From a virus (taxonomy: Duplodnaviria > Heunggongvirae > Uroviricota > Caudoviricetes), in the IMG/VR virus record IMGVR_UViG_3300000944_000006, positions 18,380-82,379 of that record: a stretch of DNA of 64,000 nucleotides. The stretch is one strand, 5' to 3'. The notes under the pieces were generated by a model. It did no database searches, had not been told where the DNA came from, and was given only the letters and a program-made list of their open reading frames with translations. A program made the position numbers and the translations under genes. Positions 1-64,000 of the stretch are shown piece by piece. Positions within the stretch are counted from its first letter, which is position 1, and each line of letters opens with the position of its first letter.

Positions 1-51
1 ACTAATATACCCATATACATCAGACCAGATACTGCGCTACTGGCGTACCAC

Positions 52-456
52 TTAAAAATTGAATGCTTCTGTTTTTCCATACTTTACTATAACAGATTCT
101 ATTTTATTTTGCAAGTACGCTTTATGCTTTGGAATGTATTTTAATGCACCACCATCAAACTTAGAAACGTCTTCAGAAGGCAGTACAAGTAAAGCACCTT
201 TCTCCAAATGATTGCGTATGATAGAAAATTCTTTATCAATGCGGTTACAGAATTTGTCATAGTCTTCTGATTTCCAAAACGCCCGCCCGTCTCTTCCTTC
301 AGATTTTTTCATGGATAGAATGCATGTGTTTCCATATGTGTTCAGTTCGCTATTATCAAGCTTTGTGTTTCCAAGAACGAATAAAAAGTTTGGATATCCT
401 TTTATCACGTCTTTAGTCATTTTATTAGGGGAAGATATAATTACTTTATTAACCAT
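52..456 (-). CDS. hypothetical protein (134 aa)
   Basis: Uninterrupted ORF in line with the minus-strand gene array. No motif recognised with confidence. Confidence 0.45.
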   Translation of the reverse strand: MVNKVIISSPNKMTKDVIKGYPNFLFVLGNTKLDNSELNTYGNTCILSMKKSEGRDGRAFWKSEDYDKFCNRIDKEFSIIRNHLEKGALLVLPSEDVSKFDGGALKYIPKHKAYLQNKIESVIVKYGKTEAFNF

Positions 457-710
457 TGTCTTTTCTTCTTTTTATTATTTTTATTTTAAAGTGGTTTTAT
501 AAGAATGATAACTGGCCTTTCTGTTTCGAGGTAGCCAGTGTGGTGAAAATCTTCACGACCCATTTAAAGAAACTTGTATCTTAGCCGTTAGGCCGCGATA
601 GCTTGTTCTGAAAAACCGTTAACATTTAATGCATCAGTTAAATACTATTTATAAAAATTATATAGTGTTGTCAAACGAAATCTTATGAAAACGACATTAT
701 TTTCTTTCGT

Positions 711-718
711 TATAAATA
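711..718 (+). promoter_or_regulatory. T4-type late promoter box TATAAATA upstream of the GIY-YIG gene
   Basis: Exact TATAAATA about 63 nt upstream of the ATG at 782. Single occurrences are also expected by chance in AT-rich DNA. Confidence 0.3.
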
Positions 719-781
719 ATAGTGAAGTCGCGGTTTCCTATAACCCACTTCTCTAACATTTTAACCAAAGGACTAACCTTC

Positions 782-1420
782 ATGTCAGCTAAACCATATT
801 TATACACTGTATACAAAACAACAAATTTAATCAATAACAAAATCTATGTAGGCGCTCATAAAACGACAAACCCAGATGATTCTTATTTAGGGTCTGGTGT
901 TTATTTAAAAAGGTGTATTAAAAAATATGGAAAAGAAAATTTTAAAAAAGAAGTTTTGTTTATTTTTGAAACAGAGAAGGAAGCCCTGATAAAAGAAAGT
1001 GAAATAGTAGATGAAAATTTTGTCAAAAGTAAAGAAACGTATAATTTAAAATTAGGCGGTGGTAGAAAATTAGGCACTTCTGGATATAAATTTACGGAAG
1101 AACAGAAAAAGAAAATGTGCATTTCACAGCAAAAAAGATGGTCTAATCTTACAGATGAAGAAAGAATTTTAATCCAAGAAAAAAGAAATCGTATTCCCAA
1201 TAAATTAAAAGGGAAGAAGTTGACAAAAAACCATGCTAAAAAAATTAGCGAAGCATTAAAATCTAAAAACTTATTAACACATAATAGTGTTAAAATATCT
1301 ATTAATGATGAAATATTTCTTTCAATAAATAGAGCAGCAAAGGAACTGGATATTAAACCTACTACAATAGTCGGAAGATTAAAAAATAAAAAATATAGAA
1401 AATATTTTAGAATAGAATAG
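782..1420 (+). CDS. GIY-YIG homing endonuclease (seg-like), C-terminal NUMOD3-like repeats
   Basis: N-terminus LYTVYKTTNLINNKIYVGAHKT...YLGSG has the GIY-YIG architecture. Repeated basic K/G-rich motifs (GYKFTEEQKKKM, KGKKLTKNHAKKISEALK) follow. Start moved from 722 to the ATG at 782, which has an AAGGA upstream. Paralog of 63077..63748. Confidence 0.75.
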   Translation: MSAKPYLYTVYKTTNLINNKIYVGAHKTTNPDDSYLGSGVYLKRCIKKYGKENFKKEVLFIFETEKEALIKESEIVDENFVKSKETYNLKLGGGRKLGTSGYKFTEEQKKKMCISQQKRWSNLTDEERILIQEKRNRIPNKLKGKKLTKNHAKKISEALKSKNLLTHNSVKISINDEIFLSINRAAKELDIKPTTIVGRLKNKKYRKYFRIE

Positions 1421-1436
1421 ATGTCTATCTAAAACC

Positions 1437-2510
1437 CTATGTCAACCCCATAAGTTTAATATCTGTACTTGATTTTCCTGCTAAAGCCGCAGGCGTGTTT
1501 AAGTCATCGAAAATTTTAGGAGCGTTATCATTCATTCTTGTTAGCAGTCTTCGCAATGTTTTTTCAGATTGCTTTAGGCTATCAAACGACCATGTTGTTT
1601 CAAAACGATAATAAGATTTCAACAACGCCAAGCGAATAACTTTACCGTCCCAATCTTTAAGTAAATCATGGATATATACAGTATTGCCGAGAGACTTTGA
1701 CATCTTATCACCGCCAATCTTTAAAAATTCATTATGTATCCAGTATTTTGCAAATGTTTTGCCATTAGCACATTCACTTTGGGCACGTTCATTTTCATGA
1801 TGTGGAAATTTTAAATCTATTCCACCTGTATGAATATCAATAGTTTCGCCCAACGTAGCCTTAGCCATAGCAGAACATTCTATGTGCCAACCAACACGAC
1901 CTTTACCAAATGGTGATATCCATCCGACACCATCTTTTTCAGGCTTCCAAAGAACAAAGTCTTCTACATTCTTTTTAATGTCGGTTGTCGAATCAGAAAC
2001 GCGACTGCCTTTTCGCAATTTAGACAAAGTATTTCCAGATAGTTTTCCATAAGAATCATATTTTGTTACATCGAAAAACACATGCCCGTCTTTGACATAT
2101 GCATAGTCAGTTTCGACAAGACCTTTTATCATATCAATCATGTTTTGAATATTATCTGTGGCTTTTGGTTGATATGTTGGTTCAAGACATCCTAATTTAG
2201 TCAAATCATCTTGATATATCTTTGTATATTTTTCGGTTATCTGCTTTATCGACACACCTGTTTCAACAGACTTATTAATGATTTTGTCATCAATATCTGT
2301 AATATTTCTAGCATACAGAACACTATCTTCGCCATAAACATGACGTAGAACGCGAAAAAGAACGTCTGTGACAATAGCAGCGCGAGCATTGCCTATGTGA
2401 GCATAATTATATACAGTGGGGCCGCAGCCATACATGGTCACGCGCTTGGCATCTTGCGGAACAAAAATTTCTTTGTTGTTTGTGGCAGAATTATATAAAC
2501 GGATTTTCAT
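1437..2510 (-). CDS. cysS: cysteinyl-tRNA synthetase, class I catalytic core; C-terminal region truncated relative to bacterial CysRS
   Basis: CGPTVYNYAHIGNARAA (HIGH-type motif), KMSKS present, RNITDIDDKII, WHIECSAM and DDLNTPAA blocks align with bacterial CysRS. The protein stops about 90 aa short of the E. coli length, immediately convergent with the GIY-YIG gene. Start set at MKIRLYN. Confidence 0.8.
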   Translation of the reverse strand: MKIRLYNSATNNKEIFVPQDAKRVTMYGCGPTVYNYAHIGNARAAIVTDVLFRVLRHVYGEDSVLYARNITDIDDKIINKSVETGVSIKQITEKYTKIYQDDLTKLGCLEPTYQPKATDNIQNMIDMIKGLVETDYAYVKDGHVFFDVTKYDSYGKLSGNTLSKLRKGSRVSDSTTDIKKNVEDFVLWKPEKDGVGWISPFGKGRVGWHIECSAMAKATLGETIDIHTGGIDLKFPHHENERAQSECANGKTFAKYWIHNEFLKIGGDKMSKSLGNTVYIHDLLKDWDGKVIRLALLKSYYRFETTWSFDSLKQSEKTLRRLLTRMNDNAPKIFDDLNTPAALAGKSSTDIKLMGLT

Positions 2511-2878
2511 TTTACTAAATCTTCTCTGTCTACCCATGAGCGTTTTTCACTTGGAAATCGTAAAGATACGTGGCGAGTAAGTATGTAATTCTTTAAATCA
2601 TGTAGTTTTTCGAGTGAAATATTGTAGTTTCTAGTATTAAATGCCATTCCAAGAAATATAGATAATGTTGCATTTAATATAGATGCTTCGACAGCAAACG
2701 CTTCTGCCTTATATGCATATGCGTCATCAGTAATTCTTTCACGCGCCCATAAGTAAGCTACTGGTGCAATATCACAATCTGGGCATGCTCCTTCTAGTAC
2801 AGCCAAAATGTTTATGTCTAAAATTGAATAATTGCTCATGGTGATTCCCAAATCGTTTTCTACAACACATATTATCAT
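2507..2878 (-). CDS. hypothetical protein (123 aa)
   Basis: ORF directly downstream of the promoter-cassette copy at 2836-2915. Confidence 0.5.
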   Translation of the reverse strand: MIICVVENDLGITMSNYSILDINILAVLEGACPDCDIAPVAYLWARERITDDAYAYKAEAFAVEASILNATLSIFLGMAFNTRNYNISLEKLHDLKNYILTRHVSLRFPSEKRSWVDREDLVK

Positions 2879-2915
2879 AATATGTTGTGCATTGCAACAG
2901 TTATTTAAAGAATTT
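2836..2915 (-). promoter_or_regulatory. early promoter/leader cassette copy C (TTGCAA-N17-TAATAT, palindrome TGTTGTGCATTGCAACA, conserved leader ...GTAGAAAACGATTTGGGAATCACC-ATG)
   Basis: Homologous over about 80 nt to the cassettes at 41530, 50855 and 30606. The palindrome overlaps the -35 element. The cassette sits immediately 5' of the ATG at 2878. Confidence 0.6.
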
Positions 2916-3178
2916 TGGAAAGTGAGAAGGGAAGATTTGGGTGTACTTCCAACCGCCGATTCAATACCGTTTGATATTTAAGCGGAACTTTTCTACCTTG
3001 GGTTAACAAAGCGTTCTTTAGCACTTGCTCGTCGAACGTCCTACTACAGGATAGAAAATCAGACTACAGCCTTGAAGAGGCTGTTATTATCTGCACTTCT
3101 CGATGTCGGGTTACGTCCCGACAATCTTCTAATAGACACTGTTTTTTCGTATGTCAACGTCTATTTTAAATTTATATT

Positions 3179-3484
3179 TTAAATATCGTCTACAGCAGCT
3201 TCGTACATTTCTGAAAGCATAATTTCATTTTCGTACTTAGCTTTATCTTTACGAATCTTTTTACGCTTAGATAAAACTTTACGGACAATAGACGGGTCAA
3301 GATTATATGTCTTGGCTTCTTCAAGAATAGTTTTCTTATCGAATTGAAGGTCTTCAATTTCGATTTCGACAGCTTCGGCACGTTGAACGATATTCTTCAA
3401 CTGCTGTATTTCAATGCTGTTCATTTGCGTAGTGTCTGCCATATATATTCTTTCCTTTTTATTATAGTTACAGGCTTGTTTCAT
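3179..3484 (-). CDS. hypothetical protein (101 aa)
   Basis: ORF with a charged, helical-looking sequence. Confidence 0.45.
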   Translation of the reverse strand: MKQACNYNKKERIYMADTTQMNSIEIQQLKNIVQRAEAVEIEIEDLQFDKKTILEEAKTYNLDPSIVRKVLSKRKKIRKDKAKYENEIMLSEMYEAAVDDI

Positions 3485-3815
3485 ACAACGTTTGTCTAGT
3501 CAACGTTATTTTTCTTTCCCATATTTGCTTCTTGCAAAAAATAAAATAACATCCTTCGATTTCTATTTTATTTTCGTCTATGATTTTAATCTTTGCATCA
3601 TAAGACTTTTGGTTCATTGGATTGACTATCATACCTTTTAAGTCTTTGTCAAAGTCAAAAAGTATCTTTGTCCCTTTTTTGGAATATCCGCAGATATATT
3701 CTCCGCAAGGTTTTATATGTATTTCTTTTTCGTTAGGTGTCATCCAAACACCAGTTAGAAGTATCAAAGAAAGCTGTTTAAATAGTTGCATCATCCGTCG
3801 AAGATAAATCGACAA
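3468..3815 (-). CDS. hypothetical protein, probable N-terminal signal/TM segment
   Basis: Hydrophobic LSLILLTGVWM near the N-terminus. The start may be the internal MMQLF. Confidence 0.4.
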   Translation of the reverse strand: MSIYLRRMMQLFKQLSLILLTGVWMTPNEKEIHIKPCGEYICGYSKKGTKILFDFDKDLKGMIVNPMNQKSYDAKIKIIDENKIEIEGCYFIFCKKQIWERKITLTRQTLYETSL

Positions 3816-4053
3816 TAACCTTTTCTAATTTTTTCGGACAGCAGAAAATCTGCCCACGTCCATATTCAACACCATTAATAGTGTAAGATGCTTCTGTAAG
3901 AATTTGATGATTACCTTCACCAAGACCTTCCAGAATAGCCTGCCATATATTTACAGGAAGCTTTGGAAAGTCTTTATATATCCATCCTTTCCGCTTTATA
4001 TGTTGCGGTAAAGGTGGTGAAGCATCTATAAAATTTTGATATTGATTAGCCAT
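3778..4053 (-). CDS. hypothetical protein (91 aa)
   Basis: ORF in the minus-strand array. Confidence 0.4.
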   Translation of the reverse strand: MANQYQNFIDASPPLPQHIKRKGWIYKDFPKLPVNIWQAILEGLGEGNHQILTEASYTINGVEYGRGQIFCCPKKLEKVIVDLSSTDDATI

Positions 4054-4065
4054 AATAAAAATTCC

Positions 4066-4362
4066 TCATAAGTCATACCATTTTACCCAAGCATCACACA
4101 CAATGTCTAATCTTCCTTTTTTATAAGTCTCTTTATATGGTTCAATATAAAGACCTTCTACTAAAGCAAAAACGATAAAGTCAGGCTTTTTTCTAATAAT
4201 TTTTATGATTTCTTCGACAACTGCATCACTGACTTTCACCAAACTTACAATTTTTTTGTAATTAGTATTCTCAAAAATCTTTCTTGGATTAGATTCGAGA
4301 GAAGTTTCATGTTTCCATACACTATAAAGTTCTATAAATTTTTGACAATTTTGTTTTTTCAT
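4066..4362 (-). CDS. hypothetical protein (98 aa)
   Basis: ORF in the minus-strand array. Confidence 0.4.
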   Translation of the reverse strand: MKKQNCQKFIELYSVWKHETSLESNPRKIFENTNYKKIVSLVKVSDAVVEEIIKIIRKKPDFIVFALVEGLYIEPYKETYKKGRLDIVCDAWVKWYDL

Positions 4363-4582
4363 AATAAAATCTATTAACGTATAATGGTTAATAAATCAAT
4401 AATTATTTTGTGTAGACACTACCTATGGTATAAGAAATAAATCCTATAATTAATAATATACTAACACCACCGACTATGATTTCAAATAGTGGATACATAA
4501 ACATAAGATATCCTAATATAACCGCCACTAAAATCATGCAAGATAATATTGCAGAGCCTATAAAAGTTTCTTTTACCATTTC

Positions 4583-5305
4583 TTACAACTCTATAATTAA
4601 CGGTTCGTATTTACCATATTTCTTGTCAAGAAGATATCGTTCTTCTGGATATCCGTGTGGATTTGCCACAACACGCGTGTCACCTAACATATAGTCAACA
4701 GGGTCATGAATATGTCCGTGGCCCCATAGTGCAGGCTTTCTTGTTTTGATAAAATTATCTAAATTATTATGAAAGAAGTCGTTAATGGGATTTCCTTTCC
4801 ATCTATCCACAACAGACATGTTAGACGGACTATGATGTGTGAACACTAAATCGCCTTCTTCAACAACATCCATAAGCCATTCATAAGACTTTTTAAATTC
4901 TTCATTGGCACGTTCACCGCTCCAATCGCCAATATAATTTGAATCATTTAGCTGCTTCTCATACATAATTTCACGTATGGGGGAAGACATGTGCGTCCAT
5001 AAGGTACACATATGTACCTTACGACCTTTCACATCTATTGTGTGATTATTGTATGATGAATTTAAATTATTAAAAACAAAATTATTTACATCATCAAAAT
5101 CTTGGTGATAATATTCATGGTTTCCTGCTAAATATGCAATCTTCTGTTCTTCAAGTTCTTTAACAGAATGTATGCGCGTCTGTACTTCATAAGGATTACC
5201 TATATCGCCTGCAAGAACATATAAATCGACATTTTCACTTTTAGGAATGATAGGAATGTTACTACCATTTCTCATGTGCGTATCTGATACAAGAGCAATT
5301 TTCAT
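4583..5305 (-). CDS. calcineurin-like metallophosphoesterase
   Basis: MKIALVSDTHM, LAGDIGNP and LAGNHEYY blocks (D-x-H, GD, GNHE motifs). Confidence 0.65.
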   Translation of the reverse strand: MKIALVSDTHMRNGSNIPIIPKSENVDLYVLAGDIGNPYEVQTRIHSVKELEEQKIAYLAGNHEYYHQDFDDVNNFVFNNLNSSYNNHTIDVKGRKVHMCTLWTHMSSPIREIMYEKQLNDSNYIGDWSGERANEEFKKSYEWLMDVVEEGDLVFTHHSPSNMSVVDRWKGNPINDFFHNNLDNFIKTRKPALWGHGHIHDPVDYMLGDTRVVANPHGYPEERYLLDKKYGKYEPLIIEL

Positions 5306-5309
5306 ATTT

Positions 5310-5861
5310 TTACCAACTTACCCATATGTCAATTGTGTCATCTTCGTCTGCCAAGTGTTTAAACGTGTCATGCCACACTTTCTGGATTTCTTTCTGCCAA
5401 GGTTCGGCAATGATATAACTATAATCTTCACCGATGTAAACAGAAGCTACGTTATCATTTCGAAAATTATCTGATACGCAGTTTGCTAATTGCCAATGCC
5501 AAAAGTCCATGTAAGGTGTTTCAAGCCATTTACCGTCTTCAACGTCTTTTTTGTATTGTGAAAAAAGTATTTTCGAAGACCCTTTGTGGTTTCCTTCGAT
5601 ATCGTAATCACGAAGACCTTTTTCTTTGTGCCAATCATTATAATCGCCAGTTTCGGGGTGAAAATGTTTACCTGCTTTTCTAGCGTTATATCCAAGTTTA
5701 TTGTCTATAACTTTGTTCATATCCATAAAATCATATGTCTGATAATATTTCTTTCGGACATCACTTGCGTCATTAAAAAGATTCTTTTTCGCATCGAAAG
5801 CTTTCTGACGGGCCTGTAGTTCATCAAAAAGTTCTTGGTCTGTGTAAGTTTTTAGTGTCAT
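5310..5861 (-). CDS. hypothetical protein (183 aa)
   Basis: ORF tightly packed after the phosphoesterase gene. Confidence 0.5.
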   Translation of the reverse strand: MTLKTYTDQELFDELQARQKAFDAKKNLFNDASDVRKKYYQTYDFMDMNKVIDNKLGYNARKAGKHFHPETGDYNDWHKEKGLRDYDIEGNHKGSSKILFSQYKKDVEDGKWLETPYMDFWHWQLANCVSDNFRNDNVASVYIGEDYSYIIAEPWQKEIQKVWHDTFKHLADEDDTIDIWVSW

Positions 5862-6073
5862 GTGACTTCACCTTTCAGCATCTGTCCAAGAAAATATTTC
5901 GTCGAAAAGCTGCAACTATTTGCATCATAGATATGTGACATGCTGTTAATAGTTCCTACCATGGCAGTGCCATCACCATTTTCATAGCGAAATGAATCGC
6001 CTTTGTTTATGTTAGCGTGTTCTGAAATACGAACAAGTTCTTTACCGTCAATTGTATGAATTGATTTTCTCAT
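5858..6073 (-). CDS. hypothetical protein (71 aa)
   Basis: 4-nt overlap with the downstream gene suggests coupling. Confidence 0.4.
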   Translation of the reverse strand: MRKSIHTIDGKELVRISEHANINKGDSFRYENGDGTAMVGTINSMSHIYDANSCSFSTKYFLGQMLKGEVT

Positions 6074-6180
6074 AATAATAACTCCTGTTTAATTTGGTGG
6101 AGATGTCGTCTTTGAAGACGAGTCCAGTCCCGATATTTCACGGTCTGTCGATACCATTTCATCCCCATATCTTTATTTAT

Positions 6181-6483
6181 TTACTTTAAATCATCTGGCG
6201 TTAAATTAAATTTAAATCCGTATTTGAAAAACGGTGAACATATAGTTGCAGCAATTAATCCTATAGGCCCAAGAAAAAATATAAAAGAAGCAAACATAAT
6301 ATCACCAAAACGTTCGTTCTTCCAAGAATCTTTAGAAATTATTCCGAGAGAAACATGTCTTTTGTATGTTGCATCGTTAGGATTTCCAAGAAAAGAAAAC
6401 TTTCTATGAAAAGTCGCCCATGTCGCGCCAAAACCCAACGTTCCGCAAAATGCCCAAAATAGTATAATTAAAAATGTTTCCAT
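6181..6483 (-). CDS. small membrane protein
   Basis: Two hydrophobic segments (ILFWAFCGTLGFGATWATF, IFFLGPIGLIAATI). Confidence 0.4.
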   Translation of the reverse strand: METFLIILFWAFCGTLGFGATWATFHRKFSFLGNPNDATYKRHVSLGIISKDSWKNERFGDIMFASFIFFLGPIGLIAATICSPFFKYGFKFNLTPDDLK

Positions 6484-6521
6484 TTTAATGGCCTTTCTTT
6501 TTTAAGTTGCGTAAGCGCCGT

Positions 6522-6812
6522 TCATCCCCGAAAAGTGTAAACAGCATTATTCTTATAAGCACTATAAGCTTTACGCATTGCAAAAAATCTTTCAATTTTA
6601 TTTTTATAATAAAATTTATTCGAAATCTTATGCTTTGTCAAGCTTCTATAAACCCCTATATACTCTTTCGGTAAATCATACGCATATCTTTGACCACTTG
6701 CGTATATAACACCATCTATTTTATCACTATCCCATTTAGGCAAATCTGGATAAAGAATGTTCAAACTTGCTAAAGACGATTTATGAAAAAATGCTTTAAA
6801 ATAATTTTTCAT
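6522..6812 (-). CDS. hypothetical protein (96 aa)
   Basis: ORF. Confidence 0.4.
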   Translation of the reverse strand: MKNYFKAFFHKSSLASLNILYPDLPKWDSDKIDGVIYASGQRYAYDLPKEYIGVYRSLTKHKISNKFYYKNKIERFFAMRKAYSAYKNNAVYTFRG

Positions 6813-6813
6813 T

Positions 6814-7041
6814 TTATTCTTTCTTTGTTGCTAAGTAATCTTTACGATTTTGAAACATATACCAAGTAAGTGCTAAAAGAGAAACCACTGTGAATACAAT
6901 TTGTATGAAAGAAGTTTGTGATATTAGCAACCGTAGCTGAAATATCACCAAGCATATTAGTAAATATATAGCATATGGCGCAAAGGTATCATCAGTATCT
7001 GCCCATCCAGAATAAAAAAGTGATTTTATAAATTCTTTCAT
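6814..7041 (-). CDS. small membrane protein
   Basis: Hydrophobic core segments. Confidence 0.35.
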   Translation of the reverse strand: MKEFIKSLFYSGWADTDDTFAPYAIYLLICLVIFQLRLLISQTSFIQIVFTVVSLLALTWYMFQNRKDYLATKKE

Positions 7042-7045
7042 AACT

Positions 7046-7243
7046 TTACTTTCTCTTCTGTCTTATCAATTTTAAAATAGCTAATGGTATGACCAGTATA
7101 AACAACATTCCCGCTAAAAGAAACTCAATAATCAGCAAACTAGAATCTTCTGTTTCTTTTCCACCGCCTGTTAAGGCATAAAGAAATATAGAAAGCATCA
7201 TCATGACGCATATACATATACATATAAACATAAACAATTCCAT
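7046..7243 (-). CDS. small membrane protein
   Basis: Very hydrophobic 65-aa ORF. Confidence 0.35.
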   Translation of the reverse strand: MELFMFICICICVMMMLSIFLYALTGGGKETEDSSLLIIEFLLAGMLFILVIPLAILKLIRQKRK

Positions 7244-7246
7244 AAT

Positions 7247-7438
7247 CTAAGTTCCTTCGTTATAATCTGCAATAGATTGTATGACTTCATCAAATGTTTC
7301 CAGACACCACACATTATATCCGTTGTAAATTGAGATAATAGTGTCGCCTTTGTGTGTATCAATAGTTTTGATAAACTTCGGATTGATTGCAACACGTTTT
7401 ATGACGTTATGTTTTGTTCTTTTGGTAACTGTAATCAT
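7247..7438 (-). CDS. hypothetical protein (63 aa)
   Basis: ORF. Confidence 0.35.
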   Translation of the reverse strand: MITVTKRTKHNVIKRVAINPKFIKTIDTHKGDTIISIYNGYNVWCLETFDEVIQSIADYNEGT

Positions 7439-7444
7439 AATTTA

Positions 7445-7702
7445 TTAACTTGCTAATGGAACAAAACTAGTAATGCCGACTCTTGTTCCATTATTATTTT
7501 CTTTAATAATTTCTTCCCAATCTTCAATAGTTTCACGCGTAGGATGTATTGATGAAGACGACACAAATGTTCTTCCAAGACATCCATTTTCAAGAAAATA
7601 ATGCACTAAATAGTGGTACGGAAAATCGTCCGCCGTAGCTTCGTTATTTTCATCTTCATTATTTTTGGATTTACCGCTATTAATACTAATAACATTTGAC
7701 AT
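7445..7702 (-). CDS. hypothetical protein (85 aa)
   Basis: ORF. Confidence 0.4.
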   Translation of the reverse strand: MSNVISINSGKSKNNEDENNEATADDFPYHYLVHYFLENGCLGRTFVSSSSIHPTRETIEDWEEIIKENNNGTRVGITSFVPLAS

Positions 7703-7848
7703 GATTATCTCTCTTTAAATTTAATAGTTGTTTTATAATTATCGCATTTTTCGCATGTCATGCCAAGTAAGATACCAGACGGTGCTACAAATTTATCTGT
7801 TAAAACATATCTATGCATACAGAATATTTGTTTTAGAAACTTTTTCAT

Positions 7849-8550
7849 TTAACGAACTTTCTTTCTAAACGACCACTTATCAAACCCTTTTTTACCGACC
7901 CATTCTTTTTCGGTCAATGGTAAAGGCTCTTTGTAATCGACATTACAAAGTTCATTTGTAAAATACATACTAATTTCTTGAAAAGAATCCCAAGGGTTTT
8001 TAACTTTGGCAAATCCACGTTCTTTAAGATTGATATCTTTGTCAATAATAATCTTACCTGCCGTAGGATAAATTAAAAGAATCGGTGTTTTATTGTCTAA
8101 GCAAATCTGGTCAAGGTCTGGATAAGGGATATTTTCAAAGAAATCTAAAAGTTTTTGAAGTGTTCTTTTGCCAATATTTTCTTTAAGAAATTCCATGTCA
8201 CTTTCTACATGAAATGGAAAAAATCTCTCATATCTAGTTTTACCACTTCTACGAACACCATTAGTATCGTAGTAATCTTTTTGACTTGTATAAAATTCGA
8301 GAAATGGATATTTCTTTCCGCAGAAGTAAATAATATATTTGCTCATTCTACGCTCATGCGAATAGGTTACGTCATCAACAGTAAATTTAGTTGTCGTAGA
8401 AAGATTTCTCCAAATACTACTACTATAATCTAGTGACCAACTTTTTTCTAAGACAGTTTCTTCTTTGCGATTATAAACAATTGTCTTATCCACTCCCGCA
8501 GATTTAATAATCGTGTCATAATAATCGTGAAATTTTGAATTAATAATCAT
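7849..8550 (-). CDS. hypothetical protein (233 aa)
   Basis: Long ORF. No motif recognised. Confidence 0.5.
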   Translation of the reverse strand: MIINSKFHDYYDTIIKSAGVDKTIVYNRKEETVLEKSWSLDYSSSIWRNLSTTTKFTVDDVTYSHERRMSKYIIYFCGKKYPFLEFYTSQKDYYDTNGVRRSGKTRYERFFPFHVESDMEFLKENIGKRTLQKLLDFFENIPYPDLDQICLDNKTPILLIYPTAGKIIIDKDINLKERGFAKVKNPWDSFQEISMYFTNELCNVDYKEPLPLTEKEWVGKKGFDKWSFRKKVR

Positions 8551-8888
8551 GGCTTTTCCGCTTCACGTTCCCATAAATCTCTTTTAATAATTGTCATATA
8601 AATTACTCTTTTTGAGAAATTTGCCATAAAGATATCCCACTTATCGTCGGGATTCTCAAAAACAATATTGTAGACTTTACCTTCTTTAGTGTCGTCATAA
8701 ACAGTTTCTTTATATATAATATTCAATTCATCACAACCACCACCAATTCCCCAGACACTACCGCTCATATCTACATCAACAGACGCTAAAACGATATCGT
8801 CTGTCTTGTTAAGAATTACAACGTCAAGGTCTGCTACTTTAATGTTACCACTCTTATCAGAAACATAATTTAAAGAAGCTTTCATCAT
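8547..8888 (-). CDS. hypothetical protein (113 aa)
   Basis: 4-nt overlap with neighbours. Confidence 0.45.
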   Translation of the reverse strand: MMKASLNYVSDKSGNIKVADLDVVILNKTDDIVLASVDVDMSGSVWGIGGGCDELNIIYKETVYDDTKEGKVYNIVFENPDDKWDIFMANFSKRVIYMTIIKRDLWEREAEKP

Positions 8889-9427
8889 GACAAAAGCTTT
8901 CTAAAAGTAAGTGACACTCTCGGCTTAGCAGGGTCATAAGACATCTTAGGAATTCTATGAAGATGTGTTTGTTGCATACCCGCAGGCATGATAAACAACG
9001 ACCCATTTTCCAAAACTTTTTTATTGATAGAATCAACGCCTTTTGAACCAATTTCTTTCCAATTGATTTCACGATTTTGTCCGAAAGAAATGACAGCAAT
9101 AGGACATGTGTGGTCAATGCCTGCATCATCATCAGAATGCCATCCTAACCAATCCTTGCGTGTATCATATTTGTTAAGAAAACAGCCTTCGAAATATACG
9201 CCAGTTTTGACCAAAAGTTCAGCACGATAATATTCAATAAGGTCAAGATTTTCGTTCGGCTCATATGTACGCACACCACGGCCTGCGCCATATGTGTAAG
9301 GCTTGTTAAGTGTCGTATCCCAATATTCTTTACGTGGCGTATTCTCGCGCTGTATCCAATCTATTTCAAGAAGAGTTTCGTAATCTAATACGTCTGCGAA
9401 ATTTTTAAAATATAAAGGTTCCATCAT
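8885..9427 (-). CDS. 2OG-Fe(II) oxygenase superfamily protein
   Basis: WHSDDD (HxD), distal QTHLHRI histidine and RVSLTFR (2OG-binding Arg). Typical double-stranded beta-helix dioxygenase facial triad. Confidence 0.6.
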   Translation of the reverse strand: MMEPLYFKNFADVLDYETLLEIDWIQRENTPRKEYWDTTLNKPYTYGAGRGVRTYEPNENLDLIEYYRAELLVKTGVYFEGCFLNKYDTRKDWLGWHSDDDAGIDHTCPIAVISFGQNREINWKEIGSKGVDSINKKVLENGSLFIMPAGMQQTHLHRIPKMSYDPAKPRVSLTFRKLLS

Positions 9428-9627
9428 GGCAGAACTTCCTTTTCTATAATTTCAAATTCAATATCAACATATTTAGAAGATTTATTACCTTTTCTTCGCT
9501 TAATATTTTTTAGCGCAGATTTTGCAGATGTTTCATTGCCAAAAACATCTACGATTTGCGTATCTTGATATCCTTCATAGGACAACAGGGAGTCTGTAAT
9601 TTTAAGTATTATGAAAACGGTTTTCAT
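9424..9627 (-). CDS. hypothetical protein (67 aa)
   Basis: ORF. Confidence 0.35.
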   Translation of the reverse strand: MKTVFIILKITDSLLSYEGYQDTQIVDVFGNETSAKSALKNIKRRKGNKSSKYVDIEFEIIEKEVLP

Positions 9628-9629
9628 AA

Positions 9630-10121
9630 CTAAAAATCTGTCATTTTTTTATTTTCTACAAAGCCATTCTTTAAAAGAATATTCTTAACATCGTCAAAAC
9701 CGTCACTCTTTTTTAGCATATACATATTTTCTGATGCTTCATATAGTTCAGTATCAAACACAGAAAGTCCTGTTAAGAATTTTAGCATATAATCACAGCT
9801 TCTATCTGGTATAGAATTATTCTTTTCCCAAAAAAATTCTGACGAAAAGCACATGACTTCAGGAAGACCATTTTCATCATATCCAATACCAAAAAGCTGA
9901 TTTCCACACTCCCATGTCATATAATCAAGGTCTTCGCCTTCTTCATATTCATCTTCGTCCGCAGTATATACTAGAACTTCTAGTCCAGTTTGTTTGTTTT
10001 TAAACTTTCGGAAATAGTCTTCGAATCTATGCTTTTTCTTAGAAAGTCGTTTCCAATCAGAAGTATTTCCGCCATATTCTTCAACTAGAATTTCTTCTTT
10101 AATATAATCTGTAACAGTCAT
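9630..10121 (-). CDS. hypothetical protein (163 aa)
   Basis: ORF. Confidence 0.45.
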   Translation of the reverse strand: MTVTDYIKEEILVEEYGGNTSDWKRLSKKKHRFEDYFRKFKNKQTGLEVLVYTADEDEYEEGEDLDYMTWECGNQLFGIGYDENGLPEVMCFSSEFFWEKNNSIPDRSCDYMLKFLTGLSVFDTELYEASENMYMLKKSDGFDDVKNILLKNGFVENKKMTDF

Positions 10122-10327
10122 AATAATATAATCCCAAATAAACCAAATAATAAAGTTCTGGCTAATCTTTTTTGATTATCGCGCACTAATTTGCTGCTGA
10201 TAACCCAAAAGACAGACGAGACATATCTTTTATACGGATGTAATGAACAGAAAGGGCAATATTCAAAACATCTTCAAAATAATATGTTAACCCCGAAAGG
10301 CCAGATTGACTATACCTTAAAGAAGTT

Positions 10328-10774
10328 TTATGTGCTTGTCAAGCCATTTCGTAATTCTTCACGAACCTTCATTATTATCTTACCAAGCTTGTTTTCACCT
10401 ACACCATTACACACGCCCCAAAACGTATCGTTCCATGTATTATCTTCTACGATTAGACAATTACCTGTGCCTAGAAGTTTTGGCGTAAGGAACATATCAT
10501 TTCGATATTTCTCCCGCGTAAGTTCTAGCATAATATTTTCTTTGATGGAATCCCAATCTTTTCGTATTTTAAGATTTCTTCCATATTTTTTAGCATCGCC
10601 TGCATAGGTTAGTTTAGATATTTTGATTCGTTCTTCTTCGTCTAATGTCTTAGCAGCGACATATGCATGTTCTACAGAAGGATACAAAATATATTCAAAC
10701 ATTATGTCTACACGTTGAAAGTTAGACAACCATCTATATTTGCCATGAAAGCCAATTATATCTTCTTGAAGCAT
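10328..10774 (-). CDS. NADAR-domain protein (YbiA-like; NAD/ADP-ribose-associated)
   Basis: FHGKYRWLSNFQ...YPSVEHAYVAAK...GNCLIVEDNTWNDTFWGV matches the F-x-G-x-Y-x-x-LSNF signature of NADAR/DUF1768. Confidence 0.7.
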   Translation of the reverse strand: MLQEDIIGFHGKYRWLSNFQRVDIMFEYILYPSVEHAYVAAKTLDEEERIKISKLTYAGDAKKYGRNLKIRKDWDSIKENIMLELTREKYRNDMFLTPKLLGTGNCLIVEDNTWNDTFWGVCNGVGENKLGKIIMKVREELRNGLTST

Positions 10775-11016
10775 TAAGTTTCTAACTGTTCAGGAAAAAG
10801 ACATTTATCTGCACGGCAGTCATCAACTAACATTTCAAGCATTGTCAAGGCTTTTTGACGCATTTTATGTTGACTTCTTCCATACACACGAACAGATTGC
10901 ATTGTAGGAATGTGCGTTACAGTCATCCAAGAATTATTTGGGCCGCAATGCCACTGTCCCTTTAATGGCTTGTCAGTATTACCTACAATTTTTATATCTT
11001 TTTCGTCTAACATCAC
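10774..11016 (-). CDS. hypothetical protein (80 aa)
   Basis: ORF. Confidence 0.4.
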   Translation of the reverse strand: MMLDEKDIKIVGNTDKPLKGQWHCGPNNSWMTVTHIPTMQSVRVYGRSQHKMRQKALTMLEMLVDDCRADKCLFPEQLET

Positions 11017-11921
11017 ATGTCCCGCTTTTTTGTTTCGTAGAAGTGTTTAGCGATACCAAAACGAGGGACACCGCGCGGTGTAAGGTTTTGGTATTTGATT
11101 GTCGCAGGATTGCCAATATATTTTTCTTTATTTTTTAAAAGATATCGACAAAATGCCGTGTTGCCTTTTATACCTGCCTTGGCAGTCAATTCACCATCGA
11201 CTCTATAAAGAACACTCTTAGCAGCGCCCATCCATTTACCAGTACCTTCTATAATATCCAAAACTTCGTATTCAGCATCATAGAACTTTTTAACTTTCCA
11301 AATATATTTTGAAATCTTTTGTTCATATGGAGAATCGTGGGGAAAGCGTATCATTATGCCTTCATAACCTTGCTCAATACACATATCTAATTCTTCTTTA
11401 ATAGATTCAATATTAGAATCAAAAAATGCAGTATTAATCAAGTTAACTACACCGCCGTTTTCTGACAGTTGTCCTATGAATTTTTTATAATACATCCAAC
11501 GATTAAAAAATGACATATCAGAACCGTCATAAAAATCGAAAATATGAAACTGTAGATGTTCAACAGCTAATTCAATTTCTTCTTTTGTCGGAACTTGTTT
11601 TTTCGCGAGCGAAATGATTTGATTAAAATCATCTTTGAAGTCGTGATTATAAAGTTCTCCATCTATCACAAGTTTAGGAAATATTTTGAAAACAGGACGA
11701 AGAATATCTTGTATATGTCCTGTTGTTTGGAACAGATTGCCTTCTTTTGTGTAAGCCCCGTCTATAGTGATATAGCATCGAATACCGTCTGCTTTAGGCT
11801 GTCTACAAAGGGCTGTCACACTTGGTGTTGTTTTTATATTTCTAGCAAACCACTTTTCAAGTTCGACTTGCTTATCTTCATCTATCGGGAATGTCCGCGA
11901 TAACATAGGTTTAAATTTCAT
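11013..11921 (-). CDS. ATP-dependent DNA ligase, minimal (adenylation + OB domains only)
   Basis: Motif I KADGIRC (the K-x-D-G-x-R form typical of DNA ligases, as in T4 gp30 KADGAR), DGELY (motif III), YEGIMIR (motif IV). At 302 aa it lacks an N-terminal DNA-binding domain. Confidence 0.7.
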   Translation of the reverse strand: MKFKPMLSRTFPIDEDKQVELEKWFARNIKTTPSVTALCRQPKADGIRCYITIDGAYTKEGNLFQTTGHIQDILRPVFKIFPKLVIDGELYNHDFKDDFNQIISLAKKQVPTKEEIELAVEHLQFHIFDFYDGSDMSFFNRWMYYKKFIGQLSENGGVVNLINTAFFDSNIESIKEELDMCIEQGYEGIMIRFPHDSPYEQKISKYIWKVKKFYDAEYEVLDIIEGTGKWMGAAKSVLYRVDGELTAKAGIKGNTAFCRYLLKNKEKYIGNPATIKYQNLTPRGVPRFGIAKHFYETKKRDM

Positions 11922-12022
11922 TATTATCCTTTTATATTTAAAACCTGCTTCAGTGTATGGACGATTTCAACAAGGTCTTCTTGCGCTGCCATAACATTAT
12001 TTATGTCTTTTAAGAATATTTA

Positions 12023-12370
12023 CTATTTTTTGACAAAGTTATCTCCTGTTGTTTCTTTCTTTTCTTTTCGCTTAAAGAACCAAATCCACAGCAAAAATAA
12101 CACAGTAGGAGTTCCTATGACAACAGGACATGTAAATAATGCTAAAAGAAATCCCAACACAATCATAAGACAAGCACAGATAAACAGTGCCTGAATGAAA
12201 AGTATAGCTGTCGCAAGACCAAGTTTATTACGTCTATCTTTATCAAATTTAATACTCTTATCGAAAAGAGATGTTAAAAGCGGAACATCAGTTTCCCATC
12301 TAAACTTTCCCTCTCTTTCCTTCTCATAAAAAACATTATTCCAGAAGTTTGTCCATACATGCTTAACCAT
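12023..12370 (-). CDS. membrane protein
   Basis: Two strong TM segments. Confidence 0.4.
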   Translation of the reverse strand: MVKHVWTNFWNNVFYEKEREGKFRWETDVPLLTSLFDKSIKFDKDRRNKLGLATAILFIQALFICACLMIVLGFLLALFTCPVVIGTPTVLFLLWIWFFKRKEKKETTGDNFVKK

Positions 12371-12719
12371 AATTTCCTACACAATACCATCTTCCAAATT
12401 TTACAAAATGCTGTTGCATGTTGTCATGCTCACGTAAAAATTTATTAAGAAGTTTCTTTTGCACCTTTACTTTTGCTTGTGGATTTGCCTTTGTTTTACG
12501 CACATCCATGTTAACGGCTTGCGCCATATCTTCATATTCCTTGTTACTAACAGACGTTTTATAGTCTGTCAACACACGTTCCATTTCTGTGTGGTCGCGA
12601 AATAATAGAAAAATATATTTAGAATCTATTTGAATATATCCATTTGCCTTGGATTTAGATTCTTTTACGATATCATTAATCGTGTCTATATCGTCATATG
12701 TTGTCTTGATAGTTATCAT
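12363..12719 (-). CDS. hypothetical protein (118 aa)
   Basis: ORF. Confidence 0.45.
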   Translation of the reverse strand: MITIKTTYDDIDTINDIVKESKSKANGYIQIDSKYIFLLFRDHTEMERVLTDYKTSVSNKEYEDMAQAVNMDVRKTKANPQAKVKVQKKLLNKFLREHDNMQQHFVKFGRWYCVGNYG

Positions 12720-13054
12720 AGTGTTGATAGAGGATTTGCAATTTTCATTGGGGGATGTTTAAGACGTTGAAAGCCAGAAATCTTTTTAATTTTAGGTGAT
12801 GCTAGGTCTGATATATCAACAAGACAAAATATTCGAAGATAGCTGTCTGGCTTAATAAGATATTGTTCAGGAACTTTAAGTGTCTCGTTAGTATTAAAAT
12901 CCATAGGTAGAATTCCCTTGATTAAGGGCGATACGGTTATGTCCATATCAAATCTTATCGCATAATTAGTATAATTAAAAAAATATGTTACTGACGAATC
13001 GCTAGATTTGTATATATTAATTTTTGAAATATCTATGAAAAATTTATATAACAT
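12716..13054 (-). CDS. hypothetical protein (112 aa)
   Basis: ORF. Confidence 0.4.
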   Translation of the reverse strand: MLYKFFIDISKINIYKSSDSSVTYFFNYTNYAIRFDMDITVSPLIKGILPMDFNTNETLKVPEQYLIKPDSYLRIFCLVDISDLASPKIKKISGFQRLKHPPMKIANPLSTL

Positions 13055-13388
13055 CGTTTTTTGTTACTCTTTTTCCGTTAACTGTTATAAAATCAATCTT
13101 GGTTAACTTAAAACGTGAACTAATATATCCATATACTACAATAGTGTTAGGATTTTTTCTTGTATATTTAACTACACCGTTCTTTCCTAAAAATTCTCTT
13201 TCATAAAATTTACCCAACGTCTTACTTAAATGTTCTCCATCAAATAACGTATTTTTATCTATTACAATAAAAGACTGCGTTTGCTTAATATGCGGATTTA
13301 ATTTTTTGCCGTATGAAATTATTCGCATATATTGCTTTACAGTATAAAATTCTAAGACATCTATCGTAATTTTAACTTTCTTTACCAT
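13044..13388 (-). CDS. hypothetical protein (114 aa)
   Basis: ORF. Confidence 0.4.
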   Translation of the reverse strand: MVKKVKITIDVLEFYTVKQYMRIISYGKKLNPHIKQTQSFIVIDKNTLFDGEHLSKTLGKFYEREFLGKNGVVKYTRKNPNTIVVYGYISSRFKLTKIDFITVNGKRVTKNDVI

Positions 13389-13545
13389 AACTATGTTCTA
13401 TCGTTTGCAACTTCTAATTCTTCAAATGTGACATACGGATAGACAGGCTTATATACAAGTTCAAAATCATTTTGAATGTAAAGGTCTTCAGGTGTTATCC
13501 AAAACGCGCATGAAGAGTAGTAATTCATAATATACGGTAATGTTA

Positions 13546-13971
13546 TTAAAATGGCGGGTGTCTCTCTAATAGCAAATCGTGAATATATACGCGGTCTGAT
13601 TTATTAGTTGCCCCAAATAATCCTGCTAGTTTAGATGCCATAGCAAATCGTTTGAAATACGTTTCATCAGCCTCTTCGGGATTTAGTAAGATGACGTTCA
13701 GTTTACCAAAACGATAATTATCAAATTTATCACTGCCCTGTTTTTTTGTATAACTATGCGTTTCTATAGCCCAACGCTCGTTAATCAAATAATTTTGAAT
13801 AAGTTTGTAATTCGCAACACTTTTTGGGTAAATCAAAAAATCATAATCAGAAGGGACAACTTGATTTACTAATTGAGAACCGACAGCAGCTATACGTGTC
13901 CCTTCAAGTTTCTCACAAAAAAGCATGAGGCCTGTTATTTTTTGAAGAGAAGCTTTTTGAATATTTAGCAT
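13546..13971 (-). CDS. hypothetical protein (141 aa)
   Basis: ORF. Confidence 0.45.
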   Translation of the reverse strand: MLNIQKASLQKITGLMLFCEKLEGTRIAAVGSQLVNQVVPSDYDFLIYPKSVANYKLIQNYLINERWAIETHSYTKKQGSDKFDNYRFGKLNVILLNPEEADETYFKRFAMASKLAGLFGATNKSDRVYIHDLLLERHPPF

Positions 13972-13988
13972 CTAGTAATGTCCTTTTT

Positions 13989-14558
13989 TTAAGGAAGTGC
14001 GTAGAAAACGTGATTTCCTACTTGTTCGATTTTGTGTTTAGGGCTTGCCCAAAATGGGTTTACGTGGTGTGCATGATAGTGTAAAACATCGTTAGGTACA
14101 AGTCTTTCTTTACGATTTTTCTCCAAGGTTTTCATGCCGATACGAATAGAATCTTTCACGGCGTCTGAATATTCGCCATTTGGTGTGAAAGCTTTCTTGG
14201 CTTTCAGTAGGTTAGGGTCATTTTCATTCCACATAGAGAACTGCCAAGGCTGCTTTACAACACCACAAATAGTGTTGGGGTATTTTGGTGAATCCACACG
14301 ATTTAATATTACTGTAGCAATCAATTCTTTTCCAAGGTCTGATTCGCTTCTACCTTCACCCCAAATCGTCATGTACAGGCAGTTTGTTTCGCTGATTTGT
14401 ATGTCAGAAACTTTTGTTTTAACCGCTTCTATAACAGGCGTATATGTCTTCTCTGGGACTTGTGTATATGTCACGTCAGACATCATTGCATACATAAATG
14501 TTGTTAATATTGTTGCAGACACTGTAAACCTATTTACCATTACCATCGTCATAATCAT
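13989..14558 (-). CDS. SleB-type cell wall hydrolase (Hydrolase_2 family) with N-terminal signal/anchor
   Basis: MTIWGEGRSE...ATVILNRVDSPKYPNTICGVVKQPWQFSMW matches the SleB/Hydrolase_2 signature. Hydrophobic N-terminus. Confidence 0.65.
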   Translation of the reverse strand: MIMTMVMVNRFTVSATILTTFMYAMMSDVTYTQVPEKTYTPVIEAVKTKVSDIQISETNCLYMTIWGEGRSESDLGKELIATVILNRVDSPKYPNTICGVVKQPWQFSMWNENDPNLLKAKKAFTPNGEYSDAVKDSIRIGMKTLEKNRKERLVPNDVLHYHAHHVNPFWASPKHKIEQVGNHVFYALP

Positions 14559-14657
14559 ATTCCTTTTTTCTTAACTTGACTAAGAAATATGATATATCAG
14601 CATATAATTTAAAAAGCATTAATGCAACAAAAAAAATAACAGCAATAAAAAACCGTA

Positions 14658-14936
14658 TCATCGTGCCAATATTTCGTATTTTCGTAATATAATTTCATCT
14701 GATGGGATGTAATAATGTGTGATTTCGCTTTTTAGGTTTGTGTATGCAGATAAAGAATGTTTTATTTCAAAATATATAATAGAATTTAAATAGTCTTGTT
14801 CGGATAACAAGCTTCTAAAAATTTCGCTGTGTATATAAAATATTTCTTCTGGGTGGTTTCCTCGGAATCTTCGTTCGTTGTCTTTTCTCCGCGCCATAAA
14901 TCCAGTTGCTTTATATTTAAATTCAAACTTATACAT
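14658..14936 (-). CDS. small protein, FKYK...Y-x-IP-x-D-E-I family member
   Basis: N-term MYKFEFKYKATG, C-term YYIPSDEIILRKYEI. Paralog of the 14936, 15186, 39809, 40068 and 40333 genes. Confidence 0.5.
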   Translation of the reverse strand: MYKFEFKYKATGFMARRKDNERRFRGNHPEEIFYIHSEIFRSLLSEQDYLNSIIYFEIKHSLSAYTNLKSEITHYYIPSDEIILRKYEILAR

Positions 14937-15208
14937 TATATATCCGATATCTTTACGATTTCAATTTCTTCTTCTGGTATTCTAAAGTTTGCCCATTTTT
15001 TATATTCAATGAAATCGCGCTTTAAATGTACATAAAATGTATAATTCTTTTTTATCGTAATATTATGCACGCACCTTGGCCCAAAAGCTGTAGAAAATAT
15101 TATGATACGATACGACTTATACGCATGTTTCATTGTTAATGCATAGCCGCCTACAAGATGTCTTTGTTTAGCAGTAAGTTTGTATTTAAATGTCATAGAT
15201 ATTTTCAA
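14936..15208 (-). CDS. small protein, FKYKLT...IPEEEIEI family member
   Basis: MTFKYKLTAKQ ... FRIPEEEIEIVKISDI. Confidence 0.5.
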   Translation of the reverse strand: MKISMTFKYKLTAKQRHLVGGYALTMKHAYKSYRIIIFSTAFGPRCVHNITIKKNYTFYVHLKRDFIEYKKWANFRIPEEEIEIVKISDI

Positions 15209-15476
15209 TTTTATGAATAGTAATATGGTCTTCAGGAAAGCGATACTTATCTAAAGATATGAAACGGCTATGTTCTTTGTAAAAATTAATCGGATTTTCT
15301 AATGAAAAATGTATATAACATTTTTCATTCACATAATGAATTTTTCTAAATGCATCACTATAAAACGCAATTGTTTTATTAAATTGATGGACAGACTCTG
15401 GAATAGACAATACTTTCCCCATGCTAGTATGTATAATAGCACCTTCTGTTCTATATTTAAATTCTCTTTCAGACAT
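15186..15476 (-). CDS. small protein, same family
   Basis: EFKYRTEG ... YRFPEDHITIHKIENI. Confidence 0.5.
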   Translation of the reverse strand: MSEREFKYRTEGAIIHTSMGKVLSIPESVHQFNKTIAFYSDAFRKIHYVNEKCYIHFSLENPINFYKEHSRFISLDKYRFPEDHITIHKIENIYDI

Positions 15477-15516
15477 ATGTAATCATTATACAGCATATAG
15501 AACGACTAAACAATGT

Positions 15517-16245
15517 TTATTTTTTGGCGTTCCAGAACGTTATAAGACGCTTTAACAAAGCCTTTTTATGGTCGTTAATGTTTCCTTCAAACACTTGGAA
15601 CTTGCCATCTTGTATAGACACTAAAATCTTATATTTTTCAACATCAAGGTTATACATTTCATTAATCATAAGAGCATACATAGTACACTGTAGTCTATAA
15701 TCATTAATAAAAATTTGTTTCTTTGGTTTACGAGAATTTTTAAAATCAACAATCGTTACTTCACCGTCAATAATACCTACACAGTCACATGTACCTGCGA
15801 TTTTATATTTGTGCGAATATAAAGGTATTTCTATGCCCATCACTACATCTAAACGCTGTGAAAGATATTCTAGCATAGGCTTGAACATACGGTTTTCGCG
15901 GTCTGTCATGGCTTCGACAGTTTCGCCTAAAAGATATTTTTCACATGCATCATGAAGTTTGTTACCAATACCAGAAGAATCTTCTAAAATTCGAGTAGCT
16001 TCGTGTAATCCCTTGCGTTCATACCAATCGTCTAAAGGCTTACGGTCTTCGTCTGACAGGGATGCAGAAAGTATTGTTGTGACAGAAGGATATGACTTAC
16101 CATCTGGCGTCATATATGTTCTATACGCACCTGTATCATCGCGCACGATAGGTTTTATTTCTAATAGATTCTTTTTAAAATCTTTTTGAACTTTTAGAAA
16201 GACTTCTTTTTCAGAAAGTCGGTTAAGTATCTGATTTAGATTCAT
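15517..16245 (-). CDS. PD-(D/E)xK nuclease (RecB/lambda-exonuclease/Cas4-like)
   Basis: GTCDCVGIIDGEVTIVDFK (D...E-x-x-x-D-x-K) followed by a QCTMY (Q-x-x-x-Y) motif. Confidence 0.55.
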   Translation of the reverse strand: MNLNQILNRLSEKEVFLKVQKDFKKNLLEIKPIVRDDTGAYRTYMTPDGKSYPSVTTILSASLSDEDRKPLDDWYERKGLHEATRILEDSSGIGNKLHDACEKYLLGETVEAMTDRENRMFKPMLEYLSQRLDVVMGIEIPLYSHKYKIAGTCDCVGIIDGEVTIVDFKNSRKPKKQIFINDYRLQCTMYALMINEMYNLDVEKYKILVSIQDGKFQVFEGNINDHKKALLKRLITFWNAKK

Positions 16246-16549
16246 TCTTTGCTGTGTCGTTACTAAACGGTTTTAATTTATACGCTATGTAATAAAAATT
16301 CTTGCGAATAAGCGTTCGCATTTGTATAAAAGAAAGCCCAACAGAAAGCAACACAGCAAAAACATATGCGCCTGTGACGATAGACATGGCTATAAGAAAA
16401 TATGCACAAAGATATGCCATAAAACTTACTATAGGACTTTCGAACATAGCGTCATTCATGACATTAGGTGTTGACTTGTACATACGAAAAGGTTCTGCGA
16501 AAAATCCTACAACTTTTTCTTTGATTAATATTAATCTATCTTTGACCAT
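16223..16549 (-). CDS. membrane protein
   Basis: Multiple hydrophobic helices. Confidence 0.4.
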   Translation of the reverse strand: MVKDRLILIKEKVVGFFAEPFRMYKSTPNVMNDAMFESPIVSFMAYLCAYFLIAMSIVTGAYVFAVLLSVGLSFIQMRTLIRKNFYYIAYKLKPFSNDTAKNESKSDT

Positions 16550-17087
16550 ATGTTATTCCGTGTTTTGTGCCTTTTTTGTTTATAGTAAGAACTTCTCGGC
16601 GCTGTCTATCTTTGTCTGCATCGTAGGACACATGTACCCATCCACTTTGCGGAGAATCTTTGTAATGAAATTCAAGAATAAGTTGGTCAAACACAAGACC
16701 AGAATTTGCGATATGTTGTGCGACATAATAATTATCAAGACCAAGTATTTCAAAATCAACAGCACATCCTTTCATGTGTTGTGAATTTTTAGCACCTTTA
16801 ATTTTTGTGTTAAGTTCTTTGCTACGATACCCAGAAGATATCACAAGTGGTCTTTTATAGAAGTCACGGATAGGCTGTAGAACATATCTACAAAGGTCAA
16901 CAAGTGCTAAAAATTCTTCTTTGGAAGGAATGTTTTCTATACCATGCCTAGATGCGGTCTGTGAAACTAGAAATTCATTCAACCTAAAGTTCTTTGAAAG
17001 GAATGGGTTTTTCTTAAGAAGTTTTTTATATTCCACATCATCATCAGAAAATCTGATATGAGAATAACTATACCTGCGCCCAAACAT
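16536..17087 (-). CDS. zinc D-Ala-D-Ala carboxypeptidase-like peptidase (M15 family)
   Basis: SSGYRS...SQHMKGCAVDFE...WVHVSYD gives the H-D-H zinc ligand pattern of M15/VanY-like peptidases. Confidence 0.6.
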   Translation of the reverse strand: MFGRRYSYSHIRFSDDDVEYKKLLKKNPFLSKNFRLNEFLVSQTASRHGIENIPSKEEFLALVDLCRYVLQPIRDFYKRPLVISSGYRSKELNTKIKGAKNSQHMKGCAVDFEILGLDNYYVAQHIANSGLVFDQLILEFHYKDSPQSGWVHVSYDADKDRQRREVLTINKKGTKHGITYGQR

Positions 17088-17357
17088 TTAAAATTCTTTG
17101 CTTAAATCGACAGAATCACTTATAGTCGACCTTCGACCGACATAGTTATCAATGTCCTTTAGGCGTTTACCAAGTTCGCCATTAACTTTTCTTCCAGAAC
17201 CTTTACTTTGTATAAAGCCGCCGAATGCTATTATGACATGTTCAGTATTAGAAGATTCGCAATTCTCACATGGATGCGAATCTTCTCGTTCACTCATTTT
17301 ACACCAGACTTCATATATTTCTTCGCAATCATTGCATTTGAAATTATATACTATCAT
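17088..17357 (-). CDS. FmdB-like zinc-ribbon protein
   Basis: FKCNDCEE...HPCENCES forms a CxxC...CxxC ribbon at the N-terminus. Confidence 0.45.
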   Translation of the reverse strand: MIVYNFKCNDCEEIYEVWCKMSEREDSHPCENCESSNTEHVIIAFGGFIQSKGSGRKVNGELGKRLKDIDNYVGRRSTISDSVDLSKEF

Positions 17358-17363
17358 AGGTGC

Positions 17364-17549
17364 TTAGTGTACTTTCTGACGTGGTAGACGGTCATAAACG
17401 CCTGTGATAACCCATCGTTTCTGATTCATATAGTCTGGATTGCCAAGATTTTTATAGTCGTCTGCACAAGTAATGCCAGTTTTGACATCACCCATTTTTT
17501 GCCAACGATTATATTTTCCATCAGGGCGTTTTGTAAATTCTGTACGCAT
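17364..17549 (-). CDS. hypothetical protein (61 aa)
   Basis: ORF preceded by the conserved 19-mer CTAAGAAAGACTAAGTAAA. Confidence 0.4.
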   Translation of the reverse strand: MRTEFTKRPDGKYNRWQKMGDVKTGITCADDYKNLGNPDYMNQKRWVITGVYDRLPRQKVH

Positions 17550-17550
17550 A

Positions 17551-17569
17551 TTTACTTAGTCTTTCTTAG
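17551..17569. repeat. 19-bp perfect direct repeat, copy 1 (TTTACTTAGTCTTTCTTAG)
   Basis: Identical to 19465..19483. This copy contains the last codons and stop of the upstream gene and lies 1 nt from the next ATG. Confidence 0.8.
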
Positions 17570-18197
17570 CTTTTGGGGTTTCTTTCGGCGTTACGACTTT
17601 TTGTTCAGCAGGTTTATCAGTTGAAGCTTGCGAAACTTTAACAGGTTCTTTAGTAGCGTCTGTTTCGTTTTTAACCGCTTTTTCGACTTTCTTTTTAGTT
17701 GCCTTTTTCTTGGCAGGTTTTTCATCAGCAACTTTATCGACTTTTTTAGGTGCTTTTTCAGCAACTTTCTTCTTAACAGGTTTTTCTGCTGTGGGAAAGT
17801 CGAAACCAAAGACTTCCGAAATGATTTCATTAGAAAGATATGGAAGGTCTTCACCCGCGAAAATAGTTTCTACGAAGTCATATTCAAACGGATGTAGTGT
17901 ATCCATAAGACCTAAATAGATTGATTGTAGACGGTCTGCGCGAACGCGCGTAGGTTCTACAAAATAATTAAACACTTTATATTGTGATACAAGTGATGGC
18001 GCACGTCCAAGAGGATGATTACGCTTTGCAGCAGACACACCTTCTGGCAGTTGCCACATTTTGACTTCAGGATTTACAAGCAATCCCATAAAGTATTCAA
18101 AGCGTGGAAAGTTTTTATTTTCTTCGAGAAAAGCTTTTTTCTCTTCGTCAGTCTTCATGCCTGCGATTTTATTTAAAATTTCACCGATAGATTTCAT
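17556..18197 (-). CDS. hypothetical protein with lysine-rich histone-H1-like C-terminal tail
   Basis: C-terminus KKKVAEKAPKKVDKVADEKPAKKKATKKKVEKAVK... Start set at MKSIGEILNK (internal to the ORF-track start). Confidence 0.5.
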   Translation of the reverse strand: MKSIGEILNKIAGMKTDEEKKAFLEENKNFPRFEYFMGLLVNPEVKMWQLPEGVSAAKRNHPLGRAPSLVSQYKVFNYFVEPTRVRADRLQSIYLGLMDTLHPFEYDFVETIFAGEDLPYLSNEIISEVFGFDFPTAEKPVKKKVAEKAPKKVDKVADEKPAKKKATKKKVEKAVKNETDATKEPVKVSQASTDKPAEQKVVTPKETPKAKKD

Positions 18198-18214
18198 TAT
18201 TCTTTTTTCCTTTT

Positions 18215-18574
18215 TTAATGTATAGCGGTTGTTGGCGAAAGCACATCGAAGACTTTCTTGCATGTGTATTTATAAACCATGCCATTATCCCCATCTAGCT
18301 TTTGTTCTACGCCCATTTCATAATGTGGTGATGTAGCAGACATAGATGCTTCTGTTAGTTCAAAATGCTGTGACATGCCAAAATATGTCACAGACGATGT
18401 GTTTGCACATTGTATCGCTGACAGGATAGTCATATCCGATAGCAATTTCTGCATGAATACAGGACGTTGATAGATATCCGAAACTGAAAAGGTTATATTT
18501 CCAAGACGTTTTCGAATATCCGTCTTTTCGTCCATTTCATCGGCATAATCCATTAAATGTTCTTTTGTATTCAT
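18215..18574 (-). CDS. hypothetical protein (119 aa)
   Basis: ORF. Confidence 0.45.
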   Translation of the reverse strand: MNTKEHLMDYADEMDEKTDIRKRLGNITFSVSDIYQRPVFMQKLLSDMTILSAIQCANTSSVTYFGMSQHFELTEASMSATSPHYEMGVEQKLDGDNGMVYKYTCKKVFDVLSPTTAIH

Positions 18575-18588
18575 GTGATAATTTCCTT

Positions 18589-19092
18589 TTAAGTGTCTGT
18601 CAGTTCAGTTTGAACTGATTTTTCGTCTTTACGTGCATTAATTTCATAATTTATCATATCTTGTATAAGTTGTGATAGCATATGAGCGACAAGTGTTGCC
18701 TGTGTGCTTGACATAGATTTAATATCGTATGTTTTAGCAAGATTTTGGATAACGTCAAGAGAATCTTCTTCAATAATTTTATCTAATTCTTCCTTTAATC
18801 CCCCCATGTCTTCTTCTTTAACTTCGTCCACAAATGCGTTTATAACAGATGTTATAATTTTTTGGCGCTCTTTCCATTCACCATTTATCTTGTCTACAAC
18901 ACCTGAAGCAGGTTCATGTACGATAAGTATATTGCCATCATCTACAGGATATTGGCCTATCACATATCGATATACAGATTCTTTGTCTGGGGAATTTGTG
19001 GGGGAAGAAGGGGTTTTGCGGGATTTTTGTTGTTTTGTAAAATCAACTACATTATTATTGTTATTATTATCAGTTGTTTCGTCGGTAGGCAT
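18589..19092 (-). CDS. hypothetical protein with poly-Asn N-terminus
   Basis: TDNNNNNNVVDF. Acidic protein. Confidence 0.45.
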   Translation of the reverse strand: MPTDETTDNNNNNNVVDFTKQQKSRKTPSSPTNSPDKESVYRYVIGQYPVDDGNILIVHEPASGVVDKINGEWKERQKIITSVINAFVDEVKEEDMGGLKEELDKIIEEDSLDVIQNLAKTYDIKSMSSTQATLVAHMLSQLIQDMINYEINARKDEKSVQTELTDT

Positions 19093-19459
19093 TCAATATT
19101 TTTACTTGTCCTTTGTTGTTTATAAGTCGGTTCTTTAAAATTGGCATGTCATATTCATCTATGTAATTATATAACACATCAATTGCCTTAACCTTTACAA
19201 CATTCCCGTTTAAGCTGTCAAGGTCTAAATACACAATAAAAGATTTCATGAAATTAAATTCGTTTAATGAAAACCCATACTTACTAAACACTTTCTTGTT
19301 ATTCATAAAATAAGAAGACTGTTTATCTAAAACATATTTTTTGCCTTCATGTATTAGATAATAAGGTTTTGTTTTAGACTTAGAGCAAGCCCGTTCTCGA
19401 AATGAAACCTTCAATATTCTTGTTGAATATTTATTTTTTTCCGAAAAAGGCTTGCTCAT
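19070..19459 (-). CDS. hypothetical protein (129 aa)
   Basis: ORF preceded by the 19-mer repeat copy 2. Confidence 0.45.
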   Translation of the reverse strand: MSKPFSEKNKYSTRILKVSFRERACSKSKTKPYYLIHEGKKYVLDKQSSYFMNNKKVFSKYGFSLNEFNFMKSFIVYLDLDSLNGNVVKVKAIDVLYNYIDEYDMPILKNRLINNKGQVKILNAYRRNN

Positions 19460-19464
19460 TTTAG

Positions 19465-19483
19465 TTTACTTAGTCTTTCTTAG
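19465..19483. repeat. 19-bp perfect direct repeat, copy 2
   Basis: Identical to 17551..17569. This copy is non-coding and lies 5 nt upstream of the ATG at 19459. Confidence 0.8.
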
Positions 19484-19595
19484 TAAGTTTGTTGATGTCG
19501 CGTCTGTGCTAGACCCCATCTACTTGGCTACAAGCAACTTAATCCACCGTTCAAAAGTGTGCTAAGTCTTGTTAAGATTATACATTTCTTTGGAA

Positions 19596-19925
19596 TTAGT
19601 CAATAAGTATCTTGTCTATTTTGACTTGATAAGATTCAATTTCATCTGATTCGTATTCGCTACCAGTGATAGTAAAATAAAGAGTGTGTGGTTGTTTTAC
19701 GCGATATTCACTAACGTTTTGCCAATTGTCTCCGTTTGCATTTGGCAATGGCGTGATATCAATATAATTGAGGATTTGTTTTGCATCAATGTCAAGATAT
19801 ATTGCATCTGTGAGTCTTGAAGGTTTAATATATAACCCAATCAAATTATCTACTTTATTGTGGATAATTTCTGAATTATAAACTATGGAACTATGCGCTT
19901 TGTATTTTTTGCCGATAATAAACAT
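19596..19925 (-). CDS. hypothetical protein (109 aa)
   Basis: ORF. Confidence 0.45.
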   Translation of the reverse strand: MFIIGKKYKAHSSIVYNSEIIHNKVDNLIGLYIKPSRLTDAIYLDIDAKQILNYIDITPLPNANGDNWQNVSEYRVKQPHTLYFTITGSEYESDEIESYQVKIDKILID

Positions 19926-19961
19926 TTTTCTTCAATATATTATCGTAACATCAATTGCAAA

Positions 19962-20363
19962 TTATTCTTTGGTAAAATTTCCCCTGCCAAAGATTTTTAC
20001 ACTTGTGTACATAATACGTGCGCGATGTTTGGCAACACCAGATGCGTCCATAATATATCTGAATTCTTTGTCTGCGAAAGATTTTGTTTTTAATCCATGT
20101 TCGTAAAGATAATCGTGTATTACAGCAGCAAATGTATATTTTCCGAATGGCGGTACAAACGCCCATAATGGCCTTGGTACGCTTGCTAAATCAGTATGTG
20201 TGCCTTTGGGTATAAATATTTCTGTATCGTCAGTAAGTTTTATTTGTATGTCTCTTGTCGTAACAAATCCATATTCAGAAACTTGCGTCACTGTATTATA
20301 TTGATACTCTTTTACATAATTTCTATAATGTGCAATACCTTTATACTTAAACATTATTTTCAC
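19962..20363 (-). CDS. DUF1353-like protein
   Basis: DLASVPRPLW...FGKYTFAAVIHDYLYEHG...ADKEFRYIMD resembles the DUF1353 conserved core. Confidence 0.4.
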   Translation of the reverse strand: MKIMFKYKGIAHYRNYVKEYQYNTVTQVSEYGFVTTRDIQIKLTDDTEIFIPKGTHTDLASVPRPLWAFVPPFGKYTFAAVIHDYLYEHGLKTKSFADKEFRYIMDASGVAKHRARIMYTSVKIFGRGNFTKE

Positions 20364-20406
20364 CCGTTATTTGCTGATAAAAATATTTATAATTTTCGCA
20401 CTTAGG

Positions 20407-20736
20407 TTAACATAAATTTATACTACATTGATTCAATTTCGCTGAATCTAATTTAATATTTCTTATATCGGCTCTTATAATATCTAAATTAGTCAATTTA
20501 AGGATTTCAATTGATTTAGAAGTTTTGAAATAAAGCGTTTCTTTACTATCTTTAAATTTTACGAAAACTTTGTTCAAAAAGTTTTGTTGTGTATCATTTC
20601 CTACATGAAAGTGTACACTAAATAAAACCTCACGCAACCCGTCCTCGGCATAATATCTTAAGCATACATCATTGTGGCCCATGTAATATACACTAACATC
20701 GCGTATATTTGAAAAGTCTATTTTATATTTGTACAT
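20407..20736 (-). CDS. small protein, MYKYKI family
   Basis: Starts MYKYKIDFSN. Paralogous N-termini at 20723, 28514, 29413, 33604 and 35719. Confidence 0.45.
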   Translation of the reverse strand: MYKYKIDFSNIRDVSVYYMGHNDVCLRYYAEDGLREVLFSVHFHVGNDTQQNFLNKVFVKFKDSKETLYFKTSKSIEILKLTNLDIIRADIRNIKLDSAKLNQCSINLC

Positions 20737-21100
20737 GTCTTTGCGTAACCGTGTCTACAAATCGAAAATCTTCAAATGTTAATTCGACTGTATGTGAAGG
20801 AAAATTGAAAGATGTGCTATGTATAGTTGACACACAAAGAATAGCTTCAAAATATAAAATAGATTTTTCTTTGTTAAAATGATTTATAACACGTCTTAGA
20901 ATTGAATTTGCGAAGTCAGTGTTCATTTGTTCATCGCTCGTAGGAAAAATATGTGCATAAATCTTGTGCGTACCTACAAAATAACTAACCATAACATTGC
21001 CACTATCTGTAATAATGACATCCCATGCAGTAGAAAAATCTATTTTAAATTTTTGCGGCGTTTCTAACATGGTTGAAATCTTTCTTTTCTTTAAAAGCAC
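20723..21100 (-). CDS. small protein, MYKYKI-family-like (QKFKIDFST)
   Basis: N-terminal region similar to the neighbouring gene. Confidence 0.4.
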   Translation of the reverse strand: MLLKKRKISTMLETPQKFKIDFSTAWDVIITDSGNVMVSYFVGTHKIYAHIFPTSDEQMNTDFANSILRRVINHFNKEKSILYFEAILCVSTIHSTSFNFPSHTVELTFEDFRFVDTVTQRHVQI

Positions 21101-22448
21101 CGTTATTATAAACTGTCGTTAGTTTATTGTCATCAAGTATATCATCTTCGCCTGTTGTATATTCTCCATTTAGATTAACAGATGTCAGAAATCCTTTTTT
21201 GAATTTCTTTGAATTGTTGGTGAATGATTTGAATGCGGCACGGCGTCCACCATCATCAATAAAAGAATTGGCAGAAGACATAAACTGAAACGTGTTTTTC
21301 GAAACATTTTGGTACATGCTTCCGCGCATACACAGCACAAAGTTGTTAATAGATACTTTACTTGCCTTACATAACTTAACAAAATTTTCAAAATCTTTTA
21401 GAGACTGCCAATCATACTGGAACATAATTTTAACACGATGCGAAATGCGATATCCACGGTCTGTTGTTGTCTGGGGGAAAGTTGCCAAAATCTTTTCCAT
21501 AAGCGCAATGACTTCTTCTTGTGTGATGCCGTTACCACATTTAAGATGCACTTTACGTGTTGTATATGATTCTATTTTTTCTTTTAATATTTCGCATATA
21601 TATGTTTCAACAGCATCTTCGGCATTATGTGTGTCAATAGTTAATGCGGTATTATCTGGCGTTTGCTCGCTGTCAAAGCTTTCTAAAAAGTGTTGATATG
21701 CAAGAACTTCGTTTTGAACGCCCCACGACAATGTGACAAGATTGTCATTTCCATTATATCCACTATTATCTGTAAAGAAATTAGAATAAATTTCATTTCC
21801 AATATTTACGGCAGATGTTGCTTCTGTTGTGTCAAAATTTATAAGATGTGCGATAGCTGTTATATCTGCTGTTTCCTTCGAAGACATTTCAGAAAAGCTT
21901 TCATCATGCAGTACAATATCTTCTGGGCCAATATCATCATATCCAATAGACGTTTCTTCGTCTATAATATCTTTTAAAATTTTCTTTATTTCTCGCGAAA
22001 TTGTAGCAACTGTGGATGGTAGCCATATCGCACGTAACAAAGCCTTTTCTATGTGCGACACAAGCCATGCACACTTAGGGTCTGTGTTGATGACTTGGTA
22101 TAAAGGCGTCTTAAACGGTACAACAGACCCTTCTGGCAGGGCTTGTATTTTTATTGGTATAGCGCCGTCATATGTTTTTAAAATATATTCCCATCCTTCG
22201 TAATTAAATTCCATACCAGATTTTTCTGCAACATTTTGTGCAATTTTCAAATCATCTTCTGTGATAGGTTTCGAAAGATGTTGATTTATAAAAAGGTGAT
22301 GTCCTGTATAGACCATTTCCTTAATAGGTTTGTACTTATCGTCAGACGAACCATTTGCTTCACCACACACAGACGCGTGTTCTAATGTTAATTGGTAATG
22401 ACGTGCAGCGTCAAGTTTGTGGAATAATGTGTTAAGAATAATGCTCAT
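21045..22448 (-). CDS. nicotinamide phosphoribosyltransferase (NAMPT/NadV) family protein, divergent; possibly non-catalytic
   Basis: Block EGWEYILKTYDGAIPIKIQALPEGSVVPFKTPLYQVINTDPKCAWLVSHIEKALLRAIWLPSTVATISREIKKIL aligns closely with NAMPT ([74 protein letters not shown]). Where NAMPT has HDFGYRG the phage protein has HDESFSE, and the His247-equivalent position appears to be Asp. Confidence 0.7.
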   Translation of the reverse strand: MSIILNTLFHKLDAARHYQLTLEHASVCGEANGSSDDKYKPIKEMVYTGHHLFINQHLSKPITEDDLKIAQNVAEKSGMEFNYEGWEYILKTYDGAIPIKIQALPEGSVVPFKTPLYQVINTDPKCAWLVSHIEKALLRAIWLPSTVATISREIKKILKDIIDEETSIGYDDIGPEDIVLHDESFSEMSSKETADITAIAHLINFDTTEATSAVNIGNEIYSNFFTDNSGYNGNDNLVTLSWGVQNEVLAYQHFLESFDSEQTPDNTALTIDTHNAEDAVETYICEILKEKIESYTTRKVHLKCGNGITQEEVIALMEKILATFPQTTTDRGYRISHRVKIMFQYDWQSLKDFENFVKLCKASKVSINNFVLCMRGSMYQNVSKNTFQFMSSANSFIDDGGRRAAFKSFTNNSKKFKKGFLTSVNLNGEYTTGEDDILDDNKLTTVYNNGAFKEKKDFNHVRNAAKI

Positions 22449-22498
22449 ATGGGAATACCTATTTTTTAATAGCTTATTAGATATTTACATACAAGATG

Positions 22499-22837
22499 TC
22501 AACGCTTTTTCACGTAATGGTCAATTTCGATACGGCCAATTTTAGTTGCTGTAACATCAACATAGAAATAATTGCCACTACCAGACGAATATGCTTCTTT
22601 TTCAAAAGATACGTCTTCTTTAGTAAATTCTCCATACACATTATACTGAATTGGCCCAAGATAGAAAAATTTATTTTTATCCACAAGATATTTCGGGATA
22701 ATTATCTTTGCATAGGCAGTTAAAGTTTTACCTTCTTCTTCAGAATATACAGTACCAATTTTTACATAAGAATAATAAATATCGTCGGTAGTTTTAAGTT
22801 CTATACCTTTCCAAACAGTTTTCATTATACTTGTCAT
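22499..22837 (-). CDS. hypothetical protein (112 aa)
   Basis: ORF. Confidence 0.45.
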   Translation of the reverse strand: MTSIMKTVWKGIELKTTDDIYYSYVKIGTVYSEEEGKTLTAYAKIIIPKYLVDKNKFFYLGPIQYNVYGEFTKEDVSFEKEAYSSGSGNYFYVDVTATKIGRIEIDHYVKKR

Positions 22838-23121
22838 GTGTTTATTTCTATTTTATCAAGATTAATGACTTTAAGATATACTATTTTTGCAGTAAATCCA
22901 CTTTTAGTTTCCTCTTCGCCTTTTTTGACTACTTCGAAACCCCCATACACATCAACACAGACGCCTTTCCATAAAAACTGTTCGGGTATGATAGATACGT
23001 CTTCAATAAGAAATCGTATATTATACTTTTCATCTTCATTAGTATGAAAAATTTTTTGAAGATACAGTTCACCAGTATTTGAATACTCGCAGACTTCAAG
23101 CTTTTTGATAACGCCCTTCAT
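22834..23121 (-). CDS. hypothetical protein (95 aa)
   Basis: ORF, 4-nt overlap. Confidence 0.45.
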   Translation of the reverse strand: MKGVIKKLEVCEYSNTGELYLQKIFHTNEDEKYNIRFLIEDVSIIPEQFLWKGVCVDVYGGFEVVKKGEEETKSGFTAKIVYLKVINLDKIEINT

Positions 23122-23123
23122 GG

Positions 23124-23750
23124 TTACAAACCACCAAGACCACCAAGCAGACCATTACCACCTTTGCCTTTAAGCAAGTTGTGCAGACCTTTTGTGATGC
23201 CGTCAATTGCAAGCATAGAATCAATATCGATTGTAAAATTATACTTGTGCGCCGCACAGATTTCAAGTTTTTCGACATCTTCTTTAAATCCAATAAAGGA
23301 TTTCTGGACAAACTTTTCAGCACCAGATGGAAGTGTAAGCTTTGATAAAGGGTGTGAATCTATTGCAGAAATATAAAGAGAACGAAGAATAATATCTTCG
23401 TCAAACGTAAGATGACGCTTCTTTTCTATGACATCATCAAAAGAATGATGGTCTTTGCCTGTACGTGATGCAATTTCTATAGATGCAACACGAAGCATTG
23501 TCTGGGAAGTCTTTTCATCATTTTTTACTGAAGTGCTATAGTGCGTGTCCATGTAATGCAACAGGAACATAAATTCTGCGTATGATGTGCGCGAACCTTT
23601 TGTGAAAACAGACCATGCAAGATATTCTTCGATTTTTAAACGAAGGTGTTTGTCTACACTTTCCCAATTCATAACGTCTTTATCGGTGTGTACAAAAACA
23701 TTATCTAGTTGTTCGCACGGCTCATACTGAAAAATGTTAATATCAGTCAT
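23124..23750 (-). CDS. hypothetical protein with Gly-rich C-terminus
   Basis: Ends KGKGGNGLLGGLGGL. Confidence 0.45.
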   Translation of the reverse strand: MTDINIFQYEPCEQLDNVFVHTDKDVMNWESVDKHLRLKIEEYLAWSVFTKGSRTSYAEFMFLLHYMDTHYSTSVKNDEKTSQTMLRVASIEIASRTGKDHHSFDDVIEKKRHLTFDEDIILRSLYISAIDSHPLSKLTLPSGAEKFVQKSFIGFKEDVEKLEICAAHKYNFTIDIDSMLAIDGITKGLHNLLKGKGGNGLLGGLGGL

Positions 23751-23759
23751 AGTTTTCTC

Positions 23760-24341
23760 CTAAGAAAGTTCTTCAAAAACAGATGGAAAATCATCCGAAA
23801 AATGACCTTCGATTAAATTTTCTAATACAGTTTTGTTTAAGAAACATGACCGTATCTGGTGATTGACATAATACCATATAAAATCTAAACATAAAAGTGT
23901 GTACGCATATGGCTTAAACATGTCTGGATAAGGAAAGAATAATAAAAAGCCTGCGGTTGCAAGAAATACCATAGATGATATTATGGATGTTTTTTTGACA
24001 TATATTTTAATATCTTCTTGCCACACAAACCAGTAGCTAATTGTAGGTAGTGGATTTGGGTATCTTTTATATTTTGCGGCATATTCTACAACTTTTTTTA
24101 GCTGCTCATTAACAACCTTATGACGCTGTTTCAAAACACCATTTGCAGTATTTTGTAGACCAGTGAGGCCGACAGACATTGCTACAACACAACATGTAAA
24201 AATTTTGATGAGTATTAGGCCAGAAAGAAGAAGTTCCATATATGGGAAATTGATTGCAAACATTGCTGCAAGAAATGCTACACCAACAGTACTAGCAAGT
24301 ACATATTTCAACAATATTTTTTCCATAATAAAATTTCTCAT
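23760..24341 (-). CDS. integral membrane protein (about 4 TM)
   Basis: Several long hydrophobic segments. Confidence 0.45.
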   Translation of the reverse strand: MRNFIMEKILLKYVLASTVGVAFLAAMFAINFPYMELLLSGLILIKIFTCCVVAMSVGLTGLQNTANGVLKQRHKVVNEQLKKVVEYAAKYKRYPNPLPTISYWFVWQEDIKIYVKKTSIISSMVFLATAGFLLFFPYPDMFKPYAYTLLCLDFIWYYVNHQIRSCFLNKTVLENLIEGHFSDDFPSVFEELS

Positions 24342-24391
24342 TTGTTTGGTGTTATACTACGCCAATATAATCTAGATGTCAAATTTATATG

Positions 24392-24468
24392 TGGTACGCG
24401 AGGCAAGATTCGAACTTGCGATAGTTCCGTTATGAGCGGAAAGCTTTAGACCACTTAGCTACTCGCGC
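24392..24468 (-). tRNA. tRNA-Met or tRNA-Ile2 (anticodon CAU), CCA encoded
   Basis: Hand-folded cloverleaf: acceptor GCGCGAG/CTCGCGT, anticodon stem TTCCG/CGGAA, loop CTCATAA, T-arm GCAAG-TTCGAAT-CTTGC. 77 nt. Not initiator-like. Confidence 0.7.
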
Positions 24469-24482
24469 ACGACATATAAATT

Positions 24483-24529
24483 TGGAGCGAACAACGGGAC
24501 TCGAACCCGTATATCCGCTTGGTGTTGTT
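24483..24529 (-). pseudogene. tRNA 3' half remnant (T-arm GGGTTCGAGTCCC + acceptor 3' strand + CCA-like end), no 5' half
   Basis: Only 47 nt separate the flanking tRNAs. It contains a perfect T-arm and a 6-bp AACAAC/GTTGTT stem but no D-arm or anticodon arm. Confidence 0.4.
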
Positions 24530-24604
24530 TGGCATGCCCGACAGGACTTGAACCTGTGACCCCAGATTAAAAATCTGATGTTCTACCAACTGAACTACGG
24601 GCAT
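24530..24604 (-). tRNA. tRNA-Lys (anticodon UUU)
   Basis: Acceptor ATGCCCG/CGGGCAT, D-arm GTTC-AGTTGGTAG-AAC, anticodon stem TCAGA/TCTGG with loop TTTTTAA, T-arm ACAGG-TTCAAGT-CCTGT, discriminator G + CCA. Confidence 0.7.
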
Positions 24605-24749
24605 ATCTAACAACAATGTTTTTATCGAATCTAAAGGTACGTTCGATATACCTTTGCAAGTTCCAACGTCTTGGGTAATAATGCATACCGAACATCTTAC
24701 CAAGTGCAAAAGTAAATTTATAGAATCAATATTAAACCTTTTTGGCTAT

Positions 24750-25031
24750 TTAGTAAAGAGGAATAAGTTGCTTACAAGAAACTTTATTTTCTTTTCCATC
24801 AACGCTTATTACATTAACATAATGTTCATCTGAAGACACTATAAAAACTGTCCCAAGAATATTGTGTGCATATGGCTTACTATATTCACAGGACGTTCCT
24901 GTAACAGTTTCGTTTTTATAGCTATGGGGCGGCGGATATAATGCTAAAGAAGCTACAGCTAATATTAACACCAATCCTATCAAAACTGAAAAGAAAATAA
25001 CTTCGAAGCTTAAGTCGTCACAGTGCTTCAT
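24750..25031 (-). CDS. small membrane-anchored protein
   Basis: N-terminal TM VIFFSVLIGLVLILAVASLALY. Confidence 0.4.
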   Translation of the reverse strand: MKHCDDLSFEVIFFSVLIGLVLILAVASLALYPPPHSYKNETVTGTSCEYSKPYAHNILGTVFIVSSDEHYVNVISVDGKENKVSCKQLIPLY

Positions 25032-25183
25032 TTTTTATCCCTGTGTTGTTGATGTTACTATTACAAGAAATATGGCTATGCACACTAAAGAAATAGGCCA
25101 AAGTGCCTTAATAGCAACAACTTTATCTTCGTAGTTTTTCATAATAAAACATTTTAAATCAATTAAAACATTACGTCAATATG

Positions 25184-25909
25184 TTATCTTAGTCGATTAC
25201 GTCTTTTCTTGTTAGACCGCTTTTTAGACGATGCATTACCTTTAGAAAAAAGCTGCTTAGAATGTCTACTGTCTCGTTGCCCTTCTTTTGATTTAATATC
25301 GTTATCGCCAGACCTGTATTTTTCGTAGACCTTGTGTGCAGGTGATTTAAATGTCCAAAGGCGCTTTGTCATAACCTGTATTTCGCATATAACACCGTCT
25401 ATGTCGACTTTAAAATGATGACTTCCGTAATAGCCATAATCTTTATCACGACCTTTTTCTTTATAGTCATATTTAAAAATTATAGCTTTTTTCTTTAAAG
25501 CCTTTACAACTTTTTCAACTTCGTAATCGTCTTTAAGAAGAATAGCGCCTCGCAGAAAATCATGTATGTCACCTGCCGACACACCGCGCTTAAAAACTTT
25601 ATCAATAAAAGAATCTGCGGGCTTAACACCTATTAAAATTTTAGCACCTTTGCCAGATACATGTTTCATCAAACTTTCAAACTTTTTTGTCCGCACAGTG
25701 ATGTATTTCTTTGCAACAAAATCATATGCGGCAAATCTTTCATCGTCATTATTTGTAGGAAGGTCTTTAAAGTCCTTTGCCCAAGGCTGTTTCTTTACAT
25801 TAGACTTACGGCGTTCTGTCAAAAGAGAATCAAAGATGTCCCAATTTTCATTAAACTGTATTTTATTTTCTATCAAATCTTCATAATAAAAATCTGTAAA
25901 TCTATGCAT
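25184..25909 (-). CDS. RelA/SpoT-homolog small alarmone synthetase-like nucleotidyltransferase (toxSAS-like) with basic C-terminal tail
   Basis: RTKKFESLMK (R-x-K-x3-S-x2/3-K), DFLRGAIL (D-x-x-G-x-R region), YYGSHHF (Y-x-S-x-H), VICEIQVMTKRLW (E-x-Q-x-R/M-T) reproduce the RSH synthetase-domain motif order. C-terminus KKRSNKKRRNRLR. Confidence 0.65.
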   Translation of the reverse strand: MHRFTDFYYEDLIENKIQFNENWDIFDSLLTERRKSNVKKQPWAKDFKDLPTNNDDERFAAYDFVAKKYITVRTKKFESLMKHVSGKGAKILIGVKPADSFIDKVFKRGVSAGDIHDFLRGAILLKDDYEVEKVVKALKKKAIIFKYDYKEKGRDKDYGYYGSHHFKVDIDGVICEIQVMTKRLWTFKSPAHKVYEKYRSGDNDIKSKEGQRDSRHSKQLFSKGNASSKKRSNKKRRNRLR

Positions 25910-26324
25910 TCTTAACCTTGTTAAAATAAAAGCTGTCGCCGTTCACGTAGTATTTATAATTAAACTTATCAACAATTTCTTTTGCGAAGCGTTCATAGAT
26001 AATGAATTTCTTTTCTGTTCCGCCGCTTGTTGTGAAATAGAAGCTATTTGGACAGTTTTCAGTGATGTAAGCGAAGATATGGTTACGAACAGTAGCAAAG
26101 ACCTTAAGAGGGTTTTTTATGCGGTTCCCGTAACTTTTCGTTGAAGAGAATGTCCCAAAGAATTCTGTTTCATGTGTGATGAATGGCATACCATGCTTAT
26201 CGTATCCGCCAATGATATAGAACGTTATGTCACGGTCTTTTACTTCGAAGACATAATCTGTTCCATCAACAGTAAAGGCTTTTAAAACATGCTTAGTCAT
26301 AATAATATCGCATTTCTCCATCAA
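25902..26324 (-). CDS. hypothetical protein overlapping the RSH gene start by 8 nt (candidate partner/antitoxin)
   Basis: Translationally coupled gene immediately upstream of the RSH gene. Confidence 0.45.
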   Translation of the reverse strand: MMEKCDIIMTKHVLKAFTVDGTDYVFEVKDRDITFYIIGGYDKHGMPFITHETEFFGTFSSTKSYGNRIKNPLKVFATVRNHIFAYITENCPNSFYFTTSGGTEKKFIIYERFAKEIVDKFNYKYYVNGDSFYFNKVKNA

Positions 26325-26365
26325 TACGGCTTACCTTACCATAAAAGAACAATGATGTCAAATGG

Positions 26366-27193
26366 TTAGCTAAGATTTTCGAAAATATGCTTAAAGGATG
26401 GTAAAGATATGTCACAGCTTTCGACAGTATATTTCTTTTCACGGTCTTTAGGGCGGAAGTTTTTCTTTCTCATGATGGTTGTAGCAACTAAATCAAATTC
26501 TTTCTTAGAATTATCCCATTTTAAAAAGAATGGGCTGTTAACATTTGTCTTAAGGTCTGTAAGCACAGCACCTATGTCCTTGTGTCTGTTACCTGACTTG
26601 TTTATGTTTTTACCATGCTTTTTAAACGCTTTTATAAACAGGTCTTTTAATTCTTCTATAGTAATTTGCTTACCATTTCGAGAATCATTTAATCTGTCAA
26701 TAAAATGACGTGTAAATTCAATATCAATATCTAAGTTTTTCCACACGCGGTCAAGATAGTTTTCAAGTTCTTTTAACTGCTTTCTTGTGACAGGCGGGTC
26801 TTTTGATTCAAAAATAGTTTTTGAAAATGACTTTGGAAATTTATGTGCAAGACTTAAAAGACGTTCTATAGGTGTTGCTACAAGATATACAGCTATCTTT
26901 TCATCTGGATTTTCATACATCACGCCCATATATCTATGATGTCCATCAAGAATTTTCTTGTCTGAAGAAACGATTAAAGGCTTCTTCATAATTTCTTTAA
27001 CGCCCTTTTCTTTAATCAATCGAGCAAATTGTTGTATCTTCATGTGATTAAAATCAGATTGTGTTGGTTTAAGATTTCCTACGCGCACATATGTTTTGAT
27101 AGTTCGTATATTATGCTGCGTTTTAAGCCATTTAATAAAATCTTTAGCATGGGCCGATTTTATCTGGGGCATGTCTTTACGTTTGATGTCCAT
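26366..27193 (-). CDS. ParB/Srx-like nuclease domain protein
   Basis: LKPTQSDF...KKILDGHHRY matches the ParB N-terminal nuclease-domain signature (L-x-P-T-Q ... DGHHR). Confidence 0.6.
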   Translation of the reverse strand: MDIKRKDMPQIKSAHAKDFIKWLKTQHNIRTIKTYVRVGNLKPTQSDFNHMKIQQFARLIKEKGVKEIMKKPLIVSSDKKILDGHHRYMGVMYENPDEKIAVYLVATPIERLLSLAHKFPKSFSKTIFESKDPPVTRKQLKELENYLDRVWKNLDIDIEFTRHFIDRLNDSRNGKQITIEELKDLFIKAFKKHGKNINKSGNRHKDIGAVLTDLKTNVNSPFFLKWDNSKKEFDLVATTIMRKKNFRPKDREKKYTVESCDISLPSFKHIFENLS

Positions 27194-27208
27194 AAAGACT
27201 ATTTATAG

Positions 27209-27502
27209 TTAAGAAAATTTTATATTGTGTATATACATTTGACCATATTCAAGATGGCCCGAATCTAATTCTAAAGACGTTTCAAAAAATTTAATATTAC
27301 CACTGTTTCTCCAAGCATATGTTAAATCATCCATATCAATTTCAAAGTAAATATATTTTGCATGTTGGGGTATGTTAGTAGAATTTGGAAAATAAATTCT
27401 GGTATATATTTTAACATTATCGAAACGTAAATAATGTCTGTGTTTACCTAAAAAGTGTCTACCATCATTTTCAGACATATTGATTTTAATTTTTTTAAGC
27501 AT
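27209..27502 (-). CDS. hypothetical small protein
   Basis: ORF in a dense array of small genes. Confidence 0.4.
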   Translation of the reverse strand: MLKKIKINMSENDGRHFLGKHRHYLRFDNVKIYTRIYFPNSTNIPQHAKYIYFEIDMDDLTYAWRNSGNIKFFETSLELDSGHLEYGQMYIHNIKFS

Positions 27503-27816
27503 TATAAAAACTTTAATCCATAGATAGGTATGTGATAAAATAATTCTTTGTTTGTAGGCAAACTTTCTTCAAAAAATTCTGGCGAATAACCTTTTTGAAG
27601 GCATAGTCTAACAGCGTCTATATCAACTAGAAAATACGCATACGAAAAATCTTCAGTAGGCGTTTGATGTGTTGGAAGGTTTATGTCACAAGATACATCT
27701 GGTTCAATTTCAACAGCAAATACTTCTGCATTACCATCACCATAAACGCTTTTGCTTACGCTTCTACGAAACATATTCATATCTATTTTTAGTTTAACTT
27801 TAGTAAGATTTTTCAT
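27502..27816 (-). CDS. hypothetical small protein
   Basis: ORF in the array. Confidence 0.4.
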   Translation of the reverse strand: MKNLTKVKLKIDMNMFRRSVSKSVYGDGNAEVFAVEIEPDVSCDINLPTHQTPTEDFSYAYFLVDIDAVRLCLQKGYSPEFFEESLPTNKELFYHIPIYGLKFL

Positions 27817-28157
27817 TTTATAATAATTTCATGCATCGGTAAAAACCACGCGTTAGGTTCTCCGTTTTCATATCTAGGCAATTGGTTATAATAAATAGTA
27901 TCACAAAGTACAGGTGAATTATGTAATTTTTTCAGCACTTTATTAATTGCGTTAATATCACACTTAAAATAGATATTTTTCTCTCGGTGGTCGTTAAAAG
28001 AAATTATAGGCAATATAGTATCTACGCCCTTACGACTTTTGTGGAATCTAAAATAAATTCTTTTACCCAAATTGATGTCAAAAACCCATTCGTAAATACC
28101 ATCAGAATAAAAAGCGTCTGGACTATATAATTTAACATTAACCTTATTCATGTGCAT
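27813..28157 (-). CDS. hypothetical small protein
   Basis: ORF in the array. Confidence 0.4.
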   Translation of the reverse strand: MHMNKVNVKLYSPDAFYSDGIYEWVFDINLGKRIYFRFHKSRKGVDTILPIISFNDHREKNIYFKCDINAINKVLKKLHNSPVLCDTIYYNQLPRYENGEPNAWFLPMHEIIIK

Positions 28158-28533
28158 TATCCAAGATTTTTACAATTCTTCCAACAGTATTTGCGCCATC
28201 CCATGTTCTACATTTTCCTAAACATTCTTCAACAACGTTTATACGTTTTCCGCTTCTAAGAAATTCTTCTATTACATTAGGTGGTAAACTACACTTAAAT
28301 AAAATCGTATATTCGACACTTTTTACGTGGGTTTTATCTAACATAAAATTTTTTAATTTTCCATATGTGAGTGGCGATATATAAAAATCAAATGTATTAT
28401 ATTCTTCCAGACCTTTTCCTACCATAGTTTCTATGACATGAGTTTGTGTATCGCCAGAATCTAATTCTGTCGTGATATAGCTATTCTCTATGGAAGTTAT
28501 ATTTATTTTATAGTTATGTAACATCATCACCAA
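28144..28533 (-). CDS. hypothetical small protein
   Basis: ORF in the array. Confidence 0.4.
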   Translation of the reverse strand: MVMMLHNYKINITSIENSYITTELDSGDTQTHVIETMVGKGLEEYNTFDFYISPLTYGKLKNFMLDKTHVKSVEYTILFKCSLPPNVIEEFLRSGKRINVVEECLGKCRTWDGANTVGRIVKILDNAHE

Positions 28534-28924
28534 GCTTTTTAATATGTGTTATTTTTCCGCGTATAGCCATACCTTCATGCATCGATTTTGGCGTAATACC
28601 ATCTTCCAAAAAATTTATACGAGGTTGGTAAGAGGTATTTCTATCAAATTCTTTAAAAAAATAAAACATCTCTGCTGCAGAGATAGAGCATTCAAAAAAT
28701 ATTTCAACGTGGTTTATTATACCTGTGCCAACAATTTGTTCATTAAGGTTATGCAAGGAATATAAAAACTCTCTGTGTCCGTTTCTTAAATAGAAATCAA
28801 ATGGATTGGAACAGATATAATCACCATCAATAGTCAAGTGAAAACCAACTTCAATAAAGTCATTTTTTGTATCGGCATATTTTTCAAAACATATATTTTC
28901 AGCAATTATTTTATACTTATACAT
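28514..28924 (-). CDS. small protein, MYKYKI family
   Basis: MYKYKIIAEN. Start set at the MYKYK methionine. Confidence 0.45.
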   Translation of the reverse strand: MYKYKIIAENICFEKYADTKNDFIEVGFHLTIDGDYICSNPFDFYLRNGHREFLYSLHNLNEQIVGTGIINHVEIFFECSISAAEMFYFFKEFDRNTSYQPRINFLEDGITPKSMHEGMAIRGKITHIKKLGDDVT

Positions 28925-28938
28925 TTTTTCTGTCATTA

Positions 28939-29406
28939 TTATTCACCATCAATTTCTGTCAAACAGGATATATCCCAAAAACATCCAGACGCACAATCCC
29001 ATCCATAATACCAGTTTATATCATAGCGACAAGACCATTGATAAGGCGTTATTAAAATACCTTTATACGCACCATAAACCTTTTTCCAATCTATTCTGTA
29101 AAGACTAAGCAAGCCACCATTATTAGGATTTGGCTTTGCCCATTTCTTGTCAAATCGGCGTAATTCACTTTGCGATTTGATATGCAAAACATCTGTCATG
29201 TCGACATCAAATTTATACTCATGCTCACATTTTCTAAATGATTCGGTATCGCACCATGTTTTCCACCCAAGTTCTTGTTCATCAGACAACCAAAAACCGA
29301 CAGGCTTACCACATGCGCCTTCGTCTTTATCATATACTTCGAAAGAGCGGTTCTTATCGAACTGCCAATCTTCGGGATTACGTGATGGAAAATGTGATAA
29401 TATCAT
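28939..29406 (-). CDS. hypothetical Cys/Trp-rich protein
   Basis: GWDCASGCFWDISC motif. No family assigned. Confidence 0.4.
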   Translation of the reverse strand: MILSHFPSRNPEDWQFDKNRSFEVYDKDEGACGKPVGFWLSDEQELGWKTWCDTESFRKCEHEYKFDVDMTDVLHIKSQSELRRFDKKWAKPNPNNGGLLSLYRIDWKKVYGAYKGILITPYQWSCRYDINWYYGWDCASGCFWDISCLTEIDGE

Positions 29407-29412
29407 AATAGT

Positions 29413-29799
29413 CTATTCGTTATATACTGTAATACCGCTTCTTTCATCAACAATCTTGATTATATTACCTGTCGGCATTTGACCGAAAGAATAAGAATTT
29501 GTCTCTGGCGTTTCTAATATGTTTAAGCGGCGAGAGATTTTCTCGTCTCCTGTCTCAAAATATCCAATAATGTGGTCTTTGTGCATATCACATTCAAAGT
29601 ATAATGTATATTCGCCCGTAATTTTATCAATAGATTCAAATAAAGAAACTCTTTTATAGTCATCAAAATAAAAATCAATAATATTTGTATCTCGATGTTT
29701 TTTGTAACTATCGCTGTAGCATTCTATAAACTTTAAAGAATCTTCATCAGAGTAGATACTTAGACTAATAGACGTTATTTTTATTTTATACTTGTACAT
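29413..29799 (-). CDS. small protein, MYKYKI family
   Basis: MYKYKIKITS. Confidence 0.45.
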   Translation of the reverse strand: MYKYKIKITSISLSIYSDEDSLKFIECYSDSYKKHRDTNIIDFYFDDYKRVSLFESIDKITGEYTLYFECDMHKDHIIGYFETGDEKISRRLNILETPETNSYSFGQMPTGNIIKIVDERSGITVYNE

Positions 29800-29977
29800 T
29801 ATTTTCCAACAATATCAAAATTTTCCAATACGGGCTTGCAATCTGTCCCTCTTTACCTTCTTTGGCTAATTTGTAATGTGTGCTTATTGTAGACCGATTC
29901 ACACCACATATCTTGGCCCATTGATTTTGATTCAAACCCAAAGATTCAATTCTCTCGATATAATTCGTTTTATCCAT
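29786..29977 (-). CDS. helix-turn-helix DNA-binding protein (63 aa)
   Basis: LGLNQNQWAKICGVNRSTIS is an HTH signature. Confidence 0.5.
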   Translation of the reverse strand: MDKTNYIERIESLGLNQNQWAKICGVNRSTISTHYKLAKEGKEGQIASPYWKILILLENNVQV

Positions 29978-30030
29978 TTTGGATATCCTTATTTCTCGAC
30001 TTTAGAAAACTACTTCCCATAAACTAAATA

Positions 30031-30606
30031 TTAAAGTTGGCTACGAATCGTTCCGTGGTCGTTCAAGCAAGGGATTTTCATATCATCAATTTTGATATAG
30101 GCGGTTTCTTTTCCAAGAAATTCTTGTTTGCAAACTTCAACGCCGTTCCAATCAATATAACCATATTCAGGGTTTTTAGTAAGGGCTTCAACACTTGCTG
30201 TCAATGATTCAAATGTCCGTTCGCGACGAGCAAAAACATAGTCAGCGCCGCTTGAAATCAACACAGCACCTTCTACAGGGGCTTCGTTTTCTTGGCTTTC
30301 GACATATCCCATACTACCAGTTGTTCCTTGCACAACAGCTATAGACGCTGTTCCGTCAGGATGTAGCCACATCTTTTTGTAATAGGCCATATCAATCATA
30401 CCATCAAAACCTTTACCACTAAAAGCGTTGATAATTTCTTCAACTTCAGACTGCTTAGGCCCGTCTGTGTAAGAAACGTTAATAGATGCGCCACCTGCGT
30501 ATTTTTCAGACCGAACTGAAAACTTCGTTTCTGGGTATTTTGATTTTAAAGTCTTACGAATGATTTTCGCAATTTCGACAACAGATTTATAAACAGCTTC
30601 TGCCAT
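30031..30606 (-). CDS. hypothetical protein (about 191 aa), expressed from promoter cassette copy D
   Basis: Start set at MAEAVYK with GGAGAA 8 nt upstream. Confidence 0.5.
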   Translation of the reverse strand: MAEAVYKSVVEIAKIIRKTLKSKYPETKFSVRSEKYAGGASINVSYTDGPKQSEVEEIINAFSGKGFDGMIDMAYYKKMWLHPDGTASIAVVQGTTGSMGYVESQENEAPVEGAVLISSGADYVFARRERTFESLTASVEALTKNPEYGYIDWNGVEVCKQEFLGKETAYIKIDDMKIPCLNDHGTIRSQL

Positions 30607-30695
30607 AACATTTTCTCCATTTTTGCTACGAACTATAATTATCACACTATGTTGTGTATTGCAACACTTATTTTGATTTATTTTTAAATTTATCT
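30606..30695 (-). promoter_or_regulatory. early promoter/leader cassette copy D (TTGCAA, palindrome TGTTGTGTATTGCAACA)
   Basis: A 34-nt stretch AAATAAATCAAAATAAGTGTTGCAATACACAACA is identical to copy B (50855..). The leader is homologous to copies A and C. Confidence 0.6.
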
Positions 30696-30800
30696 TGCAA
30701 AAATAATATAAATTTATTTTTCTTTTTCAGATGTATCAATCTTTCGTTGTTATGCTGAATATCAGTATGCGCTTTGTATAACAGCCATTTTTACAATCCT

Positions 30801-30840
30801 CTAAATAAAGAAAAAAGAAGAGGAAATTGTTCCTCTTCTT
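30801..30840 (-). terminator. rho-independent terminator (11-bp stem AAGAAGAGGAA/TTCCTCTTCTT, 4-nt loop, U-run on minus strand)
   Basis: Hairpin 17 nt after the stop of the 30858..31373 gene, followed on the minus strand by TTTTCTTTATTT. Confidence 0.6.
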
Positions 30841-30857
30841 TATAATATCAGCAGGTA

Positions 30858-31373
30858 TTAAGCTGCTTGTCGCTGATGTTCAGTAGCTTTCCATTCAGCA
30901 AAACGTTGCATTGTGACGCGCGAATCATCTGTTGAATATTTGCGAATCATTTTTTCAATAGCAGACCAATTTGGCGTTGTCCGCGTCTGGGGGTTTTCCA
31001 TATGTGTGTATGGTGTACCGCGTAGGAAACCGTATGCAAGATGCGTAGACCGTGCGGCGGAACGAACAATTGTTTTACGATGGTCTTGAAGGCTCTTATA
31101 CGCGTTTAGACGTGCGCGGGCCTGCTGTTGCCATTTTTCAAGCTTTTCAGGCGATACATTGTTTTGTGCAATATACGCTTTTTGCTTTTCAAGTTGGCGC
31201 TTCAGCTTCGTTTCTTCTGTGCGAATCGTCCGTGATTCGTCAGAAAGGTTTTTCAATTTGATTTTCATTTTAATAGACATATAATTCCTCTTTGTCTGTC
31301 TTTGTGCGAATGTTTGTTGTTTCATAATAATAAAATAAGGAATTATTTTACGGCGGTGATTTATTGCGTTCAC
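30858..31373 (-). CDS. hypothetical protein
   Basis: ORF in a locally GC-richer segment. The true start may be an internal Met (MSIKMK). Confidence 0.45.
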   Translation of the reverse strand: MNAINHRRKIIPYFIIMKQQTFAQRQTKRNYMSIKMKIKLKNLSDESRTIRTEETKLKRQLEKQKAYIAQNNVSPEKLEKWQQQARARLNAYKSLQDHRKTIVRSAARSTHLAYGFLRGTPYTHMENPQTRTTPNWSAIEKMIRKYSTDDSRVTMQRFAEWKATEHQRQAA

Positions 31374-31428
31374 AAATTACGCATAGTGATATCCTTTTCT
31401 GCTAATGTTTAAATCTTTTTACAAAATT

Positions 31429-31499
31429 TGGAGGAATACTAGGGACTCGAACCCCATGCTTTAAGGATTGAAAGCCTTAGCAAACCCGCGTTGTATTCC
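31429..31499 (-). ncRNA. tRNA-like element with non-canonical structure (7-bp acceptor GGAATAC/GTATTCC, T-arm GGGGTTCGAGTCCC, CCA end, short D-arm, apparent 8-nt anticodon loop CTTTCAAT)
   Basis: Hand folding gives a perfect acceptor stem, canonical T-arm and encoded CCA, but only 11 nt for the D region and the stem TAAGG/CCTTA closing an 8-nt loop. Confidence 0.4.
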
Positions 31500-31555
31500 A
31501 CATATAATCATTATTTATGGGAAAGCAACCAGTAGCAGCAGCTTTCCCAATGTTA

Positions 31556-32416
31556 CTATTTATTAACGTTGATGAACGGTACTGCGCCAGACCCCATATA
31601 AGTCGGTAATTGACCATTCCAAGATTCGACAGAACGTAGTTCAATCACTTGTGGATTACGGGCAATCGCATCGCCTTCCAAATCTAGTGCATCAGCTTTA
31701 GCTTTTGCTTCGATAAGAATTGCTTCAGCACGGCCTTTTGATTCCGCAATTTTAATTTGCGCTTCGGCGTTAGCTGTTTGAATTTGGTTCTCACGTTCTT
31801 GTGCGACCTGCGTGGCACGAATTTTCGCGTCGATAGACTGCACAACAGATGGTGGTAAATTCATTTCACCAATCCAGTAAAGTTTTTCGATATTGATACC
31901 GAATTGCTTAACTTGCGCCTGTACGTTAGCTTGGGCGTTTTTCATAAGCGTCACCTTACCTTCGCCATAAACAGCTTCGATAGGCATTACAGACCCGCCT
32001 TCAACAAGTGCATCACGTACCATGTTACGAAGATATACATCCGTAATTTCATGGATACCACGACGATATTTCTGGAATAGAATATCAACTTTTTCAGGGT
32101 CGACATAATACGACATACCAATATCAGCAGATACTACAAGACCGCCTCTTGTTTGGAATGAAACGCTTTCGTCAGTTTTAGAACCACGGCGCGAATCAGA
32201 AGTCCATTCTTCGTTTTGGGTAAATGTCGGGAAGATATGAAGTTCTTGCGTAGGCGGAATAAATTCATATCCCACACCTACCACTTCTTCATTGACAGCA
32301 TTGTCAGACCCTAATTTGTCAACTTTGACCCCCACATGCCCTACAGGGACTTTTGAACAAGCTGATACTGCTACGAGCGCAAGGGCTGCAATAAATGGTG
32401 TGAAAAATCGTTTCAT
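31556..32416 (-). CDS. SPFH/band-7 (HflK/HflC-stomatin-like) lipoprotein
   Basis: Lipobox LVAVSAC after a signal peptide. Central region and C-terminal coiled-coil AEAQIKIAESKGRAEAILIEAKAKADA are typical of SPFH-domain proteins. Confidence 0.65.
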   Translation of the reverse strand: MKRFFTPFIAALALVAVSACSKVPVGHVGVKVDKLGSDNAVNEEVVGVGYEFIPPTQELHIFPTFTQNEEWTSDSRRGSKTDESVSFQTRGGLVVSADIGMSYYVDPEKVDILFQKYRRGIHEITDVYLRNMVRDALVEGGSVMPIEAVYGEGKVTLMKNAQANVQAQVKQFGINIEKLYWIGEMNLPPSVVQSIDAKIRATQVAQERENQIQTANAEAQIKIAESKGRAEAILIEAKAKADALDLEGDAIARNPQVIELRSVESWNGQLPTYMGSGAVPFINVNK

Positions 32417-32443
32417 ACGAATCTCTTTCTTTTTGTTTAAGGA

Positions 32444-32653
32444 TTACTCTTCGATAGAATTGGGAAGAAGAATTTTTTTGGCGCTATCTTTACCCATTGC
32501 ATAAGCGAATAGACATACTGCTAAAACAGCAAGAAATCCAAACGCAACAATAAAGCCACTACCACTATTTAATAAGTGCGGAATTATCATTCCTGCGGCA
32601 ACTGCCAGTAAAAACATACGGGCGATGTGATAAAAAATTCTAAGTAAATACAT
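32444..32653 (-). CDS. small two-TM membrane protein upstream of the SPFH gene
   Basis: 69 aa, two hydrophobic helices. Same-strand neighbour 27 nt upstream of the SPFH gene. Confidence 0.45.
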   Translation of the reverse strand: MYLLRIFYHIARMFLLAVAAGMIIPHLLNSGSGFIVAFGFLAVLAVCLFAYAMGKDSAKKILLPNSIEE

Positions 32654-32862
32654 ACGCTTTATAAATCCTTCATTCTCAATTTATGCATTAATGTTAATTA
32701 AGCTTTTCTATATTGTCAATAATTATTTTAATATTTTTAAATGGATTACTATTTTTTTTCTGGTGTAATATTCGAAAGCTTACAAGCTTTTTTTAAATCT
32801 TCGGTACTACAATAAGCGGGCTATATATGTAAGACGCCGCACGAATTTTTCTTGCAAGGATT

Positions 32863-33273
32863 TTACGCATTTTTTGTTATCACTTTTTCTATTTTTATAG
32901 TTATGCAATCATATATTTCGCGGAAATCTATATGTGGAACACTGTACGCTGATTTTATAAAATTTTCAATGTCTTTTCTTTTCCCTGTGATATTAAAATA
33001 TATATCATGGGTTTCGTCAAACAAGCGATTAGTGTGCGTGCCTTTATCTTCTTCCGTTGTATTAAAAACATCCTGCAATTCAGATAAAGATTTTTTTAAC
33101 AAATACAACGGCAATTTGACATCAATAGTTTTAGGATGGTCTTGGGTAAACATAATATTGCATAAAGCGCGTGATGCACCAGACAAGCTTGGGTATAAGA
33201 AAATGCCTACGAAATGAGCATTTGGTATACGATATTTGGCTGTAATAAATTCGTTTTCTTTATTTTCTGTCAT
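32863..33273 (-). CDS. hypothetical protein (136 aa)
   Basis: ORF. Confidence 0.45.
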   Translation of the reverse strand: MTENKENEFITAKYRIPNAHFVGIFLYPSLSGASRALCNIMFTQDHPKTIDVKLPLYLLKKSLSELQDVFNTTEEDKGTHTNRLFDETHDIYFNITGKRKDIENFIKSAYSVPHIDFREIYDCITIKIEKVITKNA

Positions 33274-33293
33274 TAACTTTTGCGCCTAGCATT

Positions 33294-33530
33294 TTAAAAC
33301 TGTCCGTTATTTCTGCGATTGATATCGCGAACAATCATCTTAACTGATATGTTAACATTCTTGTTACTTGGCGAACCGCTTGCAGTAAGCTTCATACGAT
33401 TTTTCTTGAAGTTATATTCTACACTAAAATGTCCATTTTTAGTGCGAGAAATGTCAACAAATTCGACATCTTTAATGCCGTTGACTTCCCTTTTGAGAAT
33501 CTTTTTAGCTTTAGAATTCCAGATTGACAT
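33294..33530 (-). CDS. hypothetical protein (78 aa)
   Basis: ORF. Confidence 0.4.
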   Translation of the reverse strand: MSIWNSKAKKILKREVNGIKDVEFVDISRTKNGHFSVEYNFKKNRMKLTASGSPSNKNVNISVKMIVRDINRRNNGQF

Positions 33531-33603
33531 AATAATCTCCTATATGTGTGTCTATGCGTCACCGTATCATAATAATAACAATGTGTCAAACATTACATTT
33601 GTA

Positions 33604-33981
33604 CTATCGTGTTATCTTAACAAGATTAACGCCCATTACATCTGTGAAAGATAATATACGATTAGATTCTTTAATAGGCGGATTATTAGATTTGAAATAA
33701 AAAGTATTTGGATATTTTTCAAAATATCTATCGACTATAGTATCCTTTATATAGTATTTAGATTTGTCTTTATTTGGGTATTTGTCATTGTAGACATACA
33801 GATACTGATTACTGTCGCGCAAATTAACATTAAAATAATCCAACATTTCTTCATATAATTTCACATTGTTCTCAAAAACAATGCAGTTGGAATCGCCTAA
33901 TCCAAAAACCACGCTTGATATTCTTGTATCAAATTCTATAAGCGAAACTTTATTAAAAGGTATTTTGAATTTATACATCAT
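33604..33981 (-). CDS. small protein, MYKYKI family (MMYKFKIPF)
   Basis: N-terminal family motif. Confidence 0.45.
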   Translation of the reverse strand: MMYKFKIPFNKVSLIEFDTRISSVVFGLGDSNCIVFENNVKLYEEMLDYFNVNLRDSNQYLYVYNDKYPNKDKSKYYIKDTIVDRYFEKYPNTFYFKSNNPPIKESNRILSFTDVMGVNLVKITR

Positions 33982-34345
33982 ATTTTCTAATTTTACGAAT
34001 ACAGTTCAAAATTTTAAATTTATAACGTTCCTTATCCTTTTTTTGAATATCTAAAAACAAGTATAAAGAAGGGTCTTGTTTTCTTACCCATTTTGCTAAT
34101 CTGCGTGAATATAATGTCCCGTAATTATCAAGACGGCTTGCCCAATACTCTTGCCGAACATCATGAGATGAAAACTTGGTTTCTTGGTCAAGATATAAAA
34201 TTTTACTTAGGTCAAATTTACAATGCTTCTTGCGGAAAAAATTATATATTTTACGCAAAGTTTTTCGCTTAGGGCTATATGCCCAAAACCAAAGATTTTC
34301 TAACAGACGTGAAAACTTCCGAAGTATTTTAAGTTTAAATAGCAC
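33971..34345 (-). CDS. hypothetical basic protein (124 aa)
   Basis: ORF, K/R rich. Confidence 0.4.
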   Translation of the reverse strand: MLFKLKILRKFSRLLENLWFWAYSPKRKTLRKIYNFFRKKHCKFDLSKILYLDQETKFSSHDVRQEYWASRLDNYGTLYSRRLAKWVRKQDPSLYLFLDIQKKDKERYKFKILNCIRKIRKYDV

Positions 34346-34346
34346 T

Positions 34347-34742
34347 TTACTTTTTCTTCTTACGTCTTGCTTTTTCAGCTATAATCGCATCTTCATTTTC
34401 ATCATACCAAGATTGCCATTTTTCAAGCTTTTTTTCGTATTGTTTGATATCTATATCATAAGAATAATCTGATTGGATATACTGTATGCAAAAATATACT
34501 TCATCACCATCGCCACGATACATACCACCTTCATATTCGAAAGAGCATTTCGAAAAGTCGTTTACAGGTGTCCACAATTGAGGGTCTACGCGTGTAGAAA
34601 AATATCCTTTTTCTTCGCCTGCTATAAACTTATCAAACACATCTTTTAATTGCTGAATAGTTTGGTCGGTGATTGCTTCCCAATATACACGATGGTCGAC
34701 AGTTTTCTTTTCTGGCTTAACAGGTTTTTTTCTTAAAATCAT
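34347..34742 (-). CDS. hypothetical protein (131 aa)
   Basis: ORF. Confidence 0.45.
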   Translation of the reverse strand: MILRKKPVKPEKKTVDHRVYWEAITDQTIQQLKDVFDKFIAGEEKGYFSTRVDPQLWTPVNDFSKCSFEYEGGMYRGDGDEVYFCIQYIQSDYSYDIDIKQYEKKLEKWQSWYDENEDAIIAEKARRKKKK

Positions 34743-34770
34743 AATAAAGAATATCCATAATAAATTTAGT

Positions 34771-35067
34771 CTAAATCTTAGACATTTTCAAATATTTATC
34801 AAGAACAAAATCCATAGAATATCGTTCTTTGTGTACGCGTGTTCTAAATGCGCCATTTTCTTCGCTGATAATAAAATCTGATATTTGTACAATACGCGTA
34901 TTTAAATCATGCAGACCGCTAAGTTTTTTGAAGGTAAGTTTGAAAAAGTCGCCAACATTTTCTTTGGTAAAGAACACTGTTTCGTTGCCAGTGTTCTTTA
35001 AAATTTCTTCCATATCCGTCTTAAGACTAATAGAGACATATGCATAAAATGTGTGCGTATTTTTCAT
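34771..35067 (-). CDS. hypothetical protein (98 aa)
   Basis: ORF. Confidence 0.4.
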   Translation of the reverse strand: MKNTHTFYAYVSISLKTDMEEILKNTGNETVFFTKENVGDFFKLTFKKLSGLHDLNTRIVQISDFIISEENGAFRTRVHKERYSMDFVLDKYLKMSKI

Positions 35068-35102
35068 AATAAGCCATATATTATTGACTTATTTTAAGTG
35101 TG

Positions 35103-35741
35103 TCAAACTATATTTGGCATGTCGTTATAAAAATCTACAAAGACATCATATACGTCTGCAAGAGCAACAAAATCACAAGACGCATCATCTATACCATCAC
35201 TGTTTAAATCTGCTGTGCTATTAGTTGTCACAAGTATTCCTAAAGGTTCTCCATATTCAGAAACAACAGGCGAACCAGACATTCCACCACCTACAGGCTG
35301 ATAATATATATGTTCATAGGCGTCATGCGACAATATAAGTGGTGGATTTTCCATTTTGGCTATCCAAGTAGGTGTTACATAACCATCAGAACCAGAAACA
35401 TCTCTTTTGTAATGAACGCGCATAACACGTTCTGAAAGATGCCCTGAAGCATGGGGGTATCCCCACGTATAAAGCCTTTCCCCGCGTTTTGGTTCGCGTG
35501 GTCTAGCCATAGAAGATAAATTACAACCGATTAAAGCTGCGTCTATAACACCTGTTCCTGCCATTATTTCTCCGCTCACAAATGGTGGTAGTTTACGTTC
35601 TTGTTCTTTTAAAACATGCATAGCAGTTACCCAACCACCTGCCCATTGCCAATATGTTCCAGACGCTTCTACACGCTTTGATGCGTGGAAATGCTTTTTT
35701 ATTATAAATCCAAAGTCTTCAGGTCTTTTCATCACAATCAT
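35103..35741 (-). CDS. trypsin/chymotrypsin-like serine peptidase
   Basis: Candidate catalytic His in TAMHVLKE and an oxyanion/Ser motif GGGMSGSPVV (GDSGGP-like). Locally GC-richer codon usage. Confidence 0.5.
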   Translation of the reverse strand: MIVMKRPEDFGFIIKKHFHASKRVEASGTYWQWAGGWVTAMHVLKEQERKLPPFVSGEIMAGTGVIDAALIGCNLSSMARPREPKRGERLYTWGYPHASGHLSERVMRVHYKRDVSGSDGYVTPTWIAKMENPPLILSHDAYEHIYYQPVGGGMSGSPVVSEYGEPLGILVTTNSTADLNSDGIDDASCDFVALADVYDVFVDFYNDMPNIV

Positions 35742-36021
35742 ATTTATAAATTATTTTTACAATACGTGTTTCATCAACAAAATAAATTCTTTGTAAAAAG
35801 TTTTCTATGCACAGTTGGTTCCAAAATTTAGTCGATGGCCCCATTCCTGTATTAATAAGTTCAAGCATTTTTTCGTCGTGAATACTATCTAATGGTATCG
35901 TTAAGGGTGTGCCCTGAATGTTCAAATTTATTTGAACATGTGGACTTGGATATGAAAAATTATCAGAAGTAGAAAGATATATACTATGTATGTCTTCAGT
36001 TTTAATATAAAATTTATACAT
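35719..36021 (-). CDS. small protein, MYKYKI family (MYKFYIKTED)
   Basis: Start set at the family methionine. Confidence 0.4.
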   Translation of the reverse strand: MYKFYIKTEDIHSIYLSTSDNFSYPSPHVQINLNIQGTPLTIPLDSIHDEKMLELINTGMGPSTKFWNQLCIENFLQRIYFVDETRIVKIIYKYDCDEKT

Positions 36022-36352
36022 AATCAATACCAACAATAGTTTTCATATTTGCGAAATAGATTCTTTTAATACCATCTGGTAATTTAATTTTATGCCATGC
36101 CTCATTATCTTGTGGTATAGGAGTTTGTTGCAACAACATACTTTGAAAAATTGGACATAATATGTGTTCAAACGATAATGTAAAATCTAATTGGCATTCT
36201 GTTTTCGTGCGTATATTTCGTGTAATTATATTTGCAGTATTTTGACTATATACATAGTTATTAGCAGACGCCAACCATATATACGGGTCGATATTTTTTC
36301 GTTGTATATAAAATTTCTCATAGTAGCAGTCATTTGTCATAGAGTTTCCCAT
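36014..36352 (-). CDS. hypothetical small protein
   Basis: ORF. Confidence 0.4.
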   Translation of the reverse strand: MGNSMTNDCYYEKFYIQRKNIDPYIWLASANNYVYSQNTANIITRNIRTKTECQLDFTLSFEHILCPIFQSMLLQQTPIPQDNEAWHKIKLPDGIKRIYFANMKTIVGIDYV

Positions 36353-36702
36353 ACAACATGGTCTATATCAGCATCAAGAAATAAACCATACGAATCTGAA
36401 GAAAATTCGTTTAATCTTGGATTAGATAAAAATATTTTTTTAAAGCCAAGATTATTTGAGTACACATATCTCCAATTTGTATCAGTATATCCAATTTTAC
36501 ATTTTGAATGTAAAAAGCCATTTAAAAATTTTCTACTATATAAGCATCTAATGGAAAATTCATTAAGACCGCCATGAAATATGACTATATTTTCATTTAC
36601 GTCAGAATAATTTTTATTTGTTGACGTAGAAATCAAAAATTTATTTACAATTCTACCATCTATAGTAAATTTTTTCGGTATATCTGTTATACTATGCTTC
36701 AT
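36337..36702 (-). CDS. hypothetical protein (121 aa)
   Basis: ORF. Confidence 0.4.
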   Translation of the reverse strand: MKHSITDIPKKFTIDGRIVNKFLISTSTNKNYSDVNENIVIFHGGLNEFSIRCLYSRKFLNGFLHSKCKIGYTDTNWRYVYSNNLGFKKIFLSNPRLNEFSSDSYGLFLDADIDHVVWETL

Positions 36703-36750
36703 AATATCTACGCTCTCACAGCATGGTCTAAGTTAGTTAATAAATTATTT

Positions 36751-37038
36751 TTATGAGAATCGGTAGAAGATGAAAGTGCAAATGCTGATATCTTCGATAG
36801 AAAGAGGGTCGATAGGTGTCCAATAATCTGTTTGATGCGGTTTTAAATACTTTAAAAATATTTTGTTAGTTTCTCTGGATTTTCGTATCAAAATTCTGTT
36901 TGATACAGCACCATATACTGGAAAAATTGCAACAGTTCCTATAGGATAAATTCTATGAAATGATGTGGCAACCGACATAGAACTTATGTCAGATACTTTG
37001 ATAAGAAATTTTTGTGGTAAAACAAAAGTATTTGACAT
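36751..37038 (-). CDS. hypothetical protein (95 aa)
   Basis: ORF. Confidence 0.4.
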   Translation of the reverse strand: MSNTFVLPQKFLIKVSDISSMSVATSFHRIYPIGTVAIFPVYGAVSNRILIRKSRETNKIFLKYLKPHQTDYWTPIDPLSIEDISICTFIFYRFS

Positions 37039-37061
37039 AAAATATTTCTCCTATAAAAAAA

Positions 37062-37138
37062 TGGCACACCTAACAGGACTCGAACCTGTAACATCCTGCT
37101 TAGAAGGCAAGCACTCTATCCAGTTGAGTTATAGGTGT
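37062..37138 (-). tRNA. tRNA-Arg (anticodon UCU), CCA encoded, followed by a U-run
   Basis: Acceptor ACACCTA..., D-loop TAACTCAACTGGATAGAGT, anticodon stem CTTGC/GCAGG with loop CTTCTAA, T-arm GGTTCGAGTCC. 77 nt. TTTTTTTATAGG follows the 3' end on the minus strand. Confidence 0.7.
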
Positions 37139-37262
37139 AAAAATAAAAAAATGGGTCGGATGTATCAATTCCTGTTACCTTATTTACAATTAAATACCAT
37201 AATTCATCGAAGCGGTGTATTGGGAGAAATCTTCTCTGAATCTTTTGTAAATGACCACAAGT

Positions 37263-37523
37263 TTATTTTATAAAATCTCCATCTTTTTCTTCCCGTATGT
37301 ATTCAAGAACTTCCGAATCCTGTTCTTTAGAATATATAACACCTTTGTAGTAACCTTGGTTGTCACCACTTTCCATATAACCAATTTCAGCAACTTTAAT
37401 ATTTTCAAATGATTCGCCAAGAAACACCACAAGGGACTGTTTCAAAAAATCAAAATCGTGATAGTCTTCCACATAAATAATTCGTGGTAAGTCAATCTTA
37501 AAGTTTTTCTCAATTTGCTTCAT
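37263..37523 (-). CDS. hypothetical protein (86 aa)
   Basis: ORF. Confidence 0.4.
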   Translation of the reverse strand: MKQIEKNFKIDLPRIIYVEDYHDFDFLKQSLVVFLGESFENIKVAEIGYMESGDNQGYYKGVIYSKEQDSEVLEYIREEKDGDFIK

Positions 37524-37533
37524 GTTTCTTACA

Positions 37534-37839
37534 TTAACATTTTACAATTTGGTTGTCAACATCAATAATCAAATTAGTTATATTTTCTGGCTGCAATCCT
37601 ACATGCATGACACCATTATAAAAATCTATATCCAACATGAATAAGTTTTCAATATTAAAGTAAAATGTCACGTTTTCAATATTTTCTAAGGTTGTGTACG
37701 TTCTTCCGCAAGCAACATCAAATAAAGATTTTGGTATATGTACTTTATACTTTTCTGTGCTGTTTCCCACAAACAAATCTCCAAATTCTTCTAAAGACAG
37801 TCGCATATTATCATCTAAAGAAAAGCTTGCCTTAAACAT
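37534..37839 (-). CDS. hypothetical protein (101 aa)
   Basis: ORF. Confidence 0.4.
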   Translation of the reverse strand: MFKASFSLDDNMRLSLEEFGDLFVGNSTEKYKVHIPKSLFDVACGRTYTTLENIENVTFYFNIENLFMLDIDFYNGVMHVGLQPENITNLIIDVDNQIVKC

Positions 37840-37994
37840 ACGCTGCTTAATAAAAATTTATTTAAGCTTGTTTTCGCGTACCTTTTGCGCTCGTAGCAAC
37901 TTTTCGTTCGTCATACCTTTAGTGAAATTGCCGTAGTGATTATTCTTCGTCCACGCATTGAAATATGCTTTTTGATTATTGTTTAAATTCATAA

Positions 37995-38456
37995 CTAGAA
38001 CAACTTAACAGTCTTACCATCATATTGCAACACGATATTTTTAGCGCGTGAAATCGTTGTATGATAACCGACATCAACAATATCAGAATCATAAACTTCG
38101 CAAAATACTTTCACGTCTTTGCTTTCGTATGGTACGCTGTCTCTTATAATCTTATGTATATTCCAATCTAAAAAAACTCTTCCAAATGGGTCGCCTATGC
38201 TATAATATACATGACCACCTTCAGTAATAGTATTAAATGGGCTGTCTGTCTTGCGATATATAAAGAATATCTTTTTTTGTGGCATATCAAACTGAAGAGT
38301 TGTTGTGCTAATACGATTAGTATTAATATGATAATGAATTAAACCATTTGAAGGCAGTATTCCGTTAGCATTTATACTTATCGATGATGTAGAAATCTGC
38401 TGTTTAGCATTTAGATATTGTTTAAGTATATGTTCTTCTTCGTCATCATTTTCCAT
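37995..38456 (-). CDS. hypothetical protein (153 aa)
   Basis: ORF. Confidence 0.45.
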   Translation of the reverse strand: MENDDEEEHILKQYLNAKQQISTSSISINANGILPSNGLIHYHINTNRISTTTLQFDMPQKKIFFIYRKTDSPFNTITEGGHVYYSIGDPFGRVFLDWNIHKIIRDSVPYESKDVKVFCEVYDSDIVDVGYHTTISRAKNIVLQYDGKTVKLF

Positions 38457-38461
38457 GTATA

Positions 38462-39115
38462 TTACCAGACTTTTCGTTTTTTACCTTCACAAAGTTTTAT
38501 TACTTGTTCGGTTGTCAATTTTTTATAACGCTCATTATTATATGTAAAATCCGCGCCTTCATCCTGTGCCATCAATTTATCTGTAAAACGTTTTTTAGGG
38601 AAAAATCCAAACTTAGCATGTTGCTCATTTACAGAAAATAGAACGTTAATATATTCGTCTAAAACATCACCATGTTGCGCTACACATAAGATATTCTCGC
38701 CTGTGCGCTTTTCATAATATCCGCCTGTAACATAATTATTCACAACGCTATTATCATCTTCAAGGTATGAAAGCGTTGCTATGTTAGGAACATTTGTTTC
38801 ATTTACGGTTTCGGGCGGAACTTTTGGATAATAGACTTCCATGACTTCTTCTGGCAAATCTTCATTAGAATTTATTTGTAATCTACCATAGCTTTTACGT
38901 CGACCAAGTGTTCCTAACAAGGACAGTGAAAGACTCTTGTATAAATCGCAATTTACGTTAATACGTTGCCCCCACGTATAAGACCACGAAAGGTCTTCGG
39001 CAGTAATCAAAGGCTTCTTCTTAAGCGCAAGTTTTCTATTCATGTCTTCTACAATAGTGTCCACAGAAGACTTGACGTGCTTTGGCATTTTTTCCAGTGT
39101 CGTTTCAACTTGCAT
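38462..39115 (-). CDS. hypothetical protein (217 aa)
   Basis: ORF. Confidence 0.5.
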   Translation of the reverse strand: MQVETTLEKMPKHVKSSVDTIVEDMNRKLALKKKPLITAEDLSWSYTWGQRINVNCDLYKSLSLSLLGTLGRRKSYGRLQINSNEDLPEEVMEVYYPKVPPETVNETNVPNIATLSYLEDDNSVVNNYVTGGYYEKRTGENILCVAQHGDVLDEYINVLFSVNEQHAKFGFFPKKRFTDKLMAQDEGADFTYNNERYKKLTTEQVIKLCEGKKRKVW

Positions 39116-39131
39116 AATTTTCTAATCCCGT

Positions 39132-39139
39132 TATAAATA
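39132..39139 (+). promoter_or_regulatory. T4-type late promoter box TATAAATA 6 nt upstream of the resolvase ATG
   Basis: Exact TATAAATA at 39132-39139, ATG at 39146. Confidence 0.35.
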
Positions 39140-39145
39140 AAATTA

Positions 39146-39712
39146 ATGAGCAATAAAACATTTTGCGGGATAGATTATTCATACACATCCCCCGCGTTCA
39201 CGCTATACGACTCTTCTACAAAATTGTATAAGACACATTATCTTACAAAAACAAAGCGATGTCAAGGTATTTTCAAATCTCCTAAAGGAAATTACGAACT
39301 TATTGGGGAACCTTCTTATGAAGGCATTATAAACGGCTCACAGCGTTACTACACGATTGCTAAATGGGTTTTAGAAGAACTACAGCCCTATGACATACAA
39401 ACCATTCTTATAGAAGGTTATAGCCTTGGGTCTAAAGGTTCGCGGGTCTTTGATATCGCAGAAAATGCGGGTATGTTAAAATACGCTTTGCTTGATAGCG
39501 GATATGATATTGTAGTTAAATCACCAAAAGAAATCAAAAAATGGTTTTGTGGTAATGGTAGTGTAGGGAAATATACCGTCGAAAAAGTTTTTAATTTAAC
39601 AACTGGTTTTGACATACGCGATGTTATTCTATCTAAAGCAGAAAATCCAGTTTCGGATATATGCGACAGTTTTGCTATGTGCGAAATGGCAAGGTCTGTT
39701 GACAAACTTTAA
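39146..39712 (+). CDS. RuvC-like Holliday junction resolvase
   Basis: N-terminal FCGIDYSYTSP (catalytic Asp), TILIEGYSLG (Glu), C-terminal DICDSFAMCEMA (Asp pair). RuvC/YqgF-fold acidic residue order. Confidence 0.55.
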   Translation: MSNKTFCGIDYSYTSPAFTLYDSSTKLYKTHYLTKTKRCQGIFKSPKGNYELIGEPSYEGIINGSQRYYTIAKWVLEELQPYDIQTILIEGYSLGSKGSRVFDIAENAGMLKYALLDSGYDIVVKSPKEIKKWFCGNGSVGKYTVEKVFNLTTGFDIRDVILSKAENPVSDICDSFAMCEMARSVDKL

Positions 39713-39753
39713 ATTTTAATTTAAGATTCTTCTTAATAGGAGAATTCAAAGAT

Positions 39754-39822
39754 ATGTCGCGCGAACATATTAATGTATTCGAAATTCCAGAAGATGAAAT
39801 TGTACATCATGTCGAAGCATAG
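39754..39822 (+). pseudogene. 22-codon minigene retaining only the C-terminal family motif (MSREHINVFEIPEDEIVHHVEA), preceded by a strong SD
   Basis: AGGAGAA 9 nt before the ATG. The peptide ends with the IPEDEI signature of the FKYKLTG family, whose intact members follow directly downstream. Confidence 0.4.
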
Positions 39823-40087
39823 ATACAAATATAAATTGACGGGGGAAATTGAGGAAGGCATTTTTAGTAATTTCTATATGTGGTGCAGTTCGAATAACAC
39901 AGGCAATAAAAATATATTTTTAGGCATTAAAGAATTAGAATCATATAATCTTGGAATTTCCACAGTGTATTTTACTTTGCCGAAAACCATTAATTCCTAT
40001 ATAGCACATGATAAATCTACTATTGTCACTTATTCAATACCAAATGGTGTTGTAGAAATTATATCGGTTGTATCACATGATTCATAA
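39809..40087 (+). CDS. small protein, FKYKLTG...Y-x-IP family member
   Basis: MSKHRYKYKLTGEIEEG ... YSIPNGVVEII. Start set at the ATG at 39809. Confidence 0.5.
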   Translation: MSKHRYKYKLTGEIEEGIFSNFYMWCSSNNTGNKNIFLGIKELESYNLGISTVYFTLPKTINSYIAHDKSTIVTYSIPNGVVEIISVVSHDS

Positions 40088-40355
40088 TTACAAAGTAACA
40101 TGCGAAGTGCAACAACTTAACCGTGGAGTAATTTATCTATATCTCAATGTTTATAAGAATGGTGTTGGTAATAAAATGATTTGTATAGATTCTAATTTAC
40201 TAGAACCATATATTAACATAGGAAACGTAATTTTATATTTTATCACCAAAAATAAAATTCATACTTACTACAGTAAATCGAAAAGTGGTATAACATATGA
40301 TGTTTATACAATACCAGATGACGACATAAGGATTGTCCGATATGTTCAAATATAA
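40068..40355 (+). CDS. small protein, same family
   Basis: C-terminus YDVYTIPDDDIRIV. Confidence 0.5.
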   Translation: MYHMIHNYKVTCEVQQLNRGVIYLYLNVYKNGVGNKMICIDSNLLEPYINIGNVILYFITKNKIHTYYSKSKSGITYDVYTIPDDDIRIVRYVQI

Positions 40356-40629
40356 ATTGACAGGTATTATAACAGATTGTGATGGTGAAACATCCTTATA
40401 CCATTATGTCTCTGAAGAAAAAGAGATATATGTTGATTGTCCCAAATTGCAAAATATACACACAAACAATTCAAAAGTAACTGTATATTTTACAACACCA
40501 AAGTTTATAGAATCTTATTTAAATACAAGCGACAGCGACAGTAATTATGATGTTTATACAATACCAGAAGACGAAATGGAAATTATGTCAAGCGATATCG
40601 TCATAGATAAATGGGAAGATGGTAGTTAA
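40333..40629 (+). CDS. small protein, same family
   Basis: MSDMFKYKLTGIITDCDG ... YDVYTIPEDEMEIM. Confidence 0.5.
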   Translation: MSDMFKYKLTGIITDCDGETSLYHYVSEEKEIYVDCPKLQNIHTNNSKVTVYFTTPKFIESYLNTSDSDSNYDVYTIPEDEMEIMSSDIVIDKWEDGS

Positions 40630-40976
40630 ACGTCTTTTTCTTCGGCAGATTTCTTAGAAGCTTCTTTTAGGTCTTTATAATCTTGCTCACACCAAAATCC
40701 CCTAATATATAAAAGCCTGTCAACATGCTTTGCACCACACTTAATTCTGTATCCGCCTGCAATCTTGTTATGCACAATCATATGACAGTCTTTACAAAGT
40801 GTTATGCCATTATCTACATCAAACCTTAATTCAGGACTGTATGTGGCGTGTTTAATGTGATGTGCATGGCGATTTTGTTTGGAACCACAGCACTGACAAA
40901 CTTTGTCACGCTTAACAACAGCAACTTTCCACATTCTATATTCTTTGGTTTTTCTCCAAGCTTGTTTACTAGACAT
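40626..40976 (-). CDS. HNH homing endonuclease
   Basis: CQCCGSKQNRHAHHIKH...NGITLCKDCHMIVHN forms an HNH zinc-binding/catalytic motif. Confidence 0.7.
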   Translation of the reverse strand: MSSKQAWRKTKEYRMWKVAVVKRDKVCQCCGSKQNRHAHHIKHATYSPELRFDVDNGITLCKDCHMIVHNKIAGGYRIKCGAKHVDRLLYIRGFWCEQDYKDLKEASKKSAEEKDV

Positions 40977-40978
40977 AT

Positions 40979-41245
40979 TTACGACTTCCCATAAAGAATT
41001 TCATATGCGGCGATAAGATGGTCGACGGCATTTTCAAATTGATATTCAGAAGATATACCCGCTTTACGAATACGGGCTTTGATGCTTTTTAAATCTTTAA
41101 TAGATTTATTTTTTACAGCGAAGTCAATAGAACGATACATGCCCGAAAATTCATGCATGTTGTTAGGTGTTTTAGATGCTCCCAGACGTTCGTTAATTTC
41201 ACGAACTTCATCAAGCCTATGTTTAAGTGTATTGTTATTGCTCAT
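40979..41245 (-). CDS. hypothetical protein (88 aa)
   Basis: ORF. A TATAAATA box (41251-41258, minus strand) lies 5 nt upstream of the ATG. Confidence 0.45.
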   Translation of the reverse strand: MSNNNTLKHRLDEVREINERLGASKTPNNMHEFSGMYRSIDFAVKNKSIKDLKSIKARIRKAGISSEYQFENAVDHLIAAYEILYGKS

Positions 41246-41529
41246 ACACCTATTTATAGTGAATCTATTCTATGTTAGAACAGTTTAAGTACGCTTGTAC
41301 CAGAATAACGTCCAACACGGCGGTTTTTACGGCGGCGGTAAGCAGAAGATACACGCGGCTTATCAGATACAACTGTTTTATTGTTGTTATTCTGGCTAGG
41401 TGTTTGGTTTTTCATCTTTGCATGTCCTTTTTAAAATATTAAAGATTGATTAAGGATATACTTATAATTTCATCACGAAAAAAAGTAGATACGTTTTGGC
41501 AATACAGCTATGCATTTATGCAAGGTGAA

Positions 41530-41602
41530 AATCAAAATAAATGTTGTAATGCACAACATACTGTGATAGAATGATTGTAGAAACGATTTGGGAGAATCAA
41601 AT
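41530..41602 (+). promoter_or_regulatory. early promoter/leader cassette copy A (TTGTAA-N17-TAGAAT, palindrome TGTTGTAATGCACAACA, leader ATGATTGTAGAAACGATTTGGGAGAATCAAAT-ATG)
   Basis: -35 at 41544-41549, -10 at 41567-41572. The 32-nt leader with GGGAGAA is identical to that of copy B. Confidence 0.65.
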
Positions 41603-41875
41603 ATGGCTTTTAAGTTCGAAAATATTGCTGAAATAGGTGAAACTATTAAATCATTTAGTTTTAAACCATTTCCAGATAGAGAAGACATGTATGTCCAAGG
41701 TAAAGTTATTGCCAAAGGTGATATAAATCATCCTACGCATGGTAACTACTATAAAGGATATACGGTCATAGCAGAAGTTTCAACAGATGGTAATATCAAA
41801 CAAGGCGACACCTTCTATGTTCCGTTTGAACTTTCTTTTATGGACTTTGATGAACGTGTTTCTAAAGTTGACTAA
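41603..41875 (+). CDS. hypothetical protein (90 aa) expressed from cassette copy A
   Basis: MAFKFENIAEIGE. Start ATG placed 8 nt after GGGAGAA. Confidence 0.55.
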   Translation: MAFKFENIAEIGETIKSFSFKPFPDREDMYVQGKVIAKGDINHPTHGNYYKGYTVIAEVSTDGNIKQGDTFYVPFELSFMDFDERVSKVD

Positions 41876-42447
41876 AGTGAAGTAGCAAGTCCAGTATGCT
41901 TTTCTATAGACTTCAAAAGCATATCGTTATATATGCCTTCGTCTTTAGATTTTGTTTTAACAGACGTTCCTCTTACAGAAAGATATTCAACATCATATAA
42001 ATCCATTGACGTAAGTGTTATACGCACGACATTAACGCCTTTTGAATTTCTTCCTATGCGAAATTGTAGGCCATCATTAGAACCAACAAGTTTTTTTGCT
42101 CCTATCATATAAAGGGCTTTGTTGCCAATCTGCCTAACGATTTCTTTCGAAACAGTCATATTAGTAGCTTCGTTTAAACTTGTTTGTGATACTTTACCTG
42201 TTTTAATAGGGTTACTTCCGACAACATATGTTTTTAAAGAACCTGTGCCTTTATATATTTTATATTGAGTGCCAGACTTTATGTTATATTTTTTAACAGC
42301 AGATTTGGCTTTTTCATTTAAACTTTCCAAGGAAAATTCGACTACTTTGTTAATGTTTCCAGAAAATTCACACACATATACTGTTTTATCAGAAGATTTT
42401 CCTTCACGAACAAGTTCTAATTTTTCAACCAATAGTTTATGTGTCAT
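41872..42447 (-). CDS. hypothetical protein (191 aa)
   Basis: ORF. Confidence 0.5.
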   Translation of the reverse strand: MTHKLLVEKLELVREGKSSDKTVYVCEFSGNINKVVEFSLESLNEKAKSAVKKYNIKSGTQYKIYKGTGSLKTYVVGSNPIKTGKVSQTSLNEATNMTVSKEIVRQIGNKALYMIGAKKLVGSNDGLQFRIGRNSKGVNVVRITLTSMDLYDVEYLSVRGTSVKTKSKDEGIYNDMLLKSIEKHTGLATSL

Positions 42448-42448
42448 A

Positions 42449-43945
42449 TTATATTTTCTCCCACCTATCCGTTATAGGGCGTCCTACAGGGGCCATAGAA
42501 AAGTTTTTGTATCCATACTTAGATATAAGATTAACAATGTTCTTAACGTACTCATGATTGCAGTCAGACACCAAACGATTTACTAAACCATGTTCATCAA
42601 TATATTCCAGTGTTAAAACACAATGGTCGTAATCATGTGAATGGTCGTCATTAATTGAACATACAGTAAGACGTAGCGCATCTTTGGGGAAGTTGTAATC
42701 CTGTCTAAGACGATAATAAACTTCCAATGCCATGTCTTCGCAGTTATGTCCTAAAATACCATTTTCAAAAACAAATGTAGACGTTCCTGCTACTGTTATA
42801 TCGTAACACTTCTTCACGCCATTAGAAGTAATATCTTTAGTTTTTATCCTAGTTTGCCCAAGACCTTCAAAACCATAGTCTTTTTGATGTGAAGAATTTT
42901 TGTTATATATTACTCTATATATAGGCTGTGTTCCAGAACCGCCATGTTTCTCTTGCGTGTAAATTCTAGCAGACTTACCAACACGCAGTAAAGCGGCCTG
43001 TATCCATTCAGCAAATTTTTTACATGACGTTGAATATGTTTTATCAGGTTCCGTACCCCATCCACCGTTACTAGATTTTACATGATAATGTCCATCACCT
43101 AAAAAATATCCTTCAAGTATATAATTTAGACATACTTCTGGAAGATTTAAGTATTTGTCCATACGAATATCAAAAGAATTTTCCTTAAGTGGTTTTAAGA
43201 AATCCTTAAACCAAGACTTCAAAAATCTTACACAAGGAACACCAGAATTATTTTTAAATAATGTATAAGGAATTTTATATTTATCTAAAATAGGAAGAAT
43301 AAATTCAGGAATGTCATGTCCAGATGTAGAAACTTTACTAATTTTATTACTTCCCTGCGGACGGTCTACCCATCCTTCTGCAAGATAATGTCCCACAACA
43401 AACCAAATATCGTCATCAAGAACATTCTCAATTTCTGTGTATGGTAGATTTAAAGCACACGGAACATATTCCCAATGAACACTCTTTCCATCAATAATTT
43501 CTTTCAATTTTCTTTTTGTGTATCCGTTTTGTTGTTGTTTTTCTTTAGACCACATATTATGATTTTCTGTAACAACAATTTCATTTCCGTTATGAAACGG
43601 TACAGTAAAGGTTTCTAAATTTCCTTTATCCATTTTATTTATGATAACTTTATCAATATATTTTTTTTCGACAAAATCATAAGACATACAAACATCACCT
43701 ATTTGTGCATCTTTGATTGGAACAGCTACATATTCATCATTACGTTTTAACCATATTTTTTGATTTTCTTCTACACAATCACCTAATAGAATAGGTCTGC
43801 CAAAGAAATCCACATCAACAGTAGGACGCGTCCAGTGTTCAGGTACTGCCCAATTATTTTGGTCTGAACGCCATACGAAAATAGATTTAACATCCTCATG
43901 TACTTTTTTAAAAGTAGCTACCTGTGCGTGTGTAAGTTTTAACAT
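42449..43945 (-). CDS. intein-containing protein: 153-aa extein resembling a papain/transglutaminase-like Cys hydrolase, split by a 345-aa LAGLIDADG intein
   Basis: Intein blocks: C at N-junction (LLGD/CVEENQ), VVTENHNMW (T-x-x-H block B), two LAGLIDADG motifs (FVVGHYLAEGWV, ILEGYFLGDGHY), C-terminal YDITV...FENGILGHN followed by C. Spliced extein junction GDCEDMA (G-x-C-x-x-x-A) plus downstream HSHDYDH suggests a Cys-His-Asp hydrolase. Confidence 0.6.
   Translation of the reverse strand: MLKLTHAQVATFKKVHEDVKSIFVWRSDQNNWAVPEHWTRPTVDVDFFGRPILLGDCVEENQKIWLKRNDEYVAVPIKDAQIGDVCMSYDFVEKKYIDKVIINKMDKGNLETFTVPFHNGNEIVVTENHNMWSKEKQQQNGYTKRKLKEIIDGKSVHWEYVPCALNLPYTEIENVLDDDIWFVVGHYLAEGWVDRPQGSNKISKVSTSGHDIPEFILPILDKYKIPYTLFKNNSGVPCVRFLKSWFKDFLKPLKENSFDIRMDKYLNLPEVCLNYILEGYFLGDGHYHVKSSNGGWGTEPDKTYSTSCKKFAEWIQAALLRVGKSARIYTQEKHGGSGTQPIYRVIYNKNSSHQKDYGFEGLGQTRIKTKDITSNGVKKCYDITVAGTSTFVFENGILGHNCEDMALEVYYRLRQDYNFPKDALRLTVCSINDDHSHDYDHCVLTLEYIDEHGLVNRLVSDCNHEYVKNIVNLISKYGYKNFSMAPVGRPITDRWEKI
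42743..43777 (-). mobile_element. LAGLIDADG homing-endonuclease intein (about 345 aa)
   Basis: Boundaries computed from junctions ...PILLGD|CVEEN and ...GILGHN|CEDMA. Confidence 0.6.
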
Positions 43946-43946
43946 A

Positions 43947-44813
43947 TTACTTCGTCAGACTCCAAAATTTATTCATAAGTATATTGAAGTCTTTAGACGT
44001 TCCTGTATTAACAATCTTTTCTACATTAGCAATTGCCTTAGGCGACTTAAGTTGTTTGAAAACTTGCGTCACAAGATTGGCAGATTGCGCGTCTACCAAA
44101 ACTTCTTTCTTATCAGAAAATTTAATTTTCATTGCTTGGTGACGCTTTGTGATATCAAAGATTTGGTTAAGATTTGTGTCTTTAGTTTCGTTTAAAGATT
44201 CTTGCAAAAGGTCTTTTTCTTTAAGAAGTGCTTTTACTCTTTTAATAACATCAGAATCTGTGATAGAATCGGTTTTATATTGTTGGTTTAATTCTCCAAC
44301 TTTTGTACTAACCATAAATTTATTTTTTATGAAATTATTAAGCATTTTAGCGGTTGCGACTTTTTTTGAATCTGTCATGCCAATAAAAATTTTAAACTTT
44401 TTTAAAGATATTGCTCCTGCAAAGTAGTCATCCATAGCCATTAAAGCGCCTTTACTATCTACACCATAATTACCACTTGTTTTGAAGTTTTTTGTTTGTG
44501 CTATTATTTTAGATTCGTTTAACATAGACGATTGAACGACTTTACCAGTTCCTTCCTTCACTTCTTCTAAACGACTTTCAAAAAGTTTCGTAGGAAATGT
44601 AAATCCGTCATATTCGTATTTTTCTGTTTTATTTTCTTCGTTCATTTTTTTATTTTTCCAAGTAGCTATTACTTTACCTTTATCTAACAAGTTTACAACT
44701 TTATGTAGACCAATTTTAGCATGGTCAAATTCAACTTTTGCCATACGTCCTATAGAAAATGTTCCTAACGACTTCGTTTCACCGTATTTGTCGGTTGCTT
44801 TTACCTCATACAT
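43947..44813 (-). CDS. structural-module protein related to the downstream leader-bearing trio (shares the LG-x-x-G repeat unit), lacks the N-terminal leader
   Basis: Start set at MYEVKATDKYGE. Segment KYGETKSLGTFSIGRMAKVEFDH resembles EKYFLGVKGHSGTAMLFEYN of the 44818 gene. Confidence 0.45.
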   Translation of the reverse strand: MYEVKATDKYGETKSLGTFSIGRMAKVEFDHAKIGLHKVVNLLDKGKVIATWKNKKMNEENKTEKYEYDGFTFPTKLFESRLEEVKEGTGKVVQSSMLNESKIIAQTKNFKTSGNYGVDSKGALMAMDDYFAGAISLKKFKIFIGMTDSKKVATAKMLNNFIKNKFMVSTKVGELNQQYKTDSITDSDVIKRVKALLKEKDLLQESLNETKDTNLNQIFDITKRHQAMKIKFSDKKEVLVDAQSANLVTQVFKQLKSPKAIANVEKIVNTGTSKDFNILMNKFWSLTK

Positions 44814-44817
44814 TTGA

Positions 44818-45156
44818 TTACAAAAACTTCTTAAGGATAGAAGATGTTTTCTTAGTGAGAACAATATCACTATATCTTTTGTTGTTATATTCAAAAAGCA
44901 TAGCTGTTCCGCTATGACCTTTAACACCTAAAAAATATTTTTCACCCACTTCTAAAACAACTGAATTTTTATTTTCTTCTACTTTGTCACCTTTAAAATT
45001 TTTAAAACGAATTGGTTTCCCTACACGACCTTTGTTTAATTTCACATACATGTCGCGTAAATCTAAGTCTGTTTTAATGTTTTCTCTCAAAACGTCTTCA
45101 TCGTCATTATTTGATGAACGCATTTCTACAAGATGTTGTTTAATATTCTTTGTCAT
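44818..45156 (-). CDS. putative capsid-targeted internal protein 1 (N-terminal MTKNIKQHLVE/MR leader)
   Basis: N-terminus conserved with the 45376 and 45671 genes and ends in L-x-E, the T4 prohead protease cleavage motif. Confidence 0.5.
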   Translation of the reverse strand: MTKNIKQHLVEMRSSNNDDEDVLRENIKTDLDLRDMYVKLNKGRVGKPIRFKNFKGDKVEENKNSVVLEVGEKYFLGVKGHSGTAMLFEYNNKRYSDIVLTKKTSSILKKFL

Positions 45157-45164
45157 GTTATTTC

Positions 45165-45374
45165 CTATCCTTCTTCATCACTCACGCACAATTCGCTCTG
45201 TGGATTATCTTCGCAGAATAATCTTGCACCGTAAGGGGCTGTGATTGTAGTGTTATCTCTTATGGCAGTATCTTCACTACTTCCTTTGGTTGTGGCACAC
45301 CCTAATGAAGACGCTGCAACCATAAGACAAACGAATAAAAAACAAAGTGATTTTAATTTAAAATTCTTGAACAT
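45165..45374 (-). CDS. small lipoprotein
   Basis: Signal peptide with lipobox SSLGC. Confidence 0.45.
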   Translation of the reverse strand: MFKNFKLKSLCFLFVCLMVAASSLGCATTKGSSEDTAIRDNTTITAPYGARLFCEDNPQSELCVSDEEG

Positions 45375-45375
45375 G

Positions 45376-45696
45376 TTATTTCCTAAATATTCTTCCAGAA
45401 TTAAAGATTATACCTTCGTCTTTAAGATAATCTTTATAGTGCGAATACTCTTCTACAAATTCATCATAAGCCTTTTCGACTTTTTTTATGCGATTTAAAG
45501 CTTTACGTGACTTTCTAACTTTAAATTCTTTTTTAAGATTTTGTACATCTTTTCTAAGTTCGAAAACTACGTTGTCAAATTTTTCGACAACGTTATCACC
45601 AGAAATCCCGTTAGTTAAACCTTCATCAAGACGTATTTCTGCAAGATGTTCGTGGATTTTCTTTGTCATGTTATTTTTGATTCTCTTCTTTAACAT
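45376..45696 (-). CDS. putative capsid-targeted internal protein 2 (MTKKIHEHLAE/IR leader)
   Basis: Shared N-terminal leader. Confidence 0.5.
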   Translation of the reverse strand: MLKKRIKNNMTKKIHEHLAEIRLDEGLTNGISGDNVVEKFDNVVFELRKDVQNLKKEFKVRKSRKALNRIKKVEKAYDEFVEEYSHYKDYLKDEGIIFNSGRIFRK

Positions 45697-46660
45697 ATTC
45701 AGGTGTTTTATAATTAGATTTAGTGTTTTTATTACCTAGCATATATGCTTCGCCAAGTGCGTCTTGAACAGACGGGGAAAACTTTAATTTATATTTCTTT
45801 GCGATTTTTTCCAAAGCGTCACTAAAGGAAACTTTCTTACCTTCGTTCAAAGTACCATCACTTTTTTGCTTTTTAGCGACTTTAGGATTATCAACAACAC
45901 GTCCAACAGCAGCTTTACGTGCAACATGAACTTGGTAGCCGTTGCGACCAATAATTCCATAACCTTTACGCGACTTTAAGAAGTTGTTTGCATCACTTTC
46001 TGTGTTGAAACAATATGTCTGATACATTTTACCATCTTTTTTAAATACGGAACGAACATCACCATCAGAAGCAGATTGTATTTTATTCCATTCCGTAGGT
46101 TTTACAGGTTCGTTTTCGTCAAGAGAAACTTCTTCTTTGAAGTATTCAACTTTACTGTGCGAAATCATTTGACGATAATTACCAGATTTTTTAGGATAGT
46201 CTCTTTCACTTACGCGCGAAGGATTAATTTCTTTCCAAGAATTATTTTGCTTTCCAAGAAATTCGCCTAGTGCATTAGCATTTTTAAAAACTTTAACTTT
46301 ATATCTAGGACGACGACCACTTACAGTCATTTTTTCAAATTCTTTTTCTGCGGCATAAAATTTATTCTCGTTCAGATACCCATCATCAGATTGTTTGACA
46401 GTTACGTTATCACCGCCTTCATTATCTTTAGCAACATGTATCATTTCACCTTGTTTGCCAATAACACCAAGCTTATCACCGCCATTACCAACGATTTTTT
46501 CTATATATGAATTAGCAGCAGATTCGGAATTAAATTTAATAGTATCAAAGATTTTACCATTCTTTTCGAATGTTGACGTAACGCCACAATCAATTTTTTC
46601 TTTGTTAGGGGATTTCTTTGCAGAACGCATTTCCCAAAGGTGTTCGCGAATATTCTTCAT
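45671..46660 (-). CDS. putative capsid-targeted internal protein 3 (MKNIREHLWE/MR leader) with internal duplication
   Basis: Shared leader. Two internal repeats (FDTIKFNSESAANSYIEK...IHVAKDN and YQTYCFNTESDANNFLKS...VHVARKA). Confidence 0.5.
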   Translation of the reverse strand: MKNIREHLWEMRSAKKSPNKEKIDCGVTSTFEKNGKIFDTIKFNSESAANSYIEKIVGNGGDKLGVIGKQGEMIHVAKDNEGGDNVTVKQSDDGYLNENKFYAAEKEFEKMTVSGRRPRYKVKVFKNANALGEFLGKQNNSWKEINPSRVSERDYPKKSGNYRQMISHSKVEYFKEEVSLDENEPVKPTEWNKIQSASDGDVRSVFKKDGKMYQTYCFNTESDANNFLKSRKGYGIIGRNGYQVHVARKAAVGRVVDNPKVAKKQKSDGTLNEGKKVSFSDALEKIAKKYKLKFSPSVQDALGEAYMLGNKNTKSNYKTPEYVKEENQK

Positions 46661-46715
46661 TTTATGTCTAAAGCCTTTTTATATTAAAATACATTATATA
46701 TTTATAATGTTTATT

Positions 46716-47063
46716 TTATTGGCTTGAAAGACCTTGAAGAATCGCTGATTGAATGCCTGCTACATCGCCCGCAAGGATAAGATTATCGAAAGCACCACTT
46801 TTAACTTGTGCTTCTATTGTTTTATAAGTGCTTTCAAAGTTAATAAGGACACGCTTTGTGCCTTCTTCAAGAACAACACCTGTGATAAAATCTGCTGCAA
46901 AGGCTTCAATATATTGTGTATATGTAACAGGATTAAGCATCAAAGGATAGACGCCTTCTTCATCTGGGTCTTTCGATGTATCTTCTATTTCAAAAGACCA
47001 TCCACGACTGATTGCTAGGATAATTGCTATATTATCTGGTAATTCGAAAGAAATTTCTGCCAT
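46716..47063 (-). CDS. hypothetical structural-module protein (115 aa)
   Basis: ORF in the late block. Confidence 0.45.
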   Translation of the reverse strand: MAEISFELPDNIAIILAISRGWSFEIEDTSKDPDEEGVYPLMLNPVTYTQYIEAFAADFITGVVLEEGTKRVLINFESTYKTIEAQVKSGAFDNLILAGDVAGIQSAILQGLSSQ

Positions 47064-47069
47064 ATTATA

Positions 47070-48596
47070 TTACGCCTGTACCCATGTGTCTGTTCCACCA
47101 CTATTTATAACTCTTCTATATAGTATTCCATCATCACCTTCGCGAATTTCTGCCCGAATAGCTTCTGGTGTCCATCCAAGCATAAGAGTTTCATCGTCAT
47201 TATCTGCAATACCCACAGAAGTTGTTCCGTTTTGACTTCTTATAGAAATTGTCTCTTGGAAATGGTCTGCGCCATTTTGAACAACAACAGTAATAGGTAC
47301 GTTAGCAATAATTACACCTGCGCCTAACGTACCTACAAGTGTATTTGTGGCTTCTGCGTCATTTGATATTAGACCTGCTGTAGGATGATTTTGGTCTTCT
47401 TTAGAATTAACTGTGACATTTGTACGATTAAGTGGTACGGTATATCTTAACACTAAAGAACTTGTTGCTGCATCCCATTCATAGACTTTAGCTTCACCTA
47501 CATATGGTGATGCAATAGCAACACCTGAATTGCCCCCATCGCCATTGTCGGCAATATAAAATGGTTGTGCAACAACTTGTGACATAGCTGTAACAGGCAT
47601 AGCAGGTGATGCTTCAAGACCTGCACTATCTGCGCCTGAATACCATGTACCAAGACCATTAATAAGTGTTCTTGTAGCGCCATTTGGTTCGTAATCTGAA
47701 TCTGTTGCGCCTGTGATAGAATCAATAGGTTGTGGCGATGCAGGATTTACAGTAAAACTTCCACTCACACCGTCCCTAACATAATAGTTGAAAACAGTTC
47801 CTGAAAAAGGTGCTGAAGCGTCACCAGAACGCGGCCAAGATATTAAATCATTTGATAGTGGCATGATAAGACGGCTATCATAATATTGATTAGAATCCAT
47901 ATTTGCGTTTGTACATGCCATGACGGGATTAGCCCCTTCAAGAATATATTCACGAACGCCTGTGCCGTGCAATTCGATATATTCCCAAGGGGCTAGTTTT
48001 ATATCTTCTTGTCCGTCAATTGTATTACCAAAACCGTCTGTTAATTTAATTGTATTTGCAAGAGGGCCGTTAACAACATGTATCAAACCTTCGTTTAAAT
48101 TTGTATTAGAACCAAAGTTTCTAAACCCAAAGAAGAATGTAAAATCAAAACCTAAACCGTATGACAATAGTGGCATAGGCGATTCATTACTGCCTGTAAC
48201 TTGGTCAGAAACACCATAAAAACCTTGTGTAGATGTGATGATAGCGCCATTAGAAAGACCTGTAAAAACGATAGGTTCGCCAAGAGACATAAATTCTCGA
48301 TAAAGAACGTTCCCCGCATTAAAGTCTGCGCCAGATGCATAAACTTCTATTGTATTTCCGTTTCCTAAAGAGACGCCTTGAACTTTACCAGTGTCCGTGT
48401 AACCAACAGCCAAAACAGTTAGCGCAGGTTGCCCTGCATTTGCTAAAAGCTGTTGTTCAAGACCTAGTGTAGACCCTGAAGCAATATCTCCTACATCAGA
48501 AATAAGTGCTACAGGGTTTTCGACAGTTGCAGCAGGATTTCCACCCACTTCAAATGCCGATGTACCGTCTTTAGTAATATCGACTAAAGAACGCAT
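47070..48596 (-). CDS. putative tail fibre/structural protein (Gly/Ser/Thr/Asn-rich, 508 aa)
   Basis: Composition and size typical of fibre proteins. Much higher GC and small-residue content than neighbouring genes. Confidence 0.45.
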   Translation of the reverse strand: MRSLVDITKDGTSAFEVGGNPAATVENPVALISDVGDIASGSTLGLEQQLLANAGQPALTVLAVGYTDTGKVQGVSLGNGNTIEVYASGADFNAGNVLYREFMSLGEPIVFTGLSNGAIITSTQGFYGVSDQVTGSNESPMPLLSYGLGFDFTFFFGFRNFGSNTNLNEGLIHVVNGPLANTIKLTDGFGNTIDGQEDIKLAPWEYIELHGTGVREYILEGANPVMACTNANMDSNQYYDSRLIMPLSNDLISWPRSGDASAPFSGTVFNYYVRDGVSGSFTVNPASPQPIDSITGATDSDYEPNGATRTLINGLGTWYSGADSAGLEASPAMPVTAMSQVVAQPFYIADNGDGGNSGVAIASPYVGEAKVYEWDAATSSLVLRYTVPLNRTNVTVNSKEDQNHPTAGLISNDAEATNTLVGTLGAGVIIANVPITVVVQNGADHFQETISIRSQNGTTSVGIADNDDETLMLGWTPEAIRAEIREGDDGILYRRVINSGGTDTWVQA

Positions 48597-48605
48597 GGCA
48601 GTTTA

Positions 48606-49265
48606 TTACGCTAGTACGATAACACGTATTTCGTTTGTAGAAGGTGCTACAGCGAAAGATACGTCCACCGTGTTTGCATCTACACGTGTAGAATCTGCAA
48701 TGACAGTTTCGCCAGTAGCAACGTCTACGAACTGTACCATAACATCAAGTGTTGCAAGGTTATGCGTAAGTGTATAAGATGTTAACGAACCATCACCAAC
48801 AGTTTCTTGATAACGTTTGATAGACAGAATATTTGCAATATCGTCTTCGTTATCACGAATAAGTGCTGTAAATTCAGCAATTGTATCAACAGTTGCATCG
48901 ACAGCATCATTTGTAAATGCGGCTGTAATACGACCATCAATAACAGTTACAAGGTCTGTGATTTGGGCAGATGTGTGTGTATGACCTACAAGCGCGAACG
49001 CAGAAGGTTCAAGACCACGGAATAAGTCAGCATCGAGGCCAGAGCCTTGTCCATCAACAGTTAAAAGCGCATTAAGAATATCTGTTGCAGGCATGTCGCC
49101 TGAAATTGGATTCCACTGAACACCGTCTGCATATTTGATAAGACTTTCCGTTGTATTATAATAAATACGGCCTGCTGTTGGTACGGCAGGGTCTGTTGGT
49201 AGGTTTTCGAGAACAAGATTCAATATTGAATTTAGAACCATGTCCAATTTAGTTAAGTGTCTCAT
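48606..49265 (-). CDS. putative tail fibre protein with tail-collar-like GHTHT motif
   Basis: ALVGHTHTSAQITDL resembles the conserved G-x-H-x-H segment of phage tail-collar fibre domains. Confidence 0.4.
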   Translation of the reverse strand: MRHLTKLDMVLNSILNLVLENLPTDPAVPTAGRIYYNTTESLIKYADGVQWNPISGDMPATDILNALLTVDGQGSGLDADLFRGLEPSAFALVGHTHTSAQITDLVTVIDGRITAAFTNDAVDATVDTIAEFTALIRDNEDDIANILSIKRYQETVGDGSLTSYTLTHNLATLDVMVQFVDVATGETVIADSTRVDANTVDVSFAVAPSTNEIRVIVLA

Positions 49266-49281
49266 TTTTTAATTTTCCTTT

Positions 49282-49629
49282 TTAATCGACTCTTGCTGTT
49301 CCCATCACAGGAATTGAAAAAACAACGGTTGTAATGTTTTCGTTGTCATGTGTTATTTCGCCTATAATCTGCTTGCCGTTTTCGTCATAAATCGTCACAT
49401 CAGCAATGTGACCACGATTATGAACGAGCGTCCAAATAGTTGAAGGTGTCTCTTGTATATATATAAAAGGTAATGCGACTTGCGGTTGTGTAAACTGTGT
49501 TTGCGCTAATACCGATACTACTTTTGCAGAAACTTTCATAGAACGTCTTCGCAGCATAAGCTTACCTGCTTTACCTACAAATTCACCAGATGCTTGATAA
49601 TATGCGGATAATTTACCAGACCCTGACAT
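49282..49629 (-). CDS. hypothetical late protein (115 aa)
   Basis: ORF abutting the next gene (shared nucleotide). Confidence 0.45.
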   Translation of the reverse strand: MSGSGKLSAYYQASGEFVGKAGKLMLRRRSMKVSAKVVSVLAQTQFTQPQVALPFIYIQETPSTIWTLVHNRGHIADVTIYDENGKQIIGEITHDNENITTVVFSIPVMGTARVD

Positions 49630-49943
49630 TATCGAGTAATACCTTCTATAATTTCAAAACTATCTGTTTCTGTACGAATTTCGCCACCCGCAGGACTTGT
49701 TAATTTTATATCAATAAAAACTTTTCCAAGGGGCCATTCATCAGTGTTTGCAAAATGCAATTGACAGACACAATTAGTAGCATCTAACCAAGCAAAATCT
49801 AAGTCTGCGACAAGATTCAATCCATCTGTTCGTATTTGTGATTCGCCTGTCCATCCCGTAAGGTCTGCCAGTGTTTCATTATCTATTGTCTGAACTTGTA
49901 TTTCACCTATGAATGAAAATGTATCGCCTCTTTTAAATTGCAC
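49629..49943 (-). CDS. hypothetical late protein (104 aa), GTG start
   Basis: First gene after the late promoter. GTG at 49941-49943 preceded by AAGG. Confidence 0.45.
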   Translation of the reverse strand: MQFKRGDTFSFIGEIQVQTIDNETLADLTGWTGESQIRTDGLNLVADLDFAWLDATNCVCQLHFANTDEWPLGKVFIDIKLTSPAGGEIRTETDSFEIIEGITR

Positions 49944-49973
49944 AGAAAACCTTATAAAATATACTTATGTCTG

Positions 49974-49981
49974 TATTTATA
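49974..49981 (-). promoter_or_regulatory. T4-type late promoter TATAAATA driving the leftward structural block
   Basis: Exact TATAAATA on the minus strand 30 nt upstream of the GTG start. Confidence 0.45.
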
Positions 49982-50000
49982 AAAGCAATTTAAACTTCCC

Positions 50001-50029
50001 TTGACAAAAGTATATTTTTTGAATAGTAT
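50001..50029 (+). promoter_or_regulatory. sigma70-like early promoter TTGACA-N17-TAGTAT
   Basis: Perfect -35 hexamer, 17-nt AT-rich spacer, good -10. The gene starts 31 nt downstream with GGAAGGA. Confidence 0.6.
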
Positions 50030-50060
50030 TGTTTTAAAATTGTATTGGAAGGATATTATT

Positions 50061-50711
50061 ATGGGCGGTTCTGTTAATGTAGCTATTCGATTAAAAAATG
50101 GCGAAGCATTTTGTGTTGAACGTTGGACTAACAATATTCCATTTTGGCTTATAAACCATGAAATGTATGTTGATGATAAACATGCCGTGAAATATCTATC
50201 AATGACGTTAGAAAATGACCCTAAAGTAGACAAATATTGCACAGGCAAACCACAGCGTTTATGCAATAGTTCATACGGAATTATTATTTTTGATTATGTC
50301 ACAAATACTATTATTGATAATAATGAATATTCACACCTTAACCGAATATCATCAATAAGTTCTTTCGAGAGAGGGTATTCAAAAGATATGAAAGAAACCA
50401 AATATAAAATACACGACCATGTTAAGGGTCTTATAGAAGCAGGTCGTATAAAAGACATATTGAAATGGAATAATACCCCAATCATAAAAAATCCTACTAA
50501 AACACAAGTCTATGATTTTCTTGAAAAAGAAAAACATGATAGATTCGAAAAAAGCGGATATTTGATGATTAACACAAACCCTATGATGTATTGTCAATAT
50601 CCTAGTAATCACAACAAAGGCTCTTTCAAACTAATCAAAAAACATTTGAAGGATATAAATTTCCCTATGAATAAATCACAGGGACTTAATAAAACTAAAT
50701 GGATAAAATAA
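50061..50711 (+). CDS. hypothetical protein (216 aa)
   Basis: Start set at the ATG at 50061 (MGGSVNVAIRLKNGEAF). Confidence 0.55.
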   Translation: MGGSVNVAIRLKNGEAFCVERWTNNIPFWLINHEMYVDDKHAVKYLSMTLENDPKVDKYCTGKPQRLCNSSYGIIIFDYVTNTIIDNNEYSHLNRISSISSFERGYSKDMKETKYKIHDHVKGLIEAGRIKDILKWNNTPIIKNPTKTQVYDFLEKEKHDRFEKSGYLMINTNPMMYCQYPSNHNKGSFKLIKKHLKDINFPMNKSQGLNKTKWIK

Positions 50712-50854
50712 CATGAAGCTATTTATTGAGTGTCTTATTTCTTCATTATACATAAAAGTTATCTGGGGAAAACGATGTTCGACATATGAAGAATCATGTA
50801 TAGTTTGCGAAAAGTGGAAAGAACATGACGAAATGTTCGAATAATATATAAATA

Positions 50855-50935
50855 AAAATAAATCAAAATAAGTGTTGCAATACACAACAGTCTATGCTAC
50901 ATAATGATTGTAGAAACGATTTGGGAGAATCAAAA
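50855..50935 (+). promoter_or_regulatory. early promoter/leader cassette copy B (TTGCAA, palindrome TGTTGCAATACACAACA, leader identical to copy A)
   Basis: The 32-nt leader ATGATTGTAGAAACGATTTGGGAGAATCAAA is identical to copy A. The upstream 34 nt are identical to copy D. Confidence 0.65.
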
Positions 50936-51100
50936 ATAACTGAATATACAGATTTAAAAGCGAACGTTATTAAAGGTGTTATATCTTCATTAACAAAAAA
51001 AGGTCTGTTGTTCGATGCATATGGCGACCACGAAAGCAAAAAAGTTCTGAACTGGATTTCAGACAAAGGTATTGATGCTTATTACGAAAACTTTGGTTAA
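50936..51100 (+). CDS. ORF downstream of cassette copy B whose expected ATG is ATA (start uncertain; possibly defective)
   Basis: Where copy A has ...GGGAGAATCAAATATGGC, copy B has ...GGGAGAATCAAAAATAACT. The only in-frame ATG (50894) lies inside the promoter -10 region. Confidence 0.3.
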   Translation: MTEYTDLKANVIKGVISSLTKKGLLFDAYGDHESKKVLNWISDKGIDAYYENFG

Positions 51101-51112
51101 AGAAAGCGAGAA

Positions 51113-51361
51113 TTGACTATGAAAATATTATTTCAAATGGCATGTGTCATTATAGGTGTTCTTTTAGCATTGCTATACCAAGCAAACGAAGAACTTTCTA
51201 CATCAGTAGATTTTGTAAAACTATCTGAACATGCATCAGAAGTTAATAAAAAAGAATGGTGTGAAATTTTAACGTCGATAGAAGATGAAGAATTAGGGCA
51301 GAAAATTTACAGCATAAATTCGGATTTGTCTTTTTGTTTTGTAAGTGTAACTATATACTAA
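51113..51361 (+). CDS. small membrane-anchored protein (82 aa)
   Basis: N-terminal TM ILFQMACVIIGVLLALLY. Confidence 0.4.
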   Translation: MTMKILFQMACVIIGVLLALLYQANEELSTSVDFVKLSEHASEVNKKEWCEILTSIEDEELGQKIYSINSDLSFCFVSVTIY

Positions 51362-51501
51362 GTTATGAGAAAAAGTTACAAATATAATTTTGAAGGCGTT
51401 ACTATGAAAGCAACAGCCATATCAAAAGAAGACGCTTTGAAAAAGATAAAACTATTTTATCCAGAAGCGTCTTCTAAAGATGTTAAGCAGGTTAGCCGTA
51501 G

Positions 51502-51813
51502 TTAAATACTTTCATAAGTTTTCTCGAAGATATCGCTTCGACATGGATATAATTCACCTTCCACACCACGTATGATATAATCGTTTTCAGAAACTTTCAT
51601 GTTTCCTTCTAGCGTGGTGATGTATATGTCACCTTCTTCAATTTTATAAAGTGCGTTATTGTCAATAATAAACGCCATCACTTCTTTAGAATTTTCAAGA
51701 CGATTTTGAATTGCCTGTATAACAACAGGTCTTTTGCGATAATTGTTAATCATATATGTAGTCATTTCCTTGTTCTTTATATTTTCTTTTATATTTTCTA
51801 CCAACCTTTTCAT
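51502..51813 (-). CDS. hypothetical protein (103 aa)
   Basis: ORF. Confidence 0.4.
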   Translation of the reverse strand: MKRLVENIKENIKNKEMTTYMINNYRKRPVVIQAIQNRLENSKEVMAFIIDNNALYKIEEGDIYITTLEGNMKVSENDYIIRGVEGELYPCRSDIFEKTYESI

Positions 51814-52423
51814 AAGTCAAAGTATCACCAGAAGGATGGTAATATGATGTGATTGATGATTTTGCCTGTCCATAATACTCATTAGAAAAAATGTACCAAG
51901 CATAATTATGTCTTGGTGAAGACGACTCTGGCGTTTTTTCTACCCATAACGGACGTTTTTGTATGACTATCTTATGAGCAAAATAATCGCTATTAAAAAT
52001 GTCGTTACGCTTCCCTGCACAGTCCCATTCGTTTCTTAGAAGAACCGACATGGTTACGTTTCGTGCAGAATTACGATACTTGGAAAGAACCTTTAATCCT
52101 TCACGAACAAATTTTTCAGATTGGTCAAACGGGGGATTTGTAATTATATCATAATATCCCTTCTTCACGCCATATTCAGGGTCTTCAAAATAATCAACGC
52201 CACTTTTTAAATCCGTAGACAAGACATCATAACCACGATTTTTTAGATATGTTGTAATGTGCTTACCGCCCGCGCAAGGTTCCCAAATCTTACCTTTACT
52301 CGGAGTATATTTACCCGCATGAGCATATAAAGAATCCATAAGAATTATGTCGCGTGAGTAATAAGCTTCATTTTGTATTCGGTCAAAATTTGATTTAACC
52401 ATTGCTTTATCAGTATATGTCAT
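51746..52423 (-). CDS. DNA N6-adenine (or N4-cytosine) methyltransferase, Dam-like
   Basis: EPCAGGKH (motif I, AdoMet-binding glycines) and ITNPPF (catalytic (D/N)PP(F/Y) motif IV). Confidence 0.55.
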   Translation of the reverse strand: MTYTDKAMVKSNFDRIQNEAYYSRDIILMDSLYAHAGKYTPSKGKIWEPCAGGKHITTYLKNRGYDVLSTDLKSGVDYFEDPEYGVKKGYYDIITNPPFDQSEKFVREGLKVLSKYRNSARNVTMSVLLRNEWDCAGKRNDIFNSDYFAHKIVIQKRPLWVEKTPESSSPRHNYAWYIFSNEYYGQAKSSITSYYHPSGDTLTYEKVGRKYKRKYKEQGNDYIYD

Positions 52424-52578
52424 ATTATTTTTTCAGCAGTCTTCGAGAAACTTCACGTAAAATATCTGTGTCAATTTTTCTTGGCACATGTATTCCACTT
52501 GGATTATCTATGTCAGTTGTTCCAAGAAGATATCTAACAAGTCGTTCGTTTGAACATTTACTATAAGTTCTTCCGTAG

Positions 52579-52770
52579 CTATCTGGCATTATTACTGTTC
52601 ATCTTTCTAATTTTTTTTATTTTATTTTTTATTTTAAAATTTAATTTGTGATATTTCCACAAATACCTTGCAAAATCTATAGCAAAAAATGCAATGATTA
52701 TTGCAAGATATATTAAAGATATATCGTCAAAATTAGTAACGCTTACCGCCTTCTTTTGTACGATTTTCAA
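52579..52770 (-). CDS. small membrane protein
   Basis: TM segment LIYLAIIIAFFAIDF. Confidence 0.35.
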   Translation of the reverse strand: MKIVQKKAVSVTNFDDISLIYLAIIIAFFAIDFARYLWKYHKLNFKIKNKIKKIRKMNSNNAR

Positions 52771-53194
52771 GTTTATGGTCTGGACGATTAGCGTTAAACT
52801 TCATCTTATCGCTTAATGCGCTTTCAGAAGCATCTCCAAGACCTTCCTGTTCATCAAGCTTTCCAAGAAGGTCAAATGTACGAATAAGTACATCACATAA
52901 TTCCACACGTAGCATAGAATATTGTGGCAATTTATCGTCTTGAAGACCTTTTCTATCCCCTTCCATTGCTTCCGCAACTTCTGAAACAATAAGCATAAGC
53001 TTTTCTGGAACCTTATCAAAGACATCCATATCCGCGCCTGTAGCAAGGTCTGTCCACCAACCTGCTTCTTTAGATGCACCATAACAAGCTGCTTTAAGGT
53101 GCTGTGCAGAAATGTATATAGAATAGTATTTAGCCTGTTCTGCTGTCATATCATTCATACCATTCATATCTTCAGAATCTTTTTTATACGTCAT
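52733..53194 (-). CDS. MazG-like nucleoside triphosphate pyrophosphohydrolase
   Basis: EVAEAMEG (E-x-x-E-x-x-E) and ELCDVLIRTFDLL (E-x-x-D) all-alpha NTP-PPase motifs. Confidence 0.5.
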   Translation of the reverse strand: MTYKKDSEDMNGMNDMTAEQAKYYSIYISAQHLKAACYGASKEAGWWTDLATGADMDVFDKVPEKLMLIVSEVAEAMEGDRKGLQDDKLPQYSMLRVELCDVLIRTFDLLGKLDEQEGLGDASESALSDKMKFNANRPDHKLENRTKEGGKRY

Positions 53195-53200
53195 ATTTTT

Positions 53201-53383
53201 TTATTTTCCTTTTGAAATTTTTTCTGCAAAAGACATAACTTTTTTTAACTGTTCCATGTTCATATCTTGAAGTAAGTTATCTATATCTTCTAAGATACCA
53301 CTTTCTGCAATAACAACGAGTTTAGCAACTTCTATTGGAGAAATTGCTGAAACTTTTTCGACATGCTCATGAACTTTCAACAC
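53201..53383 (-). CDS. hypothetical protein (60 aa)
   Basis: ORF. Confidence 0.35.
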   Translation of the reverse strand: MLKVHEHVEKVSAISPIEVAKLVVIAESGILEDIDNLLQDMNMEQLKKVMSFAEKISKGK

Positions 53384-53814
53384 TATTTCTCCAATAGAAA
53401 TTTAAGAACGTTCGTGTGGATATCCATAGCGGATTCTTCGCCAACAATATCGCCATAAGCTTTTTCAACATCAGTTTCGTCTAGCTGAAAAATGTCTTTA
53501 TATGGCTTTGCATCATCAGCAAATGAAATGCTTTTGATACCTGTCATATTTACCATAAGTTGTGTGATTTCGTCCATAGTGATGTTCGCATACACCATAC
53601 CGATATCTGCATTAGAAGAAATTACATCAACGCCCATATCAGATAAAGTTTTTTCAAAGTCTGTAAATTCTATCATCAACAAATCTAAAATAATCTGTGA
53701 CTTTGTGCTTACGGTTGTTGCGCCAGAATGCATCTGTACAGTTGGTATATCTGCTTGCAAATTTGGCGTTTCGCTTGATGCTGCATTTTTGATGTCGTGT
53801 CCATTTAATTCCAT
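53383..53814 (-). CDS. hypothetical protein (143 aa)
   Basis: ORF. Confidence 0.45.
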   Translation of the reverse strand: MELNGHDIKNAASSETPNLQADIPTVQMHSGATTVSTKSQIILDLLMIEFTDFEKTLSDMGVDVISSNADIGMVYANITMDEITQLMVNMTGIKSISFADDAKPYKDIFQLDETDVEKAYGDIVGEESAMDIHTNVLKFLLEK

Positions 53815-54024
53815 TTAATCAGTTTCCTTTGCCTGCGGCTTTTGTGGATGTTTTGATTTGCTGAAGTCTGGCTGCGAACGAAGATGTGATGATATAGCAT
53901 AAGCAGAAGTGCCTAGTAAAAGTCTCTTTTTAAATATTCCCATCTTTTTTTCCTTCATTTGGTTTCGTAACTTCAAATAATTCTTTGTAGTCTTCATCGT
54001 TTCGTAACTGTTCCCAAGCTTCAT
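53815..54024 (-). CDS. hypothetical protein (69 aa)
   Basis: ORF. Confidence 0.35.
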   Translation of the reverse strand: MKLGNSYETMKTTKNYLKLRNQMKEKKMGIFKKRLLLGTSAYAISSHLRSQPDFSKSKHPQKPQAKETD

Positions 54025-54235
54025 CGCCTGCGATTTTAAGTCTTTCGAAACTTAAAGTTCCGCATCTTTTACACACATGCTCGTTATATGCAACCTTCCC
54101 AATAAGCTTTTCTCGTATTTTTTTAAATATTTTCATTACAAATCCTTCATTCAAAGTGAACATTAACGTGTGGTATGATTTTTGACATAACATTATCAAA
54201 ATCATCTGGTACATCATCATTCCACACGCCTTCAT
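53930..54235 (-). CDS. hypothetical protein (101 aa)
   Basis: ORF, partly overlapping neighbours. Confidence 0.35.
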   Translation of the reverse strand: MKACGMMMYQMILIMLCQKSYHTLMFTLNEGFVMKIFKKIREKLIGKVAYNEHVCKRCGTLSFERLKIAGDEAWEQLRNDEDYKELFEVTKPNEGKKDGNI

Positions 54236-54350
54236 GTGCGCGTAACCAAGCTGTGAAAATATCTTCGTCAGAAACTACAATATTATGCTTAGTCATAAGT
54301 TTCTGTAATTTTTGTATAATACTATGCTTCACAAGCAAAACATTCTCCAT
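54147..54350 (-). CDS. hypothetical protein downstream of nrdA
   Basis: Start set at internal MENVLLVK. Confidence 0.35.
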   Translation of the reverse strand: MENVLLVKHSIIQKLQKLMTKHNIVVSDEDIFTAWLRAHEGVWNDDVPDDFDNVMSKIIPHVNVHFE

Positions 54351-57135
54351 TTGATGCCTGAACACCTGCTTCAGACCGTATATAATATAATGACTTAATA
54401 TAAGGATTGACAAAAGCTTCTGAATGTATCATCGCAACATATTCTGGGTCTTCATCAGCAGATATATACAAATTTATAGATTGTGCTTGGTCAATATATT
54501 TTTGTCGTTGTGCCGCATAACGTATAATCGTCAATTGGTCAATCTCAAAAGCTGTTTTGAACAAAGCCTTTTCATCGTCACTAAAAAATTCTAAATGCTG
54601 AACAGACCCTTTATTATCGACAATGGAATCAATAATTGCATCTGTATATTGTCCATGCTTTTCAAGATATTCGATAAGAACTGGATTTATACGGTTCATT
54701 TTACCTGCGGCTGTACCTTGCGTATAAACATTTTTAGGAAATGGTGATATGCCTTCAGAAACACTACCACACACAATAGCAGATGATAGAGTAGGTGCTA
54801 CTGCCATAAGTGTAGCATTGCGTCGACCAAGACCCTTACAAGATTCTGGTTCACCTAATTCTGCGGCAAGCCATTCCGTAGCAGCTTCTGCTTGTACTTG
54901 GATATTTTTAAATATTTCCACATTTTTAAATTGCGCTTCAAGGCTTTCCCAAGGAATACCATTTTTCTGAAAATATGTGTGAAGACCGAGTGTGCCCAAG
55001 CCTAATGCACGGAAACGTTGTGTGAAACGAACGACTTTTTCAAGACCTTCCATATCTTTACCGCGCTGTATAAGGTCTTCGCAAACGCAATCTAAAAGAA
55101 CAATTGCTGTTTCAATCGCATTCGTATCTTTCCATTCATCATATTTTGCCAGATTCATAGACGATAGAACGCAAGAAAATGTATGTTCTTCATCAGAAGG
55201 TAGCGCAATTTCAGAGCAGTTAAATGTTTTCATGCCCTGTGCAATAAATATGTGTTCATCTGTATGTACAGTTGGACAATATACATCTTCTTTACCATAA
55301 TACTCTATAGATTTTATTTTGTAACCCTTTTTAGAATTATCACGATACTTTCGATTTTCTAAATGAACACCTTTTCGGGATAAAAATCCTGTATGTTTTT
55401 CGACAACCAAGCAATCATTTTTATTTCCTACAATAAGTCTCCAACAATCTTTTGTGTTATATAGCTTTTGTCCACCTTTTCCATCTGGCAATAATGATTC
55501 ACCTGCTTTTCTTAGTATTCGTATAGAAGTTTGAAGTCCTAAGTTTTGGAATAAAATTTGAAGTTCTTTAATAAAATCTAAGTTAATATCTGTGTATGAT
55601 AAATGTATAGGATTTCCTTTTGAAGGAGATACATTTATTGTACCATCTGCGTATAATAGCCCGCGAACATATTCCCATTGTGTCTTTTCGTCAGATTCCC
55701 ATATCCAAGAAGGGACATACCCTTTTTCAAAATTCAAGGCTTTTTTAAGAGTAGCAGAAGACAATGTTCTTTTTCTATGGCTTCCTTCGCGAACATGTGA
55801 TTCGCGAAACTTAGCAGGTGTTCTTCCGCGATATTTTCCAGTTTTTCCTATTTCATATTTATCGCATCCGTATTTGTAATGTATTCGGTCAAATTTTTCT
55901 TTGATTTCATTCTCTAAATCAAAATCATTTTCCCAAAGACACAGATGAATAGAATTTTTGTGTTGCGTTCCGTCCGATTGATACTGACCTAACAAAAATG
56001 CTTCATCTTGCATATCGGCATTTCCAAAAATACCTTTGTTAGTTTGAATTGCAATTTTATGACCTATGTTCAGGTCTTTCAATTCAATTCGTGTGATATT
56101 ATTTCTTGCATCAATAACAGGAAACCCATGATTATCCGTGGCTTTAATTTCCATTCCATTTTCTAATGTAACTTTATAAACATCTTGGTTTTCGCCACGT
56201 AAAATCATTTTTGTAGAATTTACCTTATTTTCGCCGTCAAATAATACCAAAGATTCATTTATATCATGAAGTTCTTTAGCTGTTAAATATCCATATGACG
56301 AAACTACGCGCGTATCACCTGTTATACAAAGATTAGAAGCTTTGATTAGCATACCACTATTTTTAATAGCAGGTGGTGCTAAATCATTCATGCGGTCAAT
56401 AAAACAAAAATATCCCTTGCCTGTAACAAGCTTACGCAACAACGCACGTTTAAAGCGAGAATTTGCTTCTTTGTCGCCATTCACTAATCGTGCAATAAAT
56501 TCATCAGAAATATTCCAACCAATATTTAAATCATCTGGATAATTTTTCATATGGTCGCAAATATCCCAAAAATCTCCATGTTCGATTGGAAGATAGCCTG
56601 CCCATGCACCGCGTCTCGAAGACCCTTGTGACACTTGAACTGCTGTATTAACATGTCCTTGGATAACAGGAACTACCCCATCTGCAACACCGTCTACACC
56701 ATATTTCTCGCCACGCGGACGTATATCCCCAAGATATGATGACGTTCCAAAGCCATATTTTGAAAGCATTGCCGTTTCTGTATAAGACCCAAAGAAACCT
56801 GCTATACTATCTGGTGTATAGTTTCCAGAACAGCTTACAGAAAGCCCTTTTTCCGTCCCTGTATTGGACATAACAGGCGTTGAAAGAGAAAGATAACCTT
56901 TCCACACAACATCAAAGAAACGCTTCTCCCAATGCTTAGAATTAGGCATATGGGCGGCGAGTGTTTTAGATATTCTCTTTAATTGCTCTTTATATGTTGT
57001 AGCTTCGAACAGATATTTTTGTTTGAACATAGACCATCCAATAGTTGTAAACCACATAGGAAGGTCGCCATCTTCTTGCATTTTTTTCCGCTCTTGCGAA
57101 AGTTCTTCATAAGTATTTTCGTTTAAATTATCCAC
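54322..57135 (-). CDS. nrdA: ribonucleotide reductase class I large subunit (no ATP-cone), interrupted by an intein at the active-site cysteine
   Basis: Extein junction ...IKASNL|CSEIALPS restores the catalytic SNLCSEI motif. C-terminal CFAC pair present. Extein about 567 aa. Confidence 0.8.
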   Translation of the reverse strand: MDNLNENTYEELSQERKKMQEDGDLPMWFTTIGWSMFKQKYLFEATTYKEQLKRISKTLAAHMPNSKHWEKRFFDVVWKGYLSLSTPVMSNTGTEKGLSVSCSGNYTPDSIAGFFGSYTETAMLSKYGFGTSSYLGDIRPRGEKYGVDGVADGVVPVIQGHVNTAVQVSQGSSRRGAWAGYLPIEHGDFWDICDHMKNYPDDLNIGWNISDEFIARLVNGDKEANSRFKRALLRKLVTGKGYFCFIDRMNDLAPPAIKNSGMLIKASNLCITGDTRVVSSYGYLTAKELHDINESLVLFDGENKVNSTKMILRGENQDVYKVTLENGMEIKATDNHGFPVIDARNNITRIELKDLNIGHKIAIQTNKGIFGNADMQDEAFLLGQYQSDGTQHKNSIHLCLWENDFDLENEIKEKFDRIHYKYGCDKYEIGKTGKYRGRTPAKFRESHVREGSHRKRTLSSATLKKALNFEKGYVPSWIWESDEKTQWEYVRGLLYADGTINVSPSKGNPIHLSYTDINLDFIKELQILFQNLGLQTSIRILRKAGESLLPDGKGGQKLYNTKDCWRLIVGNKNDCLVVEKHTGFLSRKGVHLENRKYRDNSKKGYKIKSIEYYGKEDVYCPTVHTDEHIFIAQGMKTFNCSEIALPSDEEHTFSCVLSSMNLAKYDEWKDTNAIETAIVLLDCVCEDLIQRGKDMEGLEKVVRFTQRFRALGLGTLGLHTYFQKNGIPWESLEAQFKNVEIFKNIQVQAEAATEWLAAELGEPESCKGLGRRNATLMAVAPTLSSAIVCGSVSEGISPFPKNVYTQGTAAGKMNRINPVLIEYLEKHGQYTDAIIDSIVDNKGSVQHLEFFSDDEKALFKTAFEIDQLTIIRYAAQRQKYIDQAQSINLYISADEDPEYVAMIHSEAFVNPYIKSLYYIRSEAGVQASNGECFACEA
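55219..56328 (-). mobile_element. LAGLIDADG homing-endonuclease intein in nrdA (370 aa)
   Basis: Starts CITGDTRVV, contains FLLGQYQSDGT and RGLLYADGT LAGLIDADG motifs, ends ...GMKTFN before Cys+1. Penultimate residue is Phe rather than His. Confidence 0.7.
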
Positions 57136-58129
57136 GCGCTACAAACCCCAACTTTTCTTCAGGCCAATCCCGATTATAATCACTCCCAATATTAAAGAAG
57201 AAGTCATGTACTTGACCGCCCCCAATCATTTTATAAAACCATTTTGCAATAGGATTATAGTTATTCTCAATTTCAAAAATTGGTTCAATGTCGAGTTGTT
57301 CTAAACACAAATTTATACGGGACTTAACAAAATTCTTCATTTGCTTTTTTGTTATTCCAAGTATCTTTCCTTTTTCAAATATCATTTCAATAATTTGCTT
57401 TTCATGTTCCCATATTTTGTAAGCAGCTTTTACAATACGGGCTTCAAGTGGAATGATAGAACGTTTATCAAGATTCATTTCCTTCTTAAGTGTTTTGTAA
57501 AGCCATGCACCACCAACAGAATGTAGCATTTCGTCTTTCACAGAAAATGCAATTCCTGCATTAATATTAACTAACTTATTCTTTGGCTGATTCTGGAAGT
57601 GACATAGAAACGCAAACGAAGAATAAAGAACAGCACCTTCTACAATAGAAAATACTCCCAATGATGTTAACTTATCTTCGTGGTCAATATATTCATCAAT
57701 AAATTCCATGCGCTCTTTAAGTACAGGATTGTCTACATAACCAAGATAAAATTCTGGTGTGGATAGACCAAGAAGACGATTGATTTCGTCATAAAATACG
57801 GCATGAACATTACTTTCCATATATGAAAATGCCGTTGCCATTTGTTGTATATCAGGTCGCGGAAAGTCTCGCATAACTCTATCTCCCCAATATTCACCAC
57901 CTGCTTTAAGTTCATATGTCGTAAAAAGTCGAAGAACTGTTATAACACCGTGCTTTTCAGATTCGGTTAAATTTGTTTTCATGTCCTGTATATCTTTTGA
58001 TACTAGGATTTCATCTGGCGTCCAAAGTATTTTTCGCTGTTGTTTTGCTAGTTCAGTTGCTTGGGGATAGTATTTTGTGTAGTCCATAGTCGGAATACAC
58101 ATGCGGGGAAGGTCGCCGTGTGTTTTCAT
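57128..58129 (-). CDS. nrdB: ribonucleotide reductase class I small subunit
   Basis: Di-iron ligand segments ESNVHAVFYDE and SVKDEMLH (cf. RDEALH). 8-nt overlap with the nrdA start. Confidence 0.75.
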   Translation of the reverse strand: MKTHGDLPRMCIPTMDYTKYYPQATELAKQQRKILWTPDEILVSKDIQDMKTNLTESEKHGVITVLRLFTTYELKAGGEYWGDRVMRDFPRPDIQQMATAFSYMESNVHAVFYDEINRLLGLSTPEFYLGYVDNPVLKERMEFIDEYIDHEDKLTSLGVFSIVEGAVLYSSFAFLCHFQNQPKNKLVNINAGIAFSVKDEMLHSVGGAWLYKTLKKEMNLDKRSIIPLEARIVKAAYKIWEHEKQIIEMIFEKGKILGITKKQMKNFVKSRINLCLEQLDIEPIFEIENNYNPIAKWFYKMIGGGQVHDFFFNIGSDYNRDWPEEKLGFVARG

Positions 58130-58173
58130 CGTTTATTATTGCCTTATTATTTTATTATTATTGGTCATATTAT

Positions 58174-59217
58174 TTATAGGTTTTTCCACTGTGTGAACTT
58201 GATTTTTGCATTTAATCCGACATAAGAATTGTCTAAAAAATATTGGTCTAAACCATCCTTTTCAACTTCACCTTGTAGTATCATATCATTTACATCTTTT
58301 GATTTTATATTGTGCGGTAAGAGAGTAACACGATATCCATCATCGATAGTTTTCTTGATATTTCGTAAAGTCTCTTTGTGACGAGTCTCATTATCAAAGA
58401 CTATACATAGCTGATTTTTTGGTATTACGTCTTTAACACGTCCGAATGAAGAACCAGATGCAGAAACAGCATTTCTAAAGAACATTGAATCGAATTGCCC
58501 TTCTGTCACAATAACTTTTTCGGACAAATTTATTTTGTCAAGATTGTATATTAGTGGTGCATTCTCATTCAACTTTACGTGAAGATATTTTATAGGGTGA
58601 TGTTTTTTAAGACTTCGCATAGAAAATCCTATCAAAACACCTTTACGATTTCGGTAAGGAATGATGATACGACCATCTTTACTATTCTTTAATTTCTCTT
58701 TGTATTTCGGAAGTATGTTAGACATCTTTGATATATCGTCCATATAATATAAGTCAGATATATCAGGCAACTTTCTTGCGTTTAAATAAGCCCGTGCAGG
58801 ATGGCTTCTTTCTAATTTCTGCACGGGCAGCATCAATTCATGAAGTACCGACTTTTCTTCTTCAATTACTACTGGCGCAAACACAGCATTTGTAAGGTCT
58901 ACATGTGTATCAGATTGTTTGATAGAAGACTTTCCTTTATTTAGATAAACATTTTTTACAACTTCATTGTAAATAGACGTGTCGAAATCTTTTAAGAAAA
59001 ATTGATATTTTTTGTGATATTCGCAGTTATGACATTTATACCAAAGGTTTTTGTCATGCGTGTTAACATATATGTATCCTCTTGCGCGAGTAGAAACACG
59101 CTTAGAGTCGCCACATATGGGACAAGAAAAGTTCCAAAGGTATGTATTTACCTTCTTAAAATTTTTAAGTTTGTACTGAATCATTGAAACTGATTCAGCA
59201 AGGTCATGTAATTCCAT
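58174..59217 (-). CDS. DNA primase, T4 gp61-like (zinc ribbon + TOPRIM)
   Basis: FSCPICGDSK...ARGYIY...YKCHNCEY zinc ribbon, VTEGQFDS and FDNETRH TOPRIM acidic motifs, SKDVNDMI block as in T4 gene 61 protein. Confidence 0.7.
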   Translation of the reverse strand: MELHDLAESVSMIQYKLKNFKKVNTYLWNFSCPICGDSKRVSTRARGYIYVNTHDKNLWYKCHNCEYHKKYQFFLKDFDTSIYNEVVKNVYLNKGKSSIKQSDTHVDLTNAVFAPVVIEEEKSVLHELMLPVQKLERSHPARAYLNARKLPDISDLYYMDDISKMSNILPKYKEKLKNSKDGRIIIPYRNRKGVLIGFSMRSLKKHHPIKYLHVKLNENAPLIYNLDKINLSEKVIVTEGQFDSMFFRNAVSASGSSFGRVKDVIPKNQLCIVFDNETRHKETLRNIKKTIDDGYRVTLLPHNIKSKDVNDMILQGEVEKDGLDQYFLDNSYVGLNAKIKFTQWKNL

Positions 59218-59233
59218 GCGTCCCTGTTTATTA

Positions 59234-59806
59234 TTATTTTTTTAGAACAGTGACGCTTTCATTAACGGATATAATTTCATTATGCAACGATTTATTTTCA
59301 TCATTTCCAATTTTAAATTGGATTTTTGGTAAATGGATTGCTTCTTCATCATCAACATACATATTAACTATGTAAAAATACATACCATCTTCAAAATCTG
59401 TTGGTATGTCTACGTTAACTCGTATTTTATAACAATATGGCTTTAAGACGTTTTCGAAAAGATTTCTTTTCTTTTGTTCAGATAACATTGGCGGATACAG
59501 GTCATATGTTACATCATTTAAATTTATAATTTTACCATTACGGATATGTCTACGAAGCTGAATGTTTTTTAGCCTTGGTTCTGAAAGACACACTTCGCGA
59601 TTAAAACTTAATTTTCTGTCTTTGCTATCTACTTTATATACAACAGGGTCATATTGATTAAGGTATTTAACTTTCTGGTCAAAGTTTTTTGAGGAAAAAA
59701 TAGCAATAATGAACGCGATAACGCCGACATGAAAATATAAAATTAAATCTTTTAAGAGCATTGTTAAATTATTGTTTGAATAAGAGCGCCTAAAAATGCC
59801 ATACAA
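59234..59806 (-). CDS. N-terminally membrane-anchored protein (190 aa)
   Basis: TM VGVIAFIIAIFSS near the N-terminus. Confidence 0.4.
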   Translation of the reverse strand: MYGIFRRSYSNNNLTMLLKDLILYFHVGVIAFIIAIFSSKNFDQKVKYLNQYDPVVYKVDSKDRKLSFNREVCLSEPRLKNIQLRRHIRNGKIINLNDVTYDLYPPMLSEQKKRNLFENVLKPYCYKIRVNVDIPTDFEDGMYFYIVNMYVDDEEAIHLPKIQFKIGNDENKSLHNEIISVNESVTVLKK

Positions 59807-59976
59807 ATAGCCGTAATAACGGTAAAAATTATTTTTTGTAATACAGTAACATCTTTTTTATCAGCTTTTGTAGCTAATGCATCTCTGTTTTCGTCAATCC
59901 TTTCGTCATTTCTAGCAACCGAACCTTCTAGTTTCGCTATCTTTACTTCAGTATTATCCGTCATTTTATGTTTCAT
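59764..59976 (-). CDS. small C-terminally anchored membrane protein (70 aa)
   Basis: C-terminal TM IIFTVITAICMAFLGALI. Confidence 0.4.
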   Translation of the reverse strand: MKHKMTDNTEVKIAKLEGSVARNDERIDENRDALATKADKKDVTVLQKIIFTVITAICMAFLGALIQTII

Positions 59977-60023
59977 CCCAACTTAATTATTTATATTAAC
60001 ACTTTTTTAGATTTGTAAAGTGG

Positions 60024-60533
60024 TTATGTTATCGGGCCAGATAAGCGTCTGGCAATCGGTTTGTCGTAAGATTTTTCCATAGCCCTACGCCCGAACCAGA
60101 AAGTTACAATAGACGAAAACAACGTTTGTGTATTTGCATCCCACATAGTTGCAATCAAATCGAGATTTAATTCTGCTTGTTTTAAAAGTACACAGAATGT
60201 CACAACCTTTAAGAAAACAAACAAAAAGAAAAACAAATACGTCACGACAGGACGTACTGATGCTCTAAGGTTAGACATAAATTCAGATTGATTTGCGCCA
60301 ATAGCAATATCATGTTCATACAATTTTTTCATTTCTTCAATGTCAGCTTCGACATTAAGAACTTGGATTTTTTGAAGGGTTTCTGCGCTAGCAATTTTAG
60401 CACGTTCTTTCGTCATGGCAAGTTCATGAGCAAAAGCCTGTTTCTGTTTGCGTATTTCAACAATTTCAGTAGCAATTGCCGAACCTAAGCCTAAAGCTGT
60501 GCCTAAAACACTCCCTGTAATATTCGCTTCCAT
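60024..60533 (-). CDS. membrane protein (169 aa)
   Basis: Amphipathic N-terminus and central TM YLFFFLFVFLKVVTFCVLL. Confidence 0.4.
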   Translation of the reverse strand: MEANITGSVLGTALGLGSAIATEIVEIRKQKQAFAHELAMTKERAKIASAETLQKIQVLNVEADIEEMKKLYEHDIAIGANQSEFMSNLRASVRPVVTYLFFFLFVFLKVVTFCVLLKQAELNLDLIATMWDANTQTLFSSIVTFWFGRRAMEKSYDKPIARRLSGPIT

Positions 60534-60537
60534 ATTC

Positions 60538-61092
60538 CTAAGACCTTTTTTTCTTTACCAAATACTTTGTTTTCTTCTTCTTTTTACGGAGTCCGATAAG
60601 TTCTGGTTGTTTACGTCTAGCAATATTTATATCATTTTTACCCTGTATAATGGTATCTTGTGTTAATTCTGGTACACCTACACCTGCTGTGTTCACAGTA
60701 GGTAAATCTTCCAAAATCATATTATAGTCAAAATCTGGGTCAATATTCTCTTGAATATATTTTGTAAATTCGTTTTTTGCGATATTAAAGTCCATATTTT
60801 CATCTTCATAATGCTCTTTAAGAAGGGCAAATGCTGTAACAATTTTTAGTGAAGATGATGATGAAAACTTATCTAAAGTCTTCTTTATCGTCAAAACAAT
60901 CGAATGAAAGCGTGTGAAAGCTTTCTTTTCTTGCGAAGTTTTACGTTGAACACGTTTCTTAATGATATTACCGTCTTTATCAATAATGCCATGTTCAAAA
61001 GCATCCCATTCATCAAAATCTTTAAGCAAGAGCGTTATAAAACGTCTTGTGTAAAGGATATCCATGACGAGGGATTTAGTAGAATCTGCCAT
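60538..61092 (-). CDS. hypothetical protein with Lys-rich C-terminus
   Basis: Ends LRKKKKKTKYLVKKKRS. Confidence 0.45.
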   Translation of the reverse strand: MADSTKSLVMDILYTRRFITLLLKDFDEWDAFEHGIIDKDGNIIKKRVQRKTSQEKKAFTRFHSIVLTIKKTLDKFSSSSSLKIVTAFALLKEHYEDENMDFNIAKNEFTKYIQENIDPDFDYNMILEDLPTVNTAGVGVPELTQDTIIQGKNDINIARRKQPELIGLRKKKKKTKYLVKKKRS

Positions 61093-61649
61093 TATTTTAT
61101 CTGGTCAAATAGCCTATTAACATTATCAAAATGCTTATCAACATCTTCAGGAGAAATTATTTCAAACTTACCTTCTATAGAATCTCTATCTGATAAAGTT
61201 CGTGTCAATACCATAATAAGGGAGCCGCGAGAACCTTTTTTAATAGTTAAAGATGCTCTTCTAGTTTTAATAACAACATTTTTGCGAATTTTGACATCCC
61301 ATTTTTCAGCAACAGCATTTTTATTTAAATTATATCGTTCAGTATTTTCATTTAAATATTCATCAAAGCCAAAAGATTCTTTAACCACATGCTTAATATC
61401 GTCTTTGTAATGTGAATTTGACAGCATAGATTTTTGCATAGAGATTTTTTTCTTCTTGCCCTTATACATCTGATATCCTTGAAACCCTTTGTCACCAACT
61501 TTCGTGACCGTCATGGTTACTTTACCGTTAGCCATAATAAGTTCATCGCCTACTGACACGTCATCTGGATTGATATCCACTTTTTTACTTTCGCGAATAT
61601 TTAAAAGCTTATCAGCAATCGTCTTTTGTTCTTCTGGCGTTATATACAT
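61092..61649 (-). CDS. hypothetical protein (185 aa)
   Basis: ORF. Confidence 0.45.
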   Translation of the reverse strand: MYITPEEQKTIADKLLNIRESKKVDINPDDVSVGDELIMANGKVTMTVTKVGDKGFQGYQMYKGKKKKISMQKSMLSNSHYKDDIKHVVKESFGFDEYLNENTERYNLNKNAVAEKWDVKIRKNVVIKTRRASLTIKKGSRGSLIMVLTRTLSDRDSIEGKFEIISPEDVDKHFDNVNRLFDQIK

Positions 61650-61653
61650 TTTA

Positions 61654-63093
61654 TTAAATTCCTTTTATTATATTTAGAACAAATTTTCTTACGCGCAGGT
61701 CAACCTTTTCGCCCATCAATACAGACGCGAACATTTCTGCCCAAAATTCTCTTACATTTGTTCTAGCATATTCAGTCACGAACCATGAATCATCATAGAT
61801 AAAATCGCCATTTCTTCTTTTGGTTTTTGGTGTTAGTATTCTACGAAGCTTTTGTAATGTTGTCGGACGGCCTTTATAAGTCATGGTAACAAATCCTTTT
61901 GTAAGCATTTCATGAGACTTTCCCATATAATCCCCACTACCATCTGATGTTACGACTATGCCAAAAGGTTTATTTCTAGCACCTTCTTTACCAAAAGACA
62001 GTATTTGGCGACCAGAAGACATATCCAAGACATCTCTTACCATTTCTTCGCCCTTAGAAAGACCATATTTTTTATTTTTGCTTTTATTCCAATAAAATTT
62101 AATATCGTTTGTGTTTTTTATAGATGAAAAAAGGGCTTTTTTAAAAACTGTATAATCTGCGCTACGAACCATGTGCCTTTTAAATTCTTCATCTTTTCTT
62201 ATTTTAGCGTTTTTACCATTAGACTTTTTAGCTTGCGAATAAACTTCTTCTAATGCCTTTCTATCCTTTGAAGAAAAATATTCATAATCTATTTTGTGAC
62301 CTATTTCATGAATAATAACCCGAATAAAAAATCGGTCTGTGTCATGGCGAGGGTCGATAACAAGTTCTTTACTATTAGAATAGTAAAGTCCTGCTGCACG
62401 TCTTGATGAAATAGTCCCAATTATTATATCAGAATTGTCCCATACATTTTCTATTTTTGTACGTTTCATGATACGATATGCTACATTAAGACTTTTCTTA
62501 ACTTTATCTAACTTCTTTGGGTCAAAATTTTCTCTTACCTTAATTTCATTTTTACCTACTTTGATAGTGTTGGTAGATGTTTTGTTAAAAGATGATTTTA
62601 CTTCATCCCAATTAACTTTTTCGGAAAATCTTTTAACCCAATCATGATTAAGCTTTTTATTATTTGTTGCCCATTTATAAAAATCTATAGACGTTTTAAA
62701 AACAATTTTTTCAAGGGCTTTTGGAAATCTTCTTGATACAGCTTCACATGCTTTTAAGTACATGTCCACATTACCATCAAGTTTAGGATAATGAAATGCA
62801 TGTCTAAGTTCTTCGACATAATCATACATTAAACTGTCTGAATATTCCAAACCACTCATAAATTCATTATCAGACCCGTCCCATGATGTGTTGATAAATT
62901 TAGAAAAGTCTTTCTTAGCAATAAACACGTAATGTTTTTCATCCAAACCATTACTATTTTCCGTGTTATAGGGAAAAATAACCATATGATTAGTACGAAA
63001 AGGTGTGCGCGTTGCCATTCTTGCTATACAAGAATTAGAATCGTCGTAATACGGCCTTTCGAATCTTGCCATTTTATTATTCACCATCCACAT
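61654..63093 (-). CDS. large protein with HExxH zinc-metallopeptidase motif
   Basis: VIIHEIGHKIDYEY contains HEIGH. Confidence 0.45.
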   Translation of the reverse strand: MWMVNNKMARFERPYYDDSNSCIARMATRTPFRTNHMVIFPYNTENSNGLDEKHYVFIAKKDFSKFINTSWDGSDNEFMSGLEYSDSLMYDYVEELRHAFHYPKLDGNVDMYLKACEAVSRRFPKALEKIVFKTSIDFYKWATNNKKLNHDWVKRFSEKVNWDEVKSSFNKTSTNTIKVGKNEIKVRENFDPKKLDKVKKSLNVAYRIMKRTKIENVWDNSDIIIGTISSRRAAGLYYSNSKELVIDPRHDTDRFFIRVIIHEIGHKIDYEYFSSKDRKALEEVYSQAKKSNGKNAKIRKDEEFKRHMVRSADYTVFKKALFSSIKNTNDIKFYWNKSKNKKYGLSKGEEMVRDVLDMSSGRQILSFGKEGARNKPFGIVVTSDGSGDYMGKSHEMLTKGFVTMTYKGRPTTLQKLRRILTPKTKRRNGDFIYDDSWFVTEYARTNVREFWAEMFASVLMGEKVDLRVRKFVLNIIKGI

Positions 63094-63748
63094 AAAAAAT
63101 GTTTGGATATTTTTTAGACTTTACTCTATTTCTATAATAGCTTGGGTTCTTTTTCAAAAGTCTTTCTGCTGTTCCACATGTTTCATAAATTACACCATCT
63201 ACAGAAATTCTTTTGCCCGCACTAGGATTATTTCTACCCAATTTAGATTTTCGTAATTTAGTTTTAGTTTCTTCTGAATGTTTATATCCATTTTTCATTC
63301 GTGTTGATATAGATTTTTCAACAATTTCTTTTGGAATGGTTCTGCCGATTAAAGATTTAGATATATTTTCTCTTCGTTTTTTTGTATGTTTTGTTCCTTT
63401 TAAAGAATTTGAAATTTTCAATTTTGTTTCATCAGAATGTTGATATCCGTGCCTTCCATATTTTTCATTGCCGCCAACACCACCTTGCCTTAAATTATAT
63501 GTGTTAGGATTTTTTACAAATTCTTTATTTACTACCTCTTTTTCCTTCTTAAAAATTTCTTCCTTTGACAAACATTCAAATAATATTTCTTTTTTAAAGT
63601 TTTTCCTACCATATTTTTTTATAGATTTTTTAATAACTACGCCACTTCCCAAATATCCATCATTTGGGTTAGATGTTTTGTGAACGCCAACATAAATTTT
63701 TCCATTTATAACATTTGTTATCTTATAAAGCGTATATATTTTTTTCAT
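63077..63748 (-). CDS. GIY-YIG homing endonuclease (second copy)
   Basis: MKKIYTLYKITNVINGKIYVGVHKT...YLGSG... plus NUMOD3-like repeats. About 60% identical over the N-terminal domain to the 782..1420 protein. Start set at MKKIY. TATAAATA (63754-63761, minus) lies 5 nt upstream. Confidence 0.7.
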   Translation of the reverse strand: MKKIYTLYKITNVINGKIYVGVHKTSNPNDGYLGSGVVIKKSIKKYGRKNFKKEILFECLSKEEIFKKEKEVVNKEFVKNPNTYNLRQGGVGGNEKYGRHGYQHSDETKLKISNSLKGTKHTKKRRENISKSLIGRTIPKEIVEKSISTRMKNGYKHSEETKTKLRKSKLGRNNPSAGKRISVDGVIYETCGTAERLLKKNPSYYRNRVKSKKYPNIFYVDGE

Positions 63749-63771
63749 AATATTATTTATAAGATAACAAA

Positions 63772-64000
63772 TCAGTTGAACCAATCCGCTAACTGACTTA
63801 CAACAAGTTTTTTCCACATTGGGTCTGATAAATCAGCCGCATAAGGCACAAGATATCCAAATTCACGAATAGGTATGTACTTGTCTTTCGGCAGTCTACT
63901 AAACCAATCTTTACAAAGTTTTAAAAGAACTTTTTTATTCTCTAAAGGAACGTCATATCTATCGCCAACAAATTCAAGAATATCTTCAAGACGCCCAAAA
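63772..64000 (-). CDS. partial CDS running off the window edge (C-terminal about 75 codons)
   Basis: Open minus-strand frame ending ...QLADWFN stop at 63772. The N-terminus lies outside the window. Confidence 0.4.
   Translation of the reverse strand, partial: FGRLEDILEFVGDRYDVPLENKKVLLKLCKDWFSRLPKDKYIPIREFGYLVPYAADLSDPMWKKLVVSQLADWFN

Follow-up and report, generated by a model that had tools for sequence, protein, structure and literature searches.

P0001, a 467-aa phage protein of the NAMPT/NadV family, is probably a catalytically dead descendant of a NadV from the NARP2 module that has been kept as a folded protein without enzyme activity, in other words an exapted pseudoenzyme. Its gene lies in a stretch of 64,000 nucleotides (hereafter the window) of a Caudoviricetes genome, IMG/VR record IMGVR_UViG_3300000944_000006, and the features discussed below are collected in Table 1. 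That P0001 is inactive we infer from residue identity alone: the protein keeps 4 of the 18 core catalytic residues. Much current work on phage defence is directed at the reconstitution of NAD+ by phages (NARP1, NARP2, NARP3) and, to our knowledge, all characterised NAMPT-fold phage proteins are active enzymes with an intact catalytic core.

Family membership and fold

P0001 is a genuine NAMPT/NadV homologue over its whole length, with a complete two-domain fold. PHROG 448 ('nicotinamide phosphoribosyl transferase') matches residues 5-466 (E 1.8e-60), and mammalian NAMPT chains of the PDB align to residues 41-466 (E 6e-47). An AF2 model (pLDDT 85.7, pTM 0.89) matches the human and mouse NAMPT structures at a Foldseek TM of 0.90-0.91, a similarity that is partly inherited because the MSA behind the model consists of canonical NAMPTs. 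Against mammalian NAMPT (PDB 2GVG, 2H3D, 4KFP), P0001 aligns end to end, with an rmsd of ~2.3 Å over ~480 columns and 27% identity. The preliminary description had founded family membership on a 70-aa NAMPT-like block; this block could be placed at residues 81-151, and the kinship extends over the full length, the fold being intact in the superposition. Identity to the family consensus reaches 77% at residues 121-150, against 17-50% elsewhere, and all four invariant Trp of the family are present. The frame contains one stop, its own terminal codon, and each of the other five frames contains 12 to 49. The 3' end of the gene overlaps the next ORF.

Table 1. Positions in the window of the P0001 gene, its altered motifs and its neighbours
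Feature	Position	Strand	Remarks
467-aa degenerate NAMPT/NadV-fold protein (P0001)	21045..22448	minus	ATG start; ORF with profile and structure matches
Residues 8-10, LFH for D16-S17-Y18	22419..22427	minus	D16->L, Y18->H; D and Y in 116/116 homologues
Best-preserved block, residues 81-151	21996..22208	minus	Domain A strands and start of the long central helix
HDESFSE for HDFGxRG	21888..21908	minus	F193->E, G194->S, R196->S, G197->E
TTE for GTD	21822..21830	minus	D219->E
Remodelled, shortened loop FTDNSGYNGNDNLVTLSWGVQ for the AAEHST catalytic-His loop	21714..21776	minus	No His in loop
KCGNG for RPDSG	21528..21542	minus	R311->K, P312->C, D313->G, S314->N
QYDW for QGDG	21408..21419	minus	G353->Y, D354 kept, G355->W
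CMRG for GMGG	21321..21332	minus	G383->R (R375 in P0001)
K384-N385 and S392 for R392'-D393' and K400'	21273..21299	minus	R392->K, D393->N, K400->S
C-terminal block GFLTSVNLNGEYTTGEDDILDDNKL	21120..21194	minus	Common to P0001 and its sister P0002 only
112-aa gene	22499..22837	minus	Inserted directly upstream of the P0001 gene; no counterpart in L001
95-aa gene	22834..23121	minus	Homologue of the L001 97-aa gene; 36% identity, E 7e-8
208-aa gene	23124..23750	minus	Homologue of the L001 173-aa gene

P0001 falls short of the thresholds set by curated family models. The only Pfam model to match is PF18127, the N-terminal domain (29 bits); PF04095, the Pfam catalytic domain, has no match in P0001. 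The NCBIfam equivalog NF006629, whose cut-off is 405 bits, gives P0001 245 bits, below that limit, and its sister P0002 505 bits. Among 142 NAMPT domains compared, P0001 is the most divergent, with a mean identity to the other family members of 33% (48.5% for P0002); judging from these comparisons, it sits on an accelerated branch and evolves faster than any other family member. A word-based search left it a singleton among 5.8 billion protein clusters. No closer relative emerged from an exhaustive phmmer search of 1.84 billion representatives, from scans of IMG/VR and JGI metagenomes using P0001 peptides, or from megablast and tblastn against GenBank phages. Among cellular proteins, the closest homologues come from marine Gammaproteobacteria; identity to bacterial NadVs is 32-35%.

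Two other identities were discarded. The best NAPRT-type NCBIfam match to P0001 scores 14.8 bits for a cut-off of 330, which speaks against NAPRT (PncB) or QPRT (NadC), and PADLOC returns no match to a known defence-system protein.

Active-site replacements

Motifs were compared in three alignments (HMMER pairwise, MAFFT of 12 sequences and MAFFT of 121 sequences). F193, R196, D219, H247, R311, D313 and similar positions are numbered as in human NAMPT, and a prime denotes the partner protomer. A misalignment artefact was rejected, since the three methods agree and are anchored by the retained H181-D182, D272, D346, Q380, K407 and K414 of P0001 (H191, D192, D279, D354, Q388, K415 and K423 in human numbering).

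The hallmark motifs of mammalian NAMPT (HDFGYRG, GTD, AAEHS, RPDSG, QGDG, GSGG) are all altered. The preliminary description, which presented P0001 as a candidate pseudo-enzyme with replaced catalytic residues, had read HDFGYRG as HDESFSE and had seen the IRPDSGNP region of R311 and D313 replaced. Both readings recur in the three independent alignments, with HLKCGNGI as the stretch facing IRPDSGNP, and the multiple alignment that it called for finds none of the R196, D219, H247, R311 and D313 equivalents conserved; the low catalytic-site count and the failed curated thresholds point the same way. Its tentative reading of catalytic His247 as Asp stands as regards the replacement, but Asp (Asp235) appears only in a profile alignment, HMMER pairwise and MAFFT giving Asn236. 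A 2-residue deletion in the loop makes the register at His247 ambiguous by one; no His occurs anywhere between residues 201 and 253. Residues 221-240, in the region of this loop, are modelled with low confidence (pLDDT 55-69). To the losses noted earlier are now added D16->L, Y18->H, G353->Y, G355->W, G383->R, R392->K, D393->N and K400->S.

The extent of replacement sets P0001 apart. Of 134 columns invariant in the family, that is, at least 95% conserved in 120 members including human NAMPT, P0001 keeps 67 and all others 115-134 (median 133). Among diverse representatives, 132 of 137 full-length NAMPT domains keep 17-18 of the 18 catalytic sites. P0001 has replaced 21 positions at which 118 or more of the 119 homologues agree, and the F, G and R of HDFGxRG are invariant in 119/119. 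Across the set examined, ~270 homologues plus 74 phage NadVs, its losses are unique. By these counts, the loss of residues is far beyond chance or ordinary divergence.

In NAMPT, Phe193 and Tyr18' sandwich nicotinamide, Asp219 hydrogen-bonds its amide, and Asp16' is contributed by the partner protomer; these clamp positions, invariant in 116-119 homologues, are E183, H10, E209 and L8 in P0001. His247 in the AAEHS loop is the catalytic, autophosphorylated phospho-acceptor, and R392', D393' and K400' bind the 5-phosphate, being lent to the partner protomer's site. The set of PRPP/NMN ribose-phosphate ligands R196, R311, D313, G353-D354-G355, G383-G384, R392', K400', K415 and K423 has become S, K, G, Y-D-W, R-G, K, S, K and K, so that 4 of 12 positions are kept (D354, G384, K415, K423), and the bulky side chains of Y345 and W347 occupy the positions of ribose-contacting backbone glycines. 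P0001 has lost both sandwiching residues (F193->E, Y18'->H) and the amide-reading Asp (D219->E). Its phospho-acceptor is gone too, as are most of the ligands for ribose-phosphate and pyrophosphate (R196->S, D313->G, K400'->S), and Tyr, Trp and Arg have taken the place of three backbone-contact glycines. Because neither nicotinamide nor PRPP would be bound productively, the protein would make neither NMN nor NAD+. Some phosphate or metal binding might survive, given the retained residues and the fact that R311->K, R392'->K, D219->E and E246->D are conservative changes.

Namat, the nicotinamide ADP-ribose transferase of NARP1, is another NAMPT-fold phage protein and an example of the fold re-purposed in phage counter-defence; it works with an adjacent Prs-like protein, Adps (PMC12774641). 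Its nicotinamide pocket is formed by F189, R192, D215, R306, D13' and Y15', and activity falls ~8-fold in D215A and ~11-fold in R306A, R306 being the equivalent of R311, and is abolished in R306G (PMC12774641). Contacts to the ribose and phosphate are made by Gly360 and Asp361, and those to the phosphate of NMN by Gly390 (PMC12774641). Namat also has an adenine selectivity clamp, R40', F392 and Y396. Whereas Namat keeps these six pocket residues and the catalytic His, all the equivalents are replaced in P0001. We therefore rejected the idea that P0001 is a Namat, which keeps the core and needs Adps: here the core is replaced, and no Adps-like gene was found in the scans described below.

Genomic context

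The closest relative of P0001 is P0002, encoded on L001 (38% identity), a canonical phage NadV of the KVP40-type NARP2 with 18/18 catalytic residues. The two share a two-domain fold and a length of 467 aa, and they form one clade, since a C-terminal block is exclusive to them (Table 1). L001 carries, in this order, a 173-aa gene, NatV (a 349-aa NMNAT-Nudix), a 97-aa gene and the NadV gene of P0002. The flanks of P0001 are syntenic with this locus (173/208-aa gene, 97/95-aa gene, then NAMPT) and NatV is gone from its slot: where L001 carries NatV, the window has the stop of the 208-aa gene (23124) only two bases away from the start of the 95-aa gene (23121). NatV thus adjoins P0002 and is missing beside P0001, whose branch is also much faster. 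The GC content of the P0001 gene, 35.6%, has shifted to that of the phage: the window has 33.7% GC, the coding sequence of P0002 42%.

The preliminary description had advised searching the genome for an NMNAT partner. Neither the syntenic position nor the 73 kb inspected of the ~151-kb genome contains such a gene; these 73 kb comprise the window and 9 kb added at its right edge through an identical Logan contig, and a canonical NadV or NatV may lie in the remainder. Over this range, the NatV profile has no match at E<=10 and no second NAMPT was found; within the window, PHROG scans of ~50 ORFs of at least 130 aa revealed no NMNAT, Prs or Adps-like gene, and Pfam gave no Prs- or Adps-like match among the immediate neighbours.

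IMG/VR contains no relatives close to P0002 or to the 95-aa neighbour, and the latter has no Pfam or PADLOC match. In a promoter and terminator scan of 20300-24500, counts were not clearly above shuffled expectation. The P0001 gene is surrounded by small orphan genes, a setting typical of accessory or anti-defence regions. One neighbour was considered as a Tad8-like Thoeris inhibitor and set aside: the match is sub-threshold (16 bits vs 27), the gene has no homologues, and it is a weak paralogue of the next gene.

Selection on the gene

At the divergence of P0001, neutral drift would be expected to bring ~20 stops; the frame is open, and 0 of 2000 neutral-decay simulations stay stop-free even at 70% identity. 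According to these simulations, the ORF cannot be a drifting pseudogene; together with the uneven loss of residues described next, they indicate that selection maintains the gene. Retention is lower in pocket columns than in other invariant columns (27% vs 61%, p=0.0016, for a list of pocket columns drawn from structural background on NAMPT and the Namat paper and not from coordinates), and higher in domain A (32/46, 70%) than in domain B (23/62, 37%; p=0.001). These two contrasts are the only positive signals in the selection pattern. Ancestral residues are retained at a flat rate across conservation classes, ~50% in each (p=0.19), so fold-level purifying selection on P0001 is weak or re-patterned. 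The one observation that bears on the functions proposed in the preliminary description (decoy, sensor, binder without turnover, different chemistry) is that the pocket seems to have been freed of constraint and not to be conserved in some new shape.

Possible functions

The pseudoenzyme reading that we favour builds on the recent common ancestry with a canonical phage NadV, the Nampt of the NARP2 NAD+-reconstitution module. NARP2/Nampt activity consumes PRPP (bioRxiv 10.1101/2024.02.11.579819), and the pathway, being costly or toxic, may have been abandoned; constraint on the pocket would then have been released, the rest of the protein staying under selection, especially the dimer-building domain A and the central helix. 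With the scaffold selected and the pocket released, P0001 would most likely act by binding and not by catalysis, its candidate targets being a protein partner or a small molecule recognised via the preserved scaffold. Mammalian NAMPT, for which a non-enzymatic extracellular role (PBEF/visfatin) is debated, offers a precedent for non-catalytic use of the fold, with the active site intact.

A narrower version, which is a sub-case of the pseudoenzyme reading and strikes us as rather unlikely, makes P0001 a ligand sponge or sensor, whose remodelled dimer-interface pocket binds a nucleotide or an NAD-derived molecule without turnover. ADPR, a cyclic-ADPR immune signal, NMN and NAD+ are examples of such ligands, and the phage would thereby be shielded from NAD-linked defence. 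Descent from an anti-defence (NARP2) module would suit this role, as would the new aromatic or basic pocket residues H10, Y345, W347 and R375 beside the retained D272, D346, K407 and K414, and the small orphan gene neighbourhood with its one faint Tad8 match. However, no part of the protein is less conserved than the pocket (27% kept), its new residues are known from a single sequence, and the Tad8 match is sub-threshold (16 vs 27 bits) in a gene without any homologues. Moreover, known sponges are small proteins, and PADLOC and Pfam yield nothing more.

We consider it unlikely that P0001 is still an enzyme, a type II phosphoribosyltransferase fold acting on a different base or sugar-phosphate. 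The modelled fold is intact, H181-D182, D272, D346, Q380, K407 and K414 are retained, charge is preserved in R311->K, R392->K and D219->E, and Namat is a precedent for a substrate switch in the family. Yet Namat switched substrate with its whole catalytic core kept, whereas that of P0001 is gone; known type II enzymes all require PRPP-binding basic residues and glycine-rich loops, three of whose glycines are now Y, W and R. NAPRT-type models score only ~15 bits, pocket retention is lowest, and the model has low confidence in the catalytic loop, which is shortened.

P0001 may also be a functionless relic, its frame open for other reasons, such as avoidance of polarity on overlapping downstream genes, or because the loss is very recent. 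We hold this to be quite improbable. The loss of the partner gene NatV, the flat retention across conservation classes, the rank of P0001 as fastest-evolving family member and the 3' overlap with the next ORF would all fit a relic, but no neutral run out of 2000 stayed stop-free, and frame maintenance alone gives no explanation for the better retention of non-pocket columns and domain A relative to the pocket and domain B. In addition, all four invariant Trp are still there, as is a stretch of 30 residues with 77% identity, the AF2 model is confident, and useless 1.4-kb genes are usually deleted from phage genomes, as was NatV here.

Finally, since NAMPT active sites lie at the dimer interface and are built from both protomers, a dead but dimerising subunit could poison host NadV, for instance to spare for nucleotide synthesis the PRPP that Nampt consumes; the preservation of domain A and the central helix and the kinship with NadVs of marine Gammaproteobacteria would agree with such a dominant-negative role, but identity to the bacterial proteins is only 32-35% and lowering NAD+ salvage brings the phage no clear benefit; we regard this role as highly improbable.

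Other phage NAMPTs

Among phages, an intact NAMPT accompanied by its partner is the norm. In 80 IMG/VR phage NAMPT loci, all 74 full-length proteins keep 18/18 catalytic sites, as opposed to 4/18 in P0001, and NatV lies within 6 kb in 71 of the 80. Likewise, 94% of phages with a KVP40-type Nampt encode Nmnat (bioRxiv 10.1101/2024.02.11.579819).

A second degenerate, full-length NAMPT homologue, P0252, was found on a 327-kb T4-like jumbo-phage contig (ENA ERZ25039472 contig_235). It keeps 5/18 catalytic residues, and there is no NatV within 10 kb of it. The two proteins therefore resemble each other in being phage-encoded and full-length, with few catalytic residues and no NatV nearby; P0252 is, however, less divergent overall and still matches PF04095. 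Because P0252 shares 26% identity with P0001 and is nearest to a different canonical clade, its loss is independent, which suggests a recurring route. No description of a phage Nampt without catalytic function turned up in a search of the literature.

If P0001 is the pseudoenzyme that we propose, the automatic label 'nicotinamide phosphoribosyltransferase', and hence the assignment to NARP2, would be wrong for some phages. NARP2 modules could then be dismantled, which fits the reported PRPP cost and toxicity, and the NAMPT fold could be exapted. We would go further only tentatively: that large phages have more than once turned NadV into a non-catalytic NAMPT-fold protein with a role in the NAD arms race, a new counter-defence class, seems to us rather doubtful. 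The roles named under that broader reading are the sequestering, by the remodelled pocket at the dimer interface, of a metabolite or immune signal derived from NAD, and the binding and neutralising of a host NAD-salvage or defence protein. Were the new function indeed counter-defence, a new mechanism would be added; were it not, P0001 would still offer a clean natural example of a viral enzyme turned pseudoenzyme, and one that can be compared with an identifiable active sister. An intermediate count is seen in one further homologue, P0143, which keeps 10/18 catalytic sites on a short contig.

Substitutions in the catalytic site of a full-length NAMPT homologue

The 467-aa product of the degenerate NAMPT gene (the query) is securely homologous to the NAMPT family over its full length: the match to PHROG 448 (nicotinamide phosphoribosyl transferase) covers residues 5-466 (E 1.8e-60), and that to mammalian NAMPT chains of the PDB covers residues 41-466 (E 6e-47). 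Its AlphaFold2 model (mean pLDDT 85.7, pTM 0.89) superposes on human and mouse NAMPT with a TM of 0.90-0.91 and an rmsd of about 2.3 Å, a similarity that is partly inherited, since the alignment behind the model consists of canonical NAMPTs. Model confidence is lowest at residues 171-180, 221-240 and 261-270, which include the catalytic-His loop region.

Residues were compared with a human NAMPT sequence whose numbering reproduces the literature residues and which agrees with the PDB chains aligned to the query. The register is the same in a HMMER pairwise alignment and in MAFFT alignments of 12 and 121 sequences. In all three, HDFGYRG is HDESFSE (F193 to E, G194 to S, R196 to S, G197 to E), as the preliminary description had read it, and its claim that the R311/D313 region is replaced holds equally, RPDSG being KCGNG (R311 to K, P312 to C, D313 to G, S314 to N). 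D16 and Y18 are replaced by L8 and H10, GTD by TTE (D219 to E), AAEHS by GNDNL, QGDG by QYDW (G353 to Y, G355 to W), G383 by R375, R392-D393 by K384-N385 and K400 by S392, while H191, D192, D279, D354, G384, Q388, K415 and K423 (human numbering) are retained. The catalytic-His loop of the query is two residues shorter, so that gap placement is ambiguous: the equivalent of His247 is Asp235 in the profile alignment, the Asp first proposed, but it falls one residue away, at Asn236, in the pairwise HMMER and MAFFT alignments. No His is present in residues 201-253.

Pfam detects only the N-terminal PF18127 and not the catalytic PF04095, and NCBIfam NF006629 gives 245 bits for a cut-off of 405, compared with 505 for P0002, the canonical phage NadV nearest to the query. 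Both curated thresholds are thus failed. Among 150 diverse representatives, drawn from 1.84 billion proteins searched exhaustively with HMMER and aligned to the family HMM, 132 of 137 fully covered domains keep 17 or 18 of the 18 core sites; with 4, the query has the lowest count. The original observation is confirmed and its pseudo-enzyme reading supported. The query is a descendant of the NAMPT/NadV family that fails the family's defining catalytic features and curated thresholds, and therefore should be neither annotated as nicotinamide phosphoribosyltransferase nor counted as NARP2, the NAD+-rebuilding module of NadV and NatV (NMNAT-Nudix).

The same picture is obtained from the 134 columns conserved in at least 95% of 120 members (119 database homologues and human): the query keeps 67, the others 115-134 (median 133), and 21 positions conserved in at least 118 of the 119 homologues are substituted in it. 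Across 80 viral loci with NAMPT homologues in IMG/VR, all 74 full-length genes keep 18/18 sites. Several otherwise canonical phage NadV genes there (L057, L069, L082) are split into two ORFs about 1.1 kb apart, and each half keeps its catalytic residues, a pattern that points to insertion of a mobile element (intron or homing endonuclease) and not to decay.

Expected loss of activity

In structures of Namat, the NARP1 enzyme, Phe189 and Tyr15' enclose nicotinamide between them and Asp215 gives it a hydrogen bond, while the ribose of NMN touches Arg306, Asp308 and the Gly360 backbone, and the phosphate touches Gly390, Ser391 and Arg399'; activity falls about 8-fold in D215A and about 11-fold in R306A, where NMN synthesis is disrupted, and R306G abolishes NARP1 function (PMC12774641). 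The equivalents of all these residues are changed together in the query, and three glycines that make backbone contacts are replaced by Tyr, Trp and Arg. Judging from the published Namat data, such substitutions should abolish catalysis. In NAMPT, His247 is autophosphorylated and couples ATP hydrolysis to NMN synthesis, and its mutation greatly cuts activity. The query is very probably not a working Nampt. KVP40 NadV and Namat depend on an intact core; the query has none and would work differently from any NAMPT-fold phage protein yet characterised. Enzyme families in general often include pseudoenzymes. The searchable literature yielded no account of a phage Nampt that is catalytically dead.

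A locus without NatV

P0002 shares 38% identity with the query, as well as the C-terminal block ..TSVNL.G.YTTGEDD.L.DN.L.., and is canonical at every site. Its contig L001 (phage-like, 11 kb) carries, in order, a 173-aa gene, a 349-aa NMNAT+Nudix (NatV-like) gene, a 97-aa gene and NadV. The window also carries homologues of the 173-aa and 97-aa genes, but only two bases separate them and NatV is missing from this position. The search for an NMNAT partner suggested in the preliminary description found none in the window and its 9-kb right extension: a profile of 66 phage NatVs, run against all six-frame ORFs, gave no match at E<=10. The family HMM found no second NAMPT in the same interval. PHROG scans of about 50 ORFs revealed no NMNAT, Prs/Adps or NadR. 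Elsewhere, a NatV-like gene lies within 6 kb in 71 of the 80 IMG/VR loci, and an Nmnat is reported in 94% of the phages that have a KVP40-type Nampt (bioRxiv 10.1101/2024.02.11.579819). Given the flanking synteny without NatV, the lack of a partner in the 73 of about 151 kb covered, and the usual presence of NatV, the locus is best read, as far as the window and extension show, as a dismantled NARP2 module.

The 95/97-aa protein adjoins the NAMPT gene in both phages, regardless of NatV or of a catalytic NAMPT. It is a candidate third member of the module, shows no detectable domains and lacks relatives in IMG/VR. Of the genes shared by the window and L001, the best conserved (55% identity across 277 aa) gives faint matches to Zeta_toxin and weak, ParB-like ones.

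Coordinates of the features discussed (positions in the window unless a contig is named)
Feature	Position	Strand	Remarks
I-TevI/GIY-YIG-type homing endonuclease	722-1420	+	PHROG 314, E 8e-48
Ligase match	11013-11921	-	PHROG 114, profile positions 244-502, strong
Ligase match	17556-18263	-	PHROG 114, profile positions 79-146, weak
Second small downstream gene	20407-20736	-	
First small downstream gene	20723-21100	-	overlaps NAMPT 3' end
Degenerate NAMPT ORF	21045-22448	-	intact, ATG start, 467 codons
112-aa gene	22499-22837		unrelated; upstream of degenerate NAMPT
95/97-aa protein gene	22834-23121	-	L001 7113-7406
Homologue of L001 173-aa gene	23124-23750		
tRNA Met(CAT)	24392-24468	-	
tRNA Lys(TTT)	24530-24604	-	
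Best-conserved gene with L001	26366-27193	-	275 aa; L001 840-2489, 549 aa
tRNA Arg(TCT)	37062-37138	-	
RNR large subunit	54322-57135	-	937 aa
I-TevI/GIY-YIG-type homing endonuclease	63077-63817	-	PHROG 314, E 2e-54
P0252	L003 10001-11353		ENA ERZ25039472 contig_235, 326,701 bp
P0125	L004 193-3357		Logan ERR1719223 contig, 3.4 kb

Proposed exaptation and its alternatives

The gene is not a decaying pseudogene: in 2000 neutral simulations started from the P0002 coding sequence, with substitutions at the window base composition, no run was free of stops even at 70% amino-acid identity, and at the observed 38% there were 20 on average (minimum 7). Each of its five other reading frames holds 12-49 stops. 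The branch leading to the query is strongly accelerated: with ten other members it shares 33% identity on average (48.5% for P0002), and among 142 full-length domains the query diverges most (median identity 27.8%). To approximate the ancestral state, we took the columns in which P0002 still has the family consensus. About 50% of these residues are kept in the query, however strongly the column is conserved in the family (p=0.19), so the family constraint gradient is largely erased. Even so, the losses are uneven. Pocket and ligand-contact columns, listed from general knowledge of NAMPT structures and the Namat contacts rather than computed from coordinates, are kept at 27% (9/33), and the remaining invariant columns at 61% (46/75; Fisher p=0.0016). 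Invariant columns are kept at 32/46 in domain A versus 23/62 in domain B, the catalytic barrel (p=0.001), and residues 121-150 are 77% identical to the consensus. The GC content of the gene (35.6%) is shifted toward that of the phage (33.7%; P0002, 42%).

On balance we favor an exapted pseudoenzyme. A NARP2-type NadV would have been left without its NatV partner, possibly through the drain on PRPP and the cost or toxicity that come with NARP2 (bioRxiv 10.1101/2024.02.11.579819); the pocket would then have been freed of constraint and the folded protein kept. The query would probably act by binding, without catalysis; for this it would most plausibly use domain A and the central helix, the preserved scaffold on which the NAMPT dimer is built.

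Alternatively, the query could be a sponge or sensor for NAD-derived molecules, which we consider unlikely, or, a little less likely still, an enzyme with changed chemistry. A functionless relic, its frame open for other reasons, is improbable. A dominant-negative partner of the host NadV is very improbable.

Other degenerate cases and genome setting

The exapted pseudoenzyme proposed here is a clean, well controlled case but a singleton, alone among 5.8 billion protein clusters and recorded from a single contig of 151,219 bp. It is relevant to how NARP modules are annotated and to the decay or re-use of anti-defence modules. P0252, from a 327-kb contig with T4 gp13- and gp15-like genes and no NatV within 10 kb, keeps 5/18 catalytic sites (pattern GSFGNDNDRSVEGTQTQK). 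As it is 26% identical to the query and its nearest canonical relatives differ, it is a second, independent case, in a T4-like jumbo phage. It adjoins a resolvase-like gene and a HindVP-type restriction-modification pair. P0125 (1,054 aa) consists of two tandem NAMPT units, both degenerate (6/16 and 7/18 sites), and P0143 is partly degenerate (10/18). In P0121 (1,000 aa), a similar tandem protein, the single scored unit keeps 15/18.

The products of the two small genes directly downstream of the degenerate NAMPT are weak paralogues (31% identity over 75 aa) that both start K.KIDFS. Pfam gives the first a faint match to Tad8, an inhibitor of type II Thoeris, that stays below threshold (E 0.009; 16 bits versus a cut-off of 27); this protein has no homologues in the 5.8 billion clusters.

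The window (33-36% GC, crowded with about 108 minus-strand genes) has no DNA-level match among GenBank phages, and its gene content is unmistakably that of a large virulent phage: PHROG scans identify ribonucleotide reductase subunits, primase, exonuclease, ATP-dependent ligase, two endolysin-like genes, a RuvC-like resolvase, a methyltransferase and GIY-YIG-type homing endonucleases. The first two of its three tRNA genes lie 2 kb upstream of the NAMPT locus. The RNR large subunit, whose PHROG matches split into two stretches, contains an intein with a LAGLIDADG endonuclease domain, according to precomputed Pfam matches of the identical gene in locus L002. One of two GIY-YIG-type paralogues sits on the plus strand, elsewhere nearly gene-free. 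The two matches to the ATP-dependent DNA ligase profile, about 6 kb apart, may represent a split or duplicated ligase.

What the first reader, a model, noticed from the sequence alone, without database searches (positions are those of the whole stretch)
25184..27193. Phage-encoded RelA/SpoT-homolog (toxSAS-like) alarmone/tRNA-modifying synthetase with coupled upstream gene and ParB-nuclease neighbour
The 241-aa protein reproduces the RSH synthetase-domain motif order (R-x-K-x3-S...K, D-x-x-G-x-R, Y-x-S-x-H, E-x-Q-x-x-T) and ends in a strongly basic tail (KKRSNKKRRNRLR). Characterised toxSAS enzymes synthesise (pp)pApp/(p)ppGpp or pyrophosphorylate the tRNA CCA end. A basic tail would suit nucleic-acid binding. 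The 140-aa gene upstream overlaps the RSH start by 8 nt, the arrangement seen for toxin-antitoxin pairs. A ParB/Srx-nuclease (DGHHR) gene is the next neighbour. In a phage that also carries its own tRNAs and a CysRS, this trio could form a host-shutoff or counter-defence module acting on translation. I do not recall such an RSH in T4-like phages, so it may be an undescribed accessory system.
Basis: partly seen in the sequence, partly recalled or inferred. Interest (0 to 1): 0.85.

Follow-up and report, generated by a model that had tools for sequence, protein, structure and literature searches.

The report
Phage RelA/SpoT pyrophosphokinase with conserved partners
A large T4-like phage carries a divergent RelA/SpoT-type "alarmone synthetase" whose two upstream neighbours are its recurrent partners in many other phages, which points to an uncharacterised phage-only nucleotide-pyrophosphorylation module, although such enzymes in phages are already known.

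Summary
The three minus-strand genes exist as described: a ParB-like gene (26366..27193), a 140-aa gene (25902..26324) and a 241-aa RSH (25184..25909), with an 8-nt overlap (ATGCATAG).

The 241-aa protein is a genuine RelA/SpoT synthetase-fold enzyme, by Pfam, a profile search of solved structures and a confident AlphaFold model. The literal R-x-K-x3-S lies in an N-terminal helix, and D-x-x-G-x-R is absent. The family has [D/G/N/Q]-x-K and D-x-x-R-G-A, so both canonical adenine-stacking arginines are missing from their usual positions.

It belongs to a virus-restricted clade of about 190-290 clusters at 50% identity. Members in Sinorhizobium phiM12-group phages and Paraglaciecola phage GD1 are already annotated "RelA/SpoT family".

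Comparative genomics supports the trio more strongly than the overlap does:
- The 140-aa family flanks the RSH in 16 of 22 informative loci, in variable order and orientation.
- Both domains of the ParB-like protein occur fused to the RSH domain in other members.
- A small HD hydrolase (SAH) is adjacent or fused in about 10 of 22 loci, but none was found in this window.

The substrate (alarmone or tRNA 3' end), toxicity and antitoxin role remain untested. The 140-aa partner matches no known toxSAS antitoxin type. Verdict: a new variant of a known kind, of moderate to good interest.

The parts
25184..25909 (-). RSH gene: 241-aa RelA/SpoT-homologue synthetase-only protein (small alarmone synthetase architecture)
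   Evidence: ORF confirmed. Pfam RelA_SpoT E=8.2e-6, 26.5 bits against a cut-off of 27. phrog_37685 E=1.5e-33. All 15 database homologues carry PF04607. The family profile hits RelP/RelQ-type small alarmone synthetases (3l9d 2e-6, 6fgk 4e-5, 2be3 2e-4) and Rel (5xnx 2e-4) among solved structures. AF2 model pLDDT 84. The listed Foldseek PDB matches are all RSH synthetase-domain structures: RelQ, RelP, Rel, CapRel, Tas1, FaRel2 and the exported SAS.
25313..25642 (-). Catalytic SYNTH core (aa 90-199): beta1, K96-x3-S100-x3-K104-x3-R108, D117-x-x-R120-G-A122, K150, G159-Y160-Y161-G162-S163-H164-H165, E176-x-Q178-V-M-T
   Evidence: Secondary structure from the AF2 model. Register taken from four HMM alignments to solved RSH structures. 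Residue conservation across 159 family representatives.
25187..25234 (-). Basic C-terminal tail (aa 226-241, ASSKKRSNKKRRNRLR, net +9)
   Evidence: Comparable basic tails (net >= +4) occur in 31 of 140 family members that have short tails, so the tail is recurrent but not universal. It has low pLDDT in the model.
25902..25909 (-). 8-nt overlap ATGCATAG between the stop of the 140-aa gene and the start of the RSH gene
   Evidence: Gene overlaps are common in this genome region, so the overlap suggests co-translation only.
25902..26324 (-). 140-aa partner gene ('p140'; phrog_24699), fold and function unknown. Possible alternative starts at 26321 (ATG) or 26300 (ATG).
26798..27193 (-). N-terminal domain (aa 1-132) of the 275-aa protein: ParB/Srx-like, with invariant L-D-G-H-H (DGHHR in the window protein)
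   Evidence: phrog_2859 E=1.5e-25; ParB-like PHROGs E=8e-4. Pfam ParBc_2 in 3 of 7 family members, best E=0.009. PDB free serine kinase (ParB/Srx fold) E=0.013. Found fused to the RSH domain in P0040/L018, P0063, P0112 (N-terminal) and P0132, P0115 (C-terminal). Found as a separate gene near the RSH in GD1 and L008.
26444..26809 (-). C-terminal domain (aa 129-250) of the 275-aa protein, function unknown (phrog_23027 / phrog_14518)
   Evidence: a stand-alone gene in Methylophilales phage Melnitz (52% identity) and in GD1. Fused N-terminally to an RSH domain in P0153.
24392..24604 (-). tRNA-Met (24392..24468) and tRNA-Lys (24530..24604), about 600 bp downstream of the RSH gene. Context only; not shown to belong to the module.
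   Evidence: tRNA genes lie within about 4 kb of the RSH gene in 6 of 24 loci.

Best explanation
The 241-aa protein is an active Mg2+-dependent ATP pyrophosphotransferase of the RelA/SpoT (RSH) synthetase fold. It belongs to a clade found almost only in large, mostly T4-like, virulent phages. It works as part of a module with the 140-aa protein upstream and the two-domain ParB/Srx-like protein before that. In many relatives a small HD-type hydrolase (SAH) that removes 3'-pyrophosphates joins the module or is fused to the RSH.

My preferred mechanism has three steps:
1. During infection the enzyme transfers the beta,gamma-pyrophosphate of ATP to the 3'-OH of a purine nucleotide, making a (p)ppGpp- or (p)ppApp-type alarmone. 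This throttles host transcription, translation and nucleotide metabolism in the phage's favour.
2. p140 acts as a protein-level restraint or regulator of the enzyme. In relatives the SAH acts as an eraser of its product. The RSH is almost never found without one of the two.
3. The ParB/Srx-like domain contributes NTP binding or sensing.

Shown: the fold, the catalytic residues, the virus-restricted distribution, the conserved partners and the fusions. Inferred: enzymatic activity, the acceptor substrate, the inhibitory role of p140, the role of the ParB-like protein and the benefit to the phage.

The confidence of 0.45 is for the whole statement including the nucleotide acceptor. That it is an RSH-fold enzyme has confidence of about 0.95, and that it forms a functional module with p140 and the ParB-like protein about 0.85.
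For: Enzyme identity:
- Pfam, PDB profile, AF2 and Foldseek results agree.
- Across 159 representatives these residues are invariant or nearly so: K96, S100, K104, R108, D117 (Mg2+ Asp), K150, G159, Y160, G162, H165, E176 and Q178. Such conservation argues for an active enzyme.
- E-x-Q is the element that reads the adenine of ATP in FaRel2 (PMC11782079), so ATP probably remains the donor.

Virus restriction:
- The pattern scan of 185,579 species genomes found one locus, on a 6.9-kb MAG contig.
- Contigs that carry family members have T4-type genes: UvsX, gp41-type helicase, rIIB, baseplate genes. The window's primase is gp61-like.

Module:
- p140 homologues lie within two genes of the RSH in 16 of 22 informative loci, whose RSH proteins are 29-47% identical to the window's. 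They lie upstream, downstream, convergent or divergent.
- An SAH is adjacent in L001, L003, L004, L005, L018, L020, L029 and L030, and is fused in 10 of 160 representatives.
- 20 of 22 loci have p140 and/or an SAH. Four of the six loci without p140 have an SAH.
- ParB-N is fused to the RSH in five representatives and ParB-C in one.

Nucleotide rather than tRNA acceptor:
- By sequence the family is closer to RelP/RelQ-type synthetases and Rel than to CapRel, FaRel2 or Tas1.
- Seven fusions have the HD-then-SYNTH order of bifunctional long RSHs.
- K150 aligns with the Lys of the RFKDYI motif of M. tuberculosis Rel.
- Iyer et al. proposed alarmone-mediated host shut-down for phage RelA/SpoT domains (PMC5512222).
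Against: - No SAH was found in this 64-kb window. Here the product would have to be handled by p140 alone or by host enzymes.
- The donor pocket is non-canonical. The Arg of R-x-K is G94 here (family counts: D 66, G 26, N 21, Q 17, R 9). The Arg of G-x-R is A122, with an invariant R120 two residues earlier. Both arginines stack on adenine in characterised RSHs (PMC11782079), so the chemistry may differ.
- High pI (9.8; family median 9.2) and recurrent basic tails fit a nucleic-acid substrate better than a free nucleotide.
- The region of RelQ equivalent to the FaRel2 tRNA-binding surface is acidic, whereas in FaRel2 that surface is basic (bioRxiv 2021.04.30.441581).
- SAHs also reverse tRNA 3'-pyrophosphorylation, so the SAH link does not discriminate between substrates.
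- The p140 domain also occurs without any RSH, as the N-terminal half of a 293-aa protein in Vibrio T4-like phages. It is therefore not an obligate RSH partner.
- No experiment exists for any member of this family.
Confidence: 0.45

Rival explanations
1. tRNA (or other RNA) 3'-end pyrophosphokinase of the toxSAS type. The RSH pyrophosphorylates the CCA end of host tRNAs to shut off host translation or exclude competing phages. p140 is a type II antitoxin-like inhibitor. SAHs in relatives restore the tRNA.
For: - The protein is strongly basic and has a basic tail; the family median pI is 9.2. FaRel2 uses a basic surface for tRNA, while the equivalent region of RelQ is acidic.
- The pairing with a small neighbouring gene is conserved and sometimes overlapping (window, L015, L020, L022), as for toxSAS pairs (PMC7229694).
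- SAHs reverse tRNA pyrophosphorylation.
- tRNA genes lie within 4 kb in 6 of 24 loci. A CCA-adding enzyme lies near the RSH in L008 and phiM12, and a peptidyl-tRNA hydrolase in phiM12.
- Foldseek gives CapRel the highest query TM-score, 0.54.
Against: - There is no sequence-level link to CapRel, FaRel2 or Tas1 at E<=10, while RelP/RelQ-type synthetases and Rel are found.
- p140 matches no known toxSAS antitoxin fold or family.
- Some RSH/p140 pairs are convergent or divergent (L016, L018, L023), which is unlike toxin-antitoxin operons.
- The tRNA-gene and tRNA-enzyme neighbourhood was not tested statistically, and accessory genes cluster in large phages anyway.
- A self-poisoning toxin-antitoxin pair has no obvious role in a virulent phage.
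Confidence: 0.28
2. Counter-defence enzyme. Together with the ParB/Srx NTP-binding domain, the RSH pyrophosphorylates or consumes a nucleotide used by host immunity, or pre-empts host toxSAS or stringent-response barriers. The module would be a dispersed version of the domains packed into phage polyvalent proteins.
For: - RelA/SpoT and DdrB-like ParB domains co-occur in phage polyvalent proteins thought to act early against host defences (PMC5512222).
- A solo LPD29 'large polyvalent protein associated domain' gene lies about 3 kb upstream on the same strand (30031..30645, E=1.7e-22).
- ParB-RSH fusions exist.
- Phage SAHs neutralise toxSASs (PMC7229694).
Against: The argument is purely contextual. 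No match to any PADLOC defence model was found. No immune signalling nucleotide is known to be a substrate of RSH enzymes.
Confidence: 0.1
3. An ordinary host-derived (p)ppGpp small alarmone synthetase picked up by the phage, with neighbours that are unrelated by function.
For: The closest solved relatives by sequence are RelP/RelQ-type enzymes.
Against: - The family forms a separate clade: 191 representatives at E<=1e-30, and it is virtually absent from 185,579 species genomes.
- It has its own active-site signature.
- Its neighbours recur and fuse with it.
Confidence: 0.04

Closest known systems
Small alarmone synthetases RelQ/RelP (SAS1/SAS2; PDB 5DEC, 6EWZ, 6FGK, 3L9D, 2BE3)
   Same: Single SYNTH domain of about 200 aa. 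These are the best sequence-profile and Foldseek matches. They share the K-x3-S-x3-K motif, the catalytic Asp and Glu, G-Y-x-S-x-H and E-x-Q.
   Different: Only about 20% identity. The phage family is virus-restricted rather than chromosomal. It lacks both adenine-stacking arginines at the canonical positions (D-x-x-R-G-A, [D/G/N/Q]-x-K). It is basic rather than acidic and has conserved p140, ParB and SAH partners. Whether it has the C-terminal tetramerisation bundle was not examined.
toxSAS toxin-antitoxin systems (FaRel with SAH and AT2faRel, FaRel2, PhRel/Gp29, PhRel2, CapRel), Jimmy et al. 2020 and Kurata et al. 2021
   Same: A synthetase-only RSH paired with a small conserved neighbour. 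In relatives the set of SAH, RSH and a second small protein recalls the three-gene FaRel operon, which either an SAH or a protein antitoxin can neutralise. The protein is basic. Some toxSASs are phage-encoded.
   Different: No sequence hit to CapRel, FaRel2 or Tas1. The partner is not pZFD, PanA, Tis1 or SAH. The hosts are large virulent phages rather than prophages or bacterial chromosomes. The orientation of the pair varies. Toxicity is untested.
RelA/SpoT plus DdrB-like ParB domains in phage polyvalent proteins (Iyer, Burroughs, Anand, de Souza, Aravind 2017, PMC5512222)
   Same: A phage-only association of a RelA/SpoT NTase domain with a ParB/Srx domain. Fusions of the two occur in this family. 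An LPD29 gene lies nearby.
   Different: Here the domains are small separate genes or two-domain fusions in the early/accessory region. They are not part of giant multi-domain virion-associated proteins. Whether the ParB domain belongs to the DdrB-like subfamily was not tested. p140 and the SAH were not found in the passages of that paper read here.
Annotated homologues: Sinorhizobium phage phiM12 SmphiM12_365 (AGR47997.1), Paraglaciecola phage GD1 gp92 (URC15216.1)
   Same: Same family: 46% and 34% identity by tblastn. Both are annotated 'RelA/SpoT family protein'. phiM12 has the p140 homologue immediately downstream (SmphiM12_367). GD1 has the ParB-N homologue (gp90) and an SAH (gp94) nearby.
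   Different: Gene order differs: p140 is upstream and overlapping only in the window. GD1 lacks p140. None has been characterised experimentally.

Membership tests
RelA/SpoT homologue (RSH) synthetase domain, PF04607 | Significant match to the family profile | tested here: met
   The window protein scores 26.5 bits (E=8e-6), just under the Pfam cut-off of 27. Family members score above it, e.g. P0040 42.8 and P0063 35.8 bits. The family profile hits RelP/RelQ-type synthetases and Rel in the PDB at E=2e-6 to 2e-3.
RelA/SpoT homologue (RSH) synthetase domain, PF04607 | Nucleotidyltransferase alpha/beta fold with a five-stranded sheet | tested here: met
   AF2 model pLDDT 84, with strands at 90-95, 119-125, 144-149, 164-170 and 173-181. 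54 Foldseek PDB matches at E<=1e-3; the 50 listed are all RSH synthetase-domain structures.
RelA/SpoT homologue (RSH) synthetase domain, PF04607 | Mg2+-binding Asp before beta2, the Glu/Gln of E-x-Q on beta5, and phosphate-binding K-x3-S-x3-K | tested here: met
   D117, E176, Q178, K96, S100 and K104 are present and conserved in 139-159 of 159 representatives.
RelA/SpoT homologue (RSH) synthetase domain, PF04607 | Two adenine-stacking arginines (R of R-x-K on beta1; R of D-x-x-G-x-R on beta2) | tested here: not met
   The positions are G94 (family: D 66, G 26, N 21, Q 17, R 9) and A122 (A in 135 of 159). An invariant Arg (R120, 151 of 159) sits at the canonical Gly position. The role of these arginines is taken from PMC11782079.
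RelA/SpoT homologue (RSH) synthetase domain, PF04607 | G-loop aromatic residue that stacks on the acceptor base | tested here: met
   Y160 is conserved in 156 of 159. Position 161 is Y, F or H in 154 of 159 and aligns with the G-loop Tyr of Rel and RelP.
toxSAS toxin-antitoxin systems | Membership of a validated toxSAS subfamily (FaRel, FaRel2, PhRel, PhRel2, CapRel, Tas1/Apk) | tested here: not met
   The family profile does not find CapRel (7ZTB), FaRel2 (8PU4) or Tas1 (6OX6) among PDB sequences at E<=10. These appear only as fold matches. PhRel, PhRel2 and FaRel could not be tested because no sequences were at hand.
toxSAS toxin-antitoxin systems | Conserved adjacent small gene (candidate antitoxin) | tested here: met
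   The p140 family lies within two genes of the RSH in 16 of 22 informative loci.
toxSAS toxin-antitoxin systems | Antitoxin of a known type (pZFD, PanA/DUF4065, Tis1-like, SAH) | tested here: not met
toxSAS toxin-antitoxin systems | Growth inhibition by the RSH, neutralised by the partner | not testable with these tools
   Needs a toxicity-neutralisation assay.
toxSAS toxin-antitoxin systems | Product is (pp)pApp or pyrophosphorylated tRNA CCA | not testable with these tools
   Needs in-vitro enzymology. The sequence does not decide it.
ParB/Srx superfamily (the 275-aa neighbour, N-terminal domain) | Profile or structure match to ParB/Srx, with the conserved D-G-x-H-R active-site motif | tested here: inconclusive
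   L-D-G-H-H is invariant in 7 of 7 aligned domains. Profile support is weak: ParB-like PHROGs E=8e-4, Pfam ParBc_2 best E=0.009 in 3 of 7 members, PDB free serine kinase E=0.013.
ParB/Srx superfamily (the 275-aa neighbour, N-terminal domain) | Nuclease activity | not testable with these tools
   The 'nuclease' label rests only on annotation of a homologue (GD1 gp90).

The most novel reading that the evidence does not exclude
The rewired ATP pocket, the basic surface and the obligate company of a ParB/Srx NTP-binding domain, an orphan-fold protein (p140) and an HD eraser could define a virus-only, four-part writer/regulator/eraser system. Its product would not be classical (p)ppGpp. It could be 3'-pyrophosphorylation of host tRNA or another RNA while the phage's own tRNAs escape, or a new signalling nucleotide used for host take-over or immune evasion.
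Probability: 0.22. Interest if true: 0.85.

Novelty: new variant of a known kind. Interest (0 to 1): 0.6.

Why it matters
RSH enzymes are the writers of the bacterial stringent response and, as toxSASs, of tRNA 3'-pyrophosphorylation. Known phage-borne examples are prophage toxin-antitoxin or exclusion modules and MuF or polyvalent toxins.

This family differs in four ways:
- It is a sizeable clade (about 190-290 clusters at 50% identity) confined to large virulent phages.
- It has a family-specific active-site signature.
- It has an orphan conserved partner.
- It forms recurrent fusions to ParB/Srx and HD-hydrolase domains.

If it makes alarmones, virulent phages actively write the host's stringent signal instead of only erasing it. 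If it modifies tRNA, it would be a phage offensive use of a mechanism so far known from bacterial defence. Both possibilities can be tested directly with a 241-aa and a 140-aa protein.

Tried and rejected
- Near-identical phage genomes: a megablast of 24000..28000 against 50,697 phage records found nothing. The phage is uncultured and only distantly T4-like.
- PADLOC and NCBIfam: no hits for any of the three proteins.
- The single RSH sequence against PDB sequences: nothing significant. A family profile was needed.
- Word-index search with p140 alone returned only itself. The family had to be assembled from neighbouring ORFs of RSH loci.
- p140-RSH fusions: none among 160 representatives.
- IMG/VR search seeded with the p140 alignment failed because no conserved stretch was long enough. 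The reverse conditional, RSH given p140, therefore rests only on the phage collection.
- RNA antitoxin or repeat array (type III toxin-antitoxin): no Rfam hit other than the tRNAs and no meaningful tandem repeats.
- Promoters and terminators: sites are no more frequent than in shuffled sequence. The TTGACA-17-TAAGGT I saw upstream of p140 fails the scan's criteria.
- SAH in the window: not found with a local HMM of four phage SAHs or with Pfam scans of 28 of its ORFs. The other ~87 kb of the 151-kb contig could not be examined.
- Subfamily assignment in the Jimmy et al. scheme: the supplementary tables are not held.
- Complex prediction for RSH with p140 was not possible with the tools.
Full report
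**1. What is in the sequence**

Positions 24.7-27.2 kb carry a run of co-directional minus-strand genes:
- a 275-aa ORF at 26366..27193;
- a 140-aa ORF at 25902..26324, with a TTG start (an independent gene call starts one codon later and gives 139 aa);
- a 241-aa ORF at 25184..25909;
- two very small membrane-like ORFs at 25035..25142 (35 aa) and 24750..25031 (93 aa);
- tRNA-Lys (24530..24604) and tRNA-Met (24392..24468).

The 140-aa and 241-aa genes overlap by 8 nt (ATGCATAG). An AAGG lies 6 nt before the downstream ATG.

Six of 13 gene junctions in this neighbourhood overlap by 1-20 nt. The overlap is therefore normal for this genome and is not evidence of a toxin-antitoxin pair.

The window comes from an uncultured phage: the RSH protein (P0001) is on record on a contig of 151,219 bp. 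Its genes include:
- a gp61-type primase, about 37% identical to those of T4-like cyanophages, and a ribonucleotide reductase interrupted by an intein;
- a DNA ligase and a NAMPT-like gene;
- a class-I CysRS.

No close relative exists among 50,697 phage records.

**2. The 241-aa protein is a real RSH synthetase, but the cited motifs are only half right**

The evidence for RSH identity is consistent:
- Pfam RelA_SpoT matches residues 95-194 at E=8e-6. The score of 26.5 bits is just under the cut-off of 27.
- All 15 database homologues carry PF04607.
- A profile of these sequences finds RelP/RelQ-type small alarmone synthetases, Rel and RelA among solved structures, at E=2e-6 to 2e-3.
- The AlphaFold model is confident (pLDDT 84; more than 90 in the core) and has the five-stranded nucleotidyltransferase sheet.
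- Foldseek against the PDB returns 54 matches at E<=1e-3. The 50 listed are all RSH synthetase-domain structures: RelQ, RelP, Rel, the exported SAS, CapRel, Tas1 and FaRel2.

Four independent HMM alignments to solved RSHs give one consistent register:
- G94-V-K96-x3-S100-x3-K104-x3-R108 corresponds to R-x-K-x3-S-x3-K.
- D117-F-L-R120-G-A122 corresponds to D-x-x-G-x-R.
- G159-Y160-Y161-G162-S163-H164-H165 corresponds to G-Y-x-S-x-H.
- E176-I-Q178-V-M-T corresponds to E-x-Q-x-R-T.

A literal D-x-x-G-x-R is absent. The only literal R-x-K-x3-S, at residue 73, lies in the N-terminal helix and is a chance match.

**3. A virus-restricted clade with its own active-site signature**

A full HMMER scan of 1.84 billion representative proteins gives 191 hits at E<=1e-30 and 289 at E<=1e-10.

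In 159 representatives the following are conserved in at least 151 of 159: K96, K104, R108, D117, R120, K150, G159, Y160, G162, H165, E176, Q178, K188, H192, Y195 and R199.

Two positions differ from the canonical pattern. The Arg of R-x-K is D, G, N or Q in most members and Arg in only 9 of 159. The Arg of G-x-R is Ala in 135 of 159.

In FaRel2 and other RSHs these two arginines sandwich the adenine of the donor ATP, and E-x-Q reads the base (PMC11782079). R120 lies on the same face of beta-2, one rung earlier, so it could substitute. This is inference. E176 and Q178 are invariant, so ATP probably remains the donor. None of the RSH papers I read describes this rearranged donor pocket.

A pattern scan of one genome from each of 185,579 species found a single locus, on a 6.9-kb MAG contig. 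IMG/VR and metagenome contigs that carry the gene have T4-type replication, rII and baseplate genes.

GenBank homologues are already labelled 'RelA/SpoT family protein'. These are Sinorhizobium phages phiM12, phiM19 and phiN3, which belong to the T4 superfamily, and Paraglaciecola phage GD1. An RSH in T4-like phages is therefore not unprecedented.

**4. The neighbours are real partners**

I extracted ORFs from 30 related loci and searched them with local HMMs.

*p140.* The 140-aa protein belongs to a small family (phrog_24699) that lies within two genes of the RSH in 16 of 22 informative distinct loci.
- It is usually immediately downstream and co-directional: phiM12, L003, L010, L013, L015, L020-L022, L024, L027 and L028.
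- It is two genes downstream in L005, convergent in L018 and L023, and divergent in L016.
- It is upstream and overlapping only in this window.
- The RSH proteins of these loci are only 29-47% identical to the window protein. The p140 family is rare (9 clusters found in 5.8 billion proteins). The association cannot be chance.

*SAH.* A small HD_4 hydrolase of 135-160 aa is the other frequent neighbour.
- It is adjacent in GD1, L003, L004, L005, L018, L020, L029 and L030.
- It is fused to the RSH in 10 of 160 representatives: 7 N-terminal, which is the HD-SYNTH order of long RSHs, and 3 C-terminal.
- Twenty of 22 loci have p140, an SAH or both. Four of the six loci without p140 have an SAH.
- This pattern is what one expects if each restrains the enzyme or erases its product. 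It recalls the three-gene FaRel operon, which either an SAH or a protein antitoxin can neutralise (PMC7229694).
- No SAH was found in this 64-kb window.

*The 275-aa protein.* It has two domains.
- The N-terminal domain (aa 1-132; invariant L-D-G-H-H) is widespread in phages, with 347 records.
- Evidence that it belongs to the ParB/Srx superfamily is weak but consistent: PHROG E=8e-4, Pfam ParBc_2 E=0.009, and PDB free serine kinase E=0.013.
- It is fused to the RSH domain N-terminally in P0040 (the L018 ORF), P0063 and P0112, and C-terminally in P0132 and P0115.
- The C-terminal domain (aa 129-250) is fused to an RSH in P0153.
- Solo ParB-N genes lie just upstream of the RSH in GD1 (gp90) and L008.

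The association echoes Iyer et al. 2017, who found RelA/SpoT and DdrB-like ParB domains together in phage polyvalent proteins. They proposed alarmone-type host shut-down and NTP sensing (PMC5512222). A solo LPD29 polyvalent-protein domain gene lies about 3 kb upstream.

**5. What p140 is not**

- It has no Pfam, NCBIfam, PADLOC or PDB sequence match.
- It is not a pZFD, PanA, Tis1 or SAH antitoxin.
- The domain also occurs without an RSH, as the N-terminal half of a 293-aa protein in Vibrio T4-like phages.
- No RNA antitoxin or repeat array is present.

**6. Mechanism**

Shown: an RSH-fold protein with all catalytic residues under strong conservation, restricted to viruses, in a recurrent module with p140, a ParB/Srx-like protein and an SAH.

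Inferred and preferred (confidence about 0.45): it is an ATP-dependent 3'-pyrophosphokinase that makes (p)ppGpp- or (p)ppApp-type nucleotides during infection. p140 restrains it, and in relatives the SAH does too. The arguments are:
- it is closer in sequence to RelP/RelQ-type synthetases and Rel than to CapRel, FaRel2 or Tas1;
- some fusions have the HD-SYNTH order of long RSHs;
- K150 aligns with the Lys of the RFKDYI acceptor motif of Rel.

Main rival (about 0.28): tRNA or RNA 3'-end pyrophosphorylation of the toxSAS type. The arguments are:
- pI is 9.8 (family median 9.2), and basic tails occur in 31 of 140 members;
- tRNA genes and tRNA-end enzymes lie nearby in several loci;
- SAHs also reverse tRNA pyrophosphorylation.

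Sequence alone cannot decide between the two.

**7. Verdict**

RSH identity and the functional trio hold. toxSAS membership, the tRNA target, the nuclease label and the claim of no precedent in T4-like phages do not.
- The finding is a new variant of a known kind: a phage-only SAS clade with a non-canonical donor site and uncharacterised conserved partners.
- I found no paper that describes this module.

Noticed in passing
window 1437..2537 (-): A phage-encoded class-I cysteinyl-tRNA synthetase catalytic domain (Pfam tRNA-synt_1e, E=1.8e-111; 366 aa). As far as I recall, aminoacyl-tRNA synthetases are uncommon in phages of this size.
   Followed up: partly
window 54322..57135 (-) and 42449..43945 (-): The ribonucleotide reductase large subunit is interrupted by an intein with a LAGLIDADG endonuclease. 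A second 498-aa ORF also carries intein-splicing and LAGLIDADG domains; its host protein was not identified. A homing endonuclease gene lies at 63077..63817.
   Followed up: no
window 30031..30645 (-): A solo gene with LPD29, a 'large polyvalent protein associated domain' (E=1.7e-22). It lies about 3 kb upstream of the ParB-like gene on the same strand. This fits the idea that the region holds dispersed polyvalent-protein modules.
   Followed up: partly
window 27209..29799 (-): A cluster of small tandem genes directly upstream of the ParB-like gene, with overlapping junctions. The 129-aa (28144..28533), 140-aa (28514..28936) and 128-aa (29413..29799) proteins are paralogues at about 29% identity. 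The 97-aa and 104-aa proteins (27209..27816) are weakly related to each other. No family match was found for the two that were scanned.
   Followed up: partly
window 24750..25142 (-): Two tiny ORFs (35 aa and 93 aa) with hydrophobic, membrane-like segments lie between the RSH gene and the tRNA genes. A good sigma-70-like site (TTGACG-17-TAAAAT, 25179..25151) sits just after the RSH stop codon.
   Followed up: no
window 21045..22448 (-): A NAMPT-like (nicotinamide phosphoribosyltransferase) gene, indicating phage NAD salvage. Elsewhere the window also has an SPFH/Band-7 protein (31556..32416), a 2OG-Fe(II) oxygenase (8885..9427) and a trypsin-like peptidase (35103..35741).
   Followed up: no
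L004 2641..4295 and 7449..7796; L012 373..4318: In a related metagenomic phage (L004) the RSH-SAH pair sits beside six tRNA genes and a predicted tmRNA. In another (L012) the RSH follows a 7-deazaguanine/queuosine-type cluster (radical SAM, GTP cyclohydrolase I, QueC, PTPS).
   Followed up: no
L017 3426..4307 (Vibrio phage VH7D, AGB07066.1): The p140-like domain forms the N-terminal half of a 293-aa protein next to DNA ligase in Vibrio T4-like (Schizotequatrovirus) phages, and no RSH was seen at that locus or in these phages in the RSH protein search. The C-terminal half has no detectable family.
   Followed up: partly
window RSH aa 32-55 (about 25745..25816): A conserved Q-P-W motif (consensus Q-x-W) lies N-terminal to the SYNTH core in many family members. 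Its function is unknown, and it is modelled with moderate confidence.
   Followed up: no

Follow-up and report, generated by a model that had tools for sequence, protein, structure and literature searches.

A recurrent MYKYKI start in arrays of small genes of a divergent T4-like phage: probably the first beta strand of a tandemly amplified protein family

Background

Do small phage genes that begin almost identically and then diverge share an ancestor, a signal peptide, or a way of being translated? The question is raised by a 64,000-nt stretch of the viral record IMGVR_UViG_3300000944_000006 (hereafter the window), in which an initial annotation had pointed to six N-termini resembling MYKYKI within long runs of 90-150-aa minus-strand genes. 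All six N-termini are indeed present in the sequence, and the runs at 27209-29799 and 33604-36702 exist as described. The coordinates under which the motif genes had been listed, retained here as gene names, give the low end of each minus-strand ORF, where its stop codon lies, and the start codons are at 20736, 28924, 29799, 33978 and 36021; the N-terminus quoted as QKFKIDFST occupies residues 6-14 of the product of gene 20723 (start at 21070), which lies beside 20407.

The window contains genes for RNR, primase, ligase and Seg endonucleases (SegE-type GIY-YIG), as well as a 508-aa protein (47070-48596) that matches neither any capsid family nor any known phage. We extended the analysis by 10 kb flanking each window end in the same sample; one of these flanks (L004) carries, according to precomputed annotation, the T4 core domains PF08804 (gp32), PF11246 (gp53) and PF16805 (gp33-like coactivator). 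T4-like phages combine a conserved core genome with a plastic periphery, and arrays of small variable ORFs are found in their hyperplastic regions (PMC4122927). The arrays described here resemble these regions in the dense packing of small ORFs, mostly on one strand, between core or replication genes of the T4 type, and in the absence of homologues outside the lineage (PMC4122927). However, the usual description of such regions is that of a mixture of ORFans without relation to each other, whereas here one family, or two related ones, account for approximately 33 candidates in about 84 kb, i.e. roughly one fifth of the genes by hand count.

Occurrence of the N-terminal motif

Five of the 126 called proteins, all encoded by minus-strand ORFs, exhibit the pattern M[YF]K[YF][KY]I at residues 1-6, while 0.0015 are expected from composition and approximately 0.004 when position-specific N-terminal frequencies are used (a rough hand estimate). 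Internally, the same pentapeptide occurs once in 17,147 positions, and all eight occurrences of the shorter pattern [FY]KYK fall within 20 residues of a protein's N-terminus. The patterns were drawn up after the sequences had been viewed. The motif is far beyond chance and specific for the N-terminus. A compositional artefact of an A+T-rich genome would be one explanation, since apart from the G of ATG all six codons consist of A and T, and the proteome is rich in K, Y, I and F. Yet even the extreme null model of six equiprobable residues yields only about 0.005 for three identical pentapeptides (hand estimate), and the flanks contain thirteen more motif-bearing genes. We regard the probability of a chance origin as negligible: it is ruled out by the composition count, by the N-terminal specificity of [FY]KYK and by the flanking members.

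A DUF1353 protein encoded nearby (19962-20354) begins with MFKYKG, a start that its homologues elsewhere do not have; the contig that carries the closest of these homologues has different neighbours and exhibits no synteny with the window.

Two groups of tandem paralogs

Judged by sequence comparison, six genes at 27209-28924 and 29413-29799 (hereafter SIX) constitute one tandem paralog family (Table 1). Their alignment reveals several common blocks, with the best conservation in the N-terminal K.K, in an FD pair and in a Y-F-x-C block, and the regular expression [YFL]F[EKL][CIV][DS] matches exactly these six among the 126 proteins, at equivalent relative positions. The trio 28144/28514/29413 is 30-34% identical, and 27813 bridges this trio and the pair 27209/27502 in profile searches (E=0.013 and E=0.005). 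The strict MYKYKI start is present in only two of the six genes, and the starts grade from MYKYKI to MLKKIKI. Two start sites allow alternatives: the ORF of 28514 is open to a further ATG at 28936 (MTEK...), and the likely ATG of 28144 is at 28527 or 28524. The initial annotation had described the bodies of the motif proteins as diverged, and this is borne out: outside the trio, pairwise comparison detects similarity barely or not at all.

Table 1. Small genes considered in this study, with window coordinates
Feature	Coordinates	Strand	Length and start	Remarks
Three tandem FKYKLTG-type (S1) genes	14658-14936, 14936-15208, 15186-15476	-		within 14658..15476
Candidate member, recruited by body alone	19596..19925	-	109 aa	13.5 bits, best decoy 10.5
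S1-grouped member	20407..20736	-	109 aa, MYKYKIDFSN	body-only profile E=0.0011
Probable S1 member, weak evidence	20723..21070	-	115 aa	body-only E=0.0047, later 0.13
SIX member	27209..27502	-	MLKKIKINM	central motif IYFEID; 12.2 bits from FKYKLTG-type body-only profile
SIX member	27502..27816	-	MKNLTKVKLKID	central motif AYFLVD; z=6.4 with 27209
SIX member	27813..28157	-	M(H)MNKVNVKLY	central motif IYFKCD
SIX member, degenerate start	28144..28533	-	(M)MLHNYKINITS	central motif LFKCS
SIX member	28514..28924	-	136 aa, MYKYKIIAEN	central motif FFECS
Non-member interrupting the SIX array	28939..29406	-	155 aa, motif absent	hhalign control, P=0.2
SIX member	29413..29799	-	128 aa, MYKYKIKITS	central motif LYFECD; AlphaFold pLDDT 56
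Motif ORF	33604..33978	-	124 aa, MYKFKIPFNK	TFYFK mid motif; body fits no subfamily
Array D (probable, four genes), first gene	35719..36021	-	100 aa, MYKFYIKTED	z=4.9 with 36014
Array D, three more genes	36014-36352, 36337-36702, 36751-37038	-		profile E=0.022 and 0.21
Three tandem FKYKLTG-type (S1) genes	39773-40087, 40068-40355, 40333-40629	+		opposite strand; within 39773..40629

The second group, here called FKYKLTG-type, comprises two trios of the window, and the flanks add 13 further members with starts such as MYKYKLTGQ and MYKFKISG: a trio in flank L003 (MYKFKIRG, MYKFKISG and MYKFRISG) and ten genes in flank L004 (MYKYKLTGQ, MYKYKFTGQ, CYKYKITGR and similar). A profile of the L003 trio matches 40333 at E=7.6e-8 with the N-terminus removed, and the B+F profile reaches 20407 without its first 10 residues. 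Iterative searches without the first 12 residues recruit both 20407 (13.4 bits) and the SIX member 27209, above the best of 588 decoys; judged by these decoys, HMMER E-values are here approximately 5-50 times too optimistic. On this sequence evidence the FKYKLTG genes, the MYKYKLTGQ and MYKFKISG genes of the flanks, and 20407 belong to a single family. Among its 21 aligned members the columns conserved best are [YF]K[YF]K at the N-terminus and, in the centre, h-[YF]-F. The candidate 19596 has an only loosely motif-like N-terminus (MFIIGKKYKAH) and aligns with hhalign over 31 mid columns at P=0.001. Full-length homology between neighbouring genes is seen in the SIX array, in the trios 14658-15476 and 39773-40629, and in the arrays of the flanks.

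Relationship between the groups

The initial annotation regarded the MYKYKI proteins as a second, distinct family. We do not uphold this separation, as MYKYKI grades into the FKYKLTG family via the MYKYKLTGQ and MYKFKISG members of the flanks and via body-only profile matches. Pairwise Smith-Waterman z-scores of the bodies, with only a marginal excess among motif bearers (P=0.015, for pairs that are non-independent), did not link the groups. Profiles built from the window alone revealed no link either, and the link emerged only once the flanking members had been added. In hhalign the 21-member family matches SIX with a local P=3.8e-4 and a global P=0.0014 over 99 columns, while the controls give P of at least 0.035 and at least 0.06, respectively. 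The two groups contain the identical hexapeptide MYKYKI, for which the probability is about 1e-5 per position, and in both the N-terminal motif is followed by the central YF motif. The two motifs also co-occur in the same proteins (Fisher P=0.005, post hoc). Together with the decoy-exceeding match of 27209 to the body-only profile of the other group, these similarities lead us to infer that SIX and the FKYKLTG-type family may be of common origin.

Alternatively, SIX, the FKYKLTG-type family, the array at 35719-37038 and 33604 could be unrelated small beta-rich proteins whose first strands converged, as an amphipathic strand with alternating lysine and aromatic residues followed by I or L suits both A+T-rich coding and small beta folds. 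Such convergence would agree with the observation that the local profile-profile alignment of SIX with the FKYKLTG type covers just 9-13 N-terminal columns, and that after truncation the match (P=0.016) rests on the YF motif. It would also fit the enrichment of F, L, I, N, K and Y at N-termini across this genome (0.50, compared to 0.41 elsewhere), and the presence of MFKYKG on the DUF1353 protein but not on its homologues. However, the identical hexapeptide, the conserved order of motifs with its global alignment score, the co-occurrence of the motifs and the body-only recruitment of 27209 all speak against it, and we consider separate origins rather unlikely.

The remaining genes are placed with less confidence. 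Both 33604 and the array at 35719-37038 are connected to the others by N-terminal columns only (P=0.0069 for 33604, the ORF of which has an additional Met at 33981). Genes 36014, 36337 and 36751 of array D carry the motifs EKFYIQ, KKFTID and QKFLIK 8-11 residues past the start, and the genes of this array have two patterns in common, KF.I close to the N-terminus and [RK]I[YF][FL] further on.

The three-dimensional models bear on the same question. AlphaFold places a strand at residues 2-8 of 29413 and at residues 2-7 of 20407, with pLDDT 71-75 over the first ten residues. The models, computed from three-sequence alignments, are of low confidence overall (pLDDT 56 for 29413 and 64 for the other), and their topologies differ, as would be expected from convergence. 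Nonetheless, these two low-confidence predictions lend support to the earlier suggestion that the common N-terminal element is a beta strand. We propose that the two conserved strands may form the folding core, around which the loops and the C-terminal parts diversify.

Selection on protein or on DNA

The initial annotation had also offered a conserved translation-initiation region as the reason for the similarity of the starts, noting that the first 15-17 nt are near-identical. The latter holds for 20407, 28514 and 29413 (16-17 of 18 nt) and fails for 33604 and 35719, in which codon 4 is TTC or TTT and, in 35719, codon 5 is TAT. According to this explanation the sequence ATG-TAY-AAR-TAT-AAA-ATA would be kept because it drives expression, as a ramp motif with K-Y and K-I at codons 3-6 and additionally by tying re-initiation to termination where a Shine-Dalgarno sequence is absent, with the TAA inside TATAAA, 8 or 14 nt past the ATG, acting as stop codon for the preceding gene.

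In E. coli, AADUAU and AAVAUU (K|N-Y|I) at codons 3-5 are the motifs most enriched among high expressers (PMC6920384), and the phage genes resemble this arrangement (Verma et al. 2019, PMC6920384) in that codons 3-4 encode K-Y, with AAR TAT fitting AADUAU, and codons 5-6 encode K-I. Of the five MYKYKI-type starts, four lie 8 or 14 nt inside the upstream gene, in a constant relative frame, none of the five is preceded by a Shine-Dalgarno sequence, and Ile6 is encoded by ATA in seven of eight motif genes, compared to 38% genome-wide. On the other hand, K3-Y4 is found in 20407, 28514 and 29413 but not in 33604 (K3-F4) or 35719, codons 5-6 read AAA ATA rather than AAVAUU, and displacement from codons 3-5 is tolerated, while the published ramp effect was measured only in E. 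coli (PMC6920384). Since ramp selection works via position in the mRNA, enrichment at codons 3-5 would be expected genome-wide; in the other 121 genes, however, K|N-Y|I at these codons is observed 3 times where 2.6 are expected.

The sequence upstream of the motif genes is not conserved, synonymous sites at codons 2-3 vary at approximately genome-like frequencies (TAC in three of eight genes for Tyr2, AAG in three of eight for Lys3), and the predicted folding of the start region is indistinguishable from that of other genes (-2.76 compared to -3.06 kcal/mol, P=0.37). The genes of the window overlap densely, and overlaps of 1, 4, 8 and 14 nt occur frequently among them regardless of the motif. 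The analysis of direct repeats revealed no conserved DNA cassette at the starts other than the coding motif, and the promoter scan was uninformative (109 found, 93 expected). Moreover, the motif is kept where as many as 11 extra residues precede it, and in many members it lies 5-11 residues from the start, i.e. away from codons 2-6. The initiation-region proposal thus finds little support in the unconserved upstream DNA, the variable synonymous sites and the displaced motifs; we consider a translation element very unlikely, and on sequence grounds conservation acts on amino acids rather than on DNA.

Conservation of an N-terminal peptide on the protein level might also reflect a functional tag, i.e. 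a hexapeptide signal placed on varied cargo, for instance for capsid targeting in the manner of the T4 internal proteins, which enter the capsid and are then injected, or for recognition by a phage chaperone or protease. The capsid-targeting sequence of T4 is MKTYQEFIAE, and it bears no sequence resemblance to the phage motif. The T4-like character of the phage, the strictly N-terminal position of the motif, the strong divergence of the bodies and the MFKYKG start of the DUF1353 protein would all be compatible with such a signal. In particular, the internal proteins IPI, IPII and IPIII (PMC3012670) likewise combine a short conserved N-terminal peptide with divergent small proteins at variable loci, but the phage family differs from them in having no consistent protease site, a motif that is often not at the extreme start and is predicted to form strand 1, and bodies demonstrably related within groups. 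The prohead-protease site, [L/I]-x-E, is present after the motif in 28514 (IIAE) and 33604 (SLIE) and absent near the start of 20407, 29413, 35719 and the MYKYKLTGQ genes. Both models build the motif into a sheet as the first strand, with confidence above the average for those models, and the relatedness of the bodies within groups indicates that the motif was passed down together with each protein and was not added to cargo of diverse origin. In addition, thirty-odd packaged paralogs would be unusual. A tag of this kind appears very unlikely to us. A more general possibility, in our view quite unlikely, is that the [YF]K[YF]K[IL] start, beyond being a fold element, acts as an address or expression tag on at least 30 diversified small effectors, serving capsid injection, chaperone routing or coupled high-level translation; if the tag reading were true, the host-targeting proteins of the phage would make up an extensive tagged library, greatly exceeding the three-member set of T4 internal proteins.

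Searches for homologues

No relative of the family was found outside the sample. Queries with 29413 and 33604 in a word-indexed search that covered 5.8e9 proteins returned self-matches or nothing. When a profile of three paralogs was run with HMMER in full against 1.84e9 representative proteins, the only additional match, to a 1135-aa repeat protein, was judged spurious. The 50,697 phage records searched with tblastn and megablast contained no homologue, nor did pattern scans of IMG/VR and the JGI metagenomes detect one. INPHARED, IMG/VR and the JGI metagenomes yielded no related genome, and NAMPT as a synteny anchor was also fruitless. No member reached the gathering score of any Pfam family; the best match, of Tad8 to 20723 (16 bits, cut-off 27, E=0.009), is not significant, and this identity was rejected. 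Scans of 21 members against PHROG produced single matches only, with E above 0.002, and the 21-member profile matched no PDB sequence at E up to 1.

Evolutionary and functional implications

The interpretation that we favour, and consider probable though well short of certain, is that a large lineage-specific family, amplified in tandem in a divergent T4-like phage, has MYKYKI as its conserved first beta strand. Proteins of approximately 90-140 residues would have multiplied by repeated tandem duplication in plastic, non-core regions, and the paralogs would since have diverged almost past recognition. Because nearly all family genes directly adjoin the gene upstream or overlap it by 1-26 nt, and a Shine-Dalgarno sequence is absent from the five MYKYKI-type starts examined, these genes may be expressed as translationally coupled polycistronic arrays. 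While the family is new, an array of ORFan paralogs in a plastic region of a T4-like phage is a familiar and expected kind of feature. If the favoured reading is right, roughly one fifth of the genes in about 84 kb belong to one self-amplified small-protein family, which would also provide a natural example of paralog divergence with two short strands kept.

Multigene families are well known in large DNA viruses, as exemplified by the MGF families of ASFV, the "genomic accordion" amplifications of poxviruses and the tandem paralogs of mimivirus. The phage family resembles them in tandem duplication, rapid divergence, a probable accessory role at the host interface and short conserved segments, while the proteins of the eukaryotic viruses are larger, and for some of them a function in host range or immune evasion has been shown. 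The phage products are probably accessory, host-interaction or counter-defence binders, as small genes in plastic regions of the T4 type typically are, in agreement with the earlier characterization of the genes as rapidly diverging and accessory in type. As multigene expansions usually mark the arms-race interface with the host, the family would be a good place to seek host-takeover or counter-defence activities.

There is also a practical lesson for the annotation of such regions. Sequence-level clustering splits one family into several, and the true start of a gene may escape automatic calling, as in the case of 20407, for which an internal Met (91 aa) was taken instead of the full ORF that begins with the motif.

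Conservation of the N-terminal motif

The six N-termini quoted in the initial annotation are all present in the sequence; the coordinates attached to them, by which genes such as 29413 are named here, each mark the stop codon of an ORF on the minus strand, with start codons at 20736, 28924, 29799, 33978 and 36021, and QKFKIDFST corresponds to residues 6-14 of an ORF starting at 21070. Five proteins have the strict pattern M[YF]K[YF][KY]I at residues 1-6, compared to 0.0015 expected from composition (~0.004 by a rough estimate with position-specific N-terminal frequencies), and all eight occurrences of [FY]KYK fall within the first 20 residues, none in the other 17,147 positions. The N-terminal motif is genuine, and its frequency greatly exceeds chance. 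Inside a protein, the strict pattern is met in frame just once, as a YKFKI-like motif near the C-terminus of the basic protein 33971, which begins with (V)LFKLKILRKF and ends with ...KERYKFKILNCIRKIRKYDV; this YKFKI directly precedes the start of 33604 (MYKFKI). The public call of gene 20407 begins at an internal Met (91 aa), and the start MYKYKIDFSNI, common with the neighbour's QKFKIDFSTA, points to a form of 109 aa that has a 14-nt overlap with the gene upstream.

The initial annotation had considered a conserved translation-initiation region, and a related suggestion is that of a translational ramp, in which the motif is kept for early elongation or expression. Indeed, K3-Y4 matches AADUAU (PMC6920384), and the motif overlaps the stop of the upstream gene: in four of the five strict cases, the TAA of that gene is contained in the TAT-AAA, 8 or 14 nt after the ATG. 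However, little of this idea was borne out: the other 121 genes show no enrichment of K|N-Y|I at codons 3-5 (3 vs 2.6 expected), synonymous sites vary, folding energies of the start regions are no different, and the motif is retained where it is shifted away from codons 3-5. Ahead of the five starts, the 60-nt sequences differ from one another and lack a Shine-Dalgarno sequence, and among eight motif genes Tyr2 is TAC in three (genome usage 20%) and Lys3 is AAG in three (25%), both near genome usage, so the conservation acts mainly on the amino acids. The sole unusual codon is Ile6 (ATA in 7/8 genes vs 38% genome-wide).

A tandem family of six genes

Genes 28144, 28514 and 29413 align over their full length with 30-34% identity, 27209 and 27502 are related with a pairwise z=6.4, and 27813 is found both by the 27209+27502 profile (E=0.005) and by the profile of the former trio (E=0.013). 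All six possess a common central block (IYFEID, AYFLVD, IYFKCD, LFKCS, FFECS, LYFECD); the pattern [YFL]F[EKL][CIV][DS], defined after the fact, picks out these six and no others among 126 proteins, each time at an equivalent relative position. The six-way alignment contains further blocks, among them FD[FI] and a C-terminal GQM...I..I, and is best conserved in the N-terminal K.K, the FD pair and the Y-F-x-C block. Together, the full-length alignments, profile links and central block show that the run 27209-29799 is one tandem family, broken by an unrelated gene. As the starts grade within this family (MYKYKIKI, MYKYKIIA, MLHNYKINI, MNKVNVKL, (MKNL)TKVKLKI, MLKKIKIN), the strict hexapeptide is the form in which an inherited first segment is best preserved, rather than an element attached to unrelated genes.

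No homologues were found in a 5.8e9-protein index, in an exhaustive profile search of 1.84e9 representative proteins, in Pfam, PHROGs and PDB, or in the deposited-phage, IMG/VR and JGI-metagenome collections, so the family as a whole, including the members described below, is new. Its kind is familiar, as lineage-specific paralog arrays occur in plastic regions of large phages; more remarkable are the size of the expansion and the survival of a six-residue start where the rest has decayed.

Relationship to the FKYKLTG-type family

Within the window alone, genes 20407, 20723, 33604 and 35719 are joined to the six-gene family or to the FKYKLTG trios (14658-15476 and 39773-40629) only by their first 6-11 columns. 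The flanks contain further arrays (see the table), whose starts are literal intermediates between MYKYKI and FKYKLTG. In body-only searches, with the first 10-12 residues removed from both profiles and targets, the profile of the L003 trio retrieved 40333 (E=7.6e-8) and the B+F profile retrieved 20407 (E=0.0011), while an iterative search added L004 genes, followed by 20407 (13.4 bits), 19596, L004:7583 and 27209 (12.2 bits). The best decoy among 588 reversed and shuffled sequences scored 10.5 bits; as the decoys indicate that nominal E-values are ~5-50x too optimistic, ~0.2 false matches are expected among these last four genes. Thus, the family link does not rest on the N-terminal motif, and the distinct "second family" of the initial annotation was not borne out, since the intermediates and the body-only matches bridge MYKYKI to FKYKLTG. 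Gene 19596 also forms a weak paralog pair with 3778 (z=6.4, BLASTP E=0.008).

Comparison of A8, a 21-member alignment of the FKYKLTG-type family, with the six-gene family by hhalign gave a local P=3.8e-4 (N-terminal 13 columns) and a global P=0.0014 (99 columns), and after truncation P=0.016, with the alignment falling precisely on the central YF block; for eleven control proteins, local P was at least 0.035 and global P at least 0.06. The best-conserved columns of A8 are the N-terminal [YF]-K-[YF]-K..G and the central h-[YF]-F. We propose with moderate confidence, on these sequence comparisons, that both families and the linked genes form one superfamily. Separate origins of the two families are the most serious rival explanation, because the full-length evidence is modest. 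Gene 33604 and the probable array starting at 35719 (EKFYIQ, KKFTID and QKFLIK at residues 9-12) are attached by N-terminal columns only (P=0.007-0.008). In total, ~33 candidate members are found in ~84 kb, which a hand estimate puts at about one-fifth of all genes in that stretch.

Genomic context and possible function

The window is A+T-rich (G+C 30-39%), and its coding sequence lies almost wholly on the minus strand (110 of 127 crude gene calls). Of 50,697 deposited phage genomes, none matches it at the nucleotide or protein level; the same sequence is present in Logan assemblies of run SRR2835688 and on a 151-kb JGI contig. T4 core markers, 2-7 kb below the window start in L004, show the phage to be T4-like, though very divergent, and a remote member of the T4 superfamily; despite this, the 508-aa protein 47070 matches no known capsid family.

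Features of the window and of its 10-kb flanks, L003 (high end) and L004 (low end)
Feature	Position	Strand	Remarks
SegE-type GIY-YIG endonuclease	722-1420	+	
Class-I (Cys-type) tRNA synthetase catalytic domain	1437-2537	-	366 aa; full domain, E=1.8e-111
Gene 3778	3778-4053	-	
Gene 19596	19596-19925	-	recruited by superfamily body-only profile
DUF1353 protein	19962-20354	-	start MFKYKG
Gene 20407	20407-20736	-	
Nicotinamide phosphoribosyltransferase (NAMPT)	21045-22448	-	NAD salvage; among small-gene arrays
RelA/SpoT nucleotide-pyrophosphokinase domain protein	25184-25909	-	241 aa; 26.5 bits, just below cut-off 27
Gene 28144	28144-28533	-	
Gene 28514	28514-28924	-	
Unrelated gene	28939-29406		155 aa
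Gene 29413	29413-29799	-	
Terminator-like hairpin	30841-30814		strong
tRNA-like sequence	31432-31499	-	22.1 bits (Rfam threshold 29)
Gene 33971	33971-34345	-	124 aa
Probable four-gene array	35719-37038		
Second intein ORF	42449-43945	-	498 aa
508-aa protein	47070-48596		
Ribonucleotide reductase large subunit	54322-57135	-	intein-split; both subunits in window
SegE-type GIY-YIG endonuclease	63077-63817	-	
Primase; DNA ligase; three tRNAs	in window		
gp33-like transcription coactivator	L004 1055-1288		precomputed Pfam
gp32 (single-strand-binding)	L004 2112-3038		precomputed Pfam
gp53 (baseplate)	L004 7080-7550		precomputed Pfam
Three tandem genes	L003, ~5 kb past high end		MYKFKIRG, MYKFKISG, MYKFRISG
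Ten genes in three arrays	L004, 2-8 kb past low end		MSYKYKLTGQ; MYKYKLTGQ (two genes); MIYKYKFVGT; MYKYKFTGQ; MYKIQFTGK; ..LYKYFIEGY; MIKKFKLQGK; ..CYKYKITGR; ..KKLYIEGY

In a T4-like phage, it is attractive to regard the motif as a capsid-targeting tag, comparable to the one on the T4 internal proteins (PMC3012670). However, the [L/I]-x-E site is not consistent, the motif is offset by 5-11 residues in many members and predicted to lie within a sheet, and it is clearly inherited together with the body. The one datum in favour of a transferable tag is the DUF1353 protein, in which the family motif stands on a different, known family; its closest homologue (61% identity) starts with MVHHN and others with MSRFT, MGKFN and similar, and a single such case is compatible with chance (~0.1-0.3 expected by a hand estimate). 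We consider it improbable that the start functions as an N-terminal address shared by a large repertoire of effectors.

The family has undergone tandem duplication and deep divergence, with two short segments kept at the protein level. AlphaFold models built from three-sequence alignments were both of low confidence (29413: pLDDT 56, pTM 0.55; 20407: pLDDT 64, pTM 0.58). The two conserved strands may form the folding core, while the remainder would diversify. The genes are densely packed, almost all members abutting the upstream gene or overlapping it by 1-26 nt, and the hairpin precedes the unit containing the run; the arrays may be translated as coupled polycistrons. The products could be accessory host-interaction proteins, a role that fits the small genes of T4-type plastic regions (PMC4122927) and the neighbourhood of the arrays, which includes NAMPT, the RelA/SpoT-like protein, DUF1353, an Xre-type HTH protein, a trypsin-like peptidase and an SPFH protein. 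NAMPT and the RelA/SpoT-domain protein would also fit a counter-defence neighbourhood.

Other elements

The tRNA-like sequence, missed by ARAGORN, retains an intact acceptor stem and T arm, but its D arm is shortened and its anticodon loop has 8 nt (CUUUCAAU), so that the anticodon could be UCA or one of four bases; the sequence may represent a degenerate tRNA, or else an unusual tRNA for suppression or frameshifting. The Cys-type synthetase, an unusual phage cargo, looks short for a cysteinyl-tRNA synthetase, so its anticodon-binding part may be missing. The intein of the ribonucleotide reductase carries a LAGLIDADG endonuclease, and the second intein ORF combines intein-splicing and LAGLIDADG domains in a host protein without a family match. 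The SegE-type genes, near both window ends, encode paralogous homing endonucleases (39% identity, E=1e-34), one with NUMOD3 and I-TevI DNA-binding domains.
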